From the sequence record MN342150: a stretch of 64,000 nucleotides of DNA, one strand, 5' to 3'. How positions within the stretch are numbered: the first letter of the stretch is position 1; each line of letters begins with the position of its first letter. This document shows, in pieces, positions 1 to 64,000 of this stretch. The position numbers and the translations under genes were made by a program. The notes under the pieces were generated by a model. That model did no database searches and was not told the origin of the DNA. It saw nothing but the letters and a program-made list of their open reading frames with translations. Source of the DNA: Escherichia phage vB_EcoM_3HA11.

Positions 1-21
1 TCCCGCTTCGACGGGGTTCTT
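1..21 (+). terminator. Truncated rho-independent terminator hairpin at window edge (cccg..cggg followed by ttctt)
   Basis: Same sequence as the complete terminator at 2211..2235; window begins inside the stem. Confidence 0.35.
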
Positions 22-56
22 ATTATACCTTTGTTCATAAATTTTATTAGTTCAGG

Positions 57-64
57 CTAAATAC
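57..64 (+). promoter_or_regulatory. Late-promoter-like box CTAAATAC
   Basis: CTAAATA(C/T) motif recurs 20-40 nt upstream of the start codons of structural genes in this window; resembles the T4 late promoter TATAAATA. Confidence 0.45.
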
Positions 65-92
65 CCCATATTGGTCATCCTTTATGGGGTAT
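61..92 (+). promoter_or_regulatory. 5' leader stem-loop (ATACCCCAT / ATGGGGTAT, 9-bp perfect stem) overlapping the G-run just upstream of the ATG
   Basis: Perfect inverted repeat 61..69 / 84..92 with 14-nt loop, directly downstream of the CTAAATA box and 5 nt before the start codon at 97. Confidence 0.45.
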
Positions 93-96
93 TATC

Positions 97-2193
97 ATGA
101 TTTCTCAATTCAATCAACCACGCGGCTCCACTTCCATAGAAGTTAACAAACAATCTATCGCTCGAAATTTCGGTGTCAAAGAAGACGAAGTCGTTTATTT
201 CACTGTCGGTATTGATCTCAGTGGATTTAAAGTAATTTATGATGAGTCTACCCAACGGGCTTATTCTCTCCCTTCCGGTATTGTTTCAGGGACAACTGCA
301 ATTAGTCTGGATGAAAGAGCTATCCTCACTCATTCCGCTGGCTCTGTTGACCTTGGGGAATTAGCAGTAAGCCGCGAAGAATATGTGACTTTACCTGGTT
401 CTTTTAATTTCGGCCATACCATTAATGTGAAAAATGAACTTCTTGTTCACGATGATGAAAAATATCGATGGGATGGTTCTTTGCCAAAGATAGTTGCCGC
501 TGGTTCTACACCTGAAACATCTGGTGGCGTTGGTATTGGTACATGGCTGAGTGTTGGTGACGCAGCATTTAGACAGGAAGCCAACAAAAAATTCAAATAT
601 TCAGTAAAGTTATCTGATTATTCTACATTACAGGATGCAGCGACAGCAGCCGTAGATGGATTGCTTATTGATGTTGACTACACTTTTACTGCAGATGAGA
701 GTGTAGATTTTAGCGGTAAAGTTTTAATCATTGAATGCAAGGGAAAATTCATTGGCGATGGTATGTTGGTTTGGAATGGTTTGGGTGCGGGTTCAGTAAT
801 TAAGAAACCGCACATGCATACTAAAACTACGCCGTATACTGTTTACCGATTCGATGCAAACGGTAATTGGGTTACAGACCCAACACAAGTTCTGGCATCT
901 GTTCAGCAGCGTTTGGATGTTGGATATAAGCCAAATATTAACGATTTAGATATTTGGGACGACCTTCCTGATAATGTAAAAAATCAGGTTGCTGGTGCTA
1001 CTTTGCGAATAATGAGCGGCGATAATATCATCGTAGAGAACCCAGAAGCTACATTTGGTGGTTATCTATTTACTTTATGTAATAGGATTCTTGTTAAGAA
1101 TCCACGCAATTTTATTGCTTTGGAATCGGGCATTACATTTGAGAACCATCATACAACTGCATGGGGTACTGGCAACTGGGTTGTTGGGGGTGAGATTAAA
1201 TATGGCTCTGGTTCCGCTGTACTGTTCATTCGCAATGATGGTGGTACAGACCATGATGGTGGAGTAAGGGATTTAATATCCTATCGCGTTGGAGAATCTG
1301 GTGTTAAAACCTATCAAAATGAAATAGGTGGTCGTTCAGCCAGGAACTACCGTTTAGTGTTCGACAATATAACTACAATCCAGTGTTACTATGATGGTAT
1401 TGATGTTAATGCTGACACAGGGTCGCCAACTGAACGTGTGGATGACTACTCACTCGCAGAGTATCCATGGTTCCACCTACCTACTCAACATATCATCCGT
1501 AATATTATTACTCGTGATTGTATGGGGATTGGTGCTTGGTGGGATGGTCAGAAAAATATTATTGATAATGTTGTTACTTATGAGGCCCATAAGGAAGGCG
1601 TCTTCGATAGGGGTACTAACAATGATATTACTAACATTACTGTAGTAGGTGCGAATAAGGATTTAACTAACCTAAATCAGATTACCTGTGAGGGAGGTAG
1701 TAGACTTCGTGGTATTAACATCCATGCATATACTACACAAGGTTACGCTATATACGCTCCGTCTTCAGAAGTAAGTAATGTTTCCTGTGCTGGTTCCGGT
1801 ACTAAGAAATTACTATGTACCTATATAAGCGATATTCAGGGAGGTAATATCAATGTTCAGCATAGTGCCAACCAAATGACACTTGCAATGCAACCTGCTA
1901 TGGGTGGTACTACAAACCCATCTTTGCTTATGACGGCAGATTGCCAGGTTGCTACACCAGGGGGTGAGGCAAGTATTGTCAAGCTTTCGGCAATTCAGGA
2001 GGGTGTACGTGTAGGTGAGTTTCAGCTTAACCGCTTAGGCTTTAAGCATATGAGTATACCTGCTGCCCCTTTACAATTACCAGAGAGCGCTCTGGAACAT
2101 AATTCATCTATAGGATTCTTCTTCGGAAGTGACGGAGCATTGAGGTTGCTTGCTAAAAAACCAGATGGAAGTTATGTAACATACACACTTTAA
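97..2193 (+). CDS. Tailspike / receptor-binding protein 1 (shared N-terminal anchor domain, distinct C-terminal domain)
   Basis: 698-aa ORF; first ~130 aa nearly collinear with the N-terminus of the ORF at 5129 (GSTS..SIAR.FG..EVVY..LSG.KVIYD..TQRAYSLP..GSVDLGELA..YRW.GSLPK) while the C-terminal parts differ: modular tailspike architecture. Confidence 0.6.
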   Translation: MISQFNQPRGSTSIEVNKQSIARNFGVKEDEVVYFTVGIDLSGFKVIYDESTQRAYSLPSGIVSGTTAISLDERAILTHSAGSVDLGELAVSREEYVTLPGSFNFGHTINVKNELLVHDDEKYRWDGSLPKIVAAGSTPETSGGVGIGTWLSVGDAAFRQEANKKFKYSVKLSDYSTLQDAATAAVDGLLIDVDYTFTADESVDFSGKVLIIECKGKFIGDGMLVWNGLGAGSVIKKPHMHTKTTPYTVYRFDANGNWVTDPTQVLASVQQRLDVGYKPNINDLDIWDDLPDNVKNQVAGATLRIMSGDNIIVENPEATFGGYLFTLCNRILVKNPRNFIALESGITFENHHTTAWGTGNWVVGGEIKYGSGSAVLFIRNDGGTDHDGGVRDLISYRVGESGVKTYQNEIGGRSARNYRLVFDNITTIQCYYDGIDVNADTGSPTERVDDYSLAEYPWFHLPTQHIIRNIITRDCMGIGAWWDGQKNIIDNVVTYEAHKEGVFDRGTNNDITNITVVGANKDLTNLNQITCEGGSRLRGINIHAYTTQGYAIYAPSSEVSNVSCAGSGTKKLLCTYISDIQGGNINVQHSANQMTLAMQPAMGGTTNPSLLMTADCQVATPGGEASIVKLSAIQEGVRVGEFQLNRLGFKHMSIPAAPLQLPESALEHNSSIGFFFGSDGALRLLAKKPDGSYVTYTL

Positions 2194-2210
2194 TTTATCT
2201 TGAGCAAAAA

Positions 2211-2235
2211 CCCCGCTTTGGCGGGGTTCTTATTA
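2211..2235 (+). terminator. Rho-independent terminator (ccccgc-tttg-gcgggg + T-rich tail)
   Basis: 6-bp GC stem, 4-nt loop, followed by ttcttatta; 18 nt after stop of ORF 97..2193. Confidence 0.6.
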
Positions 2236-2266
2236 TACCTTTGTTCATAAATTTTATTAGTTCAGA

Positions 2267-2274
2267 CTAAATAC
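2267..2274 (+). promoter_or_regulatory. Late-promoter-like box CTAAATAC
   Basis: Part of a ~95-bp intergenic cassette nearly identical to 1..96. Confidence 0.45.
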
Positions 2275-2302
2275 CCCATATTGGCAAATCCTTATGGGGT
2301 AT
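2271..2302 (+). promoter_or_regulatory. 5' leader stem-loop (ATACCCCAT / ATGGGGTAT), second copy
   Basis: Same inverted repeat as 61..92, upstream of the ATG at 2309. Confidence 0.4.
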
Positions 2303-2308
2303 TTTCAA

Positions 2309-5074
2309 ATGACCAGAAATGTAGAAGAATTATTCGGCGGCGTAATCACAGCTCCCCACCAGATTCCTTTCACGTATAAATCAAATGTCGGTGGAGAAAC
2401 TTTCCTTTCCTTGCCGTTCTATCCTGTCACTGGCGTAGTCACAATTAACGGCGGCATGCAAGTTCCGTTAGACAACTTCGAGATAGACGGGAATACGTTG
2501 AATCTCGGGCGCGCATTGTCCAAAGGCGATGTTGTGTATTGCTTATTCGATAAAATTCTTTCACCAGAAGACACTGCCAAAGGCATCCGCATATACAAAT
2601 TTCAAGCCGTGGGTGGAGAAACTGAATTCACGCCTGACTTTACTTCTTATGGTGTACAGTCTCTTTATATCGGTGGCGAGTACAAAACTCCTGATATAGA
2701 ATATTCGTACAACAGTACGACTGGGAAAGTGTCTTTGCAAACTGCATTGACTGCAGGCGTTTGGGTAGTCGCTGAAATCTCTGTTAAACAACCGAATATC
2801 AGTCCGGCGTTTGACCGCAGTATTCAAGAAATTGCCCGTTCTGCTAATGTGAAAGACTCTGAAGTCATCGTTAGTACGGACACCATATCTTTGTTGGATG
2901 GGAAGAAAGTTGTTTATGACATAGCGGCACAAACCAGTTATGGTTTACCAACCATTCCTGATGGTTCTGTCATTTCTACGATCTCAGACGGGAAATTGAA
3001 TTACAACCCAGGTGATGTGCAGGTTGATTTGTTGCCTTTAGAAGATTCATTTATTAATGTGATAAACACTCTGGGGCGCAATGATGGTGCCAAGTATATC
3101 GGAGAATGCCATTCTGTTGCTGATCTCAGGAATACTGAACCCACTATGGATGGACAACGCATTATTCTTAAGCAACACACTGCGGGTACTCTTCTTGGTG
3201 GAGGGGTATTCCGTGCGTTAATTGATGGTACAGGAAAGACTGATGATAACGGTACTGTGATCAAAACTGTTGGCGGCGCAGCCTGGTTACGTGTTAATGC
3301 TGATAGAGTTAACCCATTCATGTTTGGTGCTTTGGGTGGTTCTAATGATGATACTATTCCAGTACAATCTTGTGTGGACAGTGGTAAGGCCACACAATTA
3401 ACTGGTATACATTACGTTAGCAATATCCAGTTAAAATATAATACGTCGTCTATTTATGGGTCTGGATTACATTACTCCAGGTTGCATCAGTTGCCTTCTG
3501 CTACTGGGAATTGTATTACCATAAAAGATACATGCTCCCTTATTGTATTAGACTCCTTTGGGGTATATGGCACAGGTGCACAACAAGGCACATCATTTAC
3601 TGCGGGTACAACAGGTATCTATATAGAAACTCCTTCAGGTCTCTCAGCCGATTATCCGTTCCACACTACCGCAGACCCAAGACGCGACTTGTGTATTTCT
3701 AAGGTCCATATAGCAGGTTTTGATGAATATGGGTTAAATATTGATAGTGGTAACTTTAGTGTTACTACAGATTCTCTTTTAGTCAACCACATCAATCAGG
3801 TGGGCGTCCGTTGTGCTACTACTGATTGGACTTGGACAAATATCCAGGTTAATACCTGCGGTAAACAATGTCTGGTTCTTGATGGTTGTGGTAATGGTCG
3901 TATTATTGGTGGTAAATTCATTTGGGCTAACTGGCAACCTTATGGTACAGTAGGACAGTTCCCAGGCATTACTATTAATAATAGCCAGAATATGGTTATT
4001 AATGGTATTGAGGTACAAGATTGTGGCGGGAATGGCATTGAGATTAGCGATTCATATTCAATTTCCATGAACGGATTGAACACCAATCGTAACGGCATCA
4101 ACGCTAACAACACTTTCTACAACATCGTATTTAACAAAAGTGATGCAGTTATCAACGGATTCGTAGGACTCAATTATGCCGCGAATAGTGGTTCAGGTGC
4201 TAACTCTAGTGCGGGCAATTTTCAGTTCCTGTCTAATGATTGCAGCGTCACCATTAATGGTGTGGTTGAGACTGGTTATATGGGCATTAACTTTATTGGT
4301 GATAACAATATTATCAACCCCACAAATTCCGACCTGAGCATTAACGGATTGGTTAATTATTCCAAGACTGGTTTGCAAACCATGAACGAGACCCCTACAT
4401 TTGATGGTGTTAGCACTACACCTGTTTATGTAAGTGTCCCATCTTCTGTAGGGCAAGTAAATGGTCTGAGACTATCACAAGCCAACAAAGATAAATTACT
4501 GTACTCAAGAACAGCAGGTCCAGAAGGTATTACCATGGCTGCTGTTGTAGTACCTACCATATCTGGAGCTGAAGTATTTAACTTCATGGCCATTGGTTCA
4601 GGGTTTAGTGATACATCCAACAGTCTTCATCTTCAATTAGTTATAGACGCTTCCGGAAAACAAACAATTGCTTTGCTATTGGGGGGCGATGGTACAACCC
4701 AAATTTTATCTGGGGATTTACCTAACGACCTTAAACTACAAAGTGGTGTGCCATATCATATAGCTATTGGTGCTAAACCTGGATATTTCTGGTGGAGTAT
4801 TCTTAATATTCAGACGGGTAAGAGAATCAGACGGTCATTCCGAGGCGCTTATTTAGCTGTACCATTTAATTCTATATTCGGATTAACTTCTTCATTAACA
4901 TTCTTCTCGGATAGCAATGCTGGTGGGGATGCCTGTTCTGGTGTAGGTGCTAAAGTGTATGTTGGTATGTTCTCTTCTGAGAATGATTATGTAGCTTCAC
5001 GGTACTACAACCTGATTAATCCTGTAGACCCTAATAAGTTAATTAGTTACCGTATATTGGATTCTTCTATTTAA
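2309..5074 (+). CDS. Tailspike / tail fibre protein 2 with parallel beta-helix-like repeats
   Basis: 921 aa counted from the ATG at 2309 (ORF track opens at 2294; start chosen by analogy with the first cassette copy where the ATG inside the hairpin is not the start); Gly/Asn-rich repetitive segments (..VINGIEVQDCGGNGIEISD..NGLNTNRNGINANN..) typical of pectate-lyase-like beta-helices. Confidence 0.55.
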   Translation: MTRNVEELFGGVITAPHQIPFTYKSNVGGETFLSLPFYPVTGVVTINGGMQVPLDNFEIDGNTLNLGRALSKGDVVYCLFDKILSPEDTAKGIRIYKFQAVGGETEFTPDFTSYGVQSLYIGGEYKTPDIEYSYNSTTGKVSLQTALTAGVWVVAEISVKQPNISPAFDRSIQEIARSANVKDSEVIVSTDTISLLDGKKVVYDIAAQTSYGLPTIPDGSVISTISDGKLNYNPGDVQVDLLPLEDSFINVINTLGRNDGAKYIGECHSVADLRNTEPTMDGQRIILKQHTAGTLLGGGVFRALIDGTGKTDDNGTVIKTVGGAAWLRVNADRVNPFMFGALGGSNDDTIPVQSCVDSGKATQLTGIHYVSNIQLKYNTSSIYGSGLHYSRLHQLPSATGNCITIKDTCSLIVLDSFGVYGTGAQQGTSFTAGTTGIYIETPSGLSADYPFHTTADPRRDLCISKVHIAGFDEYGLNIDSGNFSVTTDSLLVNHINQVGVRCATTDWTWTNIQVNTCGKQCLVLDGCGNGRIIGGKFIWANWQPYGTVGQFPGITINNSQNMVINGIEVQDCGGNGIEISDSYSISMNGLNTNRNGINANNTFYNIVFNKSDAVINGFVGLNYAANSGSGANSSAGNFQFLSNDCSVTINGVVETGYMGINFIGDNNIINPTNSDLSINGLVNYSKTGLQTMNETPTFDGVSTTPVYVSVPSSVGQVNGLRLSQANKDKLLYSRTAGPEGITMAAVVVPTISGAEVFNFMAIGSGFSDTSNSLHLQLVIDASGKQTIALLLGGDGTTQILSGDLPNDLKLQSGVPYHIAIGAKPGYFWWSILNIQTGKRIRRSFRGAYLAVPFNSIFGLTSSLTFFSDSNAGGDACSGVGAKVYVGMFSSENDYVASRYYNLINPVDPNKLISYRILDSSI

Positions 5075-5082
5075 AAATATAC

Positions 5083-5100
5083 CCCTCTTCGGAGGGTATT
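5083..5100 (+). terminator. Terminator-like hairpin (ccctc-ttcg-gaggg) after tailspike 2
   Basis: 5-bp stem with ttcg tetraloop followed by tatttac; weak T-tract. Confidence 0.3.
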
Positions 5101-5128
5101 TACTAGAGAAAAACAGGAGATTCTTATT

Positions 5129-7363
5129 ATGAATCCGCAATTTGCTCAACCAAAAGGTTCTACTTCAAAAGAATCGAACAAAGACAGTATTGCTCGTAAA
5201 TTTGGGTGTAAAAAGTCGGAAGTCGTTTATGCGAAATCAGGACAGTCCTTGTCTGGATATAAGGTTATTTATGACAAGGAAACACAGAGAGCGTATTCCT
5301 TGCCTGTAGATATTCCAGCAGGAACCACGGCTATTAGCCTTAGCGCCAGTGCTCTGCTTGTACACTCTGGGGGTTCTGTAGACCTGGGCGAACTAGCTTC
5401 CCAACGCAATGAATATAATGTATTACCTGGTTCTTTTACTACTGGTGCAATAGTATCCACAAAGAATGATGTACTTACCCACAATGGTATCCAGTATCGT
5501 TGGAATGGTTCATTACCTAAAGTTGTACCTCAGAACTCTTTACCATCCAGTGATGATAATTGGATTGGCTTGGGTGCTTCTTATCTGAAGGAACAGCTTA
5601 ACAGTACCAGTGGTGCATCCATGGTAGTACTGGCTAATGGCAAAACCATTGAAGAAGAATTTGCCGAAGAAGCTGCATGGCAGAACCAAGAGAATATGGT
5701 GAGAACCGTTATTCCTAATGTTTATCACCATATCCGTGGCGTTCAGCGTCACTCTGGTAAAAACTTAGCATGGTCTGCTCCAGACGTTGCTATTGATAAA
5801 CTTAACCCTACGGATACCGTCTTCTACCGTATGCCCCAGATTGTTAAAACTGGTGATGGTACTCTGATGATTTTCTGTAATGAGTTGCATGGTAACAATA
5901 CAGATATTGGTGCTACTCCAGATCAGCAATGTAATATCGTTATGAAATACTCCATTGATAATGGGTGGTCTTGGTCGGCTAAGGTAGTGGTAGCTAACTT
6001 TGGGGCTACGTATCAGAACGGTGAGATTGCTGCTGTGTATAACCCAGTAGATGGTCGGGTATACTGTTACTTTACTTCCTGCAAAGGCCAGTTGGGTTGG
6101 GGATACTCACAGCCAGGCAATGACCCTAATACATCATCCCAGATATATGTTACCTACTGTGATGCGGAAGCTCCTACTATATGGCGTACACCAGCTAACA
6201 TTACTGCTACCCTTAAGCCAGCAACGGCAGATTTTATCTGGACTTCACCAACTAAACCAGTTGTTTTACCGGATGGTAAGATGGCAATGATTGTGTCTAC
6301 CGTCACTGGTTCACGGGTTGATTCTTTCCTTACCATCATGAAGTATGACATTAAGTACAGCATGGACTACGTACTTAGTTCCGAAGAATCTGGTGGGGAA
6401 GTCGGACTGAACCTTTTGCCGGATGGTCGTATGGTGATGAACTCTCGTGCTTACCACACCACAGACCTTAAAGGGCTTCAGAAATTCTATATCAGTGATC
6501 ATCAGTTTAAGAACTGGCAGCACTTATCTGATTTAGTTACATCGGATAGTAAGGGTGACCTGGTTCCTATTTTTGATGGGGTTAATGGTGTTCTTACTTG
6601 GGCGTTTACTTGTGCTAATGGTGTAGGTGATAATTCTATTGGTCGTACTAACTACCGAGTATGGATTAGTCGTGACCTAGTTACTTGGGGGTTAGCTCCT
6701 ACTGGGGATATCAACACAAGTGATTCTGTTGGGTACATCGCATCAATGCCTGGTGGTGATGATGGTTATGTAATCTCTACATCTGAATCAGGTGGTTTTG
6801 GTGGTATTTGGTTTACTCAATGGAATGCTAAGTATATCCAGAACAGAAACTACAACCGCTATCACAAAGAGTTGCGAGAATTAGAGTCAGTAGATGAAAC
6901 AGCAATGCTCGCATCCGGCGCTATTCCTAACTACTCTTTTTACGTAAACAAAGACTCCAACCTAATTAACTTCAACCGCAACGGTACTCCAGTTAAGATT
7001 CAGCAATTGGGGGTTAGTCAGAATGCTGTTGATAAGTACACTACAACTCAGACCCTAGCATCTATTCCTGTAGATGGTGTTGATATTGTATTAGTCACTG
7101 GTTCCGGTATTACTCTTACCCTTAGTGGGTTTAGCGGTGGATATATGGGCCAGCGTGTGACAGTTATCTCTGATTCATCTGGTGGTGGGGTAGTGCTTAA
7201 ACGTGCTGATACAACATTGCCTACTGTAACGGACAGATTCCACTTTAATGTGGCAGGAGCCTTTACTGCTTTGAGGGTAGACTATGCAACTAAGATGATG
7301 GTTACTTTAGTTAAGACTCCATCTGGTTGGTTCACGGAAAGTATTGCTAACGTAACAATCTAA
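5129..7363 (+). CDS. Tailspike protein 3 with sialidase-like (Asp-box) domain
   Basis: 744 aa; N-terminus homologous to ORF 97..2193; Asp-box-like motifs SIDNGWSW and SRDLVTW as in BNR/sialidase beta-propellers. Confidence 0.55.
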   Translation: MNPQFAQPKGSTSKESNKDSIARKFGCKKSEVVYAKSGQSLSGYKVIYDKETQRAYSLPVDIPAGTTAISLSASALLVHSGGSVDLGELASQRNEYNVLPGSFTTGAIVSTKNDVLTHNGIQYRWNGSLPKVVPQNSLPSSDDNWIGLGASYLKEQLNSTSGASMVVLANGKTIEEEFAEEAAWQNQENMVRTVIPNVYHHIRGVQRHSGKNLAWSAPDVAIDKLNPTDTVFYRMPQIVKTGDGTLMIFCNELHGNNTDIGATPDQQCNIVMKYSIDNGWSWSAKVVVANFGATYQNGEIAAVYNPVDGRVYCYFTSCKGQLGWGYSQPGNDPNTSSQIYVTYCDAEAPTIWRTPANITATLKPATADFIWTSPTKPVVLPDGKMAMIVSTVTGSRVDSFLTIMKYDIKYSMDYVLSSEESGGEVGLNLLPDGRMVMNSRAYHTTDLKGLQKFYISDHQFKNWQHLSDLVTSDSKGDLVPIFDGVNGVLTWAFTCANGVGDNSIGRTNYRVWISRDLVTWGLAPTGDINTSDSVGYIASMPGGDDGYVISTSESGGFGGIWFTQWNAKYIQNRNYNRYHKELRELESVDETAMLASGAIPNYSFYVNKDSNLINFNRNGTPVKIQQLGVSQNAVDKYTTTQTLASIPVDGVDIVLVTGSGITLTLSGFSGGYMGQRVTVISDSSGGGVVLKRADTTLPTVTDRFHFNVAGAFTALRVDYATKMMVTLVKTPSGWFTESIANVTI

Positions 7364-7370
7364 AATACAA

Positions 7371-7396
7371 GCCCCCAATAAGGGGGCTTTCTTTTG
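7371..7396 (+). terminator. Rho-independent terminator (gccccc-aataa-gggggc + tttcttttg)
   Basis: Perfect 6-bp GC stem followed by T-tract, 8 nt after stop of tailspike 3. Confidence 0.7.
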
Positions 7397-7487
7397 CTAT
7401 GTCTCGTTAACCTGACAGGAACTGGAAGTTCAAAACTATCAGGTGGAGGAACTGGGTTTTTATTTCTATCTGTTTGTTGGCTGTATA

Positions 7488-7495
7488 CTAAATAT
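7488..7495 (+). promoter_or_regulatory. Late-promoter-like box CTAAATAT
   Basis: 33 nt upstream of the ATG at 7528. Confidence 0.4.
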
Positions 7496-7527
7496 CTCTA
7501 TAAAATGGCACTAGATGGAGCATCAAA

Positions 7528-10500
7528 ATGCAATCTACAAATTTAAACCGTCGCCCGTATTGGGATGACTGGAATCCTGGGAAACGTTTTTCACGGATTC
7601 TTTTTCGTCCGATGCCTATCAAGGTTCAGACTCGCGAACTGAACCAGATGCAGACTATTCTTCAGGATCAAATTGAAAAACTGGGCAACCATCTGTTCAA
7701 AGATGGTTCTATGGTTATCCCTGGCGGTCTGACGATCACCAATGCCGCAGTCTCTTTGAAATTCACTTTGGCGGGTGGTACTGAATTCACCGATCTGGAA
7801 GGTATTTCTGAACTCTACGTTTTGGGGAAAGACAATAACGCCAAAGCGCGTGTGTTGTCTCTTGAACGTGATCTGTCTGCTCCTGATACGATGTTGGCCA
7901 TCCTTGAGATGACTGAAGCGGGTAATGCTGACGGATTCCATGTTAACGATAATCTGTATTTCCAGACTTACGACGTGAATGATAATTTCATTCGTATTGG
8001 TTATGGGATCGCGGCTGCTGTAACTGGTTCTATCGTTGCTCGTATGACGAAAGGCGTTTACTTCATTCGTGGAATGTTTCTAGACGTTGATGACGCGACT
8101 CTCATCGTCGATAAAACTTCAAACACTTCTTCCCACCGTGTCGGATTTAAAGTCACTGAAACCATCGTGACTGAATCTGAAGACGAATCCCTTTATTCAA
8201 ATGCTCAGGGAACGATTAACTCCAAAGCCCCAGGCGCTCATCGTCTTCGAATAGATCTGGTTTTGTCTCGATTTGATTATGATGCTGTGGTTGAAGACTT
8301 TGTTGAACTGGCCAAAGTTCGTGATGGTAAAATCCAGTCTATGGTGACTCAGTCCACCTATAATATTCTGGAAGACACGTTGGCTCAACGGACGTATGAA
8401 ACCAACGGCGATTACAACGTTTCAACGCATCAGATCGACATCCGCGAACACCTGAAAGTCAATAACAATGGTGGTGTATTCAATGCTGCTGATGGCGGCG
8501 ACGAAAGTAAATTCGTGTCTGTAATGAAACCAGGTATTTCCTATGTTCGCGGTCGTCGTATCGAAAACGTCGGGGAAGAGTTGGTGATCGTTGACAAGGC
8601 ACGGGATACCGATGTCCTGAATAACACGCCTGTTGCAGTCGCTACAGGGAATTATCTGGTCACCAAGAACTCCAAAGGTGTTCCAGTAATATCTCGCACT
8701 GTGCGATACAAGTTATTGAACGCGTCCGGCGCTGCTCAAGCCACGGCGTTGTGTATATCCGCTGAACGCAATTCAACTGAATTCCGTCTGTACATGCGTG
8801 ATTTGGTTGTGACTGGGGACGCGTCCACTATCACCAAAGTATCTTATGAAGAAAGTGGTATCACCATGTTCTCTGCTGAACTGGAATCCAACCAGTTTAA
8901 CCAGAGTTCTATGGTAGACCTGATCTTCTCTCTTCCGGTCTTCGGTGTTAAAACATTAGCGCCAACAGGTTCCGTGGATATCAACTACACCGTTCTCCGA
9001 ACTTACAAAGTCACTCTGGACAATAGCGGTTCTGGTTCTATTTCAGCCCCACTGGGATATAGTTTCTCTCCTGAATTTTCGTTGTATTCTTCTGCGAAAT
9101 CCGATGGTTCAGAAGCGCAATTTGATATCTCTGGCTCTTTGTCACTGACTGGTTCTCCGGTGGGATCGGCTTTGCAGATTTCCCTGGGTAGCGGTAATGC
9201 TAACCAGTCAATCAATTTGCTGGCACTGATGATCCGCACTACGGCCACGATCAAAACGAAGACGATAACTGAAACCACAGAGTCTGTGACTTTTACTTCC
9301 CAAACCAGTAGACCTCTGGCAAATCACGATGGCTGGAAATTGGTATCTGTCAAAAATGATACCGGCGCGGACGTGACTTCGAGCTTCACCCTCGACGGTG
9401 GTCAACGCGATGCGGGATATTACAAGGCTAATCTGTTATCCACCGCTGGAGCCATTTCAGGGACGTATACGGTGGTGTATCAATACTTCGCGCATAGTTC
9501 GGGAGATTTCTTCTCAGCGGATTCGTATACTTCGATGGATTATAAAGATATCCCGAATTATACATCTTCTACATCAGGCGCGGTGTACGGCCTGGCAGAT
9601 AGTTTAGATTTCCGTCCGAAAATCACCAACGGAACTTCTGACACAGATATGGTTCGTCCAAACACTGCAGTTATTCTGGACACAGAATATTATCTGCCGC
9701 GTATCGACGCGATTTATCTGGCAGACAACGGTGTGTTTGGTGTGGCTCGAGGCATCAGTTCTAATAATCTGGCTTCTCCAGCAATCCCAGCGAACGCCAT
9801 GCGTTTGTATGAATTGTTGATCCCGCCGTATACACCGAATATTGATGATATCCAAATTCGAACTATTGATAATCGTCGTTATACAATGCGCGATATCGGT
9901 AAACTGGAAACCCGTATTTCCAATGTTGAATACTATACCTCTCTGTCACAGCTGGAATCTTCAGCGATGACACAGCAAGTGTTTGACCCCATCACGGGTA
10001 ATCCTCGTTTCAAAAATGGTATTGCAGCTGATCCGTTCAAAGACTTCCGGTTGATTGATGACTTGTCTGAAGATTGGATGGGTTCTATCGATACCGAAAA
10101 CGGACGTCTACGCCCGTTTGTACAACAGAACGTTGTTGACATGACTCCGGTTGGCTGGAACAAAGTGATGGATGGGATGGTGGTTTGTAATTACACACCT
10201 GAAATCTCAGTGAACCAAGAATATGCGACGACGACGATCAACGTTAACCCGTATGCAGTATTCAATTGGGAAGGTTTCTTGAAGATTAACCCGACCACAG
10301 ACTACTGGTTCGAAAACTATTATGTTGCCCCGCGTATTATTAATGAAACGATCAACACCCGTGGTACTGTACAAGAAGGTTCAGTGTACGGAACATGGCG
10401 GACTGTTTCTGTTTCTGATCGTGTTTGGGAGCCGCATGGTGCTGGTGGTGTGTGGTGGGGATATCGTTACCGCACGACTGTTTCTGCCCGTGATGTCACC

Positions 10501-12366
10501 ACATATACATACACGGACAAAACAACCACGACCATGACTGGTGAACAGATTGTGGAGACGCAAGTTATCCCATACATGCGCGAGATCGATATTTCTTTCG
10601 ACGCATCTGGACTGCGACCTTTCACTCGTATGTATGCGTTCTTCTCTGGTCGTGACGTCAATCTGTATTGCAAACCGAATGGTGGTAATTTCGGTGACCC
10701 AATCACCACTGATGCCAATGGTGCTGTTAAAGGTGTATTCCGCGTTCCACAGAACGATACAATCAAGTTCAACACAGGCGACAACGTGTTCCGCTTAACG
10801 GATAGCCCTGTTGACAGTAAATCTGCGGATGATACACTGACCAATGCAGAAATTGTTCATAAATCTTTCGGTAAGAAACAAGGTATTCAAAAGACCTTTG
10901 TCAACACTCGTGTCCTGGGTTACACTGCCAGTACTCGCACCGAAACCAGCACTTCTGAAGTTGTGGTCGACCAATGGCGTGATCCGATTGCCCAATCGTT
11001 TATGGTAGCGACTAAGAATGGCGGCGAGTATATCGAAGGCGTGGAAGTATTCTTCTCTACCAAGTCACGTGATGTTCCGATCACTCTGGAAATTCGCGAG
11101 ATGGAGAATGGCTTACCTTCTCATACAGTCATTACTCGTAAAACTTTGAACCCGTCTGAAGTGACGATCTCTACAGACTCTTCCGGCGGTACGAAGTTCA
11201 CCTTTGATTATCCGGTGTATCTGCAAGCATCGACTGAGTTTGCTATCGTTTTGTTGGCGAATACCCAGGATTACAACGCGTATATCGCGGAAATGGGCAA
11301 GAAAAACCTTCTGTCCAACGAATATATCGCCAAACAACCGTATACAGGGGTGTTCTTCACTTCTTCAAACGGTTCTACATGGTCTCCAAACCAAATGGCT
11401 GATATGAAATTCCGCATATATCGTTGTAACTTCGCTGCGGGACAGAACGTTGTAACATTTGATTCGAAGCTCGGGCCAAAACAACGTCCGTTGGGATTGA
11501 ATACTCTGAACTGCGTGAGTGGGTCTTCTGTTGTGACTGTGTTTGCACCTGGTCATGGTTTGGTTGCTGGGAACAATGTTACTCTTTCTGAATTGACAGG
11601 TGGTTGTGGCTTTACTCCTGAACAACTTAACAAAACGTTTACTGTGACAGATGCGAGCTATACTTCATTCAAGATTGATGTTGGCGCAGCAGCAGACAGC
11701 AACGGTCAGATTGGTGGCGACAACGCATCTTTCTTGGGAAATTATCTGGTTGATATGTTCTATGCCAGCGTTACCAATTCGGCTCTGGAAGGTTCAATAT
11801 TGAAACTGGAATATCGTTACCGCGATGCCACTTCAAACTCCATGTCGGATTGGGCTGAATTTGAAACTGATACTGATGTTGCTCTGCCGACTGAAGGTAT
11901 CTATCGCCAGGTTGGTGACTTCCAGATTCGTGCTACTATGACTCGTAGTGAAAACAACGTGTACACAGCACCGATGATTGATGGTGATGACCTAAGTGTA
12001 ATCTTCAACTCTTATGGCGTAGATCCTTTTGAAGACGTTTTCAAATATGTCACAAAGGACATTGGTTTCGATAACCCATGTTCGACTGTGAAACTGTTCT
12101 TCGGGGCGATGCTGCCTTCTCAATCCTCCATGAAGGTGCAGGTAAAACTGCTCCGAGCAGGGCAAGAGATGGATAGCGTGGATTGGGAAGACGTTACTCC
12201 AACTTCGCCTCTGGTTAACGACGGTTCTACATTCTTTGAATATGAGTATGATAAGACTGTGGCAAGCAACAATCCGTTCGTTGGACTGAAAGTCAGAGCA
12301 CTTGTAAGGGGGAACCGAGTTGCTCCTCCTTCATTCAAAGACTTCCGTCTTATTGCTCTGGCATAA
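7528..12366 (+). CDS. Large virion structural protein (1612 aa), probably tail fibre or baseplate associated
   Basis: Long uninterrupted ORF between the tailspike genes and the neck genes; Ser/Thr/Gly-rich; internal repeat of motif FKDFRLI (mid-protein and C-terminus); no enzymatic motif recognised. Confidence 0.4.
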   Translation: MQSTNLNRRPYWDDWNPGKRFSRILFRPMPIKVQTRELNQMQTILQDQIEKLGNHLFKDGSMVIPGGLTITNAAVSLKFTLAGGTEFTDLEGISELYVLGKDNNAKARVLSLERDLSAPDTMLAILEMTEAGNADGFHVNDNLYFQTYDVNDNFIRIGYGIAAAVTGSIVARMTKGVYFIRGMFLDVDDATLIVDKTSNTSSHRVGFKVTETIVTESEDESLYSNAQGTINSKAPGAHRLRIDLVLSRFDYDAVVEDFVELAKVRDGKIQSMVTQSTYNILEDTLAQRTYETNGDYNVSTHQIDIREHLKVNNNGGVFNAADGGDESKFVSVMKPGISYVRGRRIENVGEELVIVDKARDTDVLNNTPVAVATGNYLVTKNSKGVPVISRTVRYKLLNASGAAQATALCISAERNSTEFRLYMRDLVVTGDASTITKVSYEESGITMFSAELESNQFNQSSMVDLIFSLPVFGVKTLAPTGSVDINYTVLRTYKVTLDNSGSGSISAPLGYSFSPEFSLYSSAKSDGSEAQFDISGSLSLTGSPVGSALQISLGSGNANQSINLLALMIRTTATIKTKTITETTESVTFTSQTSRPLANHDGWKLVSVKNDTGADVTSSFTLDGGQRDAGYYKANLLSTAGAISGTYTVVYQYFAHSSGDFFSADSYTSMDYKDIPNYTSSTSGAVYGLADSLDFRPKITNGTSDTDMVRPNTAVILDTEYYLPRIDAIYLADNGVFGVARGISSNNLASPAIPANAMRLYELLIPPYTPNIDDIQIRTIDNRRYTMRDIGKLETRISNVEYYTSLSQLESSAMTQQVFDPITGNPRFKNGIAADPFKDFRLIDDLSEDWMGSIDTENGRLRPFVQQNVVDMTPVGWNKVMDGMVVCNYTPEISVNQEYATTTINVNPYAVFNWEGFLKINPTTDYWFENYYVAPRIINETINTRGTVQEGSVYGTWRTVSVSDRVWEPHGAGGVWWGYRYRTTVSARDVTTYTYTDKTTTTMTGEQIVETQVIPYMREIDISFDASGLRPFTRMYAFFSGRDVNLYCKPNGGNFGDPITTDANGAVKGVFRVPQNDTIKFNTGDNVFRLTDSPVDSKSADDTLTNAEIVHKSFGKKQGIQKTFVNTRVLGYTASTRTETSTSEVVVDQWRDPIAQSFMVATKNGGEYIEGVEVFFSTKSRDVPITLEIREMENGLPSHTVITRKTLNPSEVTISTDSSGGTKFTFDYPVYLQASTEFAIVLLANTQDYNAYIAEMGKKNLLSNEYIAKQPYTGVFFTSSNGSTWSPNQMADMKFRIYRCNFAAGQNVVTFDSKLGPKQRPLGLNTLNCVSGSSVVTVFAPGHGLVAGNNVTLSELTGGCGFTPEQLNKTFTVTDASYTSFKIDVGAAADSNGQIGGDNASFLGNYLVDMFYASVTNSALEGSILKLEYRYRDATSNSMSDWAEFETDTDVALPTEGIYRQVGDFQIRATMTRSENNVYTAPMIDGDDLSVIFNSYGVDPFEDVFKYVTKDIGFDNPCSTVKLFFGAMLPSQSSMKVQVKLLRAGQEMDSVDWEDVTPTSPLVNDGSTFFEYEYDKTVASNNPFVGLKVRALVRGNRVAPPSFKDFRLIALA

Positions 12367-12418
12367 ATAATGTTGAAAGGTGGGCGTAAAGCCCACCAAA
12401 CCAATAGAGGATAAAAAT

Positions 12419-12667
12419 ATGCGTGGAATGAAAGTACAGGGGCACGCATCCATGTTGAGAAGCAGTTCTTGCCCTGGCGCGATTATTTGCACCGATCACG
12501 CCGCTGGTATGGCTGCATTGCAAGCCCGTCAACGCAATGAAACCCGTGAAGCCACCATTGTTGAACAATCAAACCAGATATCTAATCTGGAGGCAACAAT
12601 CAAAATGATGGCCGAAAAGTTGGGGATTGAAATCCCCGAAGGAGGTCAGAATGGCGACGCAAGCTGA
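12419..12667 (+). CDS. Hypothetical protein
   Basis: Small ORF, start placed at internal ATG after an AGAGGA ribosome-binding site. Confidence 0.3.
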   Translation: MRGMKVQGHASMLRSSSCPGAIICTDHAAGMAALQARQRNETREATIVEQSNQISNLEATIKMMAEKLGIEIPEGGQNGDAS

Positions 12668-12992
12668 AAGAACGGGGCTTGACATCCGTGGTATCTTAAC
12701 CGCTGTCGTGGCTTCTGCATTGGTCTCTGCGGCATCATTCCTTTGGTTCATGGGCGGGATGGAAACGCGCGTGAATGTATTGGAACGAGATTCCAACAAG
12801 ATGGATCAAGTTCTTCAGAAAGTGAATGACATGAGTGAACGTATGGCGATCATGAATACTGACCTCGCATATGTCAAACAAAACATGGCTGAGTTAAAAC
12901 TCAATAGTAGCAGTCTTTCAGATGATGTTCGCACACTGCGGATTACTGTATCTGATTTGCAGCAAAAGGGGAATAACAATGGCCGTCAATAA
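12651..12992 (+). CDS. Hypothetical membrane-anchored coiled-coil protein
   Basis: Start after GGAGG; hydrophobic segment ILTAVVASALVSAASFLWF followed by heptad-like region. Confidence 0.35.
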   Translation: MATQAERTGLDIRGILTAVVASALVSAASFLWFMGGMETRVNVLERDSNKMDQVLQKVNDMSERMAIMNTDLAYVKQNMAELKLNSSSLSDDVRTLRITVSDLQQKGNNNGRQ

Positions 12993-13731
12993 GATTCGAG
13001 ACAAAAAATCTTTTATGAATTATGTCTTGCGTAAATTGGGCGCTCCTGTGATCCAAATTAACCTTGACAGTTCACAAGTCGAAGATGCAGTCGATGATGC
13101 TCTGCAGAAATTTTGGGAATATCATCGTGATGGTAGCCAAGATGCGTTCTTCCTGTACCAAGTTAAACAAGAAGATATCGACAAAGGATATATAGAATTT
13201 CCCGATGATATTGACGATGTGATTGAAGTTATCCCTGGACCTCCTATTGAGTCAATCGGAAACTGGGCAACTCCTCAATGGCAAATGGCTCAAGCAATGC
13301 TTGTCCCCAAAGCAGCGCTGGTTTCTATTCGTCTCATTGATTATGTTTCCATGCAACAACGCCTGTCGGATATCACAAGCGTCTTAAATGTTCGCCGTAA
13401 TTTTGTGTACAAGAAGTTCCAGCGACGCCTTTACCCGCAGTTTGCTGCCATTGTTGATGAAACCCTGGCTTTTCGTTGTTATCAAAATATCGATCCTGAA
13501 TCAGAAGAAAACGCTGAAGCATGGAATGATATGTGGCTGAAAGCATATGCAACCGCTCTCGTCAAACGGCGTTGGGCAGAAGTGCTTAAGAAGGCAAGAG
13601 GCATCCGTCTCCCAGGTGGTATCGAATTGGATGGTGATAGTATGTTCAGTGAGGCCGAGACCGAGATAGAGCGGTTGGAGGAAGAATTGCGTACTGGTCA
13701 GCAATACCCCATTGATTTCATGATGGGATAA
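12979..13731 (+). CDS. Neck protein, T4 gp13-like
   Basis: N-terminus (..VLRKLGAPVIQINLD..Q.EDAVDDALQKFWEYHRDG) resembles recalled T4 gp13 N-terminus (..[35 protein letters not shown]); position upstream of gp14/gp15/terminase as in T4. Confidence 0.65.
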   Translation: MAVNKIRDKKSFMNYVLRKLGAPVIQINLDSSQVEDAVDDALQKFWEYHRDGSQDAFFLYQVKQEDIDKGYIEFPDDIDDVIEVIPGPPIESIGNWATPQWQMAQAMLVPKAALVSIRLIDYVSMQQRLSDITSVLNVRRNFVYKKFQRRLYPQFAAIVDETLAFRCYQNIDPESEENAEAWNDMWLKAYATALVKRRWAEVLKKARGIRLPGGIELDGDSMFSEAETEIERLEEELRTGQQYPIDFMMG

Positions 13732-13734
13732 GAG

Positions 13735-13762
13735 AAGGCGGGATAACCCGCCTTTCTTTTTA
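13735..13762. terminator. Bidirectional-looking terminator hairpin (aaggcggg-ataa-cccgcctt + tcttttt)
   Basis: 8-bp stem, 4-nt loop, T-tract; lies between the + gene ending 13731 and the - ORF ending 13760. Confidence 0.6.
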
Positions 13763-13972
13763 TAACTTGATGTCGCGTCCGGAAGGATCTGAATTTGCTA
13801 GAATATAACCATCAACCACGTTCTTTTCGTCCCACCATTCAATAAAATCATTTCCCTTTTCGCCTTTGATAAGACCCACAATGTTATATGAATCATCGGC
13901 GATTTTAGCGTCTACACAGATAATTCTCACACGCCTTCCGTCACGAGTTTCTTTAATATCTTCAACCTTCAT
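13760..13972 (-). CDS. Hypothetical small protein on the opposite strand
   Basis: 70-aa ORF filling a 300-bp gap between gp13 and gp14; no recognisable motif. Confidence 0.3.
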   Translation of the reverse strand: MKVEDIKETRDGRRVRIICVDAKIADDSYNIVGLIKGEKGNDFIEWWDEKNVVDGYILANSDPSGRDIKL

Positions 13973-14003
13973 TTATCAATTCCTCAAAAGAATTAATGAT
14001 TGA

Positions 14004-14011
14004 CTAAATAC
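14004..14011 (+). promoter_or_regulatory. Late-promoter-like box CTAAATAC
   Basis: 23 nt upstream of the ATG at 14034; followed by imperfect inverted repeat taccttc..gagggta. Confidence 0.4.
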
Positions 14012-14033
14012 CTTCAAAATTGAGGGTAAAGTC

Positions 14034-14675
14034 ATGGCTACTTCAAAATATTTCAACTATACAGCACACCAAGGTACTCAGAAATTAATTGACGACTTGG
14101 TGGTCGAGATGATACAACTACGTGGGATTGACGTCAAGTATATTCCACGTTCCATCGTTGAAAAATACCCAATTTTAAACGAGGCTGAACATAAATTCGA
14201 CCAGGCGTTCGATATCGAAGTATACATGCAAGATTACCAAGGCTTTAACACCCAAATGTGGGAGAAGTTTGGCGGTATTCAATTACAAGATGAAGTGACG
14301 TTCACCATTGCTCGTCGCCGTTTTTCGGAAGTGATTGGTAATGGGCCAGGACTTGAGCAGATGCCTCAAGAAGGTGATTTGATATACCTCCCAATGGCGA
14401 ACAAGATATTCAAAGTGAATAACCCGAATAACGACGAAGAATTTATGCAATTCGGTAAATGGTACACATATTCCTTACCGTGCACGTTGTTTCAATATGG
14501 TAATGAAGATTTTGATACTGGTGTATCTGAAATTGACGACATCGATAAACGTTTACAAGATCTAGACGGCGATGGTGTCTATAAAGATGCCAGTCTACAG
14601 ACAGATAACCAATTTGCGGACGAAATAGAGAAAGATCTTTCGCCCAATAAAATGAAGATAGACTTCGGGGAATAA
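14034..14675 (+). CDS. Neck protein, T4 gp14-like
   Basis: 213 aa; segment ..DDLVVEMIQLRGIDVKYIPR.. resembles recalled T4 gp14 (..[21 protein letters not shown]..); gene order. Confidence 0.6.
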   Translation: MATSKYFNYTAHQGTQKLIDDLVVEMIQLRGIDVKYIPRSIVEKYPILNEAEHKFDQAFDIEVYMQDYQGFNTQMWEKFGGIQLQDEVTFTIARRRFSEVIGNGPGLEQMPQEGDLIYLPMANKIFKVNNPNNDEEFMQFGKWYTYSLPCTLFQYGNEDFDTGVSEIDDIDKRLQDLDGDGVYKDASLQTDNQFADEIEKDLSPNKMKIDFGE

Positions 14676-14677
14676 TC

Positions 14678-15376
14678 ATGGCCAGACCATTTGAAAAATA
14701 TTTCTACCATGAATCGTTGTTGAAATACATTCATGTCTTCAACGCTATCATGTCAGATTTAAAAGTCAAAACCGAACGTGGCTTGATGGAAATCCCGCTG
14801 CATATGGCTATTGGCCGTCGCAATGACCTCAACAGGAACGTACCAGCTAATATGCTGCCATTTGCAACAATGTCCTTCGGTCAATTCGAAATTAATAAAC
14901 AAGTGACCAAGTCGTATCATAATCAGATATCGACTGCAACTGCGCGGTCCAAACAACGAATTCCGATCATTATAGATTTTGAATATAACATCAGAACGAA
15001 GAAACTGGTCGAAATGCTACAGGTGTTGGAACAAATTTATTCTGTGTTCACTCCTTCCATTGATTGTCAGATAAAAGACAACGATACGTTATCTCAAGAT
15101 CAAAACGTAAAGATCATGTTGACATCCCATACCATTTCCGATAACTGGGAAGGGGATGCCGCTGAATCACCCCATATAGATTGCACCTTTAATTTTCAAT
15201 TACATGGACACATTTATGGCGAAGATTATTGGGTCGATGATGGCTCTGGCGGTGGTGATCCGAACGTTATCAAAGAGATAATTATTGAAATGTCTAATGA
15301 TTTGAACATGCCATGGTCGGAACTTCCTGAGTGGTTCCGAGTTGATAAAGACGGCATACATCATCCGGAGGATTGA
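14678..15376 (+). CDS. Tail sheath stabiliser / tail completion protein, gp15-like
   Basis: 232 aa; position between gp14 and terminase small subunit as in T4; assignment mainly by synteny. Confidence 0.5.
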   Translation: MARPFEKYFYHESLLKYIHVFNAIMSDLKVKTERGLMEIPLHMAIGRRNDLNRNVPANMLPFATMSFGQFEINKQVTKSYHNQISTATARSKQRIPIIIDFEYNIRTKKLVEMLQVLEQIYSVFTPSIDCQIKDNDTLSQDQNVKIMLTSHTISDNWEGDAAESPHIDCTFNFQLHGHIYGEDYWVDDGSGGGDPNVIKEIIIEMSNDLNMPWSELPEWFRVDKDGIHHPED

Positions 15377-15378
15377 TC

Positions 15379-16059
15379 ATGAGCAATATGTCAGAAAGGT
15401 TACTCGCTACGCTTGATGCGGTGACCGCCCGAGACGAAGTTGGGAAGGAGGCGATGGAGGCTGTCGCCCCTCGTCCAGGTATTGACTTCGATGAAAATAC
15501 AGGTGAATGGTTTGGTGAACGTCCGGAAGGGTATCAGCCGATTCCTGAACCGCCTTCATTGGAGGATATTGCTTCCAAGGAATCCAAAGTACCTGAGTTT
15601 GCGGATACTGATGCTACAACGGATTACAAACGGATACGCGACACAACATATGCCATGCAAGAAGCCACAATGTTCATGATGGGACAAGCCGCTAAATTGG
15701 CTGCATCCACAGAAGCTCCGCGAGCATTTTCCGTGTTTCGTGAATTGGGCGAACTCATGCGCGGCCTGAACAAAGACCTGATGGAAAACCAAAAAACCAT
15801 CAAAGCTGTGACAGGGGATAAAGAACCGCCGACTGATGACACGACAGTGGATGTTACCACTTCACCCGACGGGACCACAACAGTATCTGTTGGGAAAAAG
15901 GCGAGATCTTCGCGCGATTTATTGAAGACGATCGAAGATGCACGCCGCCGCGCTGAAGAAAGAGCACAAGCAAAGGCCGCACAACAACCAGAAGATGAAA
16001 TCATTGATGGTGAAACAGTTGACGTGAAGGAAGAAGACGATGGCGTATCAGAAGCGTGA
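15379..16059 (+). CDS. Terminase small subunit (gp16-like)
   Basis: ATG after GGAGGA; immediately upstream of and overlapping the large terminase gene; assignment by synteny. Confidence 0.5.
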   Translation: MSNMSERLLATLDAVTARDEVGKEAMEAVAPRPGIDFDENTGEWFGERPEGYQPIPEPPSLEDIASKESKVPEFADTDATTDYKRIRDTTYAMQEATMFMMGQAAKLAASTEAPRAFSVFRELGELMRGLNKDLMENQKTIKAVTGDKEPPTDDTTVDVTTSPDGTTTVSVGKKARSSRDLLKTIEDARRRAEERAQAKAAQQPEDEIIDGETVDVKEEDDGVSEA

Positions 16060-18250
16060 TATAGAATATGCCCCAATTAAAACGGGGTTCAAAATAGACG
16101 ATGTGAAATTGCGTATGGACCAAACGTTCATGCGCAAACCTTCTGTGCGTGCTCCTCGAGTCGAGTTAATGCTGACAGATGAACAAGAAGACGAATTCGT
16201 TGAATGTTCTATGGATGCACACTACTTCGCCGCCAACTATTACAAGATAACCACGATCGATAAAGGCTTTATCCTTTTCGATATGCATGATTATCAGAAA
16301 CAATTGTTCCATGACTTTCAGGACTATCGATTCAATGCGGTCGTCCAGGCTCGTCAGTCCGGTAAATGCGTCCGTGGTGATACTCTTGTTTATGTCTATG
16401 ATACAATCAGTCAACAAGAGTTGCATCTCACCATAGAAGAGCTTCACAAGCGCTTCGAAGGACCGAACCATGCTGTGCCACTGAATACCATTGGCAACCA
16501 CAATAAGTTTGTAGACAGCCGTTTCGGGAAACGATATTTTGTTGAGTCCGACACTGGCTGGGTTCCGGTTATTGCCGCTCATAAAACGAAAGAATACGCT
16601 GAATACGTGGTCAGGACTGAAACCGGACGCACAATTCATGTCGCAGATGAGCACATGTTCTTCAATGAATATGGGCGCGAAGTATTTGCTAAAGACATGG
16701 AGGCTGGAGATGCCATAATGACCCAGGAGGGAATAGAATTCATCTCTGAGATCTGGGAGACTGGTGAGTACCACCACATGTATGACTTGCAAGTCAAGTC
16801 CAGCGATCAACGTTATTACACGAATGGGTTCCTCAGCCATAATACCACGGTCGTGGCTGCGTTTCTTCTTTGGTATGCGATGTTCCACTCAGACAAAGAA
16901 ATCGCGGTACTGGCAAACAAAGAGAAACAAGCGATTGAAATTCTTGACCGTATCAGGAAGGCGTATCAGGACCTCCCATTCTTCCTTCAGCAGGGTTGTG
17001 AGAAGTTTGGTTCTACACTGATAGAGTTTGAGAACGGCTCTAAGATATATGCTTATGCAACGTCTTCGGACTCTATTCGTGGTCGTTCTGTATCTCTCTT
17101 GTACGTGGACGAAGTCGCATTCATCGAAAATGACTTTGAATTTTGGGAATCAACATTCCCAGCGATCGCATCTGCTGATACTTCACGTTGTATTCTGACC
17201 AGTACTCCGAAAGGCCAGCGAGGGTTGTTCTATGATATCGTCACCAAAGCAGACCCGCGCCATCCACAATACAACGATTTCCATCTTACCGAAGTCCCTT
17301 GGTACAAGGTTCCGGCGTACACCAAAGACCCTGATTGGGAAACCAAACAACGCGCTCGTCTGGGGGATGCCCGTTTTGACCAGGAATTTGGAATCAAGTT
17401 CCGTGGTTCTGTAGGTTCATTGATACCAGCCAAATGCTTGGATAAAATGACATCCAAGTTATATCGAGAGCCTAATGAGTTCACCAAAATTTACAAGGAA
17501 TATGACCCGCAACGCATCTACTTCGGGATCGCAGATACGGGGAAAGGTGTTGAAGGAGATTATTCGGTTCTGACAATTCTGGATATAACGGAATACCCGC
17601 ATGTCATAGCGGCCAAGTACAGGAACAATACAATACCTCCGATGATGTATGCATACACGATAGCTGATATGTGTACTGAATACGGGGAGTGTCCAGTCCT
17701 TGTAGAAACCAACAACGACGTTGGTGGACAGGTTATTACAATCTTGTATCAAGAAATTGAGTATCCAGAGATTATATTCACGTCGACGGATAACAAAGGG
17801 ACAGGGAAACGGATTGGTGGTCGTAAACCAGAGCCAGGCATTAACACCAACAGGAAAGTGCGATCTATTGGTTGTGCTAACCTGAAAGCGCTTATTGAGA
17901 AAGAAATGTTGGTGATTGAAGATCAAGACACGATAGATGAACTCAGCACATTCGTGTTCCGTGGTGCGCGTTATGAAGCAGATGATGGTTGTCACGACGA
18001 CTGCGTTATGCCGTTGGTATTATATTCTTGGGCAGTTAAACAAGAATGGTTCAGTGATCTGACTTCTACCAGTATTTCTCAAGACATGAGAAATAGAATG
18101 TCTTCGACTGAGTCACAACAAGTATTCCCATTTGGTGGTTTAGTCGTGGGAGACACTCCATCTGGAACTGAGCATCTCCCTGGGTTCGGTGGTGTTCAAG
18201 TCTTCGACGAACGTTCAGGGATGACAATGGACGAGTGGTTTAAGAATTGA
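16040..18250 (+). CDS. Terminase large subunit (gp17-like), intein-containing
   Basis: Walker A split as ..ARQSGK | intein | TTVVAAFLLWY..; joined extein gives QSGKTT P-loop like T4 gp17; ~577 aa after excision. Confidence 0.9.
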   Translation: MAYQKRDIEYAPIKTGFKIDDVKLRMDQTFMRKPSVRAPRVELMLTDEQEDEFVECSMDAHYFAANYYKITTIDKGFILFDMHDYQKQLFHDFQDYRFNAVVQARQSGKCVRGDTLVYVYDTISQQELHLTIEELHKRFEGPNHAVPLNTIGNHNKFVDSRFGKRYFVESDTGWVPVIAAHKTKEYAEYVVRTETGRTIHVADEHMFFNEYGREVFAKDMEAGDAIMTQEGIEFISEIWETGEYHHMYDLQVKSSDQRYYTNGFLSHNTTVVAAFLLWYAMFHSDKEIAVLANKEKQAIEILDRIRKAYQDLPFFLQQGCEKFGSTLIEFENGSKIYAYATSSDSIRGRSVSLLYVDEVAFIENDFEFWESTFPAIASADTSRCILTSTPKGQRGLFYDIVTKADPRHPQYNDFHLTEVPWYKVPAYTKDPDWETKQRARLGDARFDQEFGIKFRGSVGSLIPAKCLDKMTSKLYREPNEFTKIYKEYDPQRIYFGIADTGKGVEGDYSVLTILDITEYPHVIAAKYRNNTIPPMMYAYTIADMCTEYGECPVLVETNNDVGGQVITILYQEIEYPEIIFTSTDNKGTGKRIGGRKPEPGINTNRKVRSIGCANLKALIEKEMLVIEDQDTIDELSTFVFRGARYEADDGCHDDCVMPLVLYSWAVKQEWFSDLTSTSISQDMRNRMSSTESQQVFPFGGLVVGDTPSGTEHLPGFGGVQVFDERSGMTMDEWFKN
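16367..16843 (+). mobile_element. Mini-intein (159 aa) inserted in the terminase P-loop
   Basis: Begins with Cys (CVRGDTLV), contains block-B-like TIHV, ends ..YDLQV....NGFLSHN followed by +1 Thr; no homing endonuclease domain. Confidence 0.8.
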
Positions 18251-18253
18251 TCA

Positions 18254-18261
18254 CTAAATAT
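18254..18261 (+). promoter_or_regulatory. Late-promoter-like box CTAAATAT
   Basis: 42 nt upstream of the tail sheath ATG at 18303. Confidence 0.4.
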
Positions 18262-18302
18262 CTTTCAAATTGAGCGAAACTCTACCGAGAAGGAATAACA
18301 TT

Positions 18303-20198
18303 ATGGCAACTCAAAGCTTCAGCGTTGCGCCGTCCGTACAGTGGACTGAGCGTGATGCCACGCTTCAGACTTCTCCGTCCGTGGTTGTTCAGGGCGCGAC
18401 AGTCGGCAAATTTCAATGGGGTGAAGTCGAACTCCCAGTGCTGGTGACTGGTGGTGAGACGGGTTTGGTGAAGAAATTCTTCAAACCTAATGACAGCACT
18501 GCGACAGATTTCCTTGTGATTGCAGACTTTTTGTCTTACAGCTCTATGGCATGGGTCACTCGTGTTGTTGGTCCTCTGGCCAAGAACTCTGTCACCAAAG
18601 GCCAGACAGCCATCACGATCAAAAACAAGCTGGATTTTGAAACAGCAAGTCCGTCAGCGTCTATCACTTGGGCTGGTCGTTATCCAGGATCTCTGGGGAA
18701 TGACATCGCCATCAATGTTTGTGACTCCGCTGGATTCCCGACATGGGAATTCCGTAACAACTTTGCGTACGCACCTCAGTCTGGTGAATTCCATGTTGTG
18801 GTTGTAGACAAAGTTGGGCGCATTACTGACTCTGCTGGTGCGGTTGGTCAGGTTGACCGTATCTCTGTTTCTGGCACGGCAACCGCAGCTGGCACCATCA
18901 GTGTGGCGGGTGAAGATATCGCATATCTGGATACTGATACTCCGGCCACTTTGGCGACCAAAATTGGCGCGGCGCTGACGGCGCTGACAGATGTTTATTC
19001 TTCTGTCGTTGTTAAGTCTAACACTGTCATCGTGACCCATAAAGCCATTGGTCCCCAGACAGTTACTGCTATTGTTCCAGATGATAAGGGGCTGACTGCA
19101 ACCGCCGTGATTACCACTGTTGGCGCATCTGGTTCTATTATCGAAAAATACGAACTCATGCAGAACACACAGGGTTCCAAAAAGTCCGATGGCGCGAATG
19201 CGTACTTCAAAGATGTCATCAATGATACATCAAATTGGGTGTACACCTTCGCCACCGCTCTGGCCGCAGGTGTTGTTGAATTAGAAGGCGGCGTAGACGA
19301 CTACAATATCAACCGTGTCGCGGCTATCCAAGTTCTGAACAACGCCGAAGCATATGATGCGAAGCCAGTATTTGCATACTGTGAAGAGTTGATTGAACAA
19401 CAGGCATTAATCGACTTGTCTACCGAGCGAAAAGACACCGTTTCCTTCGTGTCGCCTTTGCGTGATACTGTGGTCGGCAACCGTGGCCGTGAGATGGACG
19501 ATGTGGTCGCTTGGCGTGAAAGTCTGGTGCGCGACTCCTCCTATTTCTTCATGGACGACAACTGGGCATACGTGTACGATAAATACAACGATAAGATGCG
19601 CTGGATCCCTGCTTGCGGCGGTACAGCGGGTGTTTGGGCACGTAGTATTGAAATCGCGGGTATCTACAAATCTCCTGCGTTCCACAACCGTGGCAAATAC
19701 AACAACTACAATCGAATGGCGTGGTCTGCGTCTTCCGATGAACGTGCCGTGTTGTACCGCAACCAGATTAACAGCATCGTGACCTTCTCCAATGAAGGTA
19801 TCGTGTTGTATGGTGACAAAACTGGCCTGACTCGTCCGTCTGCTTTCGATCGTATCAATGTTCGCGGTCTGTTTATTATGGCAGAACAGAACATCGCTGC
19901 AATCGCCAAATATTACCTTGGTGAGAACAATGATGCGTTCACTCGCAGCCTGTTCAGCAACGCTGTTCGTCCTTATATTCGCCAACTGGCAAATATGGGT
20001 GCGATCTACGATGGTAAAGTCAAGTGTGACGAAGATAACAACACTGCTGATGTTATCGCAGCCAACACCATGGTTGCAGGCATTTGGTTGAAGCCTGAGT
20101 ACAGCATTAATTGGGTATATTTGGATTTTGCTGCAGTTCGACCAGATATGGAATTCTCCGAGATCGAATCAGGCGGCGGCATCGTTGCTGCATCCTAA
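18303..20198 (+). CDS. Tail sheath protein (gp18-like)
   Basis: 631 aa from ATG after GAGAAGGA; position between terminase and tail tube; size close to T4 gp18. Confidence 0.75.
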   Translation: MATQSFSVAPSVQWTERDATLQTSPSVVVQGATVGKFQWGEVELPVLVTGGETGLVKKFFKPNDSTATDFLVIADFLSYSSMAWVTRVVGPLAKNSVTKGQTAITIKNKLDFETASPSASITWAGRYPGSLGNDIAINVCDSAGFPTWEFRNNFAYAPQSGEFHVVVVDKVGRITDSAGAVGQVDRISVSGTATAAGTISVAGEDIAYLDTDTPATLATKIGAALTALTDVYSSVVVKSNTVIVTHKAIGPQTVTAIVPDDKGLTATAVITTVGASGSIIEKYELMQNTQGSKKSDGANAYFKDVINDTSNWVYTFATALAAGVVELEGGVDDYNINRVAAIQVLNNAEAYDAKPVFAYCEELIEQQALIDLSTERKDTVSFVSPLRDTVVGNRGREMDDVVAWRESLVRDSSYFFMDDNWAYVYDKYNDKMRWIPACGGTAGVWARSIEIAGIYKSPAFHNRGKYNNYNRMAWSASSDERAVLYRNQINSIVTFSNEGIVLYGDKTGLTRPSAFDRINVRGLFIMAEQNIAAIAKYYLGENNDAFTRSLFSNAVRPYIRQLANMGAIYDGKVKCDEDNNTADVIAANTMVAGIWLKPEYSINWVYLDFAAVRPDMEFSEIESGGGIVAAS

Positions 20199-20206
20199 GA
20201 CAACAA

Positions 20207-20230
20207 CCCCGCTTCGGCGGGGTTTTTATT
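20207..20230. terminator. Rho-independent terminator (ccccgc-ttcg-gcgggg + tttttatttcc)
   Basis: Perfect 6-bp GC stem with T-tract; between convergent sheath gene and - strand endonuclease gene. Confidence 0.7.
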
Positions 20231-21014
20231 TCCTACTGATATGCCATCCTGTGGTATTTGTTCTCTTCAATGAAGATTTCCTGTAAGGTTTAGGGATGGG
20301 ATTCTGCATCCTTCCAGCTAATGCCATGTTGAAAGATTCTATACACAAACATTGTTCTTGACAAAATTTGTTTAGATTCTTGATTTCATATTCTTCACCA
20401 GCTGGTGAAAGAAGTGTAAACCATCTCCCGAGAGATCGATTTATTTTCTCTTGAAATTCAGGATTCATACGCACTTTGTTCATAGCGATACGAAGATTTT
20501 CTTTACATTTTGGATTCTCGTATGCCTTTGTAATTCGCCGGGATTGCAATTCTTTCTTTTCTTCTGTCCACACGACCGCTTGGGATTGGGACATTTTTGT
20601 TTTACTTTCTTCTTTATGTACTAAACCGTATTGTTTTGCCACAAACAAAACATTCCAACCAGCATCATTAACTGGTTTCATTCCGATGAATTCCCTGCTT
20701 TCTATATCATATGCTGCGGCCATACCAGATATGTCTATCTGACCGCCACGGCTGATATTCAGCCCACCTTCAGAGATATGAGTCTTATGCAATTTTATGA
20801 GTTCAATTTCGTTAGAGTTTAGGTCATCGACATGGCATTCCAGCAATATTTCTTGGCTGGTAATTCCATACTTTCGGATATAGTTGTAGAGGATAGTTTT
20901 ATTCCCTCTTCTTGCTTCACCCAAATGTTCATTTACTCGATACTCAACGCCGTTTCTAGTTTGTCCGATATACTTCTTTTTACCGACGGTTAACATGTAG
21001 ATATGACCGATCAT
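20226..21014 (-). CDS. GIY-YIG homing endonuclease
   Basis: N-terminus MIGHIYMLTVGKKKYIGQT..RVNEH matches GIY-YIG motif; start at ATG preceded by GGAGGTG on the - strand. Confidence 0.75.
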   Translation of the reverse strand: MIGHIYMLTVGKKKYIGQTRNGVEYRVNEHLGEARRGNKTILYNYIRKYGITSQEILLECHVDDLNSNEIELIKLHKTHISEGGLNISRGGQIDISGMAAAYDIESREFIGMKPVNDAGWNVLFVAKQYGLVHKEESKTKMSQSQAVVWTEEKKELQSRRITKAYENPKCKENLRIAMNKVRMNPEFQEKINRSLGRWFTLLSPAGEEYEIKNLNKFCQEQCLCIESFNMALAGRMQNPIPKPYRKSSLKRTNTTGWHISRK

Positions 21015-21055
21015 ATAACACCTCCAAGAGCATAATACCCCGAAATTGTTCAACA

Positions 21056-21063
21056 CTAAATAA
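21056..21063 (+). promoter_or_regulatory. Late-promoter-like box CTAAATAA
   Basis: 18 nt upstream of the + strand endonuclease gene. Confidence 0.3.
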
Positions 21064-21081
21064 AATAGAGGTGAATTTGAA

Positions 21082-21540
21082 ATGATATACGCATACAAAA
21101 TTGAAATGGTTTGTAATGGAAAGGTCTACATCGGTGTGACCAATGACCCACAACGAAGATATGATCAGCATTTTGCGAATGCCTTTCATTATGGAGTCCA
21201 AAGTGAATTGTATGACGCCATGCGTAAGTATGGAACATCTGGATTTACTTTCGTTGTAATTGCTCAGACCGATGAAGTCCATAAATGGGAATTAGAGAAG
21301 CAACTCATCGCTCAATATAATTCTTATGAGATGGGTTACAACATGAATAAAGGCGGTAATGATGGAAGTCATATGCTGGGTAAAACTGCAGCAAAATTGA
21401 CATCCACAGGTGAACACATTGGTCTTGTTTCTCTCATAGATCCCCGTTGGGAATTGTGTGAAATCGAACCTGTTTCAAGTAATGTTCACCATGGTTTCGA
21501 TCTTTCTTCTATGAAGATTAAAAGATTGACGACTAATTAG
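21082..21540 (+). CDS. GIY-YIG homing endonuclease (short, Seg-like)
   Basis: MIYAYKIE..GKVYIGVT..RRYDQH GIY-YIG motif; RBS GAGGTG. Confidence 0.75.
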   Translation: MIYAYKIEMVCNGKVYIGVTNDPQRRYDQHFANAFHYGVQSELYDAMRKYGTSGFTFVVIAQTDEVHKWELEKQLIAQYNSYEMGYNMNKGGNDGSHMLGKTAAKLTSTGEHIGLVSLIDPRWELCEIEPVSSNVHHGFDLSSMKIKRLTTN

Positions 21541-21570
21541 AATTGTGTACTCTTATTTGGAGATATAAAA

Positions 21571-22104
21571 ATGGCGACAGTCAATGAGTTTCGCGCAGCC
21601 ATGTCACGAGGGGGCGGCGTACAACGCCAACACCGCTGGCGTGTGACTGTAAACTTTCCTTCTTTTGTTGCTGGTTCCGACACAATTCGCGACGTGTCAT
21701 TGCTGGCTGTAACTACCAACACCCCGACAGGTCAGCTGGGTGAAATTCTGGTGCCCTGGGGTGGTCGTGAACTTCCATTCCCAGGCGACCGTCGTTTCGA
21801 AGCACTGCCTGTAACATTCATTAACGTTGTGAACAACGCGCCGTACAACGCATTTGAAGTGTGGCAGCAATTCATCAATGGTAGTGAAAACAACCGCGCC
21901 AGCGCGAATCCAGATGATTATTTCCGTGATATCATCATGGAGCTTCTGGATGCGAATGACAATGTCACCAAGACATGGACTTTGCAGGGTGGCTGGCCTC
22001 AAAACCTCGGCCAATTGGAACTCGATATGTCTGCGATGGACTCTTATACACAGTTCACCGTCGATCTGCGTTATTTCCAAGCCGTGTCAGACAAATCTTT
22101 ATAA
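21571..22104 (+). CDS. Tail tube protein (gp19-like)
   Basis: 177 aa; C-terminal segment GGWPQNLGQLELDMSAMDSYTQFTVDLRYFQ resembles recalled T4 gp19 GLWPTNVGELQLDWDSNNEIQTFEVTLALDYW. Confidence 0.8.
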   Translation: MATVNEFRAAMSRGGGVQRQHRWRVTVNFPSFVAGSDTIRDVSLLAVTTNTPTGQLGEILVPWGGRELPFPGDRRFEALPVTFINVVNNAPYNAFEVWQQFINGSENNRASANPDDYFRDIIMELLDANDNVTKTWTLQGGWPQNLGQLELDMSAMDSYTQFTVDLRYFQAVSDKSL

Positions 22105-22171
22105 TGTCCTCGGTGCTGGGGGAATCATATTCCCCCTCACTAATTACAAGAAAATGTTGAGGACTTAGATC

Positions 22172-23854
22172 ATGGCTGGATACGGCAGAGGGTTCTTCGG
22201 TTTGTTTGGCGGCGGCGGTTTGGTGAACGCTAAAGTCGACACCGATAAGTTAGCCCAAAAACAAGATGAACGGTTGCTAACCAAAGCGACAGTTGTTGCT
22301 CTGGACGACGCTCAAGACGGTTCTATAATCCTTCAGGGTGGTGCGAACACCTACAACTATGTTGGCGTTGAAAGTGAACTTCTCAGCGTTAAAACAGTTG
22401 TGGAAGAATATCAGTCCATGGCTCAACAGCCTGAAATTCGCAAAGCGGTGGACATTATTGTCAATGATGTTGTCACCTGTGAGGAAGATGAAACTCCAGT
22501 GACAGTAAACCTTGACAAAGTTGAAGGGATATCTGATACTGTTAAAGAATCTATCACTGAATGCTTCAAAGAAGTTATGCACTTGATGGACTTTGACAAT
22601 ACGGCATATCAGAAGATCCGGAAATGGTATGTTGACGGTCGACAAGCATATCATGTCATCGTTGATCCCACGAATAAAAAAGGCGGGATCAAGAAATTAG
22701 TTATGCTTGATTCTCGTTGCATTCGTCCTGTCTATATCGTTGAGAAGGCGATGCGTGAAGGCGGTATTGAAGCAATAGAATCCGTAACATTGAAGTATTA
22801 TTACAACCCGAATTATAATCGAAACCAATTCACTGGCCAATCTGGTACTTCCCAGAACTTCCAGCCTTCACAGCAAGAACTCGTATTCGATGACGAAAGC
22901 ATTGTTTACATCGATAGTGGTGAAGAGCCATTGGCCAATGGTATTGTCCCAGGCCTTTTAAATCCTGCTATCCGTCCGTTGAACAACCTGGTTACGACTG
23001 AAGATGCGACTGTAATTTATGCCATCACTCGCGCCCCTGAGAAACGCGCATTCTATCTTGACGTCGGTACTCTCGGTAAGAAATCTGCTGAAGAATACAT
23101 GACCATGATGATGGGTAAATTCAAAAACCGCAACGCATATGACCGCACCACTGGTAAGATAACAGGTAATGCCCATCTTATGGGTATTGCAGAGGATTAT
23201 TGGTTGCCGCGCCGCGAAGGTCAGAATGCTACAGAGATCGCGACTGTTGGGGGTGGGAATCAATTGGGTGAAATGGATCACGTGAACTATTTCCGTGAAA
23301 AACTCTATGATGCTCTAATGATCCCTAAGAGCCGCCTCCAAGAGGAAGGATCTATTAACATTGGGGGTTCTAACCTTGCGGAGATTACACAGGAAGAGCT
23401 GCGTTTCAGCAAGTTCTGTGCTGGGTTACGTCGTCGTTACTCCCATTTCTTTATGGAGTTTTTACGTCGCCAATTAATTTTGAAAGGCGTGACTGACGAA
23501 AAAGATTGGAATGAAAAAATCAAGCCGTTTATTAAGTTTGAATTCACTTCTGATAGCTATATTCGTGAGCAACAAGAAAACGCCATATTAAATGATCGCC
23601 TGGCTTCTCTGAACACTGTTGAGCCTTTTGTTGGTTCTATATTCTCCATCGATTATGTCATGCGGAATGTTCTGCGTATGTCAGACGAAGAAGTTAAAGA
23701 ACAACAGGCTAAGATCGCGGAAGAGAAGAAGAAAGGTCTCTATCCGAAGGTTCAAGCAGATGAAACTGGCAATTATAGTGGTTCAGATGTTAGTCCGTTG
23801 AAGTTTAAACCTGAGACTCTCCCATTCTCCGGTTCAACAGACGATAGTATTTAA
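22172..23854 (+). CDS. Portal vertex protein (gp20-like)
   Basis: 560 aa; segments IYAITRAPEKRAFYLDVG, EDYWLPRREGQNATE and C-terminal MSDEEVKEQQAKIAEE resemble recalled T4 gp20. Confidence 0.85.
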   Translation: MAGYGRGFFGLFGGGGLVNAKVDTDKLAQKQDERLLTKATVVALDDAQDGSIILQGGANTYNYVGVESELLSVKTVVEEYQSMAQQPEIRKAVDIIVNDVVTCEEDETPVTVNLDKVEGISDTVKESITECFKEVMHLMDFDNTAYQKIRKWYVDGRQAYHVIVDPTNKKGGIKKLVMLDSRCIRPVYIVEKAMREGGIEAIESVTLKYYYNPNYNRNQFTGQSGTSQNFQPSQQELVFDDESIVYIDSGEEPLANGIVPGLLNPAIRPLNNLVTTEDATVIYAITRAPEKRAFYLDVGTLGKKSAEEYMTMMMGKFKNRNAYDRTTGKITGNAHLMGIAEDYWLPRREGQNATEIATVGGGNQLGEMDHVNYFREKLYDALMIPKSRLQEEGSINIGGSNLAEITQEELRFSKFCAGLRRRYSHFFMEFLRRQLILKGVTDEKDWNEKIKPFIKFEFTSDSYIREQQENAILNDRLASLNTVEPFVGSIFSIDYVMRNVLRMSDEEVKEQQAKIAEEKKKGLYPKVQADETGNYSGSDVSPLKFKPETLPFSGSTDDSI

Positions 23855-23861
23855 AGTTCAA

Positions 23862-23869
23862 CTAAATAT
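23862..23869 (+). promoter_or_regulatory. Late-promoter-like box CTAAATAT
   Basis: 27 nt upstream of the ATG at 23896. Confidence 0.4.
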
Positions 23870-23895
23870 AGAAAATTAATTCGGAGATCAAAATC

Positions 23896-24066
23896 ATGAG
23901 CGCAATTGATATCGTTCGTGCAGTAATTGACGGTGACACTGAAACTGCTGTTGCAGAATGCAACATGGAACTTGATGCACGTAGTCAAGAACTATTGAAC
24001 CAAGGCACAGCATATGTTCTGGATTCTATCGCAGCCGATATGAATTCAAACAACAACGGCCAGTAA
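23896..24066 (+). CDS. Small prohead core protein candidate (position of T4 gene 67)
   Basis: 56-aa ORF (below the ORF-track cutoff) between portal and protease genes; acidic; assignment by position only. Confidence 0.3.
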   Translation: MSAIDIVRAVIDGDTETAVAECNMELDARSQELLNQGTAYVLDSIAADMNSNNNGQ

Positions 24067-24074
24067 GGAGATGC

Positions 24075-24392
24075 ATGATGGAAATCACAGAGATCGCCAC
24101 GTTCGCTGATTTCCTGGCCTCTCGTATGGACGAGCAGCGAGTCATCGATAAAGTGAACGCTCGTGGTAAACGCCGCCGCCGCTTGAAATGTGCCCCTGGG
24201 TTCAAATTGTCGGCTGATGGTTCACGTTGTGAAGTTATGGACGCCAGCGAACGTCGTGTTCGCAAGATCGGCAACCGCAAAGCCCTCCGCTCTAAAAAGC
24301 GTATGGGAATGGGCTATCAACGTAAAATCGAGCGCCGCAAGAAAAAGGCTATGAAGTTCCGCAAAATGATGGGACTGAGTAAGAACAAGTAA
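24075..24392 (+). CDS. Basic prohead core / internal head protein candidate (position of T4 gene 68)
   Basis: 105 aa, Arg/Lys-rich C-terminal half (KRRRRLK, RKKKAMKFRK); between portal and prohead protease. Confidence 0.4.
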   Translation: MMEITEIATFADFLASRMDEQRVIDKVNARGKRRRRLKCAPGFKLSADGSRCEVMDASERRVRKIGNRKALRSKKRMGMGYQRKIERRKKKAMKFRKMMGLSKNK

Positions 24393-24399
24393 GGAGTTT

Positions 24400-25068
24400 A
24401 TGATGAAACTGTTGCGTGAGATCACAGCGATAGGGAAGGATCTTCAAATCGGTGAGGCCACAACCTCAACTGGTGGGAAGGCCATGTTCATCGAAGGTCC
24501 GTTTGTGATGTGTAACCAAGTCAACCGTAACGGGCGTAACTATGATCTGCAGAAAGTGGGTATTCCTGCTGTCGAAGCATACGACAAAGAGTATATCCAA
24601 GATCGTCGCGCAATCGGTGAAGTCACACATCCTGACTATCCTTTCCCTAATTTAGTGGAAGCTGCGCTCAAAACCGAATCCCTTCGCTGGGAAGGCACTA
24701 ATGCCATCGGTCGGGCGCGAATTTTAAACACACCAAAAGGCCAAATCATCCGTGCATTGGCCGAAGCAGACTTCAATCTGGCCGTATCTACTCGTGGCCT
24801 GGGTGAGACTAAGTCGGTAAGCGGTTATGATGATGTTCAGCCTGGCTTTATGCTTACCGCCGTTGACGCAGTTGACCGTCCTTCTGGACAAGTTTGTTAT
24901 GTTAAGGCTGTGAGTGAATCTGTTGAATGGCAGCTGGACGAGGCTTCGGGTATTTGGATGCCTCGTGATGTTAAAGGGAAAGTTGTAGACCAGTTGGTGA
25001 AAGCCAATATCCAGGTTGAAGACGATTTCCTGCGCCGCCTTGATGCAGCATTGAATCATCTGGGCTGA
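24400..25068 (+). CDS. Prohead core protease (gp21-like)
   Basis: 222 aa, size and position as T4 gp21 directly upstream of scaffold and major capsid genes. Confidence 0.6.
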   Translation: MMKLLREITAIGKDLQIGEATTSTGGKAMFIEGPFVMCNQVNRNGRNYDLQKVGIPAVEAYDKEYIQDRRAIGEVTHPDYPFPNLVEAALKTESLRWEGTNAIGRARILNTPKGQIIRALAEADFNLAVSTRGLGETKSVSGYDDVQPGFMLTAVDAVDRPSGQVCYVKAVSESVEWQLDEASGIWMPRDVKGKVVDQLVKANIQVEDDFLRRLDAALNHLG

Positions 25069-25079
25069 ATTTCAGCTCA

Positions 25080-25087
25080 CTAAATAC
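25080..25087 (+). promoter_or_regulatory. Late-promoter-like box CTAAATAC
   Basis: 28 nt upstream of the scaffold gene ATG at 25115. Confidence 0.4.
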
Positions 25088-25114
25088 TGAAAAATCGTTC
25101 AGAAGGAAACTATC

Positions 25115-25954
25115 ATGAAACCTGAATTGCAAAATCTGTTTGAAGGCGTTAACGGCATCAGCCCAGATTTCCTGGATAAAGTATCCAATTTGCTGGAATC
25201 GAAAGTTGAAGCGGCTCGTCTGAAAGCTATCCAAGAAACCGAAGCAGCTGGCAACGTCGAGCGCCTGAATCTGGTAGAATCTCACCAGAAAGAAATCGCC
25301 GACCTGAAAGAAAATTTCATTCTGCAATTGGCTGGGAAAGTTGACTCATTCCTCAACGCGGTGGTTGAAGAATGGGCTAACAAAAATGCCCCAGCTATTG
25401 ACGCTCAGATCAAAACTGAAGCTGCTGAACGCTTCCTTACTGGTTTCTCCAACGTGCTGAAAGAAGCAGGTGTGAGTTTCGCTACTGACCCAGACGGTCA
25501 GATTGCCGCCCTCACCAGTCGCCTTGCTGAAGCAGAACAACGCGCCAACATGGCTAATACAGAGTTGAGCCAACTCAAAGAAAGCGAGACTAAACGCCAG
25601 CGCACCGACGTAATTGATCGCATTTGTGAAGGCATGGTTGACACCAAGAAAGACACTGTTGTCAACCTGCTGGAAGGTATTGAATTCCAGACCGAGTCTG
25701 AATTCGAATCGCGTGTTCGCACCTTCCGTAATCTGGTAGAAGGTAAAGATGACTTCTCTGACAAAGTCGGTAAAGACAATGAAAAGGGTAAGCCGGATGG
25801 CGACAAGGCTGAAAAAGACATCAAAGAAGGTAAGAAACAGAAAAAAGAAGGTGATGATGTTGACGACGACAAAGACGACGACGACAAAGACGAAGTTGGC
25901 AAAGAAGTCAACGAAGCCGTCCGTCGCCAGATCAGCGCCATTCTGAACGGCTAA
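25115..25954 (+). CDS. Prohead scaffolding protein (gp22-like)
   Basis: 279 aa, helical, strongly acidic C-terminus (DDVDDDKDDDDKDE); position before major capsid gene. Confidence 0.6.
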   Translation: MKPELQNLFEGVNGISPDFLDKVSNLLESKVEAARLKAIQETEAAGNVERLNLVESHQKEIADLKENFILQLAGKVDSFLNAVVEEWANKNAPAIDAQIKTEAAERFLTGFSNVLKEAGVSFATDPDGQIAALTSRLAEAEQRANMANTELSQLKESETKRQRTDVIDRICEGMVDTKKDTVVNLLEGIEFQTESEFESRVRTFRNLVEGKDDFSDKVGKDNEKGKPDGDKAEKDIKEGKKQKKEGDDVDDDKDDDDKDEVGKEVNEAVRRQISAILNG

Positions 25955-26045
25955 TTTTAGCAGCCACAGCCCTCGAAAGGGGGCTTGATTTTGAACTACT
26001 AAGTAATTTCAACTTAACTGAATATCAATGTAAGGAACGAGCATC

Positions 26046-27368
26046 ATGACTAAGAAACTTGTAACCGAAGAAATGCGCAAACAGTGGCTGCCAGTTCTCC
26101 AAAAAGAATCTGAAGCCATCCAACCTCTGTCTGCCGAAAACGTAACCATCCGTCTGATGCAAAACCAGGCCGAGTGGAACGCTAAAAACCTGGGCGAATC
26201 CGACGCTCCTGGTTCTGTAAACAGCACTGTCGGTAAATGGCAGCCAGTCCTGATCGACATGGCAAAACGTCTGGCGCCGATCAACATCGCAATGGACTTC
26301 TTCGGCGTTCAGCCGCTGTCTGGTCCTGATGGTCAGATCTTCGCACTGCGTGCTCGCCAAGGCGTTGGTGACGGTTCTACTACCGCTCAGGCGCGTAAAG
26401 AACTGTTCATGAACGAAGCCGATTCCGGCTACTCTGGTGATGGCACTGTACAGGCTGGTGACCCGTCAGGCTTCAGTCAGGCTGAGATCGAAGGTTCCGG
26501 CTCTGTCGTGACCACTATCGGTAAAGGTATGCCGTCAACCGACGCGGAACTGCTGGGTACTACCACCAATCCGTGGGCGCGTGTTGGTATTACCGTTCAG
26601 AAAGCGACCGTTACTGCCAAGTCTCGCGGCCTGTATGCTGATTACAGCCATGAACTGCGTCAGGATATGATGGCAATTCACGGCGAAGACGTGGACAATA
26701 TCCTGTCTGACGTGATGGTAACTGAAATTCAGGCGGAAATGAACCGTGAATTCATCCGCACCATGAACTTCAGTGCTGTTCGTTTCAAAAAATTCGGCAC
26801 CAACGGTGTTGTTGATATCGCGCAGGACATCTCCGGTCGTTGGGCGCTGGAAAAATGGAAATTCCTGACTTTCATGCTGGAAGTCGAAGCGAATGGTATC
26901 GGCGTTGACACCCGTCGTGGTAAAGGCAACCGTGTTCTGTGTTCTCCGAACGTGGCGTCTGCTCTGGCGATGTCCGGCATGCTGGACTATGCTCCGGTTC
27001 TGCAGGAAAACACCAAACTGGCTGTTGACCCGACTGGTCAGACCTTCGCGGGTGTTCTGTCCAACGGTATGCGCGTCTATGTTGACCCGTATGCTGTAGC
27101 AGAATATATCACCCTGGCGTACAAAGGCGCGACTGCGCTGGATGCTGGTATCTTCTTCGCACCGTATGTGCCGCTGGAAATGTACCGCACCCAGGGTGAA
27201 ACCACCTTCGCTCCGCGTATGGCGTTCAAAACCCGTTACGGCATCTGTGCTAACCCGTTCGTTCAGATTCCGGCTAACCAAGACCCGCAGGTTTACGTGA
27301 CTGCTGACGGTATTGCTCAAGACAGCAACCCATACTTCCGTAAAGGTCTCATCAAATCTCTGTTCTAA
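26046..27368 (+). CDS. Major capsid protein (gp23-like)
   Basis: 440 aa; segment MDFFGVQPLSGPDGQIFALRA resembles recalled T4 gp23 FDICGVQPMNSPTGQVFALRA; followed by strong terminator. Confidence 0.85.
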   Translation: MTKKLVTEEMRKQWLPVLQKESEAIQPLSAENVTIRLMQNQAEWNAKNLGESDAPGSVNSTVGKWQPVLIDMAKRLAPINIAMDFFGVQPLSGPDGQIFALRARQGVGDGSTTAQARKELFMNEADSGYSGDGTVQAGDPSGFSQAEIEGSGSVVTTIGKGMPSTDAELLGTTTNPWARVGITVQKATVTAKSRGLYADYSHELRQDMMAIHGEDVDNILSDVMVTEIQAEMNREFIRTMNFSAVRFKKFGTNGVVDIAQDISGRWALEKWKFLTFMLEVEANGIGVDTRRGKGNRVLCSPNVASALAMSGMLDYAPVLQENTKLAVDPTGQTFAGVLSNGMRVYVDPYAVAEYITLAYKGATALDAGIFFAPYVPLEMYRTQGETTFAPRMAFKTRYGICANPFVQIPANQDPQVYVTADGIAQDSNPYFRKGLIKSLF

Positions 27369-27390
27369 TCAACAGATTTTGATAAACAAA

Positions 27391-27416
27391 CCCCGCCATG
27401 TGCGGGGTTTTTCTTT
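27391..27416 (+). terminator. Rho-independent terminator (ccccgc-catgt-gcgggg + tttttcttt)
   Basis: Perfect GC stem and T-tract 23 nt after capsid gene stop. Confidence 0.75.
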
Positions 27417-27462
27417 ATAGGGATTCACTATAAGACCGCTAATAGTTTTCAATAAGTGGGCA

Positions 27463-27699
27463 ATGAACGATCATTACCTAACTTTCACAACTGGAACGCT
27501 ACTCATGGCTAAAGAAACTCTGACTAAAGAAAACTCTAACTTCGCAGAATGGCATGCAGAATTAGAGCGTGTCGCTCGTTCTCAACATGGCTCTGCCGCC
27601 GATGCTATGGCGTGGCATGAAGATTATGAGTCTGGCAAAACCCCGCGTCAGGCTTGGGAAGATGAATGGGGGTGGAATGATGCAGACTCTAATTCGTAA
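27463..27699 (+). CDS. Hypothetical protein (Trp/acidic-rich)
   Basis: ORF only; start uncertain. Confidence 0.3.
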   Translation: MNDHYLTFTTGTLLMAKETLTKENSNFAEWHAELERVARSQHGSAADAMAWHEDYESGKTPRQAWEDEWGWNDADSNS

Positions 27700-27910
27700 G
27701 ATATATCTGGATAAGAACTATTTGGAATCCAAAATCGAAGTTTTCTCGGCTCAAAAAATAATTGAAGACGGTGAAACGAGATATTATCTGAAACCTGACC
27801 TTTATCTTCCAGGAAGTAGTTTGAATCGCGATATAATTCAGTCGGACGGTATTACTGTTCGTTGGGAAATGGCGTCACAGGAAGACAACTGTCATAGCAT
27901 AACACTTTGA
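27677..27910 (+). CDS. Hypothetical protein
   Basis: ATG after GGGGGTGGA; overlaps previous ORF by 23 nt. Confidence 0.3.
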   Translation: MMQTLIRKIYLDKNYLESKIEVFSAQKIIEDGETRYYLKPDLYLPGSSLNRDIIQSDGITVRWEMASQEDNCHSITL

Positions 27911-27925
27911 AGAGAGATCTATATT

Positions 27926-28366
27926 ATGTCAAAAGAAAAATACATATTCATCAGCCCCGCTACGAAGGAGTTCTTCATCTCCGACGTGAAAGATCGTGTT
28001 GAGAAGTTCCGCTACATGCGCAGCTATGGTCTGGCATCCGGTGATATTGATTATCAGTCACTGGACAATGATCGCCAAGATCTGATCGACGATGGTTGGC
28101 GTTTAGTTCCGTCCCCTCAGTACATTCATATCACGTTGTACTATATGAAGGACAGCGGGAAGTTCTATTCCGAAGGTGAACTCGTACTCAATCGAGGAGA
28201 AGCAGAAGCCGAACCTGCCAAAACCTGGATGTTGGCAATGGATCAGATCCGTGAATTGCTGGACTCCGGTAATCTGCCTGGCCTGATCAAGGGTTCAAAA
28301 TTCGACGTGTTCGTTACTGGCCAGGGTCATCCTGGTGGATACCCACATCTGTTCCGTATTAACTGA
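27926..28366 (+). CDS. Hypothetical protein
   Basis: 146-aa ORF; no motif recognised. Confidence 0.35.
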   Translation: MSKEKYIFISPATKEFFISDVKDRVEKFRYMRSYGLASGDIDYQSLDNDRQDLIDDGWRLVPSPQYIHITLYYMKDSGKFYSEGELVLNRGEAEAEPAKTWMLAMDQIRELLDSGNLPGLIKGSKFDVFVTGQGHPGGYPHLFRIN

Positions 28367-28374
28367 GGTCAATT

Positions 28375-28749
28375 ATGAGCAATTTACCACTGCTTCAAGT
28401 CGGTGACGTATTCATTCTCACGGCAGAAATGACCGTTGAAACTCAGGTGCCAAAGCATTTCTTGTATTCTAATTGCAAGGGTGATTGGCAAATGGACTCT
28501 GGTTATATCACCCCTGAGGGATTCTTCGGTTACATGCAAGGACATTACGTCGTTACCAAAACAGCCCTACAAGGCGGTAGCACTGGTCATGATCCATACC
28601 CTGACGGCCATCATGTTTGGGCGCAGCATACCGAAAATGAACGCATCAGAATCTGTTTCTATCAGACAGGTAGTTTCAGGAATATGCACCGGAATGTTCC
28701 AGTAGTCGGAAAGGCTAAGGCGCAAACATGGACTTGGGAGAAATTATGA
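28375..28749 (+). CDS. Hypothetical protein
   Basis: 124-aa ORF. Confidence 0.35.
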   Translation: MSNLPLLQVGDVFILTAEMTVETQVPKHFLYSNCKGDWQMDSGYITPEGFFGYMQGHYVVTKTALQGGSTGHDPYPDGHHVWAQHTENERIRICFYQTGSFRNMHRNVPVVGKAKAQTWTWEKL

Positions 28750-28982
28750 AAATCAAAAAGATAGGCGCAAGCCCATTGACGGGAACAATCTTCCAGGGTA
28801 CTTTGAACACCAAGACCAGTATGTGGGTCGGTGAGAAGACTGATGTGACTAACGACTGTGTAGCGGCTACGGCTGAACACATGCGTCACATCAAGAAAGA
28901 CTACTGCTTCCCTACTAAAGACGGCAAGTTCCTGGTGCTGAGCGCTGAGGTTCACGATACCCTTCCTGATCGCTTCAAATAA
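28746..28982 (+). CDS. Hypothetical protein
   Basis: ATGA start/stop overlap with the previous gene. Confidence 0.3.
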   Translation: MKIKKIGASPLTGTIFQGTLNTKTSMWVGEKTDVTNDCVAATAEHMRHIKKDYCFPTKDGKFLVLSAEVHDTLPDRFK

Positions 28983-29007
28983 ATTTAAAATTTATTCAAT
29001 AAACGGG

Positions 29008-29036
29008 GTTTACTTCTTCAATAAACCCCGTATACT
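29008..29036 (+). promoter_or_regulatory. Sigma70-type early-promoter candidate (-35 GTTTAC, 17-bp spacer, -10 TATACT)
   Basis: GTTTAC matches the -35 consensus recalled for T4 early promoters; 50 nt upstream of the ATG at 29086. Confidence 0.35.
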
Positions 29037-29085
29037 TCATTCCATAAGCAGCACAATACTGACTCTGAAATGAAGGAAATATATC

Positions 29086-29352
29086 ATGGCACGTTCAATC
29101 CACGATTTTAAAGACTCCGATATCCTGGCTTTCATTATGGATGGTCGCATGGTAGTTGTAAATGACGGTAACGACCGCCACAACACTACTCTGGTGATGA
29201 ACAACGAAGTTGTTTACAGCAACACCCGCGAAGGCATGATTAAGATGCTTCAGAATCCTCATCGCTTCGGCGACAAAATGCACAAAGATTACAAAAGCCG
29301 CTGCCCAATGCTGGCACAACGCCTGGCCTGGGCAATGCAAAACGCCGCCTGA
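29086..29352 (+). CDS. Hypothetical protein
   Basis: 88-aa ORF. Confidence 0.35.
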   Translation: MARSIHDFKDSDILAFIMDGRMVVVNDGNDRHNTTLVMNNEVVYSNTREGMIKMLQNPHRFGDKMHKDYKSRCPMLAQRLAWAMQNAA

Positions 29353-29399
29353 TCAACAAGCCCCTGCAGGGGCTTCCCCAAATTTGAAGGAACTATATC

Positions 29400-29729
29400 A
29401 TGACTTTTAAAGGCTTCGTGGCATTTGACGCCACCAAAACAAACGTACTCAGCAACCCACAGCTGGAAACCATCACTGAAATGCGCCAGTGGGTGATGAA
29501 AATCACTGGCCACCAAACTCGCAAAGACCTGGAGGCCGAGTTCTATATCGAACCTGCCGAGGTTTACTTCAACCGTCCTGTTGACGAACCGTTCATTCGT
29601 CAAGATCTTGACGATAACGATATCACGCTGTCTGTGTTCTCTGAAGCCAAGGCTGATATGATCGTAGACGGTCTGTGTGACGAGTCCTTCACATACGATG
29701 AATACTGTGATCAGTGCCAAGACCTGTGA
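29400..29729 (+). CDS. Hypothetical acidic protein
   Basis: 109-aa ORF. Confidence 0.35.
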   Translation: MTFKGFVAFDATKTNVLSNPQLETITEMRQWVMKITGHQTRKDLEAEFYIEPAEVYFNRPVDEPFIRQDLDDNDITLSVFSEAKADMIVDGLCDESFTYDEYCDQCQDL

Positions 29730-29798
29730 TTTGTTCTAAACCTTTGAACGAGGTATGTTAAGCGCATACCCTATCCCTTACAAATAGAGGACTTTATC

Positions 29799-30119
29799 AT
29801 GGCAGTAAGATCGGTTGAAATCTCGAAGGTGGTGCGTCGCGGAACCCGTAAACCCCGCGCGGGGCGTCATCTGAACACCAAACTGGATCTTCTGAAACAG
29901 AAGTTCGGCGGCCACAGTGTGTTTACCCGTATCCGCAACGCATTAAAGGAAGGGCGAACCGAGTTGGAGCTATATCGTCCGAACGGTTCGACTCGAGCGT
30001 ATCAGACCACCGACGGTTTGCTGGAACTGATCCGCCTATCAGGGATGAACATAGAACCCCGTTCATCAGGAACCCCGCTATGCAGCCTGTACGTCATCAG
30101 CAATCTTGGGGCGCTGTGA
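29799..30119 (+). CDS. Hypothetical basic protein
   Basis: 106-aa ORF. Confidence 0.3.
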   Translation: MAVRSVEISKVVRRGTRKPRAGRHLNTKLDLLKQKFGGHSVFTRIRNALKEGRTELELYRPNGSTRAYQTTDGLLELIRLSGMNIEPRSSGTPLCSLYVISNLGAL

Positions 30120-30124
30120 GTTCT

Positions 30125-30547
30125 ATGAAGAAGTATATCGTTCTTATAACGGGTTCCCGTTCTATAACTGAGCGGGACAAAATATTTGCCAAATTAGATG
30201 AACTCTTAATCCCTCACGAGATAGAGACGTTTATTGAAGGTGAAGCAGTGGGTGTGGATCTGATATCCCGTGATTGGTGTGAAATCAATTATGTGCATAT
30301 CACACCAATGCCGATTCCTCAAAATTACCATACGTTATATGGGAAAGGTGCGGGCAATCAACGTAACAAAGATATGCTGGACAAGGCTCTAACATTGGCG
30401 AAGCAAAAAGATCTTGAGGTCTTTGGAATTGCATTATGGGATGGTTCGTCTACTGGGACGCAAGACATGATCAAGCGCATGAAGAAAGCGGGAATAAATG
30501 TCAATATCACTCTCATGGGCAAACCCAAAACCAAACGATTGTTATAA
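30125..30547 (+). CDS. SLOG/DUF2493-like Rossmann-fold protein (tentative)
   Basis: N-terminal KKYIVLITGSRSI and later GEAVGVD resemble the GSR..GxD signature of LOG/DprA-like SLOG domains. Confidence 0.3.
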   Translation: MKKYIVLITGSRSITERDKIFAKLDELLIPHEIETFIEGEAVGVDLISRDWCEINYVHITPMPIPQNYHTLYGKGAGNQRNKDMLDKALTLAKQKDLEVFGIALWDGSSTGTQDMIKRMKKAGINVNITLMGKPKTKRLL

Positions 30548-30577
30548 ATAAATTTGCCACCCATGAGGAGTTATACC

Positions 30578-30748
30578 ATGTTACAAATACTGTTGGTGCT
30601 TTGTGTCGCATTTACCATGTACTTCATGGCACGCATCGGTTTTATTACTTTAGATGACATGAAGGGTATCCCACGTGAACCCAAATTCATCTTTCTGAAG
30701 AAGTTTGCCAAAAAGTTCTCAGAAAACTTTATTTATCATCTACCATGA
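30578..30748 (+). CDS. Small membrane protein
   Basis: Start after GAGGAG; hydrophobic helix LQILLVLCVAFTMYFMARIGFI. Confidence 0.3.
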   Translation: MLQILLVLCVAFTMYFMARIGFITLDDMKGIPREPKFIFLKKFAKKFSENFIYHLP

Positions 30749-30773
30749 TTAAATACCCCCAAAATTGGGGGTA
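30749..30773 (+). promoter_or_regulatory. Late-promoter-like box TTAAATAC with downstream hairpin taccccc-aaaatt-gggggta
   Basis: Same promoter-plus-leader-hairpin architecture as upstream of the tailspike genes; ATG at 30779. Confidence 0.35.
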
Positions 30774-30778
30774 TTTTT

Positions 30779-31507
30779 ATGAACGCACAAATCTATGATG
30801 TCCTTTCCTCGGGCAATGCATTTAGCAATCCGCTTCCATCCCTCTCCGGTCCTTCTCAGGATTTAATAACCAGTGGCATCACCAATATACCATTGATAAC
30901 TGCCAACGCTACTCCGGAGATGCAGGCGGCTATGGCAGCTGGTGGACTAACACCAGAAAAACTCACAGCAGCCAGCACCATGTATAGCACCGCCAACACA
31001 GGGATAACAACTCTGAACACATATGGCGACCAAAGTATCAATGACGCGTATTCTCGCATCGGTACTTCCGTGTCATACAAATCAGGTCTAAAGGGTATAT
31101 CACGAGAGCCAAACAATTGTGATTTGATCAACAAGGCTTTTGGCGTTGTTCAGGATTTAGGACGCCAATGGCTGAATGCTATGGAAGGCGCTCTACAGAC
31201 CGTAACAAACAAGATATCGGAATTGTATGAGATGATCATGGAAGGTGCCTCAGAAGGAATGGCAAAGCTGCAAGAATTGGCTGCAGAAGTAACGGGACAC
31301 ATCAATACTGCGATAACCGCAGTCAACGGGGTTATAAGTGATATTACAGATGGTATAGCCGCAGAACTTGCTCACATTGAAAGTATGATCAAAGAGTGCT
31401 TGAATTTCTCTTTTGCTAACGTGCTCGGGGAATGGGCTAAAGATCTGTGCGCCGGAGGTGTTATTGACAAAATAGGGACTCCAGCATTAAAAGAATCCCT
31501 GAAATAA
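30779..31507 (+). CDS. Hypothetical protein (Ala/Thr/Gly-rich)
   Basis: 242-aa ORF; no motif recognised. Confidence 0.4.
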   Translation: MNAQIYDVLSSGNAFSNPLPSLSGPSQDLITSGITNIPLITANATPEMQAAMAAGGLTPEKLTAASTMYSTANTGITTLNTYGDQSINDAYSRIGTSVSYKSGLKGISREPNNCDLINKAFGVVQDLGRQWLNAMEGALQTVTNKISELYEMIMEGASEGMAKLQELAAEVTGHINTAITAVNGVISDITDGIAAELAHIESMIKECLNFSFANVLGEWAKDLCAGGVIDKIGTPALKESLK

Positions 31508-31508
31508 A

Positions 31509-32129
31509 TCAATGACGAGCAGGGAGGACTCCCACTGGTTCGATGCCTTCGATCATCAGGGAGTCCACTCCAACATCGCTCAGGCGAATCCAAACCTTAC
31601 CCCCTGGCCTTATCTCATATATGTTCATCTCGTTTCCAACAGCAGACCCATTCACAAAAACGCCTTGAGTAGCAATCCGAATAGGCGTTTTGGTGTTGTT
31701 GATTATCTGAAAAGATATCGTGATATCCCTTGTCAATTCCACATTTCTTGCTGTTGTATATCTCCTCAATTTTTCAAAGAAAGATGGATTGAATGTGGCT
31801 ATGATGCTGTTGTTTTGTGAGTAGTAAATACTGGCAGACAGATAAGGGATTTTTCCCTCATCACCTTTCCTCAATAGAGGGATCGTGGTTTTCCAGTACG
31901 GTCTCAACGCCTGGTTGTTATCATCAAAACAACCGACGGCTTGTATGGTTTGGAAATTCTGGAAGTCTACCACAACTTGATCCAGTAACTTTTTATTACA
32001 TTTGTCGACATCAGCAGAAATATTGACTGGTATAGTTCTGATTTCAGGATCCCAAAGATCGGTGACAGAAATCACGGACGTGACAAAGATACGGCAGCTT
32101 GTAAGTACAAGCACCATTATCATCGTCAT
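31509..32129 (-). CDS. Putative lipoprotein on the opposite strand
   Basis: Minus-strand ORF spanning a region where the + strand has only three short abutting ORFs; start placed at MTMIMVLVLTSC, giving a signal peptide with lipobox-like LTSC. Confidence 0.45.
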   Translation of the reverse strand: MTMIMVLVLTSCRIFVTSVISVTDLWDPEIRTIPVNISADVDKCNKKLLDQVVVDFQNFQTIQAVGCFDDNNQALRPYWKTTIPLLRKGDEGKIPYLSASIYYSQNNSIIATFNPSFFEKLRRYTTARNVELTRDITISFQIINNTKTPIRIATQGVFVNGSAVGNEMNIYEIRPGGKVWIRLSDVGVDSLMIEGIEPVGVLPARH

Positions 32130-32192
32130 GATCCATTTTCTGAATCCGCGTATCAGGAACACTAAAACGTTCTCCACAGCAAAGGTGCTAAC

Positions 32193-32690
32193 ATGACAGG
32201 TGTACAATTCAAAAACGAAAATCCTAATTTCGCGGCTTCCGATAAATGGCGCTTAACCATCGGAGACCTGGTGCTGCTAACCCGTTCGATACATGACTTC
32301 AGTATCCCTGGCGTGTATTCCGAAGGTATCGAAGGCCCATCCCCTGGCGATGTCCTAAACTCTATACCTTCAGAACGTCTCACGTATGACCCCATCGTAT
32401 TTACGTTCGTTATCGATGAGAGTTGGTACAACTGGGAACAGATTTACAATTGGATCGCTTCGAACGCGGGTTCAGATTTAGCCGTCAGTAGAGATATTAC
32501 GATTGAACTTTTAGACAACATGAACCGTCCTGTTGGGCTTCAGTTGCTTCTAGAAGAAGGGCGACCAACAGCGCTAGACAACGTGTTGGTTGACGTGGAT
32601 GCATCGGTTCCTCAGTTGGTCACAACGGTGACATTCAAATATCTGAAACTGACTCCGACCCGCGTAACCCGCGAAATTGATAAACAATAA
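32193..32690 (+). CDS. Hypothetical protein
   Basis: 165-aa ORF. Confidence 0.4.
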   Translation: MTGVQFKNENPNFAASDKWRLTIGDLVLLTRSIHDFSIPGVYSEGIEGPSPGDVLNSIPSERLTYDPIVFTFVIDESWYNWEQIYNWIASNAGSDLAVSRDITIELLDNMNRPVGLQLLLEEGRPTALDNVLVDVDASVPQLVTTVTFKYLKLTPTRVTREIDKQ

Positions 32691-32728
32691 GTTATAATAC
32701 AGAGAGTTGAAACAGCAGGAAATAAATC

Positions 32729-33184
32729 ATGAGTGAAACAAAATTTGAAACAATGAAGACCGAAGATATAATCGCGGAATTAGATCCTCTTATTTCGGTG
32801 AATCCTGAAGACATGAATTTAGACCAAATATCATTGAAAATTGGTCGTTCATGGATGGCTGTCCAGCGCCATTACATTCGTGAAGGGCGTTATCTAGAAT
32901 TTTTGACAGGAAAATTCCGTCAAATCGATCTTTATTTACGTCGGTATTATGCAGGGGAATTACCACCCAATATTTATGTCGAACGTCCCCTGAAAGTTCG
33001 CCCCCTGAAATCTGATATAGACGTTTGGGTAAAGGCTGATGACGATTACATTGAGTTATCGAGCATGTTGCAAGAACAAAAAGCCAAAGTAAAATTAATC
33101 GAAAGTAGTTTAGAACGTTTGAATAAACTCGGCTATGAAGTGAAAAATGCGATTGATTGGCGAAAATATTTGGACGGTATGTGA
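32729..33184 (+). CDS. uvsY: Recombination mediator, UvsY-like (tentative)
   Basis: 151 aa; segments YLRRYYAGE and LGYEVKNAIDWRKY resemble recalled T4 UvsY (RLDYYSG ... SRGFAIKHIQDMRAF); lies next to uvsW as in T4. Confidence 0.4.
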   Translation: MSETKFETMKTEDIIAELDPLISVNPEDMNLDQISLKIGRSWMAVQRHYIREGRYLEFLTGKFRQIDLYLRRYYAGELPPNIYVERPLKVRPLKSDIDVWVKADDDYIELSSMLQEQKAKVKLIESSLERLNKLGYEVKNAIDWRKYLDGM

Positions 33185-33930
33185 TGGTTTCCCTGCAGGC
33201 TTTGCGTAAACTCAATGATTTTGAGAACCGCCATTACACATTTCAGCAGTATGCCTTGCCCTTTAAGGAACTGACTTGTGTAACAACGGAAAACGGTCGC
33301 CATTATGTGTCTCCAACAGGCGTCAAACTCACATCTGTAACAACGATGTTGGGGCGTACCGGAGATCATACATGGTTAGAAGCCTGGCGGGACAAGTTGG
33401 GACACGAAGCCGCCGATATCGAAACAGAGCGTTGCGCAGACCGTGGGGAAAAACTTCATTTGGCCTGTGAATTATATCTCAAAAACAGGCCGATGAAGGA
33501 AGTGTTAGAAGCCGCAGGGGAATACGTGTTTATGTTTAAACAGGTCTTCCCCTACCTGAACAAAATGAGCAAGATATACGCACAGGAGATTCCGTTATAT
33601 AGCGAAGTCCTTGGTCTTGCTGGTCGTGTTGATCTCATCGGCGTTTACGAGGGAATCCCTAGCATTATCGATTTCAAAACATCCAACACCCTGAAAACTC
33701 GGAGCATGATAGAAGATTACAGCATTCAACTATGCCTGTACTCAGTCATGTTTCAACAGATGTTTAATGTTAAGATCGAACGTTTGGTCAATATTATATC
33801 TAACGAAAATTCTCTTGTCCCGACTATAATCGAATTTAATCGAAAAGACGTTATTTCTAAAATGTTTGATCGTGTTCGCCTGTATCATAAAATGGATAAA
33901 GAACAGAACGGGATCTGGGCGGATCGCTAA
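33184..33930 (+). CDS. PD-(D/E)XK superfamily nuclease
   Basis: Motif RVDLIGVY..(8 aa)..IIDFKTS fits the D..(D/E)XK catalytic core (YqaJ/RecB-like); TGATG start/stop overlap with upstream gene. Confidence 0.5.
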   Translation: MVSLQALRKLNDFENRHYTFQQYALPFKELTCVTTENGRHYVSPTGVKLTSVTTMLGRTGDHTWLEAWRDKLGHEAADIETERCADRGEKLHLACELYLKNRPMKEVLEAAGEYVFMFKQVFPYLNKMSKIYAQEIPLYSEVLGLAGRVDLIGVYEGIPSIIDFKTSNTLKTRSMIEDYSIQLCLYSVMFQQMFNVKIERLVNIISNENSLVPTIIEFNRKDVISKMFDRVRLYHKMDKEQNGIWADR

Positions 33931-33958
33931 ATACTCCATAATATTGGGGGAATTAGTG

Positions 33959-35464
33959 ATGTCAGAAATTCAAATAATCAAAGTTAACGAAGTTAGAATG
34001 CGGATCCTTGCCGAGGACTATATCCGTGAAGAACTCAACGATTATTTCAAATTTGAAGATCCTAATTTCCAACCAAATCCATTCAGTAAATGGGACGGCG
34101 TGGTACGCTTGTTCACAAAGAGTTCTGGTCTTATAGACATCGGTCTGTTGTTTGAGGTGTTTAAGTTCTGTAAGATGAATGGTTACACCATCAAATTAGA
34201 TCCCGCCTTAAAATATATCCAAGATATACCAGACGAAGAGATACATACATTTATCAATTCCCTGAACGCTGTTTACCGTGATGAAAACAAGCAATACCAA
34301 ATCGCAACAGTGCGTGACTATCAATTCGACTCAGTGGCCACAGCAATACGCCAATCCAGATGCGTGCTAGAAGCGGCTACGAGCGCGGGTAAATCGTTTA
34401 TTTTGTACATCATGGCGCGTTACTACAGGCAACGCAGAGAGGCACTGGAAAGCAATCTCAAGACGTTGATCGTTGTACCTTCCATTCACTTGGTGACTCA
34501 GTTGTATGACAACTTTGAGGAATACAGCCACGGGACAGATTGGAATCCGATGATGAATGTCCAGATGATATGTGAAGGTGCAACAAAGGATATATTCAAG
34601 CCCATAGTGATTTCCACTTGGCAGGGAATTCAGGATCAGCCCAAAGAATGGTTCCATCAATTTGGGGATATTGTTGTCGACGAAGTACACACATCTAAAT
34701 CTGAAAAGCTATCTTATATCCTGAACAACTGCATTAATGCTGACCAAAGATTGGGTGTAACCGGAACCCTCGCGAATACAAAGGTTGCAGGGTTGCAGGT
34801 CGTTGCCCATTTTGGAGCATACCATAAAATTATTACAGCACGTGATTTAATAAATCTTGGTTATGCCGCAGATATCCATGTCAACATGATTGAAGTCATA
34901 CATCCCATGGCGGATTGTATAGAAATGCATGGTGCTGAGTACCAAAAGGAAATAGAATTCCTCATAGCGAATGAACGTCGAAACGAGTTAATAGCCAGAA
35001 TGGCATTGTCTTTGAAAGGTAACGTGGCCGTTATGTTCGAACGCATTGACGCCCATATGATGATTGTTTATGAAATGCTTTCAGCCGTTAAGAAAAACGT
35101 ATTTGTCATTAACGGCGAAGTTAAGACAGAAGTTCGTAAACAAATTCAGGCAGCGATGGAAGAGGGTGAAGATATAACACTGCTGGCATCTTATGGGACC
35201 ATGCAACAGGGAGTGTCGATCAAAAAACTTCATCATTTGATATTGGCACACCCGAGTAAATCCTATATCCGTGTCATACAGACTTTAGGGCGTCTCATGC
35301 GCCAGCACTCTTCAAAGGATGTCGCCAAGATCTGGGATTTAGTAGACAACTTGCGTTACAATGGATTCTCGTACAACCATGCTCTCAGACATTCGCATGA
35401 GAGATATAAATTTTATCTTATGGAGCGACACCCTGTACAAATGAAGAAAGTGTCGCTCCAGTAA
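33959..35464 (+). CDS. uvsW: UvsW-like SF2 DNA helicase
   Basis: Walker A ATSAGKS, DEVH-like VVDEVH, and segment WQGIQDQPKEWFHQFG matching recalled T4 UvsW WQTVVKQPKEWFSQFG. Confidence 0.85.
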   Translation: MSEIQIIKVNEVRMRILAEDYIREELNDYFKFEDPNFQPNPFSKWDGVVRLFTKSSGLIDIGLLFEVFKFCKMNGYTIKLDPALKYIQDIPDEEIHTFINSLNAVYRDENKQYQIATVRDYQFDSVATAIRQSRCVLEAATSAGKSFILYIMARYYRQRREALESNLKTLIVVPSIHLVTQLYDNFEEYSHGTDWNPMMNVQMICEGATKDIFKPIVISTWQGIQDQPKEWFHQFGDIVVDEVHTSKSEKLSYILNNCINADQRLGVTGTLANTKVAGLQVVAHFGAYHKIITARDLINLGYAADIHVNMIEVIHPMADCIEMHGAEYQKEIEFLIANERRNELIARMALSLKGNVAVMFERIDAHMMIVYEMLSAVKKNVFVINGEVKTEVRKQIQAAMEEGEDITLLASYGTMQQGVSIKKLHHLILAHPSKSYIRVIQTLGRLMRQHSSKDVAKIWDLVDNLRYNGFSYNHALRHSHERYKFYLMERHPVQMKKVSLQ

Positions 35465-35465
35465 T

Positions 35466-35810
35466 TCATTTGTCTTGGTTCACATAGGCGGGGGTCGCCT
35501 CGCCTTCTTTGTCAGAACCGAATAAACAACCCATCGTGCTGATGCATTGTTGTAGAACTTCTGGATCCAGAATCTGGCACAACAGTTGTTCATTACATTC
35601 CAGCAATGGGACAACTTTCACTTCCCGCGCCTGTCCTTGTTGAATAATGCCGACATATAGACCTTTGGTGTCTGGCAGTAACGGGATCACCATCATTGGT
35701 GTCACAACAAACTTAGAAGTGCAATAGAGGCTGTGTAAGTAAACACCTTTCAATGCCGGACATGCTTCTTGTTCTTCCCCTACTGCATATAAACCCACGA
35801 ATTGTTTCAT
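35466..35810 (-). CDS. Hypothetical Cys-rich protein
   Basis: 114-aa ORF convergent with uvsW with no terminator between; may be spurious. Confidence 0.3.
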   Translation of the reverse strand: MKQFVGLYAVGEEQEACPALKGVYLHSLYCTSKFVVTPMMVIPLLPDTKGLYVGIIQQGQAREVKVVPLLECNEQLLCQILDPEVLQQCISTMGCLFGSDKEGEATPAYVNQDK

Positions 35811-36145
35811 ATATTACTCTCTTGTTAGTAAACATGACTACATAATAATTTCATGCTGTGTTTAGACCAAATAAATTATTTTGCTAGTTGAATAAAAATC
35901 GCTTTCTTGTTGAACAAACCGTGCGTAATATACGAGTTGTGAGCTTTGCGAGCAACGAGTATTATCACGAGCGAAGCGAGTAGACTAATAAAGAAAGGTT
36001 TATTAAAACAGAATACTATAAATGCCGTCAGGCATTTATTTATCGCGCGTAGGGCATTTTAACACTTGTTCTATAACTGCAAACACGCGATACTAATTTG
36101 CGTCAAACATGACTTGAACCCCACTATATTTTGAGGATATAAACA
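35811..36145. promoter_or_regulatory. 335-bp AT-rich non-coding control region upstream of the sliding clamp gene
   Basis: Contains TATAAAT box near 36016, hairpin aaatgcc-gtca-ggcattt (36021..36037) and several CGAG-containing repeats (tacgag, gcgag, aacgag, cacgag, gcgaagcgag). Confidence 0.4.
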
Positions 36146-36814
36146 ATGCAAGAGATCACTCTCTCCGAACGCACTTTACAACTGCTGGCTAACTTTGAAA
36201 CCATCTGCCCCTCTATCGTTCTGGCACCTGGTAAAAAGCTGCGCACCGTTAACGATTCCAGTACAGTTATCGCTATCGCTGATATCGACGAAGACTTCCC
36301 GTTCGAATTCCCGATTCTGGATCTCACCAAACTGCTGGCAATCCAGCGTCTTCCGAGTTTCAAAGGCGGTAAAATTGAAATGTCAGAAGACCACATTTTG
36401 CTGAAAGGTGAAAACTCCCAACTGCAATTCTGGCGTTCCGCTAAAGAATTGACGGTCGTTCCAGCAGACAGCATTGATCTCCCGTCCGTTGAATTCGAAG
36501 CGACGGTCACTCCTGAAAAAATGAAAGAGCTAACCCGCGCCTGTTCTACTCTGGGACACAAAACTGTTCGTCTGGTTGCCAGCGGCGGTAAAACCCGTCT
36601 GGTCGGTACGACTACGACTATCGATAATTCCAACGATTACACCGTTGAATTGGGTGAAACTGCTCTGGCTGATTTCGCTATGCCTGTCGACGTTGTTAAC
36701 CTGAAAATGATCGAAGGCAACTATGTGATCCGCGCCTGTGCTGAAATGCAGCTTGTTAACTTCCAGTCGGCTGACGGCACCATCAACTACTACGTTGGCA
36801 TGCAGCTGGATTAA
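36146..36814 (+). CDS. Sliding clamp (gp45-like)
   Basis: 222 aa; size and position directly upstream of AAA+ clamp loader; acidic. Confidence 0.7.
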   Translation: MQEITLSERTLQLLANFETICPSIVLAPGKKLRTVNDSSTVIAIADIDEDFPFEFPILDLTKLLAIQRLPSFKGGKIEMSEDHILLKGENSQLQFWRSAKELTVVPADSIDLPSVEFEATVTPEKMKELTRACSTLGHKTVRLVASGGKTRLVGTTTTIDNSNDYTVELGETALADFAMPVDVVNLKMIEGNYVIRACAEMQLVNFQSADGTINYYVGMQLD

Positions 36815-36844
36815 TCAATATCGCTTCGGCGCTTTATTATCGGT

Positions 36845-36870
36845 GGCGGGGTTATTATCCCGCCCTTTGA
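36845..36870 (+). terminator. Terminator-like hairpin (ggcggg-gttattat-cccgcc + ctttg)
   Basis: 6-bp GC stem after clamp gene; weak T-tract, possibly an attenuator. Confidence 0.4.
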
Positions 36871-36894
36871 AATGTTTTATCTAAAGAGGCTGCA

Positions 36895-37884
36895 ATGTCC
36901 AACATTACTATCGTTACAGACCAATACGCGTGGGAAAACAAATATCGTCCTGATAATTTAGATGAGATCGTTCTCCCCTCAGACGTCCGTGCCAAGATCC
37001 ATGGTTATGTTACCTCTGGCAACGGAAACATCCCCTCTATGCTGTTCTACTCCCCTCAGCCTGGTACGGGTAAAACTACTTCTGCTCTGGCCGTGTGCAA
37101 TGAAATCGGTTGTGTGAAACCTCTGATGATCAACGCATCGCTTGACAACAGCATTGATGTGATTCGCGATCGTGTCATTCAATATGCTACTGGCGTCAGC
37201 GTTTTCGGCGGTCGGAAAGTCGTCATCCTCGACGAAGTTGAGCGTCTTTCTATGGCGGCTCAGGAATCATTGAAAGGTATCGTGGAAAAGGTTTCCAAGA
37301 ACTGCTCGTTTATCCTGACCACCAACGCCAAACAGCGTGTCAATGAGCCTCTGCGTTCTCGTTGCCGTGAAATTGATTTCATCTGGTCCGAAAAAGAAGC
37401 CGACGAAGTTAAACTTCAATTTATGCGTCGTTGTGCCACTATCCTGACAGAAGAAGGCATTCCATACGAAGCTGGTGTTATTGCGTCGATTGTCAAGTCG
37501 TATTTCCCCGACAACCGTAAGATTATGGGCACCCTTCAGGATAATGCCACCACGTTTGGTAAAATCGATGAACGTGCTTTAGCTCAGGTGAAAGCGGGTG
37601 AATTCCAGGCGTTGGTCGATTTCTTAAAGGCCAATGATTGGGCTGGTATGAAGCAATGGGTGACCGACAACCAAAACTACATCACAGAGGACTTCTACTC
37701 TCGTTTCTTCCATTTCTGTGTTCCACAGAACAAAGAGAAGAATCCTTTGATCCAGAACGAATCTATCCCAGATTTGGTCTGTGTTTGTGGTCAGTCACAG
37801 ATTGAACATCGTTCAGTTGGAGACGTCTGGTTACACGGCGTTTACTTCCTGACCAACGTCATGCTCAACATCAAGTGGAAGTGA
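36895..37884 (+). CDS. Clamp loader large subunit (gp44-like AAA+ ATPase)
   Basis: Walker A PQPGTGKTT; Walker B VVILDEV; 329 aa. Confidence 0.85.
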   Translation: MSNITIVTDQYAWENKYRPDNLDEIVLPSDVRAKIHGYVTSGNGNIPSMLFYSPQPGTGKTTSALAVCNEIGCVKPLMINASLDNSIDVIRDRVIQYATGVSVFGGRKVVILDEVERLSMAAQESLKGIVEKVSKNCSFILTTNAKQRVNEPLRSRCREIDFIWSEKEADEVKLQFMRRCATILTEEGIPYEAGVIASIVKSYFPDNRKIMGTLQDNATTFGKIDERALAQVKAGEFQALVDFLKANDWAGMKQWVTDNQNYITEDFYSRFFHFCVPQNKEKNPLIQNESIPDLVCVCGQSQIEHRSVGDVWLHGVYFLTNVMLNIKWK

Positions 37885-37888
37885 TATT

Positions 37889-38311
37889 ATGGCCGCTCCG
37901 TCACTGTTCGATTACCTGGGTGCTCTGAACAGCACCAAAGAGAATCTGTTGTTGACCGAAGACCCCGAAATCAGAAAGGCTTTTGATCCTTTCATGACTC
38001 GGCGCGGCCTTGCTCAGAGTAAAGACACGTTGGTGGTTGCAGAACGAATGAACCGCTTCCATGCCATTACTCCTTGGATGCAATGGAACCTTGCGTTTCA
38101 TAGTATTCCAGCAAAACGCCGTTATGACAAATGGTCTAAGAAAGGAGCCATGGACCCTGATGTAAAATTGATTTCTGAGTATTACTACATCAGTCCTGAA
38201 AAGGCTTCTGAGTATGTTCGATTCCTGCCGAAAGAAGTCCTGGCTGAAATCAAGGCGAAGGTCGAACGTTCCAACAGCAACGAAAAAGCTAAACCGCGCA
38301 AGGCTAAGTAA
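37889..38311 (+). CDS. Clamp loader small subunit (gp62-like), by position
   Basis: 140-aa ORF between gp44-like and regA-like genes as in T4. Confidence 0.45.
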   Translation: MAAPSLFDYLGALNSTKENLLLTEDPEIRKAFDPFMTRRGLAQSKDTLVVAERMNRFHAITPWMQWNLAFHSIPAKRRYDKWSKKGAMDPDVKLISEYYYISPEKASEYVRFLPKEVLAEIKAKVERSNSNEKAKPRKAK

Positions 38312-38340
38312 TTCAAATTATTGTTAAAGGGGTACGAGTC

Positions 38341-38805
38341 ATGGCGCGTAATACGCTGGACATCTTGAAACTTTCAGCTGTTAACGATGAGGCCAGCATC
38401 GTTGATTGTATGGTTGAAGTTCAATTGAACCAAGATAAACCAGGAATTTTCCTGGGTATCAAGGAAACGCTGAGCCGCATCGGGGTGAACACTCGTCAAG
38501 AGCCGAATACCCTGTACCAAACATGTCATATTCTGCATAAATTTGGCAGATATCACATCGTGCACTTCAAGCATCTTTTCATGCTGGATGGGCATTACAA
38601 CGGCTTTACGCGTGAAGATGTCCTGCGTATGAATCGGATTATTCGGCTTTTGGAGCAGTGGAATATGGTTAAAATACTGCATCCGGAACAGATTACCGAA
38701 GTTGCTGATATGTCTCGAATCAAAGTTGTAAAACATGACCAAGTTTCTGATTGGAAACTGGTTCCAAAATATACCATCCGCCCGAGTCGGGCGAAAAGCG
38801 AATAA
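38341..38805 (+). CDS. regA: Translational repressor RegA-like
   Basis: Segments LYQTCHILHKFGRYHIVHFKHLFMLDGH and C-terminal WKLVPKYTI match recalled T4 RegA; N-terminal extension may reflect an upstream start. Confidence 0.7.
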   Translation: MARNTLDILKLSAVNDEASIVDCMVEVQLNQDKPGIFLGIKETLSRIGVNTRQEPNTLYQTCHILHKFGRYHIVHFKHLFMLDGHYNGFTREDVLRMNRIIRLLEQWNMVKILHPEQITEVADMSRIKVVKHDQVSDWKLVPKYTIRPSRAKSE

Positions 38806-38821
38806 CTGGAGTCGCTATATT

Positions 38822-39685
38822 ATGACAACTACATTTAATAAAAACGTGAGACTGAATCTGGCTTTTGGTAATGCTGCAGGGGACGTGACCGACCCCGACT
38901 TTAGCAAAATTCGCAATCAGGCAAAACTCGTGCTGGAAGAGACCCGCGAACTTCTGGAAGCGGCTTATTACGATCATCAAGTGGTTCTAACATTAGAATT
39001 GAATCCTCGAGAAAGCGAGACGCCGACCACTACCGAAGATCTGATGAAAGCCATCATGGACGCGCAGGGTGATATCACTACTGTTAACGACGGTGTGGCC
39101 CATATCGCGGGTTTCAATGGCGATGAGTGTTTACAGCGCGTGTTTGCTTCCAACATGAGCAAGTTTATCCGCTCTGAAGATGAAGTCGGTCCGGCTCTGG
39201 ACTATTACTATTCTCGCGGTTTCCCTGATGGGCAATTGCGTGTGGAAGGCGAATTCCCTCAGGCATGTATTAAAGTTAATGAAACTGTCGTTTGGAATGG
39301 TAAAGAATATCCTAAAGGGAAATTCCTTAAAAACATGGCCGTTTTCCAAGAGCCTGATTTTTCTGACATGCTGACCAAAACTCCTTCCCGCCAGATCAAC
39401 GATATCGTTGCCAGCATGGCGATTGAAGAAGGTCAGGTGTTTATCGATGATCTCAATGGCGTGGCGTTGGTATCCCCGAACACATTGGGTGTAATCCTTT
39501 CCATGGCTGTTGAAAAAACTTCTCAACCTGTAGAGATCGACGGGCAAATCGAAAGTTATGTGCCAGCGTTCATCGTGGATGACACCAATATGCCTAAGCT
39601 GTGTGGGGTGTGGGGTTCTAATGTTCGTGTTTATGCGAGCACTCCAGTGCAGAACACGGTAACACACCTCTCCCGTATCGATTAA
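38822..39685 (+). CDS. Hypothetical protein, possibly MazG-like N-terminal region
   Basis: 289 aa from internal ATG; N-terminal LVLEETRELLEAA resembles the ExxEL.EA motif of all-alpha NTP pyrophosphatases; weak. Confidence 0.3.
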   Translation: MTTTFNKNVRLNLAFGNAAGDVTDPDFSKIRNQAKLVLEETRELLEAAYYDHQVVLTLELNPRESETPTTTEDLMKAIMDAQGDITTVNDGVAHIAGFNGDECLQRVFASNMSKFIRSEDEVGPALDYYYSRGFPDGQLRVEGEFPQACIKVNETVVWNGKEYPKGKFLKNMAVFQEPDFSDMLTKTPSRQINDIVASMAIEEGQVFIDDLNGVALVSPNTLGVILSMAVEKTSQPVEIDGQIESYVPAFIVDDTNMPKLCGVWGSNVRVYASTPVQNTVTHLSRID

Positions 39686-39751
39686 TATAAACCGTTATTC
39701 ATTAAACAACAGAGGCTATAATGGCCTCTGTTTTTGTATTGAGAGGATACC

Positions 39752-40975
39752 ATGAAAGATAAACCGTGTGACATTCCTTATTGCGGTGTTCGGGAAGCTA
39801 AAATTAAATCTGCACATCCCATGTTAAGCCCATTCCATAAACAACTCGCATACGAATGGATGAGCGAGCGCTATAAGATCCACGTGAGAAAGGACGTCCA
39901 GCGTCTTCCTGCTCCTTGGACGGATAATCCCATACTACGGCAGGTCAAGTTCTGTAACGTCCGGAGAGAGCACGACAGGCAGTCTCTTAACCTGATCAAT
40001 AATATTGTCAAGAACGATGCTCTGGGCATGGCAGACAAGATGTTCAACTGCGTGTTGTTCCGCATGTTCAACCTCTGGGATCCTATCAAGGCTATCGGCG
40101 GTGCTCGCACGATCAAAGAGTTCGCAAACATCGATCTTGATGTAACCCGCAATCAACTTCAGGAATTTGAGGCCAATGGTGGTAAAGTGTTCACCAATGC
40201 ATTCAACACAGGCGGTCTAAAACAATGTCTGGCGTTCCCTGAACTTGTTGTCAACCACAAGGAGCAGCGCTTCGGTGGGATGATGGTTAAGGTACACCGT
40301 GTTGGCCAGGGTGTCGTGGATGAATTGGATTACAAGGTCGCCAAGAAGCTGGTTGAAGAGAATCCTGGGGAGTACACGATTGAGGGTTGGGAGCCGTACA
40401 TGCCAATGCGTGTCATCCGCTCTTTGAAGGCATTCGTCAACAAGTACCCCGATTACTTCAATGATCTTTTACGTCTTGACTCTCCGCTGAAAGTTTACCA
40501 GCGCATGTATGACGACATTGAAGGGCTTGGGCCATTCCTGGCATATCAGATCTGGGTGGACTTCACATACATCCCTGAGTATCCATTCAGTGAGAATCAT
40601 TTCACTATTGCTGGTCCAGGTTGCCGTGCGGGTATTGACCTGATGTTCCTGGATAAGGACGGCATGACTCATGAAGAATGCATCTTCTGGATTCGAGATC
40701 ACCAGTATCAAATGTTTGCTCAGTATGGTTATGTCCGAGAGCAGTTCTGGTCAGCCGAAGCGCCGGAAGATCAGTGCATGAACGTCATGCAGCTGGAGAA
40801 CATGTTCTGTGAATTGAGCAAGTACACCCGCTGTGTTGAGGCCATCGAGAGAGGAGAAAAGCCACGCGGCAAGGTCGGTTATGATGGAGGCGGGGAATAC
40901 AAAAAGCGATGCGATGAAGTTGTCCTCAATCGCGGATCGGTCAATTTGTTAGATCGTTTGAAGAAACCTGAATAA
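39752..40975 (+). CDS. HhH-GPD (DNA glycosylase-like) superfamily protein with Cys cluster
   Basis: Helix-hairpin-helix IEGLGPFLAYQI followed ~25 aa later by Gly/Pro loop and Asp (TIAGPGCRAGID); four C-terminal Cys (C-x10-C-x7-C-x25-C) possibly a metal/Fe-S site. Confidence 0.4.
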   Translation: MKDKPCDIPYCGVREAKIKSAHPMLSPFHKQLAYEWMSERYKIHVRKDVQRLPAPWTDNPILRQVKFCNVRREHDRQSLNLINNIVKNDALGMADKMFNCVLFRMFNLWDPIKAIGGARTIKEFANIDLDVTRNQLQEFEANGGKVFTNAFNTGGLKQCLAFPELVVNHKEQRFGGMMVKVHRVGQGVVDELDYKVAKKLVEENPGEYTIEGWEPYMPMRVIRSLKAFVNKYPDYFNDLLRLDSPLKVYQRMYDDIEGLGPFLAYQIWVDFTYIPEYPFSENHFTIAGPGCRAGIDLMFLDKDGMTHEECIFWIRDHQYQMFAQYGYVREQFWSAEAPEDQCMNVMQLENMFCELSKYTRCVEAIERGEKPRGKVGYDGGGEYKKRCDEVVLNRGSVNLLDRLKKPE

Positions 40976-41039
40976 AGAATCGCTTTACTTCGTTCTTCAA
41001 TAACCCCCTTTCAGCGTATATTGACCTCACTTTAACGAC

Positions 41040-41057
41040 GCGCCCCGATAAGGGCGC
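41040..41057 (+). promoter_or_regulatory. GC hairpin gcgccc-cgataa-gggcgc in intergenic region
   Basis: Perfect 6-bp stem; possible terminator or RNA processing site between the glycosylase-like and 673-aa genes. Confidence 0.3.
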
Positions 41058-41088
41058 TCACTTTGAACTGAAACAGGAAGACTATACC

Positions 41089-43110
41089 ATGGCAGAATTC
41101 AAACCCTTCGCAACAGCAGTTAATAACAACGTTCTGGCGATGTCCGCAACTGGTCTGTTCATGACCAATATCGATAAAGATGCTCTTTGGGATCTGTATC
41201 TGGCATCTTTCCCTGCTGGTACTAACCCGCTGTACCGCGAACGTACTGAACACGATTGCACCTGCTGTAAACAATTCATCCGTAACATCGGCGGTGTTGT
41301 CACCATCGATTCAGAACTGAACGTAATTTCTATCTGGGACAACATTGATCTGGGTAATGAATATGACGTGGTGGCTGCGGCTCTTTCCGCGTATGTTAAA
41401 CAACACGCAATCGTCGATGTTTATTTTAACGATTCTGCCAAAGTCGGCCTGTCTCACAATCACGAATCTGGTGAAGATGGCAAAATCCGTACTTACAATC
41501 ATTTCCATACCCAATTACTTGGTAGCTATGTTCTGCGTCCGGACGCAATCGCTTCGAAAAAAGGTGAAATCCGCCAGGCTATTGAATTGTTTGAACGCGG
41601 TCTGCGTGAAATTACTCTGGAATCAGCTGAAATCGTTCTGGAACTGATTGACCAGAATTCTCTGTATCGCGGCGCAGAACACAAAGCAGCAGTGAAGGGA
41701 TTCGTTGAAACCAAAAAGGCATATGAACAAATCCCCGAATCAGCCCGTTCTCTGTGGACATGGCATACTGGATACCGTTCAAACAATCATGTTCCACACG
41801 GCATCCGTAACACAGTTATCGGCACTCTGCTGACAGATATCAGCGAAGGCGTGGAACTGGAAAAGGCTGTTAAGTCGTTTGAATCCAAAGTTGCTCCGGC
41901 GAACTACAAACGTCCGACAGCGCTGGTTTCAAAATCCATGATCGAAAACGCTCAGAAAGAAGTTATTGCTCTGGGTTTGGAAGACTCACTGGCGCGTCGT
42001 TATGCGGTTTATGATGACCTGACGATCAACAACGTTTTGTTCGCAGATCTGGCCGCTCAGAAAGCGATGGATCCGTTTGCACAGCTGGCCGCAGAAGTGA
42101 AAACTCCGACTAAGTCCTTAGAAAAAGTTGAAGAGATCAGCGTTGATGATTTCCTGAGCAATGTTCTACCAAAAGCGCATTCAATGGAAGTGCTGGTAGA
42201 GAATTCTCATACCAGCAACCTGATGTCCCTGGTTGCTCCGGCGAACCCAGATGCACCTAACCTGTTCAAGTGGAACAACGGTTTCTCCTGGTCTTACAAC
42301 GGTGAAGTGACCGATTCCATTAAAGAACGTGTAAAAGCTGCTGGTGGTAAAGTTGACGGGTATCTGCGCGTTTCCTTGGCGTGGCACAATAACGACGACC
42401 TCGATCTGCATATGTTCTTTAACAATATGGAGCACGTTTACTTCCGTGATCGTCGCTCTATGACAGGTGCCCATCTGGATATCGATATGAACGGTATGGA
42501 TGGTATCGATCCAAACCGCGCTCCGGTGGAAAATATCATCTTTACAGATGAAAGCAAGCTGCGCGATGGTGAATACCGTTTCGAAATCCACAACTACAAT
42601 CAACGTGAAAAGATCGACGAAGGGTTTGAAGTCGAAGTAGAATACAAAGGCGCAACGCATCGTTTCAGCCATCCCGGCCTGAAAGATCAGGGGCGTATCA
42701 CTGCAGTCATCCTGACTGTTAAAGACAAACAAGTTGTTGGCATTAAGTCCGAACTGGCTAATGTTGATAAGTCTAAAGAAGTTTGGGGTATCAAGACTGC
42801 GACCTTCCAGAAAGTACAGCTGGTCCTGAATTCACCAAACCATTGGGATGGGGAGCAAACTGGTAACAAGCATGTGTTCTTCATTCTTGAAGGTTGTGCT
42901 AATCCTGAAGGTACTCGTGGTTTCTACAACGAATATCTGAAGCCAGAACTGGATAAACATCGTAAGGTTTTTGAAATGTTGGGTAGTAAAATGAAAGTCC
43001 AGCCGAATGAAAACCAACTGTCCGGTCTGGGATTCTCGACGACGCAACGCAACCACGTGTTCGTCAAAGTGTCCGGCGCGTTTAACCGTACTGTAAAAGT
43101 CATTTTCTAA
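41089..43110 (+). CDS. Hypothetical large protein (673 aa)
   Basis: Long ORF with RBS-like GGAAG; no confident motif (N-terminal HDCTCCKQF Cys cluster). Confidence 0.5.
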   Translation: MAEFKPFATAVNNNVLAMSATGLFMTNIDKDALWDLYLASFPAGTNPLYRERTEHDCTCCKQFIRNIGGVVTIDSELNVISIWDNIDLGNEYDVVAAALSAYVKQHAIVDVYFNDSAKVGLSHNHESGEDGKIRTYNHFHTQLLGSYVLRPDAIASKKGEIRQAIELFERGLREITLESAEIVLELIDQNSLYRGAEHKAAVKGFVETKKAYEQIPESARSLWTWHTGYRSNNHVPHGIRNTVIGTLLTDISEGVELEKAVKSFESKVAPANYKRPTALVSKSMIENAQKEVIALGLEDSLARRYAVYDDLTINNVLFADLAAQKAMDPFAQLAAEVKTPTKSLEKVEEISVDDFLSNVLPKAHSMEVLVENSHTSNLMSLVAPANPDAPNLFKWNNGFSWSYNGEVTDSIKERVKAAGGKVDGYLRVSLAWHNNDDLDLHMFFNNMEHVYFRDRRSMTGAHLDIDMNGMDGIDPNRAPVENIIFTDESKLRDGEYRFEIHNYNQREKIDEGFEVEVEYKGATHRFSHPGLKDQGRITAVILTVKDKQVVGIKSELANVDKSKEVWGIKTATFQKVQLVLNSPNHWDGEQTGNKHVFFILEGCANPEGTRGFYNEYLKPELDKHRKVFEMLGSKMKVQPNENQLSGLGFSTTQRNHVFVKVSGAFNRTVKVIF

Positions 43111-43147
43111 TTGATTTTACCACAAATTCGTAATAAGGAACAATGAA

Positions 43148-43519
43148 ATGTTTGATCAAGCAACCCGTTTAAAACTGCGTTTCAACTCTAACAAAGGTCT
43201 GCTGTCTGTTGAGCAGGTTTGGGATCTGAACCTGAATGCCCTAAACGAACTGGCGAAAGACCTCAGCCGTCAGGTGAAGGAAGCCGCCAGCGATGAAGAA
43301 GATTTCATCGGCGTGAAAAGCGCAGTCGACTCTCAGTTACAACTGCGTTTCGATATCGTGAAAGCGATCATCGGTGTTAAACTGAAAGAACGTGACGAAA
43401 GCGCAACCGCCGCCGAACGTAAAGCGAATAACCAGGCGATCATGGAACTGATCCAGCGTAAGAAACAGCAGGAACTGGAAGGCCTCTCTGTTGAAGAACT
43501 GGAAAAACTCCTGAAATAA
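43148..43519 (+). CDS. Hypothetical coiled-coil protein
   Basis: 123 aa, charged helical repeats. Confidence 0.35.
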   Translation: MFDQATRLKLRFNSNKGLLSVEQVWDLNLNALNELAKDLSRQVKEAASDEEDFIGVKSAVDSQLQLRFDIVKAIIGVKLKERDESATAAERKANNQAIMELIQRKKQQELEGLSVEELEKLLK

Positions 43520-43578
43520 TCTGTCGGCTCCGGCCTGAGCAACCCCGCTATGTGCGGGGTTTCTTTTGGAGAAATATT

Positions 43579-43815
43579 ATGAAACAAATTACTAAGACAG
43601 TACAAATCACCCAATATCAAACGGATGACGGCAGAGTGTTCGATACTCTTGGTCAGGCCGAACATTATGAGAAGATGAAGTCCGGTATTCGCAAGGTATG
43701 CTCTTCTTGTGATGGCAAAGGTCGCGACTCTCCGTCGGGCGACGGGCGTGATATGACGACTTGTCATTATTGTGGTGGTAAAGGCTGGGTAGAAAAGAAA
43801 GAGATATGGGGTTAA
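43579..43815 (+). CDS. Small zinc-finger protein (CxxC..CxxC)
   Basis: CSSCDGKG ... CHYCGGKGW motifs. Confidence 0.4.
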   Translation: MKQITKTVQITQYQTDDGRVFDTLGQAEHYEKMKSGIRKVCSSCDGKGRDSPSGDGRDMTTCHYCGGKGWVEKKEIWG

Positions 43816-44225
43816 TGAAACCTGTCATCTGTGATTACTGCGGTCAACCTGCCCAATACGTCGGGGGCGATGCTGTATACCCCCACCGCCCCGACCTCCG
43901 CAATCTGAAGTTCTGGGTATGCTCGCCATGCGACGCTCGTGTGGGTTGCCATACCCATGGGGATGGTAGACAACCTCTGGGAAGGATGGCGAATGCCGCT
44001 CTCCGTGCTGCTAAGCAGGAAGCTCATAGGTCGTTTGACCCTATCTGGAAAAGTGGGCAGAGGAGCAGGAGTGATGCTTACAGCTGGCTGGCTCATAATC
44101 TGGGGATCAAGAAGCGCGATTGCCATATCGGCTTGTTCGATATCGATATGTGCCGTAAAGTAGTCGCTGTGTGTAATCAACTAAAGGCACAAGATAATGT
44201 CAAAGGAAATACAAGAAGCATTTGA
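43806..44225 (+). CDS. Zinc-ribbon protein
   Basis: CDYCG ... CSPCDARVGCH. Confidence 0.4.
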   Translation: MGLMKPVICDYCGQPAQYVGGDAVYPHRPDLRNLKFWVCSPCDARVGCHTHGDGRQPLGRMANAALRAAKQEAHRSFDPIWKSGQRSRSDAYSWLAHNLGIKKRDCHIGLFDIDMCRKVVAVCNQLKAQDNVKGNTRSI

Positions 44226-44448
44226 AAAATTATCTCAGGTAATGACCGACTGCAACCGCCGGAATTATTGTGATGAAGCGTATACCAAATTGAAAACTGC
44301 TGTTGAAACCGAGCTGGCAGGTCTTTCCGTTTTCAAAGATATTCAGACCGAAGTGCTATATCTGTCGGATGAAGATTTAAGGCGTTGCCCCCGCAAGATT
44401 TACCAATTACTGGATCGTTTGGTGAAAGTGGGGGTGAATAATGGGTAA
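44197..44448 (+). CDS. Hypothetical protein
   Basis: 83-aa ORF. Confidence 0.3.
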   Translation: MSKEIQEAFEKLSQVMTDCNRRNYCDEAYTKLKTAVETELAGLSVFKDIQTEVLYLSDEDLRRCPRKIYQLLDRLVKVGVNNG

Positions 44449-45166
44449 TCGTGAAGGGATTAAACTCACACCAGAACTTCTGAAGTCACATATTGCTGAA
44501 GTGATTTATGAAGACCGTGAAGTTGGTGGTCACCGCGTCATTACATGCCATTTCAAGATGGACAATGGGTTCGTTGTGTGGGGTAAGAATAGTTCCACAT
44601 CGGTAGACCCTGCCAACTTCGATGAAGAAATAGGCAAGCAGCTGGCCTATGAAAAGACCCTTTCTCAACTGTGGGAACTGGAAGCATATCGCGCGATGGT
44701 AGAAAAGCAGATCATCGATGTGTCTGCCGAAGATGCTAAGATCAACATTGATGAATATGTGTCAGAAAGGGAAGCGATACATGAGATGGGTGGTTCTGAA
44801 TTTCTTAAGGGTAAAGGACAATCCATCGTGTTTCGTCATCCCAAAGATCCAAGTCGGGGATTTCGCGTTGAATTTGTTCGCACCGATAATGAACGTTATA
44901 ACGAACGACGCAATGGTGAGGCACGATCTTTGGTGGAAGCGTATCTTCGCTCGTTCATGACTTCTGAAGAACTAAATTCTGAACTTGTCTTGCGTTTGGC
45001 GAAAACGTGTAATGCTGCTTCAGGGGATTATCCGTGGTGTGACCTGTCAGAAGACAAACGCCAAGCAGCCTGTGATCGTGTTAAGAAATTCTTGTTAGAT
45101 CCGAAAGCCCAACCTGGTGATTCCGTAGGGGCACTGTATAGAGCCATTGTGGTGTCCTACTTGTAA
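44441..45166 (+). CDS. Hypothetical protein
   Basis: 241-aa ORF. Confidence 0.4.
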   Translation: MGNREGIKLTPELLKSHIAEVIYEDREVGGHRVITCHFKMDNGFVVWGKNSSTSVDPANFDEEIGKQLAYEKTLSQLWELEAYRAMVEKQIIDVSAEDAKINIDEYVSEREAIHEMGGSEFLKGKGQSIVFRHPKDPSRGFRVEFVRTDNERYNERRNGEARSLVEAYLRSFMTSEELNSELVLRLAKTCNAASGDYPWCDLSEDKRQAACDRVKKFLLDPKAQPGDSVGALYRAIVVSYL

Positions 45167-45235
45167 TTCTTCAAAAGTCTTTCAAAATCAATAACGTCCG
45201 GCAAAATGCTGGGCGTTTCAATTAATAAGCCAAGG

Positions 45236-45241
45236 TATAAT
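45236..45241 (+). promoter_or_regulatory. Possible sigma70 -10 element TATAAT
   Basis: Exact TATAAT in a 267-bp intergenic region; no good -35. Confidence 0.25.
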
Positions 45242-45433
45242 GGCCCAACTGAAAACGCGGGGGAATTTCTTTGTCCAAGCCATTCATTCGTTCCGGAGTT
45301 GATTCTCTAGACTCCCAATTTAAGCCGAGCGAAGTTTTAATCCAACAAATTGAAACCAATCGTGAATTCATAGAACACATGTTGGCAAAGCCGGAAGGTG
45401 AAGCCGCTCAAACCACCAAAGAAGGTAATAACG

Positions 45434-47650
45434 ATGATTGAATCATTAACATTTAAAAATGCGGTAGCAACCGTCGCGCCGTCTAACCATGTAATCGTTG
45501 TGGATATCTCCGGTTCCATGTACCGTTCACTTCCTGAAGTTCGCAAGCATCTGAAGGAAAATCTCCCGTCTCTGGTTAAACCAGAAGATACCGTCAGCAT
45601 TCTTTACTTTTCATCCCGTGGTGATTTCGGTACGGTATTCGCTGGCCGTCAGATCAATAGCGCGACCGATCTCAGTGAAATCAATAAACTGATTGACCGC
45701 TTCCTGCAACCGTCCGGTTGTACGGGATTTGTAGAACCTCTGAAGTTGGCTGCTGAAACCGCGTTGAGCCTGAACAAACCTGGTTATGTCAATAACCTGG
45801 CGTTCATGACCGACGGCTATGACAACTGCTGGCGCTCTAATGAAATTCTGGCAGCAGCTGAAGTACTGCCCAAGGCGTTCGATAATATTACATTCATCGA
45901 ATATGGCTGGTACTGTAACCGCGAACTTCTGGCCCTGATGTCCGAGCGTTCTGGCGCGACTCACGTGTTTGCCGAAGGTCAGACTGAATATCAGACCGAA
46001 CTGGAAAACGTACTGAAATCATCTACGCCGAAAGTGGTTGTTGATGTTCCCCTGGTTTACACTCATGCCATCTACGTTGAAAACGGCGTGGCAACTGTGC
46101 TAGCCGTACAACCAGATGAAGAACACCCGATTGGCCACGTCAGCATCCCTGAAAGCGTTTCTCAGCTGTGGGTTGTAAACCCCGACATGATCGACCAGCT
46201 GGATAATCTGGCAGACACCCAGGCGGCATACGTGCTGGCATTCTATGGCGTGTACACCATGGACGCCGATCTGGTCTGGGCCGCGCTGAAGAAGACGGGT
46301 GACGTCCGCTTCATCAAACAATACAGCAACTGTTTCACCAAGCAGGACTATTCCAACATCAAAGTCGATCTGACCCAGGCTATCGTGGATGAAACTCTGC
46401 GCGGCGTAGATGGCATCGATTACAATATGGTTCCAGCTGAAGATGCAACAACCATTGTTGATGTCTTGACCTACCTGGCCGAAGCCGATGTCTCTGTTGT
46501 CACTAAGCATCCACTGTTCTCTTACAACAGTATTGGGCGCGGTACTGTACAGAAAGTTGACGACACCGAAGACAAATTGGCCGAAGAGATTGCGAATGCG
46601 ACTTCTAAAGAAGAGCGTAAAGCCCTGGCGCTCAAACTGGCCGAGCACGAAGATTGGACGCCGGAATTTACTCCGGTTGATGACAAAGGGATTGTCCCAA
46701 TTAGCAATCTGGTCTATAATTCAGAACGTCCTAACATCAGTGTACAAACAGTTCAACACGGAACGGTTGTTGTACCCGAGTTCGTACAGAAGAAATATGA
46801 ACTTCCTGAAGAGTTGGGAACCTGGCGTTATCGCAATTACACCATTGTCAAGGATGGTATCATCAACCTGAAAACAATGCCTATTACTGCGGATTCTCCG
46901 ATTGTTCGGGCTAAGGTGGCACAGGATTTGACTGCCATGGGTGTTCATGTGTTTGGTGGACCGGAAGTCTTCATTGTAAATCTGGAAAGTGTCCCAATGG
47001 TTAACCGCGCTATGACAAAGAATATCAGTGCTGCTGAATTCTTTGCAGACAATGTGCGCCGTGAAGCATTGAAGGCGAAACAAAAAGTTCTGAAATTCTA
47101 TCGTGATGAGCTGGTTGGTAAAGGCAATGCTGCTGGTTTGGCTTCAAAATATGGCAAAGAAGCGGCTGATTTCCTGTCAGCAAACGGCATTCGCGACTAT
47201 GGATTTTCACCGAAGACTTCTTCTGTAGAATCAACTGATGTCTATATGAGTCGTGAATTGAATGTGAAAATCAAAGGCGCATCTTCACTGCCGAGCATCG
47301 CGTCTGTTATCAAAAAACAGACGGACGGTAAAAAACTGAATGTCGCTGATCAGCTGATCGCTAATGCCCTGGCTGAATACAATGCATTCGTTAAATCACC
47401 GATGATCACCAGCGTACCGGAAGAGACTCAGAAAAAGCTGATCGAAAGTTGGATTGGTGATGCAGCAAAAGCAGCTATCAACGAAGTTCGCGCTCTGAAC
47501 AAAACGCTGTCCAAGGTAGTTTATGGGATTGTTGCAGGCCATGGTTGGTTTACCGACCTGGATTTGGAAGAATCCACTATGGATGTGGAAGTTGATGGGG
47601 TGAAATACACCGTCACTGCCGAACTGGCCGAAAAAGAAGTCAAAATCTAA
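45434..47650 (+). CDS. von Willebrand factor A (vWA) domain protein with MIDAS motif
   Basis: N-terminal VIVVDISGSMY (DxSxS) followed by hydrophobic strands typical of vWA; 738 aa from ATG after AAGAAGG. Confidence 0.6.
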   Translation: MIESLTFKNAVATVAPSNHVIVVDISGSMYRSLPEVRKHLKENLPSLVKPEDTVSILYFSSRGDFGTVFAGRQINSATDLSEINKLIDRFLQPSGCTGFVEPLKLAAETALSLNKPGYVNNLAFMTDGYDNCWRSNEILAAAEVLPKAFDNITFIEYGWYCNRELLALMSERSGATHVFAEGQTEYQTELENVLKSSTPKVVVDVPLVYTHAIYVENGVATVLAVQPDEEHPIGHVSIPESVSQLWVVNPDMIDQLDNLADTQAAYVLAFYGVYTMDADLVWAALKKTGDVRFIKQYSNCFTKQDYSNIKVDLTQAIVDETLRGVDGIDYNMVPAEDATTIVDVLTYLAEADVSVVTKHPLFSYNSIGRGTVQKVDDTEDKLAEEIANATSKEERKALALKLAEHEDWTPEFTPVDDKGIVPISNLVYNSERPNISVQTVQHGTVVVPEFVQKKYELPEELGTWRYRNYTIVKDGIINLKTMPITADSPIVRAKVAQDLTAMGVHVFGGPEVFIVNLESVPMVNRAMTKNISAAEFFADNVRREALKAKQKVLKFYRDELVGKGNAAGLASKYGKEAADFLSANGIRDYGFSPKTSSVESTDVYMSRELNVKIKGASSLPSIASVIKKQTDGKKLNVADQLIANALAEYNAFVKSPMITSVPEETQKKLIESWIGDAAKAAINEVRALNKTLSKVVYGIVAGHGWFTDLDLEESTMDVEVDGVKYTVTAELAEKEVKI

Positions 47651-47693
47651 ATTCATCTGGCGGGGAAACCCGCCTTCATTTTGAGATATGCTT

Positions 47694-48005
47694 ATGTCAA
47701 ACAAACCAACTTATGTTGAAGTAATGCGTGTTCTGGCTCAGTACGCTTGTGACAACCTGAACATGGAAACTTGGCGCGACGGTGACCATAAAGAAAAGTT
47801 CGATAATATCGACGACAACATCGATGCGTTGGCTCCTCTTCGGGCCAAGAGCGATCTCGGCGGTGATGATCTTGACATGATTGAACTCATCATGGAAGTT
47901 GAAGAACAATATGATGTTGAAATCAGTGATGAATGGGTAGGCAAACATGGTGATGATCCCACGCTCGGCGAATTAGCTGAATTGGTAGTTGCCCTCCGCA
48001 AATAG
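47694..48005 (+). CDS. Acyl-carrier-protein-like protein lacking the phosphopantetheinyl Ser
   Basis: DLGGDDLDMIELIMEVEEQYDVEISDE aligns with E. coli ACP [27 protein letters not shown], but the conserved Ser of DSL is Asp. Confidence 0.5.
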   Translation: MSNKPTYVEVMRVLAQYACDNLNMETWRDGDHKEKFDNIDDNIDALAPLRAKSDLGGDDLDMIELIMEVEEQYDVEISDEWVGKHGDDPTLGELAELVVALRK

Positions 48006-48012
48006 CAGAAGT

Positions 48013-48045
48013 CCCCAACGGTTTGTTGGGGATTTTTACTTTTAG
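48013..48045 (+). terminator. Rho-independent terminator (ccccaac-ggttt-gttgggg + atttttactttt)
   Basis: Perfect 7-bp stem with T-tract, 8 nt after ACP-like gene stop. Confidence 0.65.
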
Positions 48046-48048
48046 GGG

Positions 48049-48078
48049 GTTTACTTGAATAAACATTTGCCGTATTAT
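48049..48078 (+). promoter_or_regulatory. Sigma70-type early-promoter candidate (-35 GTTTAC, 18-bp spacer, -10 TATTAT)
   Basis: Same GTTTAC -35-like element as at 29008; 54 nt upstream of the ATG at 48132. Confidence 0.35.
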
Positions 48079-48131
48079 TCAATAACTGGCTAACGTGGGG
48101 TTGGTCAGACATTGAATAGGTTGGTTATAAC

Positions 48132-48371
48132 ATGTCAAATAAAAAAGTAGAAACGACAGTAGAAATTGATCGTAATTGGGGATTACTCCGCGCTAAAGGT
48201 TTTCGTCGTGTTTATATGACCAAGGAAGTTTATGTTCAGCGTCGCGACGTTATTATCAGCAAGAAAGGTAAAGAGTGGGTTGCTGAAGAAGTTGACATTG
48301 AAACGGGTGTCGTGGGCAAAGTAAAAGCGAAGGCGGCTATTTTGTTTGCTCTTCTGAAGCATATCAATTAA
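48132..48371 (+). CDS. Hypothetical protein
   Basis: 79-aa ORF. Confidence 0.35.
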   Translation: MSNKKVETTVEIDRNWGLLRAKGFRRVYMTKEVYVQRRDVIISKKGKEWVAEEVDIETGVVGKVKAKAAILFALLKHIN

Positions 48372-48431
48372 TTCTATAATTTACGGCGGGGTAATCATAC
48401 CCCGCCTATTTGAAATTGCAGGAACTATATC

Positions 48432-48710
48432 ATGACAGATCAAAGAAGTATTGCTCGTTCGGAAATCAAAGATATTATACAGAGCAAGACCAACGAAACT
48501 CATGCTCAATCCAGAATGTTATCTCGATTTGTTGAAATTAAGTTTGACATTGAAGAGAATAACAATCAGAGAGCGCTGGAGGGGATGTTGGCAATTATCT
48601 TGCGCCATTTCACCGATTCAGCATATGACATGGATGATTTAACTCGTTTGTTGAACGCCCAGAATATCGTTGGGACTTCTGTTCGTGAATTGCTGTTTAA
48701 GTCTGAATGA
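48432..48710 (+). CDS. Hypothetical protein
   Basis: 92-aa ORF. Confidence 0.35.
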   Translation: MTDQRSIARSEIKDIIQSKTNETHAQSRMLSRFVEIKFDIEENNNQRALEGMLAIILRHFTDSAYDMDDLTRLLNAQNIVGTSVRELLFKSE

Positions 48711-48747
48711 ACTAACTAAGGGATAACCCTATATCCCGAGGTGTGTC

Positions 48748-49197
48748 ATGTTTCTTACATCCTTTATTGACTGGATGAATATCATAAATGGCCTGAGGAT
48801 TCCTGTTGGGAATCTCGGGCTTTCTCGTTCTTCTATGCCGCAAATCGATGCCGACAAACAAGAAGATTTTCACAAATATCTTGAAGACAACGGCGTGTCC
48901 ATAGATGCTGCGCAAGTGCCCATCAAAATGCTTCGTCTTACCCAGAACGAAATCAATAAAATGAAGGTCTGGAAGATCATGAAGCAAATCAGAAATAAGA
49001 AACCTATGGGTCGAGTTTGGGTGTCTTCTGACAATTACGTTGTTGACGGTTCTCACCGATTTGTCGCTGCGTTGAACATGGATGGTAAACAGCGCATGAA
49101 GGTCTACAAAGTTGATTTGCCTGCGATGGAATTCGTAAAACTCGCCAAACAATTTCAGGGTGTGCGGTACAGAACGGTCAGCGATACCCGTTTCTGA
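48748..49197 (+). CDS. ParB/Srx-like nuclease domain protein (tentative)
   Basis: Motif YVVDGSHRFVAA resembles the DG.HR..A signature of ParB N-terminal-like domains. Confidence 0.35.
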   Translation: MFLTSFIDWMNIINGLRIPVGNLGLSRSSMPQIDADKQEDFHKYLEDNGVSIDAAQVPIKMLRLTQNEINKMKVWKIMKQIRNKKPMGRVWVSSDNYVVDGSHRFVAALNMDGKQRMKVYKVDLPAMEFVKLAKQFQGVRYRTVSDTRF

Positions 49198-49276
49198 ATA
49201 CGATAGTTTATTGAAACCCTTTACTCAACATGGTGAGCCGACTATCATTTTATCCAATGAAATAAGGAGAATCACC

Positions 49277-49966
49277 ATGAAACGTTTAATCCTCGGGGTT
49301 GTGCTGGCAGGTCTGGCATTACCCGCCACCGCCAAGCTGAACTCCACAGGTGACAAACTGTGGTCTGATCTTTCCTACTGTGCTGGGTTCTCCCAGGCGG
49401 TCGCTATCGACAAGTCCGGTTCCATAGAGAATTTCGCTGAACTTTGGAACACGGGTAACGTCTCCACTGCTGTTGTTAATGCTGGGATTGAGTTCAACCG
49501 TTACAAACAGGGAGCCTACAACTTGAAAGGCTACCTGAATGACGATGAATTTAACCGAGGAGGCATGGAGGCTGGCGATCTCATCATGACTGGCCGTATG
49601 GGCACACAAGGCCGTATGACTGTAAGGCAATGCCGTTCTCTCCCCTCTCCGGCATTACAGAAGGGTGTGCAAATCGGGCGTCGACATTTGGATCTGATCA
49701 ATGATGGCAACCAATGCATCAAGGTGTTTGAATATAGTGCCGACCAAGAATCAGATCGACGTTTGAAAAAGGAATGGCGGACACGTGCCCTTGGATTGAG
49801 AGCATGGCTCGTAGAAAATGATTATTACTATGAGGATCGTGTTCAGAACGGATTGAAAGATCTTTCCACTAATTTGTCTGTCAATCTAGACGACCCAAGG
49901 CTTTCGCGTGAACTCAAGCAAACACGGATTGACTGCGACAATATGATGAAGGAGAACGAAAGATGA
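49277..49966 (+). CDS. Secreted protein with N-terminal signal peptide
   Basis: MKRLILGVVLAGLALPATA signal-like N-terminus after GGAGAA. Confidence 0.45.
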   Translation: MKRLILGVVLAGLALPATAKLNSTGDKLWSDLSYCAGFSQAVAIDKSGSIENFAELWNTGNVSTAVVNAGIEFNRYKQGAYNLKGYLNDDEFNRGGMEAGDLIMTGRMGTQGRMTVRQCRSLPSPALQKGVQIGRRHLDLINDGNQCIKVFEYSADQESDRRLKKEWRTRALGLRAWLVENDYYYEDRVQNGLKDLSTNLSVNLDDPRLSRELKQTRIDCDNMMKENER

Positions 49967-50283
49967 GAAACATAATATTCTTGTTATTCTTTTCTATGTT
50001 GGCATCATTCCAAGTTATGGCAACTCCGGCTAGCAAATTGAATATCTGTGCGGCCTGGTTGTCTACTTATCAACAATTTCACCCTGATGATAAAGATACA
50101 TCCATCCTTTTATCAGATTATGAAGGTGAGTTGAAACGCCTTGATCTCTACAGCGTGGATCAAATAGAGAATGCTTTGGATTTGCCAATGATGGAGTCCG
50201 CTGCCGACAATAGCAAACAGACGATCAAAGATCTGACTATGTGTCGGGAAATAGCGACTAATTTCGTTGGAAATCAAAGATAA
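49963..50283 (+). CDS. Small secreted protein
   Basis: MRNIIFLLFFSMLASFQVMA signal-like N-terminus; start/stop overlap. Confidence 0.4.
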   Translation: MRNIIFLLFFSMLASFQVMATPASKLNICAAWLSTYQQFHPDDKDTSILLSDYEGELKRLDLYSVDQIENALDLPMMESAADNSKQTIKDLTMCREIATNFVGNQR

Positions 50284-50330
50284 TTTTCAGGTTAAAATTT
50301 AACTTCCATTGAACTGAAAGGAAATACTTC

Positions 50331-51296
50331 GTGATGATTATTACTAAAAAGATCGCCGAGTCGATCGTTGAAAAGAATAAGATGTTCGCGCCCAACAAAG
50401 CAAAGGTCATTCTGATTCACGAAGACGGGCGCGTCATCTTCGCTGAGAAGTTTGAGCAGGGTTGTGCTTTCTGGTTCGCAGACACTATGCGCGAAAGCAA
50501 GCTGCAGGGCATCATCTATAAATTGACTCTGGTTGCCAAGCGCAATGATCAGGGTGATTGGGTTACGGTCTGCGATTTCAGCTCTAAGGTTGAAACTAAA
50601 CCCAAAACCCGCCAAGAAAGGATTTTAGAGGCTCAAGAAAAACTTCGAGTCGCTCGCACATCATCCACAGAGAAGCCGGAAATCAAACCAGCCGTTATGC
50701 CTGTCACCAAACTGCCTCCAGTGAGTGAAAAATCTGTTGAGCAGTACGCCGAGAAGCGCAAGGGTGACGGCATGTCTGTTTCAAAGATGTGTAAGATTGT
50801 TGAGCCTTTTAAGGGCGATTCTCCACATGAGCCGAATCCAGTATCTGAATCCCAGCGTTTGGTGAAACTGGAAGACGGCTATGTTGTGGAGAAGTCTGTT
50901 TCGACAGTAGAACCGTTCTGTCCAGATACAGCAAAAGTCAAATCGCTGGCTGAAAAAGTTCACGGTTCAGAATTCATCTCCCTGCGCGAACTCGAACCAC
51001 CTACCCGCCGCCGGATCGCAAATGAGTTATTTGTGTCCTTCAGACCTGACGGGAAGATCATCCTGTGTAAAGCCCTGCGGGATTCTCTACCTTGGACAAC
51101 CTTGAACATGGTAGTGACACGCGACTTCAATAGATTCGGTATCATGCAAGGCAAGGATTACAACGTTAACCAGAGCGGCACTTACGTCAATCGTGCCATG
51201 TGTTCCAAATTGGTCTTCCCTGAAGATACCGGAACCATACGTGTTCGTTTAGAATGGGATGAAACCCTGAACATGTATGTTGGTGATATAAAATAA
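50331..51296 (+). CDS. Hypothetical protein
   Basis: 321-aa ORF. Confidence 0.4.
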   Translation: MMIITKKIAESIVEKNKMFAPNKAKVILIHEDGRVIFAEKFEQGCAFWFADTMRESKLQGIIYKLTLVAKRNDQGDWVTVCDFSSKVETKPKTRQERILEAQEKLRVARTSSTEKPEIKPAVMPVTKLPPVSEKSVEQYAEKRKGDGMSVSKMCKIVEPFKGDSPHEPNPVSESQRLVKLEDGYVVEKSVSTVEPFCPDTAKVKSLAEKVHGSEFISLRELEPPTRRRIANELFVSFRPDGKIILCKALRDSLPWTTLNMVVTRDFNRFGIMQGKDYNVNQSGTYVNRAMCSKLVFPEDTGTIRVRLEWDETLNMYVGDIK

Positions 51297-51353
51297 TTCA
51301 ATAACATTAGGGCGGTTATTATTAAACCGCCTTTTATTTGAGAGATCTATATT

Positions 51354-52022
51354 ATGAATAAGAAGAGTCGTATCATCATCGGCGCGGATCAGGGAAATCT
51401 GTATTTTGATACAACTGGTGCTATTGCCCACGCCATCCTTCCAACAGGTATTTCTGTTTATTGCGTCGAACATCCAGATCCAGCGATCAAACGACTTTGT
51501 TACATCCATCGTGAAAAGGGATTGATCGTATTACCGGAAGGCGCAATTATGCGCGCTCGTTCTTGGCCGATCGATTTTAATTCCATGAGCAATAGGGAGA
51601 TCGACGCCCGTTTCTTCGCATATAATATGAACCGGACTCTAAAAAATGAAACTCAGAGAGTTGTTAGTTTCGACAATGAAACTCATGGAGTGACGTTAGA
51701 ATTCAGAATTCGTGGTGAAGCTATTCAGGTGAAGAAATCAAGCTGGAAAACTGAAGGGATGTTCACATATGATTATGCGTTAACCGACAAATTGTGCAAT
51801 CAGTTTCGCATTAGTCTGACTGCCAACGACGATTTAGGTCAGTATGTTGTATGGACAGCCCGTTCACCACATATGAACGGTATCATGATGGAGAGTGAAA
51901 CTCGTAATCGCGCTGTGCTCCAACTGCTGCTGTTAGACGCGTATTCTCGCAATCCTCTGGAATATTTGTCTCGAGAGCAAATCGACAACGCTCTTTCCCA
52001 TTGCAATCGTCTGGAGGTGTAA
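51354..52022 (+). CDS. Hypothetical protein
   Basis: 222-aa ORF. Confidence 0.4.
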   Translation: MNKKSRIIIGADQGNLYFDTTGAIAHAILPTGISVYCVEHPDPAIKRLCYIHREKGLIVLPEGAIMRARSWPIDFNSMSNREIDARFFAYNMNRTLKNETQRVVSFDNETHGVTLEFRIRGEAIQVKKSSWKTEGMFTYDYALTDKLCNQFRISLTANDDLGQYVVWTARSPHMNGIMMESETRNRAVLQLLLLDAYSRNPLEYLSREQIDNALSHCNRLEV

Positions 52023-52023
52023 T

Positions 52024-52311
52024 ATGTCCGGCGTATGGTGTGATGTATTATTAGTGAGATTTTCAAACGGGATGGATAATCAGATCATTTCATTCTTTTA
52101 TCCTGTCCCTTTTTCTTCGATGGGCCTGACCGTCAAGCGCGTTCTTGACATAGAAGAAAAACTCAACGCCATGCCGTATATGGCGCGACCACACGTGCTG
52201 GGTTGTGAACTGTTAAACGAAATGATGATCGATGAGAATCTTGTTGAAACAATTATCACGCGTGAACAGATGAAAACCATACTGGCTCAGGGAGAACCCC
52301 ATGTCGAATAA
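52024..52311 (+). CDS. Hypothetical protein
   Basis: 95-aa ORF. Confidence 0.3.
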   Translation: MSGVWCDVLLVRFSNGMDNQIISFFYPVPFSSMGLTVKRVLDIEEKLNAMPYMARPHVLGCELLNEMMIDENLVETIITREQMKTILAQGEPHVE

Positions 52312-52621
52312 ACCGTTTGAACTTAAATTTCGCGTTTGGCATATTCCCCAGGTTCCTGGGATCGCTTTTCATGTTGAGGTTCCAACATTTGAAGAAGCGC
52401 AGCGCCTGAAGAATGCTCTGGGCGATTATGATTTGTTCCAGTTCAACAACAATATCAAGCCGGATTATTGCAATGCTTCGGGCATTCAGATTTATCAACA
52501 TGATCTGACCGATGATGATCTTAATGATATGGGTCTGGATGATCGTTGGGTTGATATGGAAGATGTTGACGAACTTAACGATTATTTCGAGCATCTGCGC
52601 AGTACAGGGTGGGAAATATGA
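52301..52621 (+). CDS. Hypothetical highly acidic protein
   Basis: C-terminal DDDLNDMGLDDRWVDMEDVDELNDYFE. Confidence 0.35.
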   Translation: MSNKPFELKFRVWHIPQVPGIAFHVEVPTFEEAQRLKNALGDYDLFQFNNNIKPDYCNASGIQIYQHDLTDDDLNDMGLDDRWVDMEDVDELNDYFEHLRSTGWEI

Positions 52622-52926
52622 TTTCAAAATATATTGTAAAGCCTGGGGATACTCTGTCCAGCATCGCTCTAAAATTATATGGGGATGCCCAACAGTATAT
52701 CAAATTAGCCAGATTCAACAATATCCAAAACCCAGGCCATATCACGGTTGGTCAGGTTATTTGTTTACCCACACCTGTCGAAGACAAAGAACACATTATG
52801 ATTCCGGTTCAACCGACACAGAAGTGTTTGGATGCGATAGCTGGTTTATTTCGACCAGGTTTTTGTGATGGAACTATTGAACGTCACATTTATCAAGCGA
52901 TTGTGGAAAACGCAGGTGTAAAATGA
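52618..52926 (+). CDS. LysM domain protein
   Basis: YIVKPGDTLSSIALKLYGDAQQYIKLARFNNIQNPGHITVGQVICLP fits the LysM peptidoglycan-binding motif. Confidence 0.6.
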   Translation: MISKYIVKPGDTLSSIALKLYGDAQQYIKLARFNNIQNPGHITVGQVICLPTPVEDKEHIMIPVQPTQKCLDAIAGLFRPGFCDGTIERHIYQAIVENAGVK

Positions 52927-53132
52927 ACGGATTAATTCGTTACCTGTTCATATTCGTAATTTCAACATTCATTTTATTTTTCTTTTTCAAATACTTGAAA
53001 GAGACTAAAATCTACCGAAGTAAACGTTGGCGCAAACGGGTGAGGGTAACTTTCCTGCTGCTGATTTCTTCGGTTACAATAACCGCACTCACATTGGGTG
53101 CATATATCTACATTTTTGAAGGGGTACATTGA
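52923..53132 (+). CDS. Small two-helix membrane protein (holin-like topology)
   Basis: Two hydrophobic segments (LFIFVISTFILFFFF, LLLISSVTITALTLGAYIYIF) separated by basic loop. Confidence 0.4.
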   Translation: MNGLIRYLFIFVISTFILFFFFKYLKETKIYRSKRWRKRVRVTFLLLISSVTITALTLGAYIYIFEGVH

Positions 53133-53923
53133 TGTTCAAGAAATTGGTGTTCGGTGCAATTATGGTTCTGGCTGCAAGTCTACTTTCTGGTTGTGGTGGC
53201 GTTATCGATGAAGGTAATGTCGGCGTTCGCACCCAATGGGGTGAAGTAGACATGAACCCTGTAACAGCGGGGATCTACACCAGCTTTGTTTCAAGCGTGG
53301 ATGTTTACACGACCAAAGAAGCCGTTGTGAGTCTGACTAAAATGACGCCAAAGGCCAAAGACAACCTGACTCTGGAAGACTTGGATGTGGATGTTTATTA
53401 CACACCCAATGTCGCAAAGGTTCCGTGGTTCCATACCAAATTTGCTGGCCAGAGCGCTGAACTCGATGATGGCACGATAGCGGTGGGTTTCAATCTAGTT
53501 AAAACTGCTGCAGCATCTTCTTCGATGGACGCCGTTTCTTCTCTTGATTCTATGACAATTCACACCCAACGTGCTGAATTAGAGAAGATGATTAAAGACC
53601 GCACTCAGCAACAATTAGAGACTGCTGCGCCTGGCATGTTCACAATCACACGCGTGTTGGTCAAAAAGGCGCTGACGGATCCTTCTATTGAGCAGTCTAT
53701 CCGTGATAATGTTATGGCGGACAAACGATTGGATACGGCAAGAAAGAACGTTGAAATTCGCGAGCAAGAAGCCCAAGCGAACCAGAAACTGACCACTTCG
53801 CTGACGCCTGAATATCTTCAACATGAATATAACATGGTATTACAATCATGTGCCAATAGTGGAAAATGTACTCTGATCGTTGACGGATCCGGCTCAGGTA
53901 AAATGCTGAACGTCGGCAAATAA
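53129..53923 (+). CDS. SPFH (band-7/prohibitin-like) domain lipoprotein
   Basis: Signal peptide with lipobox LLSGC; central region resembles HflK/C-stomatin band-7 domains. Confidence 0.45.
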   Translation: MMFKKLVFGAIMVLAASLLSGCGGVIDEGNVGVRTQWGEVDMNPVTAGIYTSFVSSVDVYTTKEAVVSLTKMTPKAKDNLTLEDLDVDVYYTPNVAKVPWFHTKFAGQSAELDDGTIAVGFNLVKTAAASSSMDAVSSLDSMTIHTQRAELEKMIKDRTQQQLETAAPGMFTITRVLVKKALTDPSIEQSIRDNVMADKRLDTARKNVEIREQEAQANQKLTTSLTPEYLQHEYNMVLQSCANSGKCTLIVDGSGSGKMLNVGK

Positions 53924-54006
53924 ACGCTTTATTCAATAATATTTGTTAGGTAAGCTGTAGTCCTCTTGTAGTGAAACATTGTAAACAACTAACTGGAGTA
54001 ATCCGA

Positions 54007-54285
54007 ATGAACCGTACTGATTTTATCGCTCACATCGCCCAGACTCAGGGTATGACCAAAGGCGAAGCAGAGAAGATCGTGGCATCTTTTATCAACGGCG
54101 TAAAAACTGCAGTCGCAGCTGGCCAATCTGTCCAATTCGTCGGCTTCGGCGCGTTTGAAGTTAAACATCAGGAAGCGCGCACTGGCCGCAACCCGCTGAA
54201 CGGGCAAGCGATTCAGATCGAAGCGAAAAATGTTGTTAAATTCAAAGTCGGCGAAGGTCTGAAAGCTGCCGCCAACGGCCAGTAA
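54007..54285 (+). CDS. HU/IHF-family DNA-binding protein
   Basis: VGFGAFEVKHQEARTGRNPLNGQAIQI matches bacterial HU signature GFG.F.V..R.ARTGRNP.TG. Confidence 0.85.
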   Translation: MNRTDFIAHIAQTQGMTKGEAEKIVASFINGVKTAVAAGQSVQFVGFGAFEVKHQEARTGRNPLNGQAIQIEAKNVVKFKVGEGLKAAANGQ

Positions 54286-54336
54286 TCACATTCAGAGCGG
54301 TCGTGCCTAGCACAGCGTGTTAGGCTAAAAGAGAAA

Positions 54337-54362
54337 GCCGAGGTTAATGCCTCGGCTTTTTC
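54337..54362 (+). terminator. Rho-independent terminator (gccgagg-ttaatg-cctcggc + tttttcg)
   Basis: Perfect 7-bp stem plus T-tract; preceded by a second imperfect hairpin at 54305..54325. Confidence 0.7.
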
Positions 54363-54410
54363 GTTGTTGGAATTCGGGTAAACTATAACAGAACCCAAAG
54401 GAGGAACAAC

Positions 54411-56132
54411 GTGACAGCATTTAATCAATACCGAAAGGCAATTGACGCCATAGGCCGTAAGGTTCCTATAGAAGAAATACAAAGCCTTGCCAAAAACGAA
54501 TTTCCATATGACAAGGCGAACCAAGGCCAGATGGAATGTATCGTCGAAGCCGTTGATGCCTTGGTCAACAAAAAGGTCAAACACGTGATCATTGAAGCCC
54601 CAACTGGCGTGGGGAAATCTTTGATCGGGACAACAATTCATAAAGTGATTCGCCATTTGGTTTTACAGGCCGATCCTTATGGGCAATTCCGCACGTCTAT
54701 CAGTACGCCCACCAAAGGTCTACAAGATCAGTATGCTGCTGAAAAGGCGGTGGCGATAGACATCCTGAAAGGCAAGAAGAACTATCGTTGCCACGTACAC
54801 CCAGATGTGTATTACAACGCCGTGCAATGCCGTATAGCATGCCGTGACGGGCATTGTAGCAAACGCCGTTGTCCTTATGTACAGGCGCGCAATTTATGGA
54901 CTGATATTTCGTCATTGCGTTGCACTAATGCAGCTATGATGATTGAGATGTGCACCACCATCTGTATGAAGCCTGAAAACCGTTCCGATATGCTGATCTT
55001 AGACGAGTGTCATAAGATGCCCTCTACGCTCCTAGAGCACACGATAATGGAATACAATACAAAGGCTGTGGATGGGCTGCGAACTATCCCCGAAGGGAAG
55101 GAGATAGTCTCTATCATTGCCGATATCGTAGAACGCACCAAGGACTATGTCTTGGGCAAGTTGTATTCCTTGTCCGGTGAAATGCATTCGATGTTTGAAG
55201 ACCTCCATCTTAAAGTGGAGTCTTTGTTGGAAGTTCTTGAAGAATTGGTTGAAGATGACCGCCTGAGTGAAAGCCAGGTGATGAAACTCGCCGACATTAT
55301 CGATGTACTACACAATCTGAGTGATTATTGTGGTATTATGTCTCAGACAAAGGCCAGCACCTTTATCGTACAGGAAAAGGGAGATGACTTTATTCGGTTT
55401 AAACCCGTCATGCCTTCTGATGTAAGTGAATTTGGATTGTTCAGGAAAGCCGATTACCATGTTCATATGTCGGCAACAATCTGCGGAATCGATTCATATG
55501 CCCGTTCCTTGGGTATCCGCCAGGGGGATTATCATTCAATACAGATTGGAAATCCAATCCCAATTGAAAATCGGAAAGTCAACTATATGCCCATCGTTAA
55601 GATGACCAACAACATGGGCGATTATGAAATGAAAAGGCTGACGGAATACATTGATGAAATAATCGCATTCCATCCAGGGCAATCTGGCATCATACATACA
55701 GTGAGCTATGATCGCGCATTAGCAATACAAAAATTCAGCAAATACCAGAACTTTATCCATGTGCCACGCACTCGAAAGGCGTTGATGGATATTATGGAAA
55801 ATGCCTTCAGGACAAAAACACCTTGTGTTATTGCCAGTCCGGCCATGGAAGAAGGATATGACTTCAAAGGTGATTACAGCCGATTCCAAATACTGATCAA
55901 AGTTCCTTATGATTATTTGGGCGATCCATTGATCGCACATATCAATTCAGTGGATCCGTCTGCGTACTTCCGCAACGCAGTATTGCGCATTGTTCAGATG
56001 TGCGGACGTTCGGTCAGGGGTGTGGATGACTGGGCTGCAACATACATAATCGATTCTTCCTTTGAATCTCTTATGATGCGCAACCCAGAGTTCTTCCCAA
56101 CCTGGTTCACCGATGCAGTATTTGAAGTTTAA
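54411..56132 (+). CDS. DinG/Rad3-family (XPD-like) helicase
   Basis: Walker A EAPTGVGKS, DEAH-like LILDECHK, four-Cys insertion (C-x14-C-x3-C-x5-C) typical of the Fe-S domain of DinG/XPD helicases. Confidence 0.7.
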   Translation: MTAFNQYRKAIDAIGRKVPIEEIQSLAKNEFPYDKANQGQMECIVEAVDALVNKKVKHVIIEAPTGVGKSLIGTTIHKVIRHLVLQADPYGQFRTSISTPTKGLQDQYAAEKAVAIDILKGKKNYRCHVHPDVYYNAVQCRIACRDGHCSKRRCPYVQARNLWTDISSLRCTNAAMMIEMCTTICMKPENRSDMLILDECHKMPSTLLEHTIMEYNTKAVDGLRTIPEGKEIVSIIADIVERTKDYVLGKLYSLSGEMHSMFEDLHLKVESLLEVLEELVEDDRLSESQVMKLADIIDVLHNLSDYCGIMSQTKASTFIVQEKGDDFIRFKPVMPSDVSEFGLFRKADYHVHMSATICGIDSYARSLGIRQGDYHSIQIGNPIPIENRKVNYMPIVKMTNNMGDYEMKRLTEYIDEIIAFHPGQSGIIHTVSYDRALAIQKFSKYQNFIHVPRTRKALMDIMENAFRTKTPCVIASPAMEEGYDFKGDYSRFQILIKVPYDYLGDPLIAHINSVDPSAYFRNAVLRIVQMCGRSVRGVDDWAATYIIDSSFESLMMRNPEFFPTWFTDAVFEV

Positions 56133-56896
56133 TAACCTGCAATAAACGATAAATGGCACTTGATATTTGGTTCAAGTGTCGTTATCGTGATGATCATATT
56201 ATCCACATCTTGGCTGAAAGATATATTTGCGATCGGTTTGGTCTGAACGTGGTTGTACAGGCTGTATATCAAATCTTCACCACGGTATCCGACTTTACCA
56301 TCAGTATCCTGCCAATGGCCTAACGTGGATTCATGAGCATGTACTCGGAATTCTATCATATGGAACAATGCTTTTGGGATTGTTTTCAGTATGCTGGTTC
56401 CGACAACAGGGATATCAATAGAAGAGTCGTTGGAGTTTCCTTCATAAACTGACGCCCAACCAAATGTTGGATCTCCTCCCGCTACTGGAGTTCTCTTCCA
56501 ATATTGGAATTCCGGATTTCCAGCAGCATTCTTTTGTAGAAGGATAACTTCACCGCCTTCAAAATTAGAAGTGTCTATATCATCACGTGCTAATAAATCA
56601 GCTGGAGAACCAATAAATTTCCAGGTTTCGCGATCTAAAATAGACTTATAATAATCGGTGAATACGTTGCTGTCGTTAGCTGCATTGATTGCGTCTTTAA
56701 GACCTTCACCTGTGACCATCTCATTGAGTTTTAGCCACATGTTTTTGACAGCTGACGCAGCTGCGACCTGACCTTCAGTCCCACCCGCCGTGTAGTCATA
56801 TACGATGTCCAGCTTTTGGATGGAGTCGTTTATGGACAAGAGCAAACGCTCAATTTCTGGGGCGGTCAGACTGAAACGATATGCGCGTTCTGACAT
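56129..56896 (-). CDS. Hypothetical protein on the opposite strand
   Basis: 255-aa ORF, the only clear - strand gene in this block; divergent from the RNase H gene. Confidence 0.45.
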   Translation of the reverse strand: MSERAYRFSLTAPEIERLLLSINDSIQKLDIVYDYTAGGTEGQVAAASAVKNMWLKLNEMVTGEGLKDAINAANDSNVFTDYYKSILDRETWKFIGSPADLLARDDIDTSNFEGGEVILLQKNAAGNPEFQYWKRTPVAGGDPTFGWASVYEGNSNDSSIDIPVVGTSILKTIPKALFHMIEFRVHAHESTLGHWQDTDGKVGYRGEDLIYSLYNHVQTKPIANISFSQDVDNMIITITTLEPNIKCHLSFIAGY

Positions 56897-56938
56897 GATT
56901 CGTTCCTCATCGATAAAACCAGTTTGGGATACTTATAC

Positions 56939-57466
56939 ATGATTGAAATATACACTGACGGGGCATCTTCCCCGCAGAAGACACAAGCCGCAGGTTGGGC
57001 ATTTGCTATCAGTCCAATCACTGGAGAGCAATGGAAAGTGTTTTATGGGTATTTACCCCCACCGTCAACGAATAATATCGCTGAGTTGCTTGGGGTTATA
57101 AACGCCTTGAAGATTCTATGGAAATTCTCTAATTGCGGGGAACGCTGTATTCCCTCAGCCCGTATTATATCCGACAGCCAATATGTTATCAATAGTGTTT
57201 TGGAGTGGCGTAGAAAATGGGAATATGAAGGGATGCCGCCTAAGAACACAGAACTTCTGCTCGAGTTGTTCGATTATTATGACAAAGTTTGTTCAATTTG
57301 TGAACTTGAATTAAAATGGGTGAAAGGTCATGCGGGGAATATCGGCAACGAAATCGCAGATCAGTGGAGCGTCAGAGCCAAAGAAAATAGCTCGATGGTT
57401 CTTGAAAATAATCGTTTTCTGGTCAGAAAGGTTGTTGGTTCTTTCAATGAATTCATTGGTATTTGA
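56939..57466 (+). CDS. rnhA: Ribonuclease HI (bacterial type)
   Basis: IYTDGAS ... TNNIAEL ... ISDSQYV ... WVKGHAG..NE.AD motifs of RNase HI catalytic core. Confidence 0.8.
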   Translation: MIEIYTDGASSPQKTQAAGWAFAISPITGEQWKVFYGYLPPPSTNNIAELLGVINALKILWKFSNCGERCIPSARIISDSQYVINSVLEWRRKWEYEGMPPKNTELLLELFDYYDKVCSICELELKWVKGHAGNIGNEIADQWSVRAKENSSMVLENNRFLVRKVVGSFNEFIGI

Positions 57467-58248
57467 GGATTATCACAATGGGTATGAATTTTGTAGACAG
57501 AGGTGATAACGTCACCAAATATTTCACAGACGAAGATAACGATCGAGTTGTGGGGATATTGCGTGATTGGATCCCTGCTCGTAAAAAGGCATTAGCCGAA
57601 GGAACACCCCTACCAAGAATCCCCAATTATGTGGCCATGAATGTTCAGATGATTATTAAGAACATGAGTATGCGCTACAACTATCGTGATTATCCATACC
57701 GCGAAGACATGGTCAGTGAGGCCGTTGTCAACATCCTTCGTTACCTCCATACATTTGATGTCAGTCATATTGGCAAGAAAGGAAAAATCAATTTTTTCTC
57801 TTGGGTAACGATGTGCGCCGACCGTTCATTCGCCAAGAAACTCACCAGTGAAGAAGAACACAATTATATCAAGTTGCGTTCCTTTGAAGAAGCAGGTGGG
57901 TTCGCTGCATTATCGGATGACCCAGACTTCCAACAACAAACCTTCGTTGATAGCACTGGGATAACGATGGACTTTCGTGAGCGTATCGGAAATTTTGAAA
58001 CTAAGAAAGAAGCCCAGCGCGAAAAGGAACGCCAAAAGCAAATCGCCATCAAAGAAGAGGAAAAGAATAAGAAAATTCCTCGCGGTATACTTCAATGTCT
58101 CACAAAGAGTGAAAATACCATTACCGCCGACGCCGAAGATAATTCAGACCATGACTTCGGCTCTACTCAATTTAGTCTTGAAGATATAATGGACAGCCCC
58201 ACATTGTTAGCCGAATCAGTTGGAGAAAAGAATAATGGCGATTGCTAA
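57463..58248 (+). CDS. Late-transcription sigma factor gp55-like (tentative)
   Basis: 261 aa; adjacent to gp47/gp46-like genes (T4 gene 55 neighbours 47); acidic C-terminal tail; assignment mainly positional. Confidence 0.35.
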   Translation: MRIITMGMNFVDRGDNVTKYFTDEDNDRVVGILRDWIPARKKALAEGTPLPRIPNYVAMNVQMIIKNMSMRYNYRDYPYREDMVSEAVVNILRYLHTFDVSHIGKKGKINFFSWVTMCADRSFAKKLTSEEEHNYIKLRSFEEAGGFAALSDDPDFQQQTFVDSTGITMDFRERIGNFETKKEAQREKERQKQIAIKEEEKNKKIPRGILQCLTKSENTITADAEDNSDHDFGSTQFSLEDIMDSPTLLAESVGEKNNGDC

Positions 58249-58487
58249 AATTGGCGATTTACACATCGGGAGCCGCAATGGTTCCCGTTACGTTCGTGAA
58301 TTCATAAAGAATTATCTCATCAACTATTTTATTCCCGAATTGGTAGATGCAGACATTAAAGAAGTTTGGCAATTCGGCGACACATTTGATGTTCGTAAAT
58401 TTATGTACGGGCGCGACAAAGATTGGTTGAAAGATGAACTGACGCCAGCCCTGAGAAAGGCGGGTATCAAATGGAATGGCATCGTTG

Positions 58488-59001
58488 GAAACCATGATAT
58501 CACCTTAGAAGAATCTAACCGTATCAACTGGCCATCCTATCTGAATGAATTAGCGCCAGACGTCTATCATTATTACAGTGAACCCACTGAAGTTTCGATT
58601 GAAGGCGAAAAGGTATTGCTTCTCCCATGGATCAATAAAGAGAATTATGATGCATCTGTTAAAGCGATACAAGATACAGACGCCAAGTACTGTTTTGCGC
58701 ATCTGGAGTTGGCAGGGTTCAAAATGTACCAGTCCTCTGTATGTGATAAAGGTCAGATCGACGTGGCGCTCCTTTCCAAGTTCGAACGCGTGGATACCGG
58801 ACATTTCCATACCCGTTCGATGGAAGGTAACATTCAGTATATTGGGACTCCTTATCACCTTACCTGGGAAGACCATAAAGACGGGACGAACCGAGGATTC
58901 TATGTAGACGATATGAAAGGTGGGGAATTGTTTATTCCCAACAGCGAGCAACAAACGTTGTTCCGATTCATAGAATACGATTACACCCAAATGTCTTCCG
59001 A
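58488..59001 (+). repeat. Tandem direct repeat, copy 1 (514 bp)
   Basis: Identical to 59002..59515; ORF pairs 58550..59041 / 59064..59504 and 58578..58907 / 59092..59421 are offset by exactly 514 bp. Confidence 0.85.
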
Positions 59002-59515
59002 GAAACCATGATATCACCTTAGAAGAATCTAACCGTATCAACTGGCCATCCTATCTGAATGAATTAGCGCCAGACGTCTATCATTATTACAGTGAACCCA
59101 CTGAAGTTTCGATTGAAGGCGAAAAGGTATTGCTTCTCCCATGGATCAATAAAGAGAATTATGATGCATCTGTTAAAGCGATACAAGATACAGACGCCAA
59201 GTACTGTTTTGCGCATCTGGAGTTGGCAGGGTTCAAAATGTACCAGTCCTCTGTATGTGATAAAGGTCAGATCGACGTGGCGCTCCTTTCCAAGTTCGAA
59301 CGCGTGGATACCGGACATTTCCATACCCGTTCGATGGAAGGTAACATTCAGTATATTGGGACTCCTTATCACCTTACCTGGGAAGACCATAAAGACGGGA
59401 CGAACCGAGGATTCTATGTAGACGATATGAAAGGTGGGGAATTGTTTATTCCCAACAGCGAGCAACAAACGTTGTTCCGATTCATAGAATACGATTACAC
59501 CCAAATGTCTTCCGA
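59002..59515 (+). repeat. Tandem direct repeat, copy 2 (514 bp)
   Basis: See copy 1. Confidence 0.85.
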
Positions 59516-59866
59516 CACCGAAGGAAATTGGATAGACCCAGATTGGTTAAACAATGATTTGGGTATTGAAGGACAAATCGTTAAGGTGATTGTACAGAAC
59601 CGTGATAATGCTAAGCATTATGAAAAGTTCTGCGACGCGCTGAAGCGTTGTAAATGCATCGATTATAACTTTATAGACCGGACTATCACAGTTGCGTCTG
59701 AGAAGGTAGAAGTCACTGAAGAGATGGTGGCGACTGATGCTGTGGAAGTCCTGAAGAAAGATATCCGCGCCGCCAATAATATCCAGCGCCCTGAAAATGT
59801 TTGCAAATTAGCAGAACAATTCTATAATGCTGCCCAACAACGCCTGAACACATTGGATGCATAATA

Positions 59867-62200
59867 ATGAGCAATGTAGATCTATTATCAAAATTTGGTT
59901 CGCTGTTGAAAGAAGCGGACACCCCTGTTACTGTTGAAGCTCCATTTGAGATCCGTGGGGATATTACTCACAAACTGACTTTCCATCGTGGTCGCGCTAA
60001 GAACTTTCGTTCTATCGGTAATGAATTCATGGAAATTGATTACCAACGCAATTCGGCAACCTTGGTTACATCCGATGACAATGGCGCTGGTAAATCTACC
60101 ATGCTTGTCTGGCTGCTGTTCTTCGTGCTGTACAACGACACATACAGCAAGAAAGAAAAGAAAGCCGGATTGGTTAACTCTCAAAACAAAAAGGAATGCG
60201 TGGGTGAAGTTGAGTTCTCCACTCGCGGAAGTGAATGGAAAGTCCGTCGTGGTATCAAACCTGATTTCGTAGAAGTCTATCAGATGGTAGACGGTGAGTG
60301 GAAGCAGGTCGTGAATGATGCGGCCAAAGCCGACATGAACAAATATATTGTGAATCTCATCGGCGTGGACCAGAAGATGTTCGAGAACTCTTTGGTTCTG
60401 GGCAAGGAGAAGTTTATTCCTTTCACAGAGATGTATACTGCTGACCGCCGCGCCATGGTTGAAACAATTTGGGACTTGGGTTTCTTCAGCCTGATGAATG
60501 AGGATGTTAAAGCATCTATCAAGGCGGTAACGAACGAACTCACGACGGTCACCAATGATTACGCCTTTCATGATGTGAATCTAAAAGGCCAGCAAGCGCA
60601 GTTGGAACAGATCAATAATTCCAATGCGATGATCCAGCAACAATCTGCGGATATCCTTGTCCAAGAGAAGGACCGTCTGAATAGCCTGAATTCAGATATC
60701 GGCGCAGTGCAGGAACAACTGACAGAGTCCCGTGCTCAAGACTCTAAATTGGAATCAGAATTATCAGAAGTCCGTAATCGCCTGAACGCTGAAATGAAGG
60801 TGGATATCGATTCCATCAATGACGAGTATTTTGCCAAAATTCAAGCGGTTCAGGATGAGGCTGATACCAAGGCTGAAGACTATGAACGTATCGAGGTGTC
60901 TGATGGCGAACGTTCATTACAAGAAATTCGGGAGAGAATGGCGGTAGTCGCGGAACGTAAAAATGATCTGGTCAGCCAACGGAATGCTAACCTGGATGAA
61001 CTGAACAAAGCATTAGCGCGGCGTCAGCAGGGTGAGAACTTCCGTATCAAATTCGTAACAGAAATGGAAGGACATGAATCTGCCATCAAACGTTTCCACG
61101 ATATGGGCACTTGCCCTACGTGTACGCAATTAGTGTCGGACGATACCAAATCACGCATTGAAAGTCAATATTATCCACAAATCAGTGAACTGACTGACAA
61201 GATTCTTCAGGTTGATACAGCCCTAGAAGAAGTGAATTCCCTGATTGAGAATTACAATGTCAGAGATTCAGAATTATCTTCTCAGATTTCGGTTATTGAC
61301 AAAGAACTGGATGCTTTGCGCAATGAAATCCGAGAAGCGGAATCAGCGATCGCTGCATTAAAACGCGACATCCAAGGATTCTATGATGTCGCTGCTGTTG
61401 AGAAAACATCTTTACAGCGGGAACAACAGTCCAAAATTAACGACGTCCTCAAGGCCGTAGACACCCGTTACGAAGATATCACGACGTCAATCCGTCAAGC
61501 GCGTGAGCAGCTCTCTAAGAGCATCAACGACACGGCTGATAAACTCACCAGCCTGAAATCACGCCGTGCCCCTCTGGAGGCATCCATTGCCGATTTAGAG
61601 CGTAAATTGGCGGTTAAGCCGACACCAACTGACGCCCTGGAAGAAGAGATCGCTCGCATCACGGCATTAATGGAAGATCTGAATGCGCGGCGCGTAAAGT
61701 TGGATGAGAAATTGCAAGACCTGAACCATCTTCTGTTCTTCCTAAAAGATGATCAGACCAAGGCTCGAATTATCAGCCTGTATTTGCCTTTCCTCAATAG
61801 TAAAATAAACGAGTATCTTGAAGCACTCAATATGTTCTTGGATATTGCTGTTGATGATACATTTGAAATCACCATGAGCGCTGCAGGTCGTAAAGGGCAA
61901 AGCATCTTCTCGTTATCTACTGGTCAGCGTAGTCGCCTGAACCTGGCTGTGACATTAGCTTTACGAGATGTTGCAAACCTCAAGGCGTCGGTGCAATGTA
62001 ACCTGTTTGTGTTAGATGAAATCCTTGAGAACATGAGCGAGCGCGGCGTACAAGAATCGGTTGAGATGCTGAAGCATAAATTTGGCGGGAACAATCTGTT
62101 CGTTATCAGTCAACGCGAGCAGGAATTCCAAGAGTATTTCCAACACAACATCCGTTATGGTCTGCGTAATGGCATGACTGAAGTGATTAAGAAGGATTGA
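59867..62200 (+). CDS. Rad50/SbcC-like recombination ATPase (gp46-like)
   Basis: Walker A DDNGAGKST, long coiled coil with CPTC zinc hook, ABC signature LSTGQRS, Walker B LFVLDE. Confidence 0.85.
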   Translation: MSNVDLLSKFGSLLKEADTPVTVEAPFEIRGDITHKLTFHRGRAKNFRSIGNEFMEIDYQRNSATLVTSDDNGAGKSTMLVWLLFFVLYNDTYSKKEKKAGLVNSQNKKECVGEVEFSTRGSEWKVRRGIKPDFVEVYQMVDGEWKQVVNDAAKADMNKYIVNLIGVDQKMFENSLVLGKEKFIPFTEMYTADRRAMVETIWDLGFFSLMNEDVKASIKAVTNELTTVTNDYAFHDVNLKGQQAQLEQINNSNAMIQQQSADILVQEKDRLNSLNSDIGAVQEQLTESRAQDSKLESELSEVRNRLNAEMKVDIDSINDEYFAKIQAVQDEADTKAEDYERIEVSDGERSLQEIRERMAVVAERKNDLVSQRNANLDELNKALARRQQGENFRIKFVTEMEGHESAIKRFHDMGTCPTCTQLVSDDTKSRIESQYYPQISELTDKILQVDTALEEVNSLIENYNVRDSELSSQISVIDKELDALRNEIREAESAIAALKRDIQGFYDVAAVEKTSLQREQQSKINDVLKAVDTRYEDITTSIRQAREQLSKSINDTADKLTSLKSRRAPLEASIADLERKLAVKPTPTDALEEEIARITALMEDLNARRVKLDEKLQDLNHLLFFLKDDQTKARIISLYLPFLNSKINEYLEALNMFLDIAVDDTFEITMSAAGRKGQSIFSLSTGQRSRLNLAVTLALRDVANLKASVQCNLFVLDEILENMSERGVQESVEMLKHKFGGNNLFVISQREQEFQEYFQHNIRYGLRNGMTEVIKKD

Positions 62201-62511
62201 TCATGGGAAGTCTGATTCGTGTATCAAAGAAATCCAAGGGCGCTGAAAAGCGCCTGTACAAAGCCGTTCGCCTGATGATCCTCTACAAGTACAAAGCGGA
62301 GAATCAATGCTGGCGCAAGAAGACACGCGCCCGATATCAGTTGGCTCAGTACAATATGAGGCGTCATGTCGTCCGGCTAGCATTGAAGATCGCAGGGAAT
62401 TACAGTTATTGGACATGTGAGGCTGTGGGCAGTCGCAAGGCAATTGATCTTGTCGAAGACCGGAATCTGTCCTTCCTGATCAATCTATCTAATTATGAGG
62501 ATATGTCATGA
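62197..62511 (+). CDS. Hypothetical basic protein
   Basis: 104-aa ORF overlapping the stop of the upstream gene. Confidence 0.3.
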   Translation: MIMGSLIRVSKKSKGAEKRLYKAVRLMILYKYKAENQCWRKKTRARYQLAQYNMRRHVVRLALKIAGNYSYWTCEAVGSRKAIDLVEDRNLSFLINLSNYEDMS

Positions 62512-62668
62512 TACCTGAACCATACAAAACAGCAATTTTGATATTTGCCACCATATTGGATGTCGTATTGTTTAACCGCCATATATGTGAAAAGAATTGG
62601 GGTAATGCCTCAATATATTTGGGGTTGGCGTTATTTTTCTGTTATCTCCTGGCAGAAAAAATTATCGC

Positions 62669-62998
62669 ATGAAAGTCGTCCACTTCAAGAAGGAGCCATA
62701 CGACGTCTACATTGGGCGGCCTGGCAAATGGGGTAATGACTTCGAAGTCAAAGACCATGGGCGCGGCGTTTGTATCGAGTTGTTTGAAGACGACTTGTAT
62801 GTGCGTCTAATTGAAGGGGCAATCACCGAGGATGAACTCCTTGAACTGGACGGGAAGATTCTAGGGTGCTGGTGTAAACCACGCCCCTGCCACGGGGATG
62901 TTTACGTCAAAGTGATCGGTCGTATTAAACTATTCCGTAAGTTGGGTAAATCTTTTACTGAATATTTGAGACAAACATATGTCAGAAGAGAAAGATGA
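62669..62998 (+). CDS. Conserved phage protein, possibly DUF4326-like
   Basis: Motif YIGRPGKWGNDF resembles the GRP.KWGNP signature recalled for DUF4326; weak. Confidence 0.3.
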   Translation: MKVVHFKKEPYDVYIGRPGKWGNDFEVKDHGRGVCIELFEDDLYVRLIEGAITEDELLELDGKILGCWCKPRPCHGDVYVKVIGRIKLFRKLGKSFTEYLRQTYVRRER

Positions 62999-63263
62999 AA
63001 TACAGATTGCTTGTGATATCGCTGTGGAATTATGGAATCAGCGAAATAAACATCATCAGGTAGCATTGACACCAAAACGTTACCTAGAGCAAGGTGGGTT
63101 GATCGTTGTTGACGCCGTCTTGGGTTTCAACAAGTACACAGATATGCAAATCCTCCAAGGGGATTTCATAGTGGCATCAAAATCAGCATGGGACGATCCT
63201 ATGGAGTTTGTCTACGGCTGGTTAGAGTGCATTGAGGAATCATACCATCTGATCTACGAATAA
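62979..63263 (+). CDS. Hypothetical protein
   Basis: 94-aa ORF. Confidence 0.3.
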   Translation: MSEEKDEIQIACDIAVELWNQRNKHHQVALTPKRYLEQGGLIVVDAVLGFNKYTDMQILQGDFIVASKSAWDDPMEFVYGWLECIEESYHLIYE

Positions 63264-63269
63264 GGTGAA

Positions 63270-63300
63270 GGGCACTAAATATCAAGTGCCCTTTATCTTT
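63270..63300 (+). terminator. Rho-independent terminator (gggcact-aaatatca-agtgccc + tttatctttt)
   Basis: Perfect 7-bp stem and T-tract. Confidence 0.6.
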
Positions 63301-63359
63301 TAACCCTGTCAGGAGGCTCAATCGAGCTGCAAGTCGACAAACACATAAGGAACGCCATC

Positions 63360-63977
63360 ATGACGATGACAACGTTGAAGGCCATGGCCTTGTCCGTGAC
63401 CTTTACCATTGCCAGCGGGAGTGTGCACGCTTCCCAAAGTACCACCCAATGTGATTACGAATTTTCTGATCAGCAACTTTCAACTATGGCCACTGCCTAT
63501 CACATAGGCAAACAGCAAGACCTTGGTTTCACCCTCGCCGCAATATCATGGAGGGAAAGCCGCGCCGGAGAAGATGTTGTATCCATGCGGAATAACCTGA
63601 AATCGGCTAATATGGGGGCATTTCAAAATCGCGTCCAAACCGTCGGGAAACGGGAGGGATGCAAAACACAGAAGTGTTACGCCAATGTCGCGATCAAATT
63701 ACTGGTCAATCAAGAATATGCTGCCAATGCTGCCCTTGATGAAATGAATTTCTGGCTAGAATATCATAACCAAAACATCCGCAAATCGCTCTCCTCTTAC
63801 AATGCCGGTTTCAGTCGTAACCAAAAATCCAATTCATACGCTGCTGATGTCGTGAAGAAGGCTAAATATCTTCAACGATGTGTGTCTTTCAAAGGCATGG
63901 CAATAAACCCAAAGGTCGACCCAGGAGTGATCGCCATGAATAAGCGCACGATTGAGAAACTCAAGAGGACCCGATAA
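63360..63977 (+). CDS. Secreted lytic transglycosylase-like (SLT domain) protein
   Basis: Signal peptide (..ASGSVHA); AISWRESR ... ANMGAFQ resembles the SLT catalytic E-S and GxMQ motifs. Confidence 0.4.
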   Translation: MTMTTLKAMALSVTFTIASGSVHASQSTTQCDYEFSDQQLSTMATAYHIGKQQDLGFTLAAISWRESRAGEDVVSMRNNLKSANMGAFQNRVQTVGKREGCKTQKCYANVAIKLLVNQEYAANAALDEMNFWLEYHNQNIRKSLSSYNAGFSRNQKSNSYAADVVKKAKYLQRCVSFKGMAINPKVDPGVIAMNKRTIEKLKRTR

Positions 63978-64000
63978 TGAATATCACTCCATCTCAGACC

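Follow-up and report, generated by a model that had tools for sequence, protein, structure and literature searches.

How can a phage depend on a large terminase (TerL) whose Walker A motif is interrupted by 159 amino acids? The question is raised by Escherichia phage vB_EcoM_3HA11 (sequence record MN342150), a Kuttervirus of the Ackermannviridae, of which we analysed a stretch of 64,000 nucleotides (the window). Across TerL it shares 99.9% identity with phage ECML-4. Our results indicate that nt 16367-16843 very probably encode a contiguous class 1 mini-intein without endonuclease, lying at the Walker A GK/T site of a Kuttervirus T4 gp17-type TerL. The genes and protein parts concerned are the following.

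15373-16059, plus strand: small terminase gene (TerS), directly upstream of TerL and overlapping it by 20 nt (ORF list; syntenic annotation in Marshall and CBA120)
16040-18250, plus strand: TerL precursor ORF, a T4 gp17-type large terminase with the predicted intein, 736 aa plus stop (ORF list)
16040-16366, plus strand: N-extein, residues 1-109, ending with the first Walker A half RQSGK at nt 16352-16366 (sequence, gp17 alignment)
16367-16843, plus strand: predicted class 1 mini-intein, 159 aa, Cys110-Asn268 (Pfam/NCBIfam, PDB sequence matches, AlphaFold2 HINT fold, identical boundaries in GenBank KF669653 and MH688040)
16844-18247, plus strand: C-extein, residues 269-736, starting with the predicted +1 nucleophile Thr269 (nt 16844-16846)

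The host protein is of the T4 gp17 type, with an N-terminal ATPase carrying Walker A and a C-terminal RNase H-like nuclease (Pfam, gp17 match). In the precursor, Pfam places Terminase_6N at residues 269-460 and Terminase_6C at residues 498-629, and the protein in its spliced form matches the T4 gp17 structures 3ezk and 3cpe with an E-value of 5e-76 over spliced residues 28-516. The insert lies in frame between the Walker A Lys and Thr. An earlier note on this DNA had located it at residues 110-268, and the sequence reads exactly as claimed there: Lys109 and Thr269 flank an insert that begins with Cys110 (nt 16367-16369) and ends with Asn268 (last nt 16843), so that the precursor reads ...VVQARQSGK/CVRGDTLV...NGFLSHN/TTVVAAFLLWY. 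Cutting out residues 110-268 restores RQSGKTT, with the junction ARQSGK/TTVVAAF, in agreement with the QSGKTT P-loop that the same note had expected. The spliced product would be 577 aa long, and its predicted tryptic peptide beginning at Thr269, which would directly follow Lys109, is TTVVAAFLLWYAMFHSDK. Thr269 doubles as Walker A Thr and +1 nucleophile.

The insertion point is confirmed by T4 gp17, by intein-free relatives within the same phage family and by metagenomic proteins. Spliced TerL aligns gap-free with T4 gp17 (SRQLGKTTVVAIFL vs ARQSGKTTVVAAFL), in which the corresponding stretch is SRQLGKTTVVA. The Erwinia phages phiEa2809 and Bue1 have an intein-free TerL in one piece, 90% identical to that of 3HA11 over the 80-aa junction, and at the nucleotide level their empty site matches 3HA11 in 45 of 60 nt. 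In the metagenomic TerLs P0017-P0021 (575-581 aa), RQSGKTT is unbroken as well. None of these intein-free TerLs shows homology that continues across the 159 aa.

Both profile and fold searches identified a HINT splicing domain in the insert. Pfam Intein_splicing (PF14890) matched it with an E-value of 3.5e-8 and 33.9 bits, slightly under the curated cut-off of 35.8. The NCBIfam model TIGR01445 (intein_Nterm) scored 25.4 bits on the insert alone and 20.7 bits within the full-length protein (cut-off 24.5), and TIGR01443 (intein_Cterm) 11.9-13.4 bits against a cut-off of 15.6. The top PDB sequence matches were the gp41-1, CDC21, CatC and VidaL inteins. The AlphaFold2 model of the insert (pLDDT 95.4, pTM 0.88) consists of one HINT domain and a two-helix extra of about 20 residues. 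When this model was compared with the PDB by Foldseek, the best 50 matches listed were all inteins or BIL domains, with a probability of 1.00; the best one was VidaL (6vgv, E 3e-11), gp41-1 gave a TM-score of 0.84, and BIL structures were placed below inteins in the ranking. The intein signal of the insert is well beyond chance. A protein database search by the intein alone returned just 4 matches; the same-site inteins used below were recovered with the whole precursor as query. Alignment of 22 such inteins delimits the blocks of the 3HA11 intein.

16367-16402, plus strand: block A CVRGDTLVYVYD, with the predicted nucleophile Cys1 at nt 16367-16369 (same-site alignment)
16433-16504, plus strand: two-helix extra segment after block A, intein residues about 23-46 (AlphaFold2 helices 23-29 and 36-43)
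16643-16654, plus strand: block B A-D-E-H, intein residues 93-96 (precursor 202-205), His96 being precursor His205 (alignment, codons read)
16766-16801, plus strand: block F EYHHMYDLQVKS, with invariant Met138 and Asp140, the Asp codon at nt 16784-16786 (alignment, codons read)
16814-16843, plus strand: block G YYTNGFLSHN, with penultimate His158 and terminal Asn159 (alignment; weak TIGR01443 intein_Cterm match)

Although the 22 same-site inteins share just 32-79% identity, C1, A93, D94, H96, D140, S157, H158 and N159 are invariant among them. In block A, V2 and T6 are also at least 90% conserved, and in block G the invariant positions include Y150, T152 and L156. The Cys1, terminal His-Asn and +1 Thr pointed out in the earlier note are thus all present, and the +1 Thr and the His-Asn end are kept in all same-site relatives. 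The one element of that note that did not hold is a "block-B-like" TIHV, which is unconserved (RINV, TLKC and others in the relatives); the real block B is A93-D94-E95-H96, which aligns with SEEH of the gp41-1 intein. In every member of the same-site family, this block has Ala instead of the canonical Thr of TxxH. The segment after block A forms a gapped, variable part of the alignment, and in relatives of 443 and 451 aa the additional sequence sits here, at the two-helix segment.

Class 1 is indicated by the N-terminal Cys nucleophile, the block B His, the block F Asp, the His-Asn end and the +1 Thr. A class 3 intein, which has a WCT triplet and a block F Cys nucleophile and makes no use of residue 1, is ruled out by the sole Cys being Cys1 and by Asp140 at the block F position, and a naturally split intein by the single uninterrupted ORF at 16040-18250. 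BIL domains occur in variable, unconserved proteins, mostly lack a +1 nucleophile and cleave instead of splicing; the insert departs from them, as it interrupts the best-conserved motif of an essential enzyme and is followed by a +1 Thr. With 159 aa, within the roughly 130-200 aa of mini-inteins, one splicing domain in the AlphaFold2 model and no match to an endonuclease family in Pfam, NCBIfam or PHROGs, it is a mini-intein, too short for a homing endonuclease as the earlier note had argued. PHROGs held no family matching the intein. A profile of the 22 inteins, run against the six-frame translation of the window, matched TerL alone and no second intein elsewhere, and a search of the window for tRNAs found none.

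The intein has nearly reached fixation in several genera despite the absent endonuclease. Near-full-length copies are present in about 281 sequenced phage records, whose organism names are those of phage isolates. Because TerL is essential and the insert-bearing records are phage isolates, the precursor is presumably processed. The dN/dS of the intein (0.03-0.15 in unsaturated pairs) is similar to that of the exteins (0.04-0.11), and by this sequence comparison the intein is under purifying selection.

From these residues we infer that the precursor splices, and by the following chemistry. Translation would give a single 736-aa precursor chain. An N-S acyl shift at Cys110, helped by the block B His205, would convert the Lys109-Cys110 bond into a thioester, which the hydroxyl of Thr269 would then attack to form a branched ester. 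Asn268 would next cyclise to a succinimide, with the help of His267 and the block F Asp249, and free the 159-aa intein. Finally, an O-N shift would create the Lys109-Thr269 peptide bond. The product would be the 577-aa TerL with an intact P-loop, ARQSGKTT, and ATP binding, ATP hydrolysis and DNA packaging would be carried out by the spliced form alone. This dependence of the ATPase on splicing is suggested by the Walker A position of the insert together with the viability of the phages. Against the reading as a splicing class 1 mini-intein stand the Pfam score under its cut-off, the TIGR01445 score under its cut-off in the full-length protein, the block B Ala in place of Thr, and the +1 Thr. 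Of the three residues permitted as +1 nucleophile, Thr reacts least readily.

The intein most likely persists because any imprecise loss would disrupt an essential motif; its spread most likely occurs through ordinary recombination when phages co-infect a cell. Among related phages, intein alleles have been exchanged in mosaic fashion, as observed in eight genomes. In 3HA11 itself, the first ~225 nt of TerL (16040-16263) are 100% identical to CBA120, unlike the remainder of the gene; TerS and this N-extein patch are CBA120-like, not Marshall-like. We considered a mosaic breakpoint at the N-junction of the intein as proof of homing and rejected it: with just ~72% nucleotide identity between intein alleles, the N-junction is also the place where homology for ordinary recombination ends.

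Phages phiD3, SKML-39 and TASP117 have an ORF of ~880 nt between TerS and TerL. In phiD3 and SKML-39 this ORF is classed as an HNH/NUMOD3 endonuclease, and the hosts of this gene are Limestonevirus and Agtrevirus relatives. According to the ORF list, no homing endonuclease gene lies between TerS and TerL of 3HA11. In larger same-site inteins, an out-of-frame endonuclease-like ORF is nested after block A. A 200-nt insertion in the intein of Klebsiella phage TTM-TASP117 was discarded as an assembly artefact, being made of an N run (scaffold gap) and a 62-bp duplication.

A more speculative reading, which we regard as unlikely, is that the intein is still mobile by means of free-standing homing endonucleases acting in trans or, in a second version, that conditional splicing times the activation of the terminase. 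The endonuclease acting in trans may be the product of the HNH/NUMOD3 gene between TerS and TerL or that of the nested out-of-frame ORF of the larger inteins; under this reading the two-helix segment may be the scar of a nested endonuclease gene. If true, such mobility would be a protein-level counterpart of the "collaborative homing" between introns and free-standing endonucleases. Alleles lacking the intein, mini alleles, one with an out-of-frame, endonuclease-like ORF nested in it, and split alleles together make a clean natural series for studying how inteins without endonuclease persist and move.

The second version can be taken further. Splicing might work as a switch after translation, holding back or gating the activation of TerL in response to redox, temperature, nucleotide or assembly state, and the intein would then have been kept in Ackermannviridae for a benefit and not be purely selfish. 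This idea has been raised for P-loop inteins in general (PMC5050341). The near fixation across several genera without an endonuclease and the purifying selection are consistent with it, and the catalytic P-loop location implies that unspliced TerL should be inactive. However, fixation and purifying selection are just as expected of a selfish intein that occupies an essential motif and of which only precise loss is tolerated. No sensor is indicated by the sequence, the single Cys (Cys1) of this allele makes a disulfide trap impossible, and relatives without the intein, phiEa2809 for example, are viable as phages. We therefore consider such a switch improbable.

It is far less probable that the insert is a degenerate HINT domain which no longer splices and is retained in the mature terminase, tolerated or used. 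The marginal Pfam and NCBIfam scores and the block B without its canonical Thr would fit such decay, but the residues for all four splicing steps are invariant at 32-79% overall identity, and the +1 Thr and the His-Asn end, which decay should lose, occur in every same-site relative. A retained insert would moreover leave the Walker A Lys and Thr 159 residues apart.

It is barely credible that the 477 nt are instead eliminated or skipped in the nucleic acid, through a self-splicing intron or programmed bypass, or form part of an antisense gene: Campylobacter phages do have TerL introns that contain endonuclease genes (PMC3322345) and a 240-aa antisense ORF overlaps the insert (16166-16888, minus strand), but the insert is in frame, stop-free, under protein-level purifying selection and adopts a HINT fold in the model. 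Rfam matched no family, group I and II introns included, in positions 15000-19000 of the window at E-values up to 1, nor did it find anything in the large-intein relative L011; with both searches empty, the intron reading was rejected. The antisense ORF was rejected as a gene, since it contains 2-4 stops in all seven relatives checked, against one in 3HA11.

The mini-intein and its site were already known from GenBank annotation, where they have been present since 2013. In Marshall (KF669653), Maynard (KF669654) and Mooltan (MH688040), an intein feature covers exactly the same 477 nt of TerL, noted for Marshall as "intein from Cys110 to Asn268", and the intein appears in two genome announcements of 2013. 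The inteins of Marshall and 3HA11 are 99.4% identical at the amino acid level, with one amino acid difference, and the two TerL genes share 98.3% nucleotide identity. In nr, a separate entry "intein [Salmonella phage Maynard]" is 99% identical. Klebsiella phage Magnus (MN045230) likewise has an annotated intein in the homologous 477 nt, 84.3% identical to that of 3HA11. For Marshall, Maynard, Mooltan and Magnus, as for 3HA11, the basis is domain prediction. In the literature we found no experimental evidence of splicing for the 3HA11 intein or for any Ackermannviridae TerL intein, and no direct evidence in a proteomics paper on Vi01-like phages. Little is thus new in the finding as such: inteins in the terminase P-loop are a textbook case, and an intein can be recognised by a reader of raw sequence. 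Ackermannviridae phages serve in biocontrol and as engineered reporter phages, and the splicing of their TerL inteins is a prediction.

The TerL1-a inteins of mycobacteriophages separate the invariant Lys of Walker A from the nucleophilic Thr, an arrangement that has been called the "classic" P-loop insertion (Kelley et al. 2016, PMC5050341). Like the 3HA11 intein, they occupy the GK/T site, so that splicing is needed for active-site formation (PMC5050341). The likeness is one of insertion site; their hosts belong to the Terminase_1 family and 3HA11 TerL to the T4-type Terminase_6; several of them also carry active endonuclease domains, unlike the 3HA11 intein (PMC5050341). For five mycobacteriophage terminase inteins at other insertion sites, splicing was demonstrated experimentally (PMC5050341).

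The gp41-1 mini-intein (6qaz) was the best PDB sequence match, with an E-value of 8e-4 over intein residues 58-159. It is likewise a phage-derived class 1 HINT domain without endonuclease, and its blocks B and G align with those of 3HA11; in contrast, its host is a DnaB-like helicase, and it is naturally split, 128 aa long and 19% identical. AceL-TerL, GOS-TerL, the engineered consensus "Cat" and VidaL are among the closest solved structures or sequences, and for this group trans-splicing has been proven experimentally, according to reviews. CatC (6dsl_B) gave a phmmer E-value of 0.003 and has a near-identical block G, YYTNG(I/F)(V/L)SH. The S2 split site of AceL-TerL and GOS-TerL follows helix alpha1, which corresponds to the extra helical segment of 3HA11; in a terminase split intein from the literature the break comes after motif N1 (PMC2677866). 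Whereas AceL-TerL and GOS-TerL are split and, in a review table, have Cys at the +1 position, the 3HA11 intein is one contiguous chain with Thr at +1 and is predicted to splice in cis. Being compact, with a single Cys and a Thr at +1, and related to the atypically split TerL inteins of protein engineering, it might be of use as a cis-splicing scaffold.

TerL inteins of other myoviruses were found by tblastn in Vibrio phage VP-1, Salicola phage SCTP-2 and Campylobacter phages CP21 and IBB_35, where sequences annotated as terminase large subunit match the C-terminal ~70% of the intein with 33-40% identity; the region after block A is longer than in 3HA11 or different from it. The VP-1 intein occupies the same RQSGK/C site, and the VP-1 TerL ORF also has a downstream GIY-YIG endonuclease domain. 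In IBB_35, TerL contains an additional intron with an HNH endonuclease gene (PMC3322345).

In the window, the large terminase (TerL) is encoded as a precursor by a single ORF of the ORF list:

16040..18250, + strand, TerL precursor, 736 aa

At residues 105-112 and 263-275 the precursor reads RQSGK-CVRGDTLV ... NGFLSHN-TTVVAAF. Cys110 to Asn268 span nt 16367-16843, exactly the bounds that an earlier note had drawn for an intein of 159 aa in the Walker A P-loop. Removal of residues 110-268 yields a 577-aa protein with ARQSGKTTVVAAF; on the precursor, Pfam places Terminase_6N at 269-460 and Terminase_6C at 498-629. In this spliced form, the protein matches 3ezk and 3cpe, structures of T4 gp17 (E 5e-76), and the alignment is ungapped through SRQLGKTTVVAIFL / ARQSGKTTVVAAFL; thus, the insert sits precisely between Lys and Thr of Walker A. 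Moreover, intein-free alleles of TerL were found in the Erwinia phages phiEa2809 and Bue1 (Ackermannviridae, Nezavisimistyvirus), in which a peptide of 80 aa across the spliced junction aligns as one 240-nt piece with 90% identity; in the other Ackermannviridae among the matches listed, the same peptide falls into two pieces spanning 717 nt. The TerL gene of phiEa2809 measures 1743 nt, and its empty site is identical to the reconstituted site of the window at 45/60 nt and 18/20 aa. An unbroken RQSGKTT is also present in metagenomic TerLs of 575-581 aa that are 74-85% identical to the protein of the window. The empty-site TerLs therefore carry an uninterrupted motif and not a homology continuing across the 159 aa, in keeping with the insertion proposed earlier.

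The insert, placed at the classic P-loop site of a large terminase, is a class 1 mini-intein of canonical type. The Pfam profile Intein_splicing matched it with E 3.5e-8 and 33.9 bits, slightly below the 35.8-bit cut-off, and TIGR01445 (intein_Nterm) reached 25.4 bits on the insert alone for a cut-off of 24.5 bits. Its top PDB sequence matches were the gp41-1 intein (E 8e-4), a CDC21 intein, the engineered consensus intein CatC, and VidaL. Same-site relatives, namely 27 mini-inteins of 150-181 aa, were collected from TerL homologues with a common RQ.GK|C junction; their +1 residue is Thr, save in one with Ser. Conservation was read from an alignment of the window's intein with 21 of these 27, in which identity is only 32-79% (intein numbering C1-N159). 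The invariant residues of these 22 inteins are C1, K47, F48, G64, T74, A93, D94, H96, G114, M138, D140, Y150, T152, L156, S157, H158 and N159, and they include the block A Cys, the block B His, the block F Asp and the block G His-Asn. The earlier reading of TIHV as block-B-like did not hold, as this position is variable among relatives (RINV, TLKC and others); the true block B is ADEH, four residues after TIHV, which aligns to SEEH of gp41-1. The domain predicted by AlphaFold2 from the alignment is all-beta apart from two short helices, 23-29 and 36-43 (pLDDT 95.4, pTM 0.88). In Foldseek against the PDB, the best 50 matches listed were all inteins or BIL domains, with VidaL as best match (E 3e-11) and TM-scores up to 0.84-0.85 on gp41-1. 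The conserved splicing residues and the predicted HINT fold thus bear out the intein reading of the earlier note. Searches of Pfam, NCBIfam and PHROGs gave no endonuclease family match to the insert.

This intein is already known, since the records of sister phages annotate it at identical residues. The window's TerL gene is 99.9% identical to that of Escherichia phage ECML-4 and of the Salmonella phages FSL SP-063 and SP-029, and of Guerrero, and 98.3% identical to that of the Salmonella phages Marshall, Maynard and Mooltan (Kuttervirus, Ackermannviridae). The Marshall record (KF669653) is annotated 'intein-containing terminase large subunit; intein from Cys110 to Asn268', where mat_peptide features mark the homologous 477 nt, and the same feature stands at the same position in Mooltan (MH688040). 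The hit table further lists an intein feature for the Maynard match and another spanning the homologous 477 nt in Klebsiella phage Magnus, and nr holds a separate entry 'intein [Salmonella phage Maynard]', 99% identical. Genome announcements of 2013 state that the large terminase 'is interrupted by an intein' (PMC3853055, PMC3868846), and Kelley et al. 2016 used the word 'classic' for P-loop inteins inserted after the invariant Lys and before the nucleophilic Thr, and described this insertion for mycobacteriophage TerL (PMC5050341). Inteins are unmentioned in a 2024 Ackermannviridae review; together with the GenBank annotation, this suggests an intein known to annotators yet unstudied. The remaining interest lies in the predicted splicing of this intein and in the mobility of an endonuclease-free intein. 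The intein also makes TerL annotations inconsistent: the intein-containing TerL CDS of Dickeya phage phiD3 (KM209228, 1677-3884 of the locus) is annotated 'pretoxin HINT domain protein', and in several other records the protein is a 'hypothetical protein' or a 'structural protein'.

Judged from its sequence, the insert has the residue set of a class 1 intein. Cys110 would form a thioester for attack by Thr269; cyclisation of Asn268 and an O-N shift would then give the Lys109-Thr269 bond and restore the P-loop. A class 3 intein was excluded, since the insert has no Cys besides Cys1 and carries Asp at the block F position. TerL is essential and roughly 280 phage records with the insert bear names of phage isolates; we infer that the precursor must be processed. 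An RNA-level element is unlikely in view of the open frame, the selection acting on the protein, the HINT fold and the lack of any Rfam match over nt 15000-19000. Conditional splicing is a less likely alternative that nothing supports; the window's allele has one Cys only. A HINT insert that does not splice is contradicted by its place inside Walker A and by the invariance of every catalytic residue. We found no experiment on this intein in the literature; splicing has been shown experimentally for five terminase inteins of mycobacteriophages, inserted at other sites (PMC5050341), and, according to reviews, for the split TerL inteins AceL-TerL and GOS-TerL. An antisense ORF of 240 aa overlapping the intein (16166-16888, minus strand) was set aside as spurious, as it has extra stops in 7/7 related phages.

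By tblastn, the intein was found in 320 phage records (coverage >=80% in 281), mainly of phages infecting Salmonella, Klebsiella, Escherichia, Dickeya, Serratia and Shigella. The TerL of phages of Vibrio, Salicola and Campylobacter gave weaker matches, covering the C-terminal 60-70% of the intein. The dN/dS of the intein is 0.03-0.15 at unsaturated dS, similar to that of the exteins, and this low ratio indicates a constrained protein sequence. Compared with CBA120, of the same genus, exteins are identical at 99.0% (aa) and 89.6% (nt), whereas inteins reach only 78.6% and 72.5%. A higher identity to the window's intein (84.3% aa) is seen in Klebsiella phage 0507-KN2-1, a Taipeivirus and thus of a different genus, although its exteins are only 88.9% identical. 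This disagreement between intein and extein histories implies that lineages have exchanged intein alleles. Moreover, a mosaic patch of about 1 kb (nt ~15340-16340; TerS, the small terminase gene, and the TerL N-extein) matches CBA120 at 97-100% identity, and both its flanks, intein and C-extein included, match Marshall at 99-100%. Its right edge lies within 16 nt before the first codon of the intein, which fits homing-type gene conversion or, equally well, ordinary recombination stopping at the end of homology; the patch was therefore not counted as evidence for active homing.

Inteins are usually invaded or split between blocks B and F. Metagenomic T4-like phages contain same-site inteins of 443 and 451 aa, whose ~290 extra residues come directly after block A, at the position of the two-helix segment of the window's intein. 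The former lies on an ENA metagenome contig:

3262-4590, large intein, 443 aa, GK|T site
3365-4249, + strand, nested 294-aa ORF in a different frame, within the extra stretch after block A

The nested ORF matches phrog_22677 (E 3e-20) and, weakly, REase_MTES_1575, a nuclease family of Vsr/PD-(D/E)xK-like type. The ORF resembles an out-of-frame homing endonuclease gene; the intein frame is open across it, and Rfam gave no intron in this contig. A split intein of gp17 terminase, described by Dassa et al. 2009 at loci with free-standing endonuclease genes, is broken after motif N1; this break is at the same unusual place as the extra sequence of the large inteins, and in AceL-TerL and GOS-TerL the split point follows helix alpha1. 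From these positions, the window's mini-intein looks like a contiguous, endonuclease-free member of a family invaded or split after block A, which we regard as a lead. On the same metagenome contig, the portal gene also carries an intein (8755-8952 onward; Portal_T4 broken by Intein_splicing). Another metagenomic TerL (P0101, 970 aa) apparently has two inteins, one at the P-loop and one after an SSIRGKT motif with a SegE-like GIY-YIG match inside (22.6 bits, below cut-off).

ORFs, two of them endonuclease genes, also stand beside TerL in relatives, between TerS and TerL:

809-1687, phiD3 locus, ORF of ~880 nt
809-1687, Salmonella phage SKML-39 locus, ORF of ~880 nt
806-1687, Klebsiella phage TTM-TASP117 locus, unclassified ORF of equal size at the same position

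The ORFs of phiD3 and SKML-39 lie ~300 nt upstream of an endonuclease-less intein and belong to the free-standing HNH/NUMOD3 homing endonucleases (phrog_655, E 2e-58, in phiD3; Pfam NUMOD3 in both). In all three phages the TerL N-terminus is changed to MAYKKEIDWAPE. The window has no ORF between TerS and TerL at this endonuclease position. The interruption of the intein in TTM-TASP117 (PV588649, ~2180-2380 of the locus), where the gene is annotated as fragments, is an assembly artefact, consisting of a run of N (scaffold gap) and a 62-bp duplication. In the TerL ORFs of Vibrio phage VP-1 (P0086, 738 aa) and of P0055, P0082 and P0113, a GIY-YIG endonuclease domain (e.g. residues 506-589) follows the ATPase domain at the expected place of the nuclease domain; these are probably terminase genes split by an endonuclease gene read in frame. 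The P-loop intein is also present in P0086, P0055 and P0082.

Follow-up and report, generated by a model that had tools for sequence, protein, structure and literature searches.

In Escherichia phage vB_EcoM_3HA11, two genes for GIY-YIG proteins separate the tail sheath gene from the tail tube gene. The two most probably differ in age and status: one is a complete, mobile endonuclease gene (gene C), and the other is an old, vertically inherited gene whose product has no helix-turn-helix module (gene A152). The DNA analysed (the window, i.e., the whole stretch of 64 kb) belongs to Kuttervirus (Ackermannviridae), with 99.6% identity to the Salmonella phages Hercules_SET and SJ2. The initial annotation had placed two GIY-YIG open reading frames, one per strand, between these tail genes, and the match of both to family profiles is far beyond chance. 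A hidden Markov model built from the two nuclease domains found only these two copies in the window. Duplication as the origin of the pair was rejected, because the proteins are only 28% identical.

To the left of the pair is the tail sheath gene (T4 gp18-like; 18303–20198, plus strand; Pfam Phage_sheath_1C, PHROG 23), the start of which was adopted from the annotation of phages Vi01 and Det7 (locus position 534 is window position 18303). To the right is the tail tube gene (T4 gp19-like; 21571–22104, plus strand; Pfam Phage_T4_gp19, PHROG 45), and the portal gene is also among the flanking genes. The sheath gene is followed by an intrinsic terminator (20205–20224, plus strand), a hairpin of the form AACCCCGC-TTCG-GCGGGGTT with a run of T, which is likewise present in Vi01, in Klebsiella phages and in Se-J. 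The stop codon of gene C (20226–21014, minus strand) falls within the T-tract of this terminator. Gene A152 occupies 21082–21540 on the plus strand. The two start codons are separated by a spacer of exactly 67 bp (21015–21081), the length given at the outset, once gene C is taken to start at the ATG at 21014. Both genes have their ribosome-binding sites within this spacer: GGAGGTG for gene C on the minus strand and GAGGTG for A152 on the plus strand.

In T4, the junction of the sheath and tube genes is contiguous, as had been pointed out initially; to our knowledge, no element lies between T4 genes 18 and 19, and the insertion sites of the T4 Seg endonuclease genes differ from this one. The junction is also contiguous in some members of the phage family. 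Across 34 loci the gap was found in the following states: empty, A152, C with A152, B with A152, C alone, A235 alone, B alone, and D. An empty gap measures 77–78 bp and is found, for example, in Ag3, P46FS4, MK-13, Gloob and EspM4VN; an occupied gap contains one of four endonuclease families. In Kuttervirus, Taipeivirus and Agtrevirus, C-type genes with 58–90% identity lie in this slot, always in one orientation. Neither gene of the pair is conserved at this position in all relatives, A152 coming close to it within the genus. At least four endonuclease families compete for a single intergenic slot, in a phage family that is employed for biocontrol and therapy.

Gene C was identified by profiles, by alignment with I-TevI and by a structural model. 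The minus-strand open reading frame as listed (20226–21098) begins at a TTG, but translation is taken to start at the ATG at 21014, which is preceded by GGAGGTG and kept in all homologues. The 262-amino-acid protein matches PHROG 314 (E=4.7e-29) and TIGR01453 (E=1.8e-7); its match to Pfam PF01541 (17.2 bits, E=0.0066) is below the threshold (cutoff 22.6), and PF01541 is present in six of its nine homologue clusters in precomputed annotation. A wide protein search gave nine clusters each for C and for A152, the word-index method being one that may miss distant relatives. In this superfamily a GIY and a YIG motif stand near the N-terminus, some 9–11 residues from each other. In C these are G3-H-I-Y6 and Y15-I-G17, which align with I-TevI Y6 and Y17, and the catalytic residues R26, H30, E69 and N86 (R27, H31, E75 and N90 in I-TevI) are invariant among homologues. 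The N-terminal nuclease domain is followed by NUMOD3-like helices and, at the C-terminus, by a helix-turn-helix-like module that is conserved and common to the A235 and B proteins. This module is probably a DNA-binding helix-turn-helix, as suggested by motif resemblance and sub-threshold profiles; the assignment is provisional, because the Pfam HTH and NUMOD3 matches are only sub-threshold and were obtained on A235, not on gene C, for the C-terminal half of which the Pfam search gave no match. The structural model of C is moderate (mean pLDDT 61, with the linker below 50; about 70–85 in the nuclease domains of the C and A152 models). It has the alpha/beta nuclease fold, and superimposes on the I-TevI catalytic domain (1LN0) with a TM-score of 0.66 and an rmsd of 2.6 Å, and on UvrC with TM-scores of 0.5–0.6; its best match in the PDB is I-HmuI (E=0.017), and a PDB search with the 262-residue sequence gave no match at E up to 1. 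As judged from its sequence, gene C is a complete free-standing homing endonuclease with the build of I-TevI and the T4 Seg proteins, and with predicted activity.

Gene A152, identified by profiles, alignments and a structural model, encodes a protein of 152 amino acids that matches PF01541 (E=3.9e-10, 40.3 bits; cutoff 22.6) and PHROG 5123 (E=8.3e-94). Its motifs Y3-A-Y5 and Y16-I-G18 also align with I-TevI Y6 and Y17, and its catalytic residues R26, H30, E72 and N87 are invariant in the homologue alignment. Thus, the catalytic residues, the presence of which had been made the touchstone of the family assignment, are intact in both genes. The A152 model, with the same alpha/beta fold, matches 1LN0 with E=9.7e-4 and a TM-score of 0.69; the tail (residues 80–152) has pLDDT below 50 on a nine-sequence alignment, and the model gives no fold for it. 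The protein has a conserved linker module (STGEHIG..DPRW), and is without the C-terminal helix-turn-helix-like module found in full-length A235, B and C. Nucleotides 124–392 and 442–519 of A152 align with nucleotides 127–392 and 666–747 of A235. By this alignment, A152 is an old internal-deletion derivative of the 235-amino-acid endonuclease A235.

The region of the pair includes two similar boxes. The first, CTAAATA (21056–21062, plus strand), is 19 nt upstream of the A152 ATG and had been noted as late-promoter-like. The motif CTAAATAcCcc has been published for Ackermannviridae (PMC7283392), and CTAAATA at 21056 is, on its strand bias and position, a putative late-type regulatory box of this family. 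The window holds 12 copies, which is not above chance (7.3 expected), so that the argument is one of strand bias and position: 11 of the 12 are on the plus strand, and nine are about 20–45 nt upstream of start codons. The spacing between this box and the start codon of C is conserved in every C cassette, and the box is missing upstream of A152 in Kuttervirus phages that lack C. The second box, CTAATTA (21533–21539, plus strand), overlaps the stop codon of A152 and precedes the tube ATG by 32 nt. A CTAA[A/T]TA box is present about 30–37 nt upstream of the tube ATG in 34 of 34 loci examined, empty sites included, and CTAATTA at 21533, within the last codons of A152, is probably the promoter of the tube gene. 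Of the divergent promoter region first proposed for the spacer, the plus-strand half is supported by the putative CTAAATA box, but gene C on the minus strand has no convincing promoter: a sigma-70 consensus scan of both strands of the 67-bp spacer found none, and the early motif TTCAAT-N14-TATAAT (PMC7283392) was not matched there in a check by eye. A weak TTTAGT-N17/18-TA...T arrangement is kept upstream of C in five loci, and is a candidate only.

The comparison with relatives lacking the insertion, which had been recommended at the outset, reveals gene C as part of an 854-bp insertion relative to Vi01, with a linked patch in the sheath gene. The cassette (20227–21080; blastn breakpoints at 20226 and 21081) comprises the endonuclease gene and its upstream region with the outward-facing CTAAATA box; Vi01 has 27 unrelated bp in its place. 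The backbone of the window is Vi01-like, with 0–2 mismatches per 100 nt, except for this insert and a patch at the 3′ end of the sheath gene (20051–20203, plus strand), which is read as a co-conversion tract. The patch has 32 mismatches to Vi01 in 153 nt, compared with 24 in the preceding 2280 nt, and the codon changes are 25 synonymous and one non-synonymous. Patch and C allele go together without exception across 96 records: full identity of the patch is confined to the 10 records bearing the identical C allele, and it is 91% identical in records with an 84% C allele, and at most 88% identical in every record lacking C. The window and Det7 are near-identical only over 19647–21689 (seven mismatches), with flanks that are 5–18% divergent. 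Among close relatives gene C is polymorphic for presence or absence at one fixed site, and in the records compared it is always at the sheath–tube locus and nowhere else. Near-identical C alleles with a linked patch, set within divergent backbones, are by sequence comparison the hallmark of homing with co-conversion. On its right-hand side the tract has no definable limit, since Vi01, Det7 and the window do not differ in that stretch. The locus offers a clear natural case of homing in which the co-conversion tract is mapped. It also accounts for a local mosaic in the sheath gene, by which phylogenies or typing schemes using that gene could be misled.

From these comparisons we infer how gene C would spread. 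In a mixed infection with a relative lacking C, such as Vi01, the enzyme would cleave the C-less DNA in the region of the sheath terminator or 3′ end. After resection, the break would be repaired from the C-bearing genome, and the repair would copy the 854-bp cassette together with at least about 150–180 nt of the donor sheath 3′ end. The spread of C would be intronless homing, genetically visible as marker exclusion, and biased inheritance of the sheath 3′ end is predicted in mixed Kuttervirus cocktails. Since the cassette lies between the sheath terminator and the outward-pointing late-type CTAAATA box, late expression of the downstream genes would be preserved. A152 derives from a full-length endonuclease of 235 amino acids, from a second family, which lost its helix-turn-helix by an internal deletion of about 224 nt, the extreme 3′ end with the tube promoter box being retained. 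Its inheritance is vertical; autonomous homing is no longer likely, and purifying selection still acts on it. A152 may be a passive passenger in the homing of C or of another neighbour (trans homing) or, alternatively, it may still have some role as a nuclease.

The polymorphism of C could also have arisen by repeated loss, with C ancestral in the slot and deleted in Vi01-like phages. The C-type genes in the same slot and orientation in three genera imply an old association, and an imprecise deletion might leave a junction such as that of Vi01, with its unrelated bp and no CTAAATA upstream of A152. This account is improbable, however, as the C allele and the patch are identical where the surrounding sheath, tube and portal sequences differ, and the remainder of the window is of the Vi01 type. 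Whatever happened earlier, a block that is identical within divergent backbones must have been transferred horizontally in recent times. Besides such transfer, C may also have been lost in some lineages.

For A152, the evidence points in another direction than for C. Were both genes active, autonomous and independently acquired, each driving its own homing, the full set of GIY-YIG catalytic residues in both would be accounted for, as would the ribosome-binding site of A152 and, in the window, its CTAAATA box; and its absence from some family members means that it entered the slot at some time. However, A152 lacks the C-terminal module common to the full-length proteins, and about 197 of about 277 related records, from at least three genera, contain a copy of it with at least 80% identity; it is fixed in most Kuttervirus and Taipeivirus and in some Serratia phages. 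Its divergence follows that of its flanks (dS of 1.5 compared with 0.85 to saturated), like the remaining backbone it agrees with Vi01 (100% identity for A152), and empty A152 sites are found only in distant relatives, with no presence/absence polymorphism among near-identical genomes. We therefore regard autonomy of both genes as quite unlikely. An equally low probability is given to A152 being a dead relic, the frame of which persists only through the tube promoter at its 3′ end and too little time for decay. What the deletion spared at the 3′ end is indeed precisely the part with the CTAATTA box, Kuttervirus phages lacking C have no recognisable promoter box upstream of A152, and an embedded promoter has a precedent in T4 (PMC2988022). 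A need for the promoter would not, however, constrain the amino acid sequence across the whole of A152, in which dN/dS is 0.04–0.10 in both halves of the protein at near-saturated dS (0.08 for the window and Klebsiella phage 0507-KN2-1), the length and the linker module are kept down to 55% identity, and the catalytic residues are invariant. Among 5.8 billion proteins searched, all nine A152 homologue clusters have 105–174 amino acids, and eight of the nine have 151–174. That A152 is a pseudogene was rejected on the grounds of dN/dS and length conservation. As A152 is widely fixed, shortened and under purifying selection, it is an old resident rather than a recent arrival. Thus, the double mobile-element insertion of the initial annotation holds for C, with its footprint of homing and co-conversion, but not for A152.

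The strong conservation of A152, its tail included, is at odds with a purely defunct relic, and it is of some interest why a nuclease without a DNA-binding domain has stayed so long under selection. Tentatively, and with more doubt than belief, A152 may be seen as a domesticated “headless” GIY-YIG nuclease (catalytic domain and linker) kept for the benefit of the phage, which would have been retained since before Kuttervirus, Taipeivirus and some Serratia phages split. It might cut the DNA of competitors or of the host with relaxed specificity, guard the slot, or act with a DNA-binding partner. If so, STGEHIG..DPRW would be a new small DNA-recognition element, common to three endonuclease families at the slot.

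The pair itself is already known. GenBank annotates the same genes in the same place as Det7 genes 5 and 6 (YP_009140182, YP_009140183), and the same pair is present in SJ2, Hercules_SET, PhaxI, SenM-2, Phi_10, RA148, bering and EP75; the gene C protein is 100% identical in Det7, SJ2 and PhaxI, and the Vi01 orthologue of A152, also 100% identical, is the GIY-YIG endonuclease Vi01_159c. Since both genes are annotated in public phage genomes, the locus is a clear but ordinary case of selfish phage nuclease genes. The public orthologue records give names only (GIY-YIG homing endonucleases), with no mention of truncation, mobility or co-conversion, and the literature search found no paper on C, A152 or the slot in Kuttervirus, only general remarks on endonuclease variability and a table for LIMEstone1. 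In that Dickeya phage, a mobile, Hef-like free-standing endonuclease, F-LimVIII, adjoins the tail tube gene on the opposite strand (PMC3296691). F-LimVIII (locus L026) has the same sheath–tube slot in the same phage family, and is likewise antisense, but is an unrelated protein of 608 amino acids with DUF7487 and a DUF559/Vsr-like nuclease, not GIY-YIG.

I-TevI, from the T4 td intron, has the same modular design (GIY-YIG domain, linker and C-terminal helix-turn-helix, the last being provisional in C) and the same Tyr, Tyr, Arg, His, Glu and Asn residues as C and A152. Its nuclease domain is matched by both models, being the best structural match for A152, with 24–27% identity in the structural alignments. 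C and A152 differ from I-TevI in not being intron-encoded and in having no evident zinc finger, and A152 also in lacking a DNA-binding domain. T4 offers precedents for co-conversion, marker exclusion, embedded promoters, an antisense segD and trans homing (PMC2988022; PMC2790892). In T4, trans homing involves mobE, an intact free-standing endonuclease gene adjoining the truncated, defunct I-TevIII (PMC2790892; PMC2988022). By analogy, intact C adjoins truncated A152, and breaks made by C would co-convert A152; the T4 enzymes, however, belong to the HNH family, and C-driven trans homing of A152 is an analogy only. The T4 genes segA to segG, the enzymes of which act by intronless homing and marker exclusion, are free-standing GIY-YIG genes between essential genes, as at the sheath–tube slot, with co-converted flanks and with promoters of downstream genes in or adjoining the endonuclease gene. 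T4 segD is antisense between genes 23 and 24, without a promoter of its own (PMC2988022), and gene C, like segD, is antisense between late structural genes. The Seg proteins differ in having no detectable close sequence kinship beyond the nuclease domain; a SegE domain profile matches a B-family member weakly (E=0.002).

Between the tail sheath and tail tube genes of the window there is a slot that holds two GIY-YIG genes, one on each strand. The phage is a Kuttervirus (Ackermannviridae, Vi01-like): its 5.6-kb sheath-to-portal segment, which matched 277 phage records, shares 99.6% identity with Salmonella phage vB_Hercules_SET and 99.5% with SJ2. The genes for the terminase large subunit (16040-18250), tail sheath (18303-20198), tail tube (21571-22104) and portal (22172-23854) are all on the plus strand. 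Within the slot, gene C (20226-21014, 262 aa) is on the minus strand and gene A152 (21082-21540, 152 aa) is on the plus strand. The start of C is a conserved ATG at 21014 with GGAGGTG ahead of it (a mechanical ORF list had TTG at 21098), and thus the spacer to A152 is 67 bp, as given by the initial annotation, whose GIY-YIG pair is confirmed by the ORFs, the conserved ATG and the profile matches. An HMM made from both nuclease domains revealed no third copy in the 64-kb window. The mechanism proposed here is the textbook mechanism of T4 Seg endonucleases. The kind of element is already known: the exact genes are in public records under the name GIY-YIG homing endonuclease (genes 5 and 6 of Det7; Vi01_159c), and free-standing endonucleases in Ackermannviridae, together with a mobile element at the sheath–tube slot, have been published (PMC3296691).

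The profile matches of both proteins are far beyond chance: Pfam GIY-YIG (3.9e-10) and PHROG 5123 (8.3e-94) for A152, and PHROG 314 (4.7e-29) and TIGR01453 (1.8e-7) for C. Alignment of both with same-slot relatives and the nuclease domain of I-TevI showed conservation of the GIY Tyr, the YIG Tyr-x-Gly and the equivalents of I-TevI R27, H31, E75 and N90. These residues are Y6, Y15/G17, R26, H30, E69 and N86 in C, and Y5, Y16/G18, R26, H30, E72 and N87 in A152, and are invariant among the homologues of each. AlphaFold gave models of moderate confidence (mean pLDDT 61 for C and 54 for A152; nuclease domains about 70-85), and for both the best PDB match is the I-TevI catalytic domain (TM 0.66 for C; TM 0.69, E=9.7e-4 for A152); the C model also matches the modular endonuclease I-HmuI. 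Full-length proteins of the slot have in common a C-terminal module (F-x-L-x-S-P-x-G-E..N-L-x-x-F-C..G-L..P-x-P..R-x-N-T-T-G-W), which resembles the I-TevI helix-turn-helix and has HTH and NUMOD3 profile matches that are sub-threshold only. A152 ends ahead of this module.

The gap was taken from 33 related loci and the window, and its ORFs were clustered. It is empty (77-78 bp) in the P46FS4-type locus L024, in L031 and, by DNA search, in Ag3, Gloob, MK-13 and EspM4VN. A152 is alone in Vi01, many Kuttervirus, Klebsiella Taipeivirus and Serratia IME250; C (minus strand) accompanies A152 (plus strand) in the window, Det7, SJ2, PhaxI, bering, EP75 and Klebsiella cp18; and C is alone in Se-J, SP-9-14 and SW16-7. 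A third GIY-YIG family, B (about 230 aa), shares the plus strand with A152 in ECML-4, an S118-size locus, KpS110 and phiMAM1/KNP4, and is alone, barely, in Dickeya Coodle, while BRM 13314 has only A235, a 235-aa full-length relative of A152. Family D (603-608 aa, minus strand; DUF7487 plus a Vsr/DUF559-like nuclease) is found in a LIMEstone1-size locus (L026, about 1420-3250) and in the Kuttervirus-like L013 and L018; it is evidently the published Hef-like F-LimVIII (PMC3296691). The slot is a hotspot for at least four endonuclease families. In Ackermannviridae, endonucleases vary in sequence and keep their positions (PMC5582154), and differences in gene content are mostly due to endonuclease genes (PMC8472413).

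Some loci have further features. In L013 and L018, a plus-strand 127-aa ORF of unknown function lies beside D. In a metagenomic Ackermannviridae contig (L023, about 2250-3500), the 1254-bp sheath–tube gap has no GIY-YIG gene. It holds small ORFs of 100 and 125 aa, neither with a known function; the 125-aa one is related to that 127-aa ORF. In ECML-4 (NC_025446), the A152 homologue is annotated in RefSeq as 106 aa from position 3322 of the extracted locus; the whole 152-aa frame is intact (3184-3642) and shares 98.7% identity with the protein of the window, and its ATG and the stop codon of the B-type gene ahead of it overlap (ATGA).

By comparison with its relatives, C is a recently mobile cassette. 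The alignment with Vi01 runs to 20226 and resumes at 21081, with 854 bp in place of 27 unrelated bp of Vi01. Outside this segment the window is Vi01-type (0-2 mismatches per 100 nt), except for a patch at 20051-20203 (roughly the final 150 nt of sheath plus the first bases downstream), which has 32 mismatches in 153 nt, compared with 24 in the 2280 nt ahead of it; the last 57 sheath codons have 25 synonymous differences and one non-synonymous difference. Against Det7 the pattern is reversed: 19647-21689 is nearly identical (7 mismatches), whereas the sheath, tube and portal outside it differ by 5-18 per 100 nt. In a search with the patch only, it was 100% identical in the 10 records with a 100%-identical C protein, 91% identical in the 7 with an 84%-identical C allele, and at most 88% identical in all C-less records; the patch is strictly linked to the C allele. 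C-type genes have a constant slot and orientation, and are under purifying selection (dN/dS 0.09-0.21). Such a footprint is expected when homing proceeds by double-strand-break repair and flanking markers are co-converted, a mechanism established for T4 (PMC2988022): C would cut a putative target site in the C-less allele, and the C-bearing allele would be immune.

The initial annotation, which had regarded the pair as a double mobile insertion, is upheld for the minus-strand gene by the 854-bp insert, the patch linkage and the Det7 block, and also for its promoter-like motif; the plus-strand gene was judged too generously, being no second active invader but a truncated, long-fixed derivative. 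Homologues of A152 with at least 80% identity occur in about 197 records, from Salmonella and Escherichia Kuttervirus, Klebsiella Taipeivirus (83-84%) and Serratia IME250 (82%), with forms at 55-63% identity in other Serratia phages. Eight of nine homologue clusters among 5.8 billion proteins have 151-174 aa, the ninth being a 105-aa fragment. Between the window and Vi01, A152 does not differ at all, in line with the Vi01-like backbone around it. It is an old, shortened resident, vertically inherited.

A235 is 59% identical to A152 over the first 128 residues; in the DNA alignment, A152 nt 124-392 and 442-519 correspond to A235 nt 127-392 and 666-747, so that A152 lacks about 224 nt, which code for the NUMOD3-like and helix-turn-helix part, and retains the extreme 3′ end. 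By this alignment, A152 arose by deletion from a full-length form. It is nonetheless not decaying, with a dN/dS of 0.08 at dS 1.5 against Klebsiella phage 0507-KN2-1 (nuclease domain 0.09, tail 0.04) and a linker module (S-T-G-E-x-I-G..D-P-R-W) among its best conserved parts. A152 is probably incapable of homing by itself. It may be carried along during the homing of a neighbour, by analogy with mobE and the defunct I-TevIII (PMC2790892), and it may keep a nuclease role visible to selection. Current knowledge does not explain a nuclease that lacks a DNA-binding domain and is under purifying selection across several genera.

The late-promoter-like box is a real motif, as shown by its strand bias, its position and the published CTAAATAcCcc, which PMC7283392 gives as a regulatory motif specific to the family. 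CTAAATA has 12 copies in the window against 7.3 expected, a count not above chance; 11 of the 12 are on the plus strand, and in nine cases a start codon with a ribosome-binding site follows about 20-45 nt downstream, among them the starts of the sheath gene and of the gene after the portal. The box at 21056 is read as part of the C cassette: every C cassette has it at a conserved distance from the start of C, both where A152 follows on the plus strand and where the tube gene does, and C-less Kuttervirus lack it ahead of A152. Pointing outward, it would re-establish late transcription beyond the antisense insert. The 3′ end of A152 contains a CTAATTA box, and every locus, even an empty one, has such a box about 30-37 nt ahead of the tube start codon; in T4, an embedded promoter favours the retention of the endonuclease gene that contains it (PMC2988022). 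The hairpin of the sheath terminator (20205-20224) lies directly next to the stop codon of C. A consensus scan detected no promoter for C. The closest precedent is T4 segD, which likewise lies antisense between two late genes and lacks a promoter of its own (PMC2988022).

Two near-identical copies of a unit occur at 42-125 and 2252-2335: TTTTATTAGTTCAG(G/A)CTAAATACCCCATATTGG.., followed by the complement of the CCCCATA stretch (..TATGGGGTATT) directly before a start codon, i.e., the full CTAAATAcCcc motif and a possible hairpin. When the 5′ gap ends of L002, L011, L024 and L028 were compared with those of other loci, two alternative sheath terminators were found in the family, AACCCCGCTTCGGCGGGGTT and ATGCCCTCTTCGGAGGGCAT; among the gap ends inspected, the latter occurs in the two B-family loci, ECML-4 (L002) and Coodle, the empty Agtrevirus L024 and the Serratia-type L028. 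This suggests that sheath terminators are exchanged together with cassettes.

Elsewhere in the window, the terminase large subunit has a 158-aa insertion (residues 110-267, about 16367-16840) exactly inside the Walker A loop: the alignment with T4 gp17 runs up to ..SRQLGK at residue 109 and begins again with KTTVVA.. at residue 268. The first residue of the insert is Cys, its last two are His-Asn, and Thr comes next. With a sub-threshold match to Pfam Intein_splicing, the insert resembles a mini-intein that lacks an endonuclease domain. Terminase genes of equal length (2208-2211 nt) are annotated in Vi01, Det7, ECML-4, the Klebsiella phage and Coodle.

Follow-up and report, generated by a model that had tools for sequence, protein, structure and literature searches.

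A stretch of 64,000 nt from Escherichia phage vB_EcoM_3HA11 (sequence record MN342150; hereafter the window) contains a stop-free frame on the minus strand (31509..32207) amid genes encoded on the plus strand. This arrangement raises the questions of whether the frame represents a gene, what its product might do in the infected cell, and whether it is a moron, as was proposed in an earlier note on this DNA. Over region 30500..33500 the window shares 99.5% identity with Escherichia phage ECML-4 and 99.4% with Salmonella phage Vi01, two members of the genus Kuttervirus (family Ackermannviridae), which identifies the window as a Kuttervirus genome of the Vi01/ECML-4 type. The RefSeq annotation of ECML-4 places the major head protein gene upstream of several small genes, a YspA-like gene, a 56-aa ORF and the DUF7217 gene, followed by the minus-strand gene PI33_gp158 and subsequently by gp3, UvsY, a PD-(D/E)XK exonuclease and a UvsW-like helicase. 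PI33_gp158, annotated as 'hypothetical protein', has the same boundaries as the DUF7424 coding sequence described here (Table 1), and it is the sole minus-strand gene between DUF7217 and gp3, in agreement with the opposite-strand location given in the earlier note. Inverted single genes are common in this phage genome, with the tail tube gene PI33_gp024 and the lone inverted genes of Table 1 as examples, and the orientation of the lipoprotein gene alone therefore says little.

Table 1. Positions of the lipoprotein gene, its neighbours and signals, and lone inverted genes in the window
Feature	Position	Strand	Remarks
GIY-YIG homing endonuclease	20226..21014		Lone inverted gene
DUF7217 gene	30779..31507	+	Convergent neighbour of the lipoprotein gene
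Terminator-like hairpin and AUUUUGU	31467..31500	-	From RNA fold; inside the 3' end of the DUF7217 gene
DUF7424 prolipoprotein coding sequence	31509..32162	-	217 aa; GTG start; TGA stop at 31509..31511
Three short ORFs antisense to the lipoprotein gene	31512..31820, 31817..32026, 32002..32196	+	Antisense by-products
Mature DUF7424 domain (residues 26-216)	31515..32087	-	From Pfam match and AlphaFold2 model
Predicted signal peptide (residues 1-22) and Cys23	32094..32162	-	From lipobox rule and hydrophobicity
Gap between divergent start codons	32163..32192		30 nt; both ribosome-binding sites within
Shine-Dalgarno GGAG	32172..32175	-	9 nt upstream of GTG 32162; read from sequence
Tail-completion gene gp3	32193..32690	+	Back-to-back with the lipoprotein gene
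PHROG 4255 gene	35466..35810		Lone inverted gene
PHROG 3833 gene	56129..56896		Lone inverted gene

A minus-strand gene for a predicted lipoprotein

The minus-strand DUF7424 ORF is a real coding gene. The frame extends over 232 aa when read from a TTG at 32207 and over 207 aa when read from an ATG at 32129, and its product matches the Pfam family DUF7424 (PF24199) over model positions 2-195 of 196 (E 5e-59, 199.8 bits, with a gathering cut-off of 27 bits), as well as PHROG 3832 (phrog_3832, E 3.5e-111). Comparison with phage S117, which has 90% protein identity, showed 116 nucleotide differences, of which 20, 3 and 93 were at codon positions 1, 2 and 3, respectively, corresponding to 80 synonymous and 21 non-synonymous codon changes, and the codon-position bias of substitutions was also present in comparisons with Klebsiella phage Magnus and Dickeya phage XF4. 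Using the phage's own codon usage as model, the codon log-likelihood of the ORF was +0.071 per codon, which is below every one of 45 reference genes (0.262 ± 0.104, minimum 0.099). The three ORFs that overlap it on the plus strand gave values of -0.09, -0.35 and -0.13, so that the comparison of codon usage on both strands yielded a positive score for the minus-strand ORF and negative scores for all three plus-strand ORFs. The longest of the three (102 aa) is broken in S117, none of them is annotated in any record examined, and they are spurious antisense artefacts. The Pfam and PHROG matches, the 20/3/93 substitution pattern and the positive codon score together bear out the earlier reading of the minus-strand ORF as a gene.

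As a discovery the gene ranks low, as it is already present in public annotation and a Pfam entry exists. The window protein is 98.6% identical to the proteins of ECML-4 and Guerrero, and the label 'putative (conserved) lipoprotein' is used in the Salmonella phages Marshall, Guerrero, maane and pertopsoe. DUF7424 has no assigned function or solved structure, and our literature search turned up no mention of DUF7424, while the PADLOC and NCBIfam libraries gave no credible match for the lipoprotein gene.

The most likely start codon is the GTG at 32162, which gives a product of 217 aa, rather than the ATG at 32129 or the TTG at 32207. Both RefSeq ECML-4 and Sajous1 begin at this GTG, the start in S117 differs by just two codons, and the Pfam and PHROG alignments start around residue 19-26 of the 232-aa frame. 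The GGAG Shine-Dalgarno sequence upstream of the GTG is kept in S117, Magnus and XF4, and phages of different genera share an N-terminus of the form M-x-L-[IM]-R-G-x-x-R with a hydrophobic run after it. The ATG was rejected as start codon, with just 11 residues before the Cys and no charged region. The open frame of 207-232 aa given in the earlier note was found as described, with its start corrected to GTG 32162.

Translated from GTG 32162, the product begins with MFLIRGFRKWIMTMIMVLVLTS followed by CR, with cleavage predicted before the Cys. The signal peptide combines the charged residues R5, R8 and K9 with a hydrophobic core (WIMTMIMVLVL), and ends in the lipobox L20-T21-S22-C23 (32094..32105, minus strand), with Arg as residue +2. 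The window protein conforms to a strict PROSITE-type rule (PS51257-type; [LVI][ASTVI][GAS]-C, with the Cys between residues 15 and 35), as do 123 of the 145 full-length members of the family, and the failures mostly represent truncated gene calls or one off-pattern residue. The signal is also the sole hydrophobic segment of the protein, with a Kyte-Doolittle value of 2.16 for the top window (residues 15-33) compared to ≤1.13 in the mature part. The LTSC lipobox and signal peptide noticed earlier are thereby confirmed by rule, and the Cys is invariant in 47/47 aligned sequences. This is a textbook signal, which predicts that the gene encodes an exported lipoprotein subject to lipidation and cleavage by signal peptidase II. 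An Asp at position +2 keeps a lipoprotein from being sorted to the outer membrane by the Lol system. The enterobacterial phages have Arg at this position, and the two Vibrio phages read have Lys or Arg; with Arg instead of Asp in the window protein, sorting to the outer membrane by Lol is the most likely prediction.

An exhaustive profile search identified 83 representative relatives at E ≤ 0.001, nearly all of them 185-235 aa in length and matched over most of that length. An alignment of 47 sequences (A2), which all match DUF7424 and share 15-57% identity with the window protein, has just two columns without variation, that of the lipobox Cys and that of Asn155 in an N-[DN]-T motif; Ser195 in an L-S-D-V motif is nearly invariant. 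The AlphaFold2 model, which is confident (pLDDT 90.9, pTM 0.84), divides the mature domain into an N-terminal alpha/beta half, containing Cys55 and Cys78, and a C-terminal beta-sandwich half, containing the N-[DN]-T and L-S-D-V motifs, and the GIEPVGVLPA motif at the C-terminus is strongly conserved. Both Cys55 and Cys78 are present in 41/47 sequences and are jointly lost in at least one (P0061), a co-conservation which probably reflects a disulfide formed in the oxidising periplasm. A comparison of the predicted structure with solved and viral structures gave no informative match.

Transcription signals around the gene

The earlier note had placed a divergent promoter gap at 32130..32192. No such promoter gap exists: the start codons of the two divergent genes are separated by just 30 nt, and this stretch is occupied by their ribosome-binding sites, plus-strand AAAGGTG for gp3 and minus-strand GGAG for the lipoprotein gene, so that two promoters could not be accommodated. 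The corresponding distance is 28-32 nt in S117, Magnus and XF4, and ranges from 24 to 49 nt in Serratia phage 3M and two Vibrio phages. As judged from this layout, the promoter for the lipoprotein gene would have to lie inside the gp3 coding sequence or farther upstream. No sigma-70-like sites scoring ≥8/12 were detected within 260 nt upstream in a relaxed scan, which non-consensus promoters could escape, while consensus promoter scans gave hits at chance level only, and a promoter-like site conserved across four phages was not found.

We did find a motif, CTAAATA(cc), that is enriched in intergenic DNA and located 20-45 nt upstream of many plus-strand genes, with 11 copies on the plus strand and 1 on the minus strand. 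Because the phage encodes a late sigma factor, this motif is plausibly a late-promoter element. A variant, ATTAAATACC, is located at 30748, which is 31 nt ahead of the DUF7217 gene, and the minus strand upstream of the lipoprotein gene has no CTAAATA-type late motif. The T4 late motif TATAAATA has one copy in the window, away from the lipoprotein gene.

Downstream of the lipoprotein gene, a terminator-like hairpin with 9 pairs and a 9-nt loop (31474..31500) starts 9 nt past the stop codon, and is followed by AUUUUGU (31467..31473). The hairpin is weak (z = -0.75 for a 101-nt stretch); canonical terminators consisting of a hairpin and T-run are present at the equivalent place in Serratia phage 3M, Vibrio phages 1.244.A and BX-1 and Klebsiella phage Magnus, with the Magnus terminator being annotated and those in two Vibrio phages appearing bidirectional. 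The gene's own ribosome-binding site, the terminator-like hairpin and the convergent arrangement with DUF7217 agree with the separate opposite-strand unit proposed in the earlier note. On the plus strand the hairpin of the window lacks a T-run, and because of this and the late-type motif at 30748, late plus-strand transcription from 30748 would probably cross the lipoprotein gene in antisense direction toward gp3. A literature search found no transcriptome for Ackermannviridae.

Core gene in Ackermannviridae and cargo in prophages

Searches with tblastn detected the protein in 353 phage records, all of which appear to be Ackermannviridae-like save for one 'Enterococcus' record that is probably mislabelled. 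Neither the position of the gene nor its inverted orientation varies among Kuttervirus, Taipeivirus, Limestonevirus, Miltonvirus, Vapseptimavirus and unclassified Vibrio Ackermannviridae, and in the Vibrio phages its immediate neighbours are gp3 on one side and the major capsid gene (or one more gene) on the other. The numbers of records with the lipoprotein gene and with gp3 were 164 and 167 for Salmonella, 44 and 44 for Klebsiella, 19 and 19 for Dickeya, 10 and 10 for Serratia, and 69 and 73 for Vibrio. The GC content of the gene is 42.8% (phage genes 45.2 ± 3.2%), and its GC3 is 46.8% (phage genes 46.1 ± 5.8%). The description as a moron does not hold for this family, with the position fixed in every lineage sampled, record counts tracking those of gp3 almost 1:1 and normal GC; the DUF7424 gene is a fixed and essentially universal core gene in Ackermannviridae, and not a recently acquired moron.

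Among the enterobacterial phages the lipoprotein diverges at about the same pace as DUF7217, with 71% identity to Magnus and 63% to XF4. When compared to the Vibrio phages it is the most diverged protein of the block, with 24-25% identity versus 29-46% for gp3, UvsY, the exonuclease and the helicase. Such faster long-range divergence, with 25% identity versus 37-46% for neighbouring core proteins, would fit a host-facing role.

The gene contexts of distant members, taken from exact-protein look-ups, showed that DUF7424 lipoproteins outside Ackermannviridae are mostly phage cargo, with variable positions in E217/Pam3-like temperate myovirus prophages. In E. coli, DUF7424 is the last prophage gene, following the tail-fibre genes and next to the host acnA or uspF gene, whereas it is located between the tail-assembly chaperone and tape-measure genes in a Salmonella prophage, after the baseplate hub and among antirepressor-type cargo in a Pasteurella prophage, and between tape measure and Dit in a Haemophilus prophage. 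An E. coli prophage homologue is WP_235399307, from STEC384. A Cro/YdaS/Arc immunity region, an integrase island (with an ankyrin-repeat gene alongside) and a site adjoining a Mu-like prophage each contain a single member, and at least one more stands alone in a chromosome, without phage genes closer than 8 kb. These prophage contexts, in which DUF7424 is moron-like, resemble those of lysogenic-conversion or exclusion genes, and they provide the principal, albeit indirect, support for an envelope-directed protective function.

Proposed function and comparison with known systems

The guess of the earlier note, superinfection exclusion or host modulation, appears to be the most plausible functional class by analogy with other phage lipoproteins. 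We tentatively favour an outer-membrane lipoprotein acting on the envelope, with superinfection exclusion or protection of progeny as its most likely effect, while holding this specific reading with less than even confidence. The prolipoprotein would be made in the infected cell and exported via Sec, after which Lgt would lipidate Cys23, signal peptidase II would cleave and Lnt would N-acylate the product, and Lol would deliver it to the outer membrane, on the inner face. Its mature part of 194 residues is predicted to be soluble and to form a periplasmic domain with two lobes, probably held together by a disulfide between Cys55 and Cys78. By acting on the cell envelope it could keep later-arriving phages from completing entry, and it may also keep progeny from being wasted on cell debris; such an exclusion role would be analogous to that of T5 Llp or T1/phi80 Cor, with an unrelated fold. 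The lack of an adjacent receptor-binding gene in the window phage speaks against exclusion, as do the probable antisense transcription across the gene, the absence of a promoter in our scans and the family member that stands alone in a chromosome. Since the protein is conserved across Salmonella, Klebsiella, Dickeya and Vibrio phages, a host-specific receptor cannot be its target, and a conserved component of the envelope or of the phage would be required instead.

The same data also fit an envelope modifier that benefits the infecting phage's own cycle without excluding other phages, which we rank second and regard as possible but doubtful. Examples of such a function would be the modification of outer-membrane, LPS or capsule export or of vesiculation, the inhibition of a periplasmic host enzyme or of an envelope defence, or glycolipid binding. 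As a core gene that is highly conserved in phages of different hosts, DUF7424 points to an envelope target that is itself conserved, as would suit this alternative, and DUF7424 members are found in bacterial chromosomes and islands besides phages; however, no conserved partner gene was found, and the fold matches are at the noise level for 200-residue beta-rich proteins.

A third and improbable alternative to exclusion is a lysis accessory, which would contribute the outer-membrane disruption step as a functional stand-in for an o-spanin. A canonical spanin pair is not reliably found in Ackermannviridae, and the protein labelled 'Rz-like spanin' in RefSeq (window 49963..50283) lacks a lipoprotein partner and has an N-terminus that resembles a signal peptide. 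The DUF7424 protein is a predicted outer-membrane lipoprotein encoded by a core gene, and its conserved C-terminal GIEPVGVLPA could dock a partner. However, o-spanins are short and proline-rich, whereas the mature domain here is globular and beta-rich with 194 residues, and it lacks the C-terminal membrane anchor that would make it u-spanin-like. There is also no i-spanin-type gene adjacent or embedded, the gene is far from both annotated endolysins, and its homologues are isolated in tail modules, an immunity region or a lone chromosomal site, with none in lysis cassettes. Furthermore, the genome has at least two further predicted lipoproteins (window 53132..53923 and ECML-4 PI33_gp098). A bolder version, in which DUF7424 would supply the missing outer-membrane lysis step as a new spanin-independent disruptor or lysis regulator, with the prophage copies exapted or of dual use, is to our mind less probable still.

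We also mapped the 'Rz-like spanin / i-spanin' labels of a published table (PMC10892097) to window 43148..43815, and rejected this assignment as neither ORF matched a spanin family. Both ORFs belong to PHROG families of unassigned function, and Pfam gave no match for the first and only a sub-threshold zinc ribbon (DnaJ central domain, Anti-TRAP) for the second; the order of that spanin table is evidently not positional.

A virion or assembly component is very improbable: although the gene is flanked by those of the virion proteins DUF7217 and gp3 and its prophage homologues lie inside tail modules, the export and lipidation signal is family-wide and a periplasmic lipoprotein cannot join cytoplasmic assembly, the record of Dickeya phage XF4 calls the DUF7217 homologue structural and the lipoprotein gene hypothetical, and mass spectrometry of purified Sajous1 virions (PMC10892097) detected gp166 (DUF7217) and gp168 (gp3) with 8 spectra each, without detecting gp167, the product of the lipoprotein gene, which argues against a structural role. 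The ferritin or 'ferrojan horse' operon of Sajous1 (gp214-217; PMC10892097) was considered and set aside, as it does not include gp167.

As a sequence feature the DUF7424 gene is ordinary, and it is the comparative picture that merits keeping: a single family of exported lipoproteins that is core in virulent Ackermannviridae and movable cargo in temperate myovirus prophages, which makes it a clean, testable candidate. Phages of this family find wide use in the biocontrol of Salmonella, E. coli O157, Klebsiella and Dickeya. If the lipoprotein does block superinfection, Kuttervirus members combined in one cocktail could exclude each other, which matters for cocktail design, and DUF7424 would add a new structural class of exclusion proteins.

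Among known phage envelope proteins, the spanins (Rz1-type o-spanins and T1 gp11-type u-spanins) share with the DUF7424 lipoprotein an outer-membrane lipoprotein signal and an origin in phages of Gram-negative hosts, but the DUF7424 protein differs from them by its large globular domain and by the absence of an i-spanin partner, a C-terminal transmembrane segment and a lysis cassette. The resemblance to the lambda morons bor and lom consists of a single envelope-protein gene inserted between conserved genes, with a terminator-like element at its 3' end, and extends to the prophage members, which vary in position in otherwise syntenic E217/Pam3-like tail modules. In Ackermannviridae, unlike morons, the gene is fixed and syntenic, has a normal GC content and lacks a recognisable promoter of its own.

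The outer-membrane lipoproteins Llp of phage T5 and Cor of phages T1, phi80, HK022 and N15 block the phage's own receptor, FhuA. The DUF7424 lipoprotein has no sequence or fold similarity to either, its mature part is about three times larger than that of Llp (194 versus about 60 residues), and its gene in Ackermannviridae is not adjacent to receptor-binding genes. It is also conserved across phages with different hosts and receptors, unlike Llp and Cor, and a receptor-specific block is unlikely for a protein that such phages have in common. The likenesses are that the window gene, as Llp and Cor, encodes a phage lipoprotein predicted for the outer membrane, that it is carried by a virulent phage, as is T5 Llp (cited in PMC9409062), and that its homologue in the E. 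coli prophage is located directly after the tail-fibre genes, as is cor.

Further predicted lipoproteins and the annotated 'Rz-like spanin' gene

Two lipoproteins besides the DUF7424 protein were predicted in the phage genome. The 263-aa protein, with an LLSGC lipobox, is probably the 'SPFH/band 7 family lipoprotein' detected in virions of phage Sajous1 (PMC10892097), and the 114-aa PI33_gp098, with an FSTTAC lipobox, is encoded next to the DNA polymerase gene in the near-identical phage ECML-4. According to two genome announcements, a spanin complex could not be identified in Vi01-like phages. The products of the annotated 'Rz-like spanin' gene and of the gene preceding it both have N-termini resembling cleavable signal peptides, with a lipobox absent from both proteins and an embedded lipoprotein ORF absent from both genes.

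Coordinates of features in the window and, where indicated, in ECML-4
Feature	Position	Strand	Remark
DUF7217 gene	30779..31507	+	upstream neighbour of lipoprotein gene
CTAAATA(cc) motif	57, 2267, 7488, 14004, 18254, 21056, 23862, 25080, 33927, 63275	+	
CTAAATA(cc) variant	30748		
GIY-YIG homing endonuclease gene	20226..21014	-	alone inside plus-strand block
PHROG 4255 gene	35466..35810	-	alone inside plus-strand block
PHROG 3833 gene	56129..56896	-	alone inside plus-strand block
AT-rich non-coding gap, 335 nt	35811..36145		upstream of minus-strand gene 35466..35810
Predicted lipoprotein, 263 aa	53132..53923	+	LLSGC lipobox
Predicted lipoprotein PI33_gp098, 114 aa	ECML-4 65808..66152	-	FSTTAC lipobox
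Gene preceding 'Rz-like spanin' gene	49277..49966	+	
'Rz-like spanin' gene	49963..50283	+	RefSeq ECML-4 PI33_gp133

DUF7217 and DUF7424 in other records

The DUF7217 protein is present in the Sajous1 virion proteome (PMC10892097) and is weakly matched by PHROG families of tape-measure and baseplate-hub proteins. PHROG 289 fuses its gene with the YspA-like 'GTP-binding domain' gene. The DUF7424 gene is annotated only as a 102-aa C-terminal fragment in the records of Serratia phage vB_SmaA_3M and of phiMAM1. The ORF is intact, however, and encodes a signal peptide and a lipobox within ~221 aa (3977..4642 in the vB_SmaA_3M locus, L003). A Kuttervirus-type copy with 89% protein identity was located at 18563..19213 of GenBank OR844942.1 ('Enterococcus phage Efm 3-10'), which is labelled as an Enterococcus faecium phage; this record is probably mislabelled or contaminated. 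A CRISPR spacer of E. coli N3 (NZ_CP031609.1 2049184..2049216) was identical over 33/33 nt to a prophage DUF7424 gene (9239..9271 of locus L015), belonging to an E217/Pam3-like prophage of other E. coli strains.

A plus-strand motif and lone minus-strand genes

Within the window, CTAAATA(cc) occurs in 11 copies on the plus strand versus one on the minus strand, is enriched in intergenic DNA and precedes many plus-strand start codons by 20-45 nt. It is this placement that is striking rather than the raw count of the 7-mer (12 versus 7.3 expected), which by itself is not significant, and the motif is a candidate late promoter for the phage's own late sigma factor.

Three other genes stand alone on the minus strand, and the PHROG 4255 protein carries the label 'clamp loader subunit' in phage Guerrero. 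Several sites in the gap upstream of the PHROG 4255 gene resemble promoters, and the gap also includes a 9-bp hairpin (36018..36039). The PHROG 4255 and PHROG 3833 genes each converge on the gene upstream and have their 3′ ends within a few bases of its stop codon, an arrangement which the DUF7424 lipoprotein gene shares.

Follow-up and report, generated by a model that had tools for sequence, protein, structure and literature searches.

Introduction

Tandem G·A pairs are a common protein-binding feature of RNA, the ops signal takes the form of a small hairpin, C-G(NN)A-G, in the non-template DNA, and put consists of two stem-loops. DNA mini-hairpins occur at the G4, St-1 and alpha3 primase sites, at RSF1010 ssiA and at the N4 hairpin promoter, and their stability as DNA far exceeds that as RNA (PMC13037366). 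In T4, the origins oriF and oriG are made up of a promoter and an unwinding element, oriE needs an early promoter upstream of gene 5, and the uvsW product removes origin R-loops (PMC3016281). ViI-like phages differ from T4 in having no MotA/AsiA system, and the 2011 paper on phage CBA120 stated that their early, middle and late signals and their regulatory RNAs were unidentified (PMC3184105).

In the present study we analysed a 64,000-nt stretch of Escherichia phage vB_EcoM_3HA11 (record MN342150, one strand; hereafter the window), in which an earlier note, made from the sequence alone, had marked the long gap upstream of the sliding clamp gene gp45 as a candidate origin, a multi-promoter control region or a small RNA. 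The gap holds a conserved hairpin-based non-coding element, for which neither an Rfam family nor a literature report was found. Like the mini-hairpin systems of the GCGNAGC/GCGNNAGC kind, the element consists of strand-specific hairpins in phage non-coding DNA, few per genome; unlike in those systems, tandem G·A pairs set the mini-hairpin on top of a longer stem, several loops depart from the G-N-A type, and the phage is a large dsDNA T4-like phage. A further difference, from N4, is that the annotation tables of phage Vi01 list no N4-type virion RNA polymerase gene; helicase and primase of the gp41 and gp61 types are present in these tables. The element resembles T4 oriF and oriG in having a promoter-like box followed by an easily unwound AT-rich stretch and in having several copies per genome, one copy stands upstream of gp5 as the oriE promoter does, and the window copy adjoins uvsW. 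However, the T4 origins have neither a common motif nor a need for hairpins (PMC3016281), and the window copy lies outside uvsY, with no skew shift. With phage structured RNAs and leaders such as HK022 put and lambda nut boxB, the element has in common promoter-proximal stem-loops, covariation, co-orientation with an operon and a possible pseudoknot, but its sequence is similar to neither put nor nut.

Results

Genes around the gap

BLAST placed the window in Kuttervirus (Vi01-like, Ackermannviridae). The 335-bp gap was 100% identical to that of Salmonella phages Vi01 and Maynard and Escherichia phage 241, and its counterparts in Agtrevirus, Limestonevirus and Taipeivirus could still be recognised at 74-81% identity. 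The features of the locus were:

32729-33184: uvsY-like gene
33866-35464: uvsW, adjoining the 114-aa gene
35466-35810, minus strand: ORF of 114 aa
35811-36145: ORF-free gap between the 114-aa gene and gp45
36146-36814, plus strand: gp45 (sliding clamp)

The gene order was uvsY, nuclease, uvsW, 114-aa gene (minus strand), gap, gp45, gp44, gp62 and a RegA-like gene, which is annotated 2 kb downstream in phage Maynard. The product of the 114-aa gene belonged to a PHROG of unknown function, and a Pfam search with it found no domain. As the earlier note had described, the flanking genes are divergent and uvsW is adjacent; the uvsY-like gene, which it had also counted among the neighbours, is actually 2.6 kb away, so that the analogy it drew with the position of T4 oriF fails. 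The gap ranked among the longest in the window and was AT-rich (GC 0.343 vs 0.447 for the whole window), both as first reported. The absence of a gene in it was likewise borne out: inside 35811-36145 there were only ORFs of 30-38 aa, none of them conserved. Indels of 1 nt and of 4-5 nt in other genera hit all three small-ORF ranges, which leaves no in-frame conservation possible, and we rejected a coding role of the gap because the small ORFs are not conserved among genera.

An intrinsic terminator after uvsW (35486-35505) sits within the 3' end of the convergent 114-aa gene and is also annotated in phage Maynard. In LIMEstone1, an HNH endonuclease gene (I-LimI) splits uvsW, and only the C-terminal part adjoins the region (L021, 1-790). 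Elsewhere in the window, two identical copies of a stretch of about 45 nt lie on the minus strand, at 58634 and 59148, 514 nt apart and in neighbouring ORFs, which suggests a local duplication. The gene starts at 27919, 29392, 38815, 48424 and 51347 share a Shine-Dalgarno sequence followed after 1-2 nt by CTATAT(C/T)ATG, which may be a common translation-initiation or RegA-type signal.

Conserved blocks and predicted promoters

We aligned 17 homologous regions and set the gap against the genes on either side, scored by codon position. In four or five genera of Ackermannviridae, the gap consisted of blocks that were 80-100% identical and of spacers at a neutral 20-50%, while third-codon identity between genera was 49-60% in gp45 and 31-44% in the left gene. 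A lack of conservation in related phages had been named beforehand as an outcome that would speak against a function; blocks are kept across genera. A metagenome scan for more diversity gained one close relative with the region. The gap is best explained as a compound control region with a conserved strand-specific structured element at its centre. Outside the hairpins, its features were:

35842..35870, minus strand: predicted leftward sigma-70-like promoter of the 114-aa gene, TTGGTC (35870->35865), N17, TATTAT (35847->35842)
35894..35931, plus strand: box shared by the paralogues, with an A-tract (35894-98), CGCTTTCTT then the palindrome TTGTTGAACAA (35900-35917), and TAATAT (35926-35931)
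35982..36017: fast-evolving AT-rich spacer, with an A/T-only hairpin TAATAAA/TTTATTA at 35986-36005
36044..36055: GC block CGCGCGTAGGGC, in other copies and genera CGCGCGAG(A/G)G
36066..36094, plus strand: predicted gp45 proximal sigma-70-like promoter, TTGTTC (36066-71), N17, GATACT (36089-94)
36096..36145, plus strand: gp45 5'UTR with Shine-Dalgarno GAGGA (36133-37)

Both predicted sigma-70-like promoters had invariant hexamers and a spacing of 17 nt, inside the accepted range of 16-18 nt. The leftward hexamers were kept in Kutter-, Agtre-, Limestone- and Taipeivirus with a varying 17-nt spacer, and the block that holds this promoter (block A) was 92% identical vs 44-72% for the neighbouring stretches. 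The hexamer blocks of the gp45 promoter were at least 93% identical between genera and the 10 nt between them 20-50%, and Miltonvirus had TTGCAT-N17-TATAAT in the corresponding part of its gap. Hence the multi-promoter control region suggested earlier agrees with what was predicted in silico, namely promoters in both directions with invariant hexamers and variable spacers. A generic promoter scan gave four matches in the gap, one of which overlapped the leftward -10 on the opposite strand, and none of which coincided with the plus-strand gp45 promoter. The promoters annotated in the LIMEstone1 gap are in-silico annotations only.

The gp45 5'UTR was 82-93% identical between genera. A structured 5'UTR was rejected, since no significant fold was obtained (z = -0.5), and the RegA-like translational repressor encoded downstream may use the 5'UTR as its operator. 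The plus strand carries AAACATGACT twice (35830-35839 and 36105-36114), so that the predicted leftward 5'UTR is complementary to the gp45 5'UTR over 10 nt; the left copy (35830-35839) is kept in Kutter- and Aglimvirinae, not in Taipeivirus.

Between these promoters lies the box at 35894-35931 (block B), 93-100% identical between genera, whose -10-like TAATAT (35926-35931) abuts the first hairpin, and which is a candidate promoter of the element as judged from its motifs. The palindrome TTGTTGAACAA within it (35907-17) is perfect, and a related half-site is found at the gp45 -35. The pattern A4-5 / N3-6 / TTT(T)C[AT] / N15-18 / TAnnnT matched the Vi01-equivalent genome at seven overlapping positions (1.8 expected by chance) that represent five distinct sites, three of which are the three elements described below. 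With just two sites beyond these elements, the box was rejected as a general early-promoter class. In Kuttervirus, no properly spaced TTGACA-like -35 was found in the box ahead of the first hairpin, which counts against the reading of the element as an RNA; in the gp45 copy of Serratia phage phiMAM1 the box reads TTGGAC-N17-TACTAT. The AT-rich spacer (35982-36017) had 25-50% identity between genera. In some Aglimvirinae, a 19-nt unit, TTATTATCTTTAATAAAGG, is duplicated or triplicated in tandem in this spacer (L010, ~990-1050; L037, ~1325-1365; L048, ~1025-1065).

Two hairpins with tandem G·A pairs

The clustered CGAG repeats reported by the earlier note are real, with five CGAG per 52 nt (starts at 35933, 35949, 35956, 35968 and 35977, plus TGAG at 35940) vs 0.09 expected and at most two, on either strand, in any other 52-nt segment of the 64 kb. 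What had been missed is that the repeats are the arms of two hairpins, in which CGAG pairs with CGAG as C-G, G·A, A·G and G-C:

35930-35962, plus strand: HP1, 33 nt, ATAC-[GA]-GTTGT-[GA]-GC-TTT-GC-[GA]-GCAAC-[GA]-GTAT
35967-35981, plus strand: HP2, A-C-[GA]-GC-GAA-GC-[GA]-G-T

HP1 has 11 standard pairs (10 Watson-Crick and the G·U wobble T35940·G35952) and two tandem G·A/A·G blocks. The core of HP2, GCGAAGC (35971-35977), is a mini-hairpin sequence and has the features that define such cores (GCGNAGC, GCGNNAGC or CCGAAGG; a 2-bp stem and a sheared G·A loop). Relatives carry GCGTAGC, GCGGAGC, GCGTTAGC and CCGAAGG, and the window HP1 loop, TTT, is not of the mini-hairpin type. AGCGRAGCGR occurs once in the 64-kb window; GCGNAGC as such is not enriched genome-wide (18 copies vs 16.3 expected).

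In ViennaRNA, HP1 and HP2 made up the MFE fold of the plus strand (RNA z = -2.4), HP1 also being the centroid fold, and the complement strand did not give this fold. G·U pairs of the hairpins are carried by the gene-sense strand alone, and on the opposite strand pairs such as 35940·35952 become A·C. With nine sequences, RNAalifold gave HP1 and HP2 as the sole consensus helices. Compensatory changes in HP1 were C-G to T-A at the apex and A-U to U-A, besides a change of U·G to U-A, and Miltonvirus has a matched 3-nt insertion in both arms of HP1. The closing C-G of HP2 was T-A in all Aglimvirinae, and its loop GAA was replaced in other copies by GTA, AAC, ATA, TTCA or a 20-nt inserted stem. Among the gp45 copies, 97.8% of cells paired vs 15-49% in slid-partner controls, and three pairs had double changes. 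Over all paralogues (19 distinct copies), double changes were found in 11 of the 15 modelled pairs, and at nine of the 11 modelled pairs of HP1; 0 of 500 shuffles reached the observed value, although the family-wide alignment was fitted to the model and therefore leans towards the structure, and the covariation reflects few independent events, part of them from this alignment. The invariant G·A-capped helix tips are probably a protein-recognition platform.

A third hairpin and the TATAAAT box

Downstream of the AT-rich spacer lies a further hairpin:

36017..36043, plus strand: HP3, ATAAATGCC-GTCA-GGCATTTAT then TTAT

This perfect hairpin, already seen in the earlier note, proved longer than reported, with 9 bp, arms at 36018-36026/36031-36039 that are 100% complementary, and the loop GTCA. 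Three of its nine pairs are G-C, and its plus-strand tail UUAU follows the stem end AUUUAU. HP3 is terminator-like on both strands, and an intrinsic-terminator scan called the minus strand. The stem is kept in Aglimvirinae with the loop GAA, and Taipeivirus has an A/T palindrome instead. HP3 is missing from the RNAalifold consensus and is not conserved in Taipeivirus and Miltonvirus, which again counts against an RNA.

The TATAAAT box pointed out together with this hairpin is present as TATAAATG at 36017-36024; its frequency carries no signal, since CTATAAAT occurs twice in the window vs 1.96 expected, so that the box alone is at chance level and was rejected as an enriched window motif. TATAAATG, carried by the 5' arm of HP3, resembles a T4 late promoter. 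A T4-type late promoter (gp55/gp33) is defined by TATAAATA about 25-45 nt upstream of the start codon of a late gene; the octamer at 36017-24 lies 129 nt upstream of gp45 and has G in place of the final A of TATAAATA. Aglimvirinae retain it as CCATAAATG, and Taipei- and Miltonvirus have lost it. Elsewhere, (T/C)ATAAATA was observed 25-45 nt upstream of structural genes (at 30543 and 12362 in the window and at 41887, 46689 and 48007 in Vi01, L176), and from its place ahead of structural and late genes the late promoter of ViI-like phages is probably T4-like.

Three paralogues per genome

Phage Vi01 and Serratia phage phiMAM1 each have three paralogous copies of the element, upstream of gp45, gp5 and gp6, and every copy is co-oriented with its downstream gene. 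The extra phiMAM1 copies came from an IMG/VR pattern scan and a covariance model trained on the gp45 copies; they precede a gp5-like baseplate hub gene and a gp6-like wedge gene. The model detected the Vi01 gp6 copy and the phiMAM1 gp45, gp5 and gp6 copies, and the Vi01 gp5 copy was recognised by eye. HP1 of the Vi01 gp6 copy is near-identical to that of the gp45 copy, and the Vi01 gp5 copy has no HP1. Across paralogues, the stems differ fully and complementarity is kept (GTTGT/ACAAC, GTAGTTC/GAACTGC, TATTTAT/ATAAATG).

The gp5 and gp6 copies of Kutter-, Aglim- and Taipeivirus have an extra module of three helices, all with compensatory changes, in which 97.1% of cells pair. Two extra helices of this module can coexist only in a pseudoknot and otherwise are alternative folds, as is typical of RNA. 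Each copy has an A-tract, a T-box and a TAnnnT box ahead and an AT-rich stretch after HP2; the -10-like TAnnnT and the upstream A/T boxes thus precede all three paralogues, with no -35 match in Kuttervirus. The AT-rich stretch (17-45 nt in all copies) begins at least about 45 nt downstream of the putative start and behind GC-containing hairpins. A GC block of the CGCGCGAG type comes after it in the gp45, gp6 and Miltonvirus gp5 copies, and in the other gp5 copies a covarying GC hairpin replaces this block. The gp6 copies have no consistent terminator, a further point against an RNA.

Similar hairpins in other phages

Distant Vibrio Ackermannviridae, whose gp45 is 33-36% identical, have GCGAAGC or GCGGAGC hairpins upstream of gp45. 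In Vibrio phage Kuja the element would be inverted relative to gp45, but with a model E = 0.036 this reading counts as no more than a weak lead. Many unrelated viral contigs carry stem-GA-GC-GNA-GC-GA-stem hairpins in pairs or arrays, often 4-8 nt after a TATAAT-like box and in some cases followed by T-runs (L105, L089, Kuja); these contigs were pre-selected by the motif, and the complementary flanks and the sequence context are independent of that selection. In IMG/VR contigs, some of jumbo-phage size, G·A-capped hairpins such as GCCCGAGCGAAGCGAGGGC have TATATA-rich DNA between them. Pairs and arrays of G·A-capped hairpins were located at:

L092, 12620-13190
L115, 1820-2400
also in L109, L095, L099, L058 and L063

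At three array loci, an OTKONC RNA (RF03053) match above the gathering score is found at a distance of about 1.1-1.3 kb. That viral contigs unrelated to these phages share the G·A-capped hairpin suggests a more general phage nucleic-acid module, absent from the databases searched.

Discussion

We consider the element to be a short structured non-coding RNA, or a leader, with its own promoter inside the multi-promoter region, and we give this reading a probability of about one half. An RNA fits best because of the strand-specific pairing with G·U, the possible pseudoknot, the co-orientation with genes and the -10-like box that abuts the first hairpin. Of the options offered by the earlier note, a small or structured RNA is thus the best supported, by two hairpins, by compensatory substitutions and by G·U pairs on the gene-sense strand. 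What we infer in addition is transcription, with RNA ends, a protein partner and a regulatory role. The box (A-tract, T-rich box and TAATAT at 35926-31) would drive rightward transcription from about 35936-35939; the transcript would open with HP1 and then HP2, with CGAG pairing CGAG via tandem sheared G·A mismatches, would next traverse the A/U-rich stretch, and would end or attenuate at the U-flanked HP3 or at the GC block (~36043-36060). The resulting RNA of about 105-125 nt could be a small RNA in its own right, or a leader governing read-through into the downstream operon, and the leftward gene and gp45 would be served by separate sigma-70-like promoters. Two further observations weigh against this RNA: with TAATAT as the -10, the outer stem of HP1 would be left untranscribed, yet one compensatory change is found there, and many loop variants (GAA, GGA, GTA, GTTA, GTCA) are exact DNA mini-hairpin types.

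The covariance search proposed beforehand, for a structured RNA, gave no Rfam 15 match on the element (gp45 copy, E<=10; gp5 and gp6 copies, E<=5; hairpins of the external arrays, E<=1). A literature search found no transcriptome or sRNA report for Ackermannviridae and no paper with GAGCGAAGCGA in this sense, and no description of the element was found in the searchable literature.

A replication origin of the R-loop or ssDNA-hairpin kind is a possible but unlikely alternative, in which each of the three paralogues would be an origin, T4 likewise having several. RNA transcribed from the box at 35894-35931 would invade the duplex, the displaced plus strand would fold into HP1 and HP2, both very stable as DNA, and the hairpins would hold the bubble open beside the AT-rich unwinding stretch (35982-36017), giving a branched site for a helicase loader and primase, with the RNA priming the leading strand. 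We retain it as a candidate for its mini-hairpin loop variants and because the order of promoter-like box, hairpins and AT-rich stretch in each copy, together with the three copies, resembles transcription-primed origins. GCGAAGC of HP2 and the variants GCGTTAGC, GCGGAGC, GCGTAGC and CCGAAGG belong to the DNA mini-hairpin family (PMC13037366), three of the five genomic sites of the box pattern are at these copies, and the element adjoins uvsW, the R-loop helicase gene. However, several loops are not G-N-A (TTT, AAA, AAC, ATA, TTCA), the cumulative GC skew has no inflection at 36 kb (a weak test for T4-like phages), T4 origins have no common sequence or structure motif (PMC3016281), and RNA is the better fit for the pseudoknot-like module, for G·U pairs being frequent and for every copy pointing the same way as its downstream gene. 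The literature yielded no Ackermannviridae phage with an experimentally mapped origin.

More speculatively, the three elements could be ssDNA-structure signals new for T4-like phages, folding in the displaced non-template strand as fixed entry points of the replication machinery, which seems rather doubtful. If this were true, they would be origins, or loading sites for clamp, helicase or primase; as loading sites they would also be built-in enhancers for the clamp-dependent late transcription of gp5 and gp6, and phages at large would use the G·A-capped mini-hairpin as a recognition module.

The element could also be an antitermination signal, in non-template DNA or nascent RNA, at the head of three long operons, comparable to RfaH/ops, HK022 put or lambda nut: a polymerase that starts at the box of the element would undergo modification at the hairpins and pass HP3-type terminators into the gp45, gp5 and gp6 operons. 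At all three loci the element does stand between a promoter-like box and a terminator-like hairpin, ahead of the first gene of the operon, and Kutter et al. considered that antitermination may time the delayed-early genes in these phages (PMC3184105). We nevertheless regard it as improbable: by eye we noticed no exact match to ops (GGCGGTAG) or boxA, the loops that a factor would read vary, the terminators are weak and not conserved, HP1 is too long for folding within a transcription bubble, and no candidate phage factor emerged.

Finally, an ordinary duplex-DNA control region of promoters and operators for dimeric proteins, whose inverted repeats would be binding palindromes and form no hairpins, would account for the sigma-70-like promoters in both directions with conserved hexamers and free spacers, for the perfect palindrome TTGTTGAACAA (35907-17) with its related half-site at the gp45 -35 and for the putative promoters that the LIMEstone1 annotators placed in the gap, but it is very unlikely because the stems of the paralogues swap sequence and keep complementarity whereas protein-binding palindromes conserve sequence, and because pairing is tied to one strand by the G·A and G·T positions.

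Biocontrol and therapy make wide use of Ackermannviridae (ViI-like) phages. The structured element, present in three copies and heading the clamp and baseplate operons, is a concrete and mutable target, and it is usable for studying the timing of expression or the start of replication in these phages.
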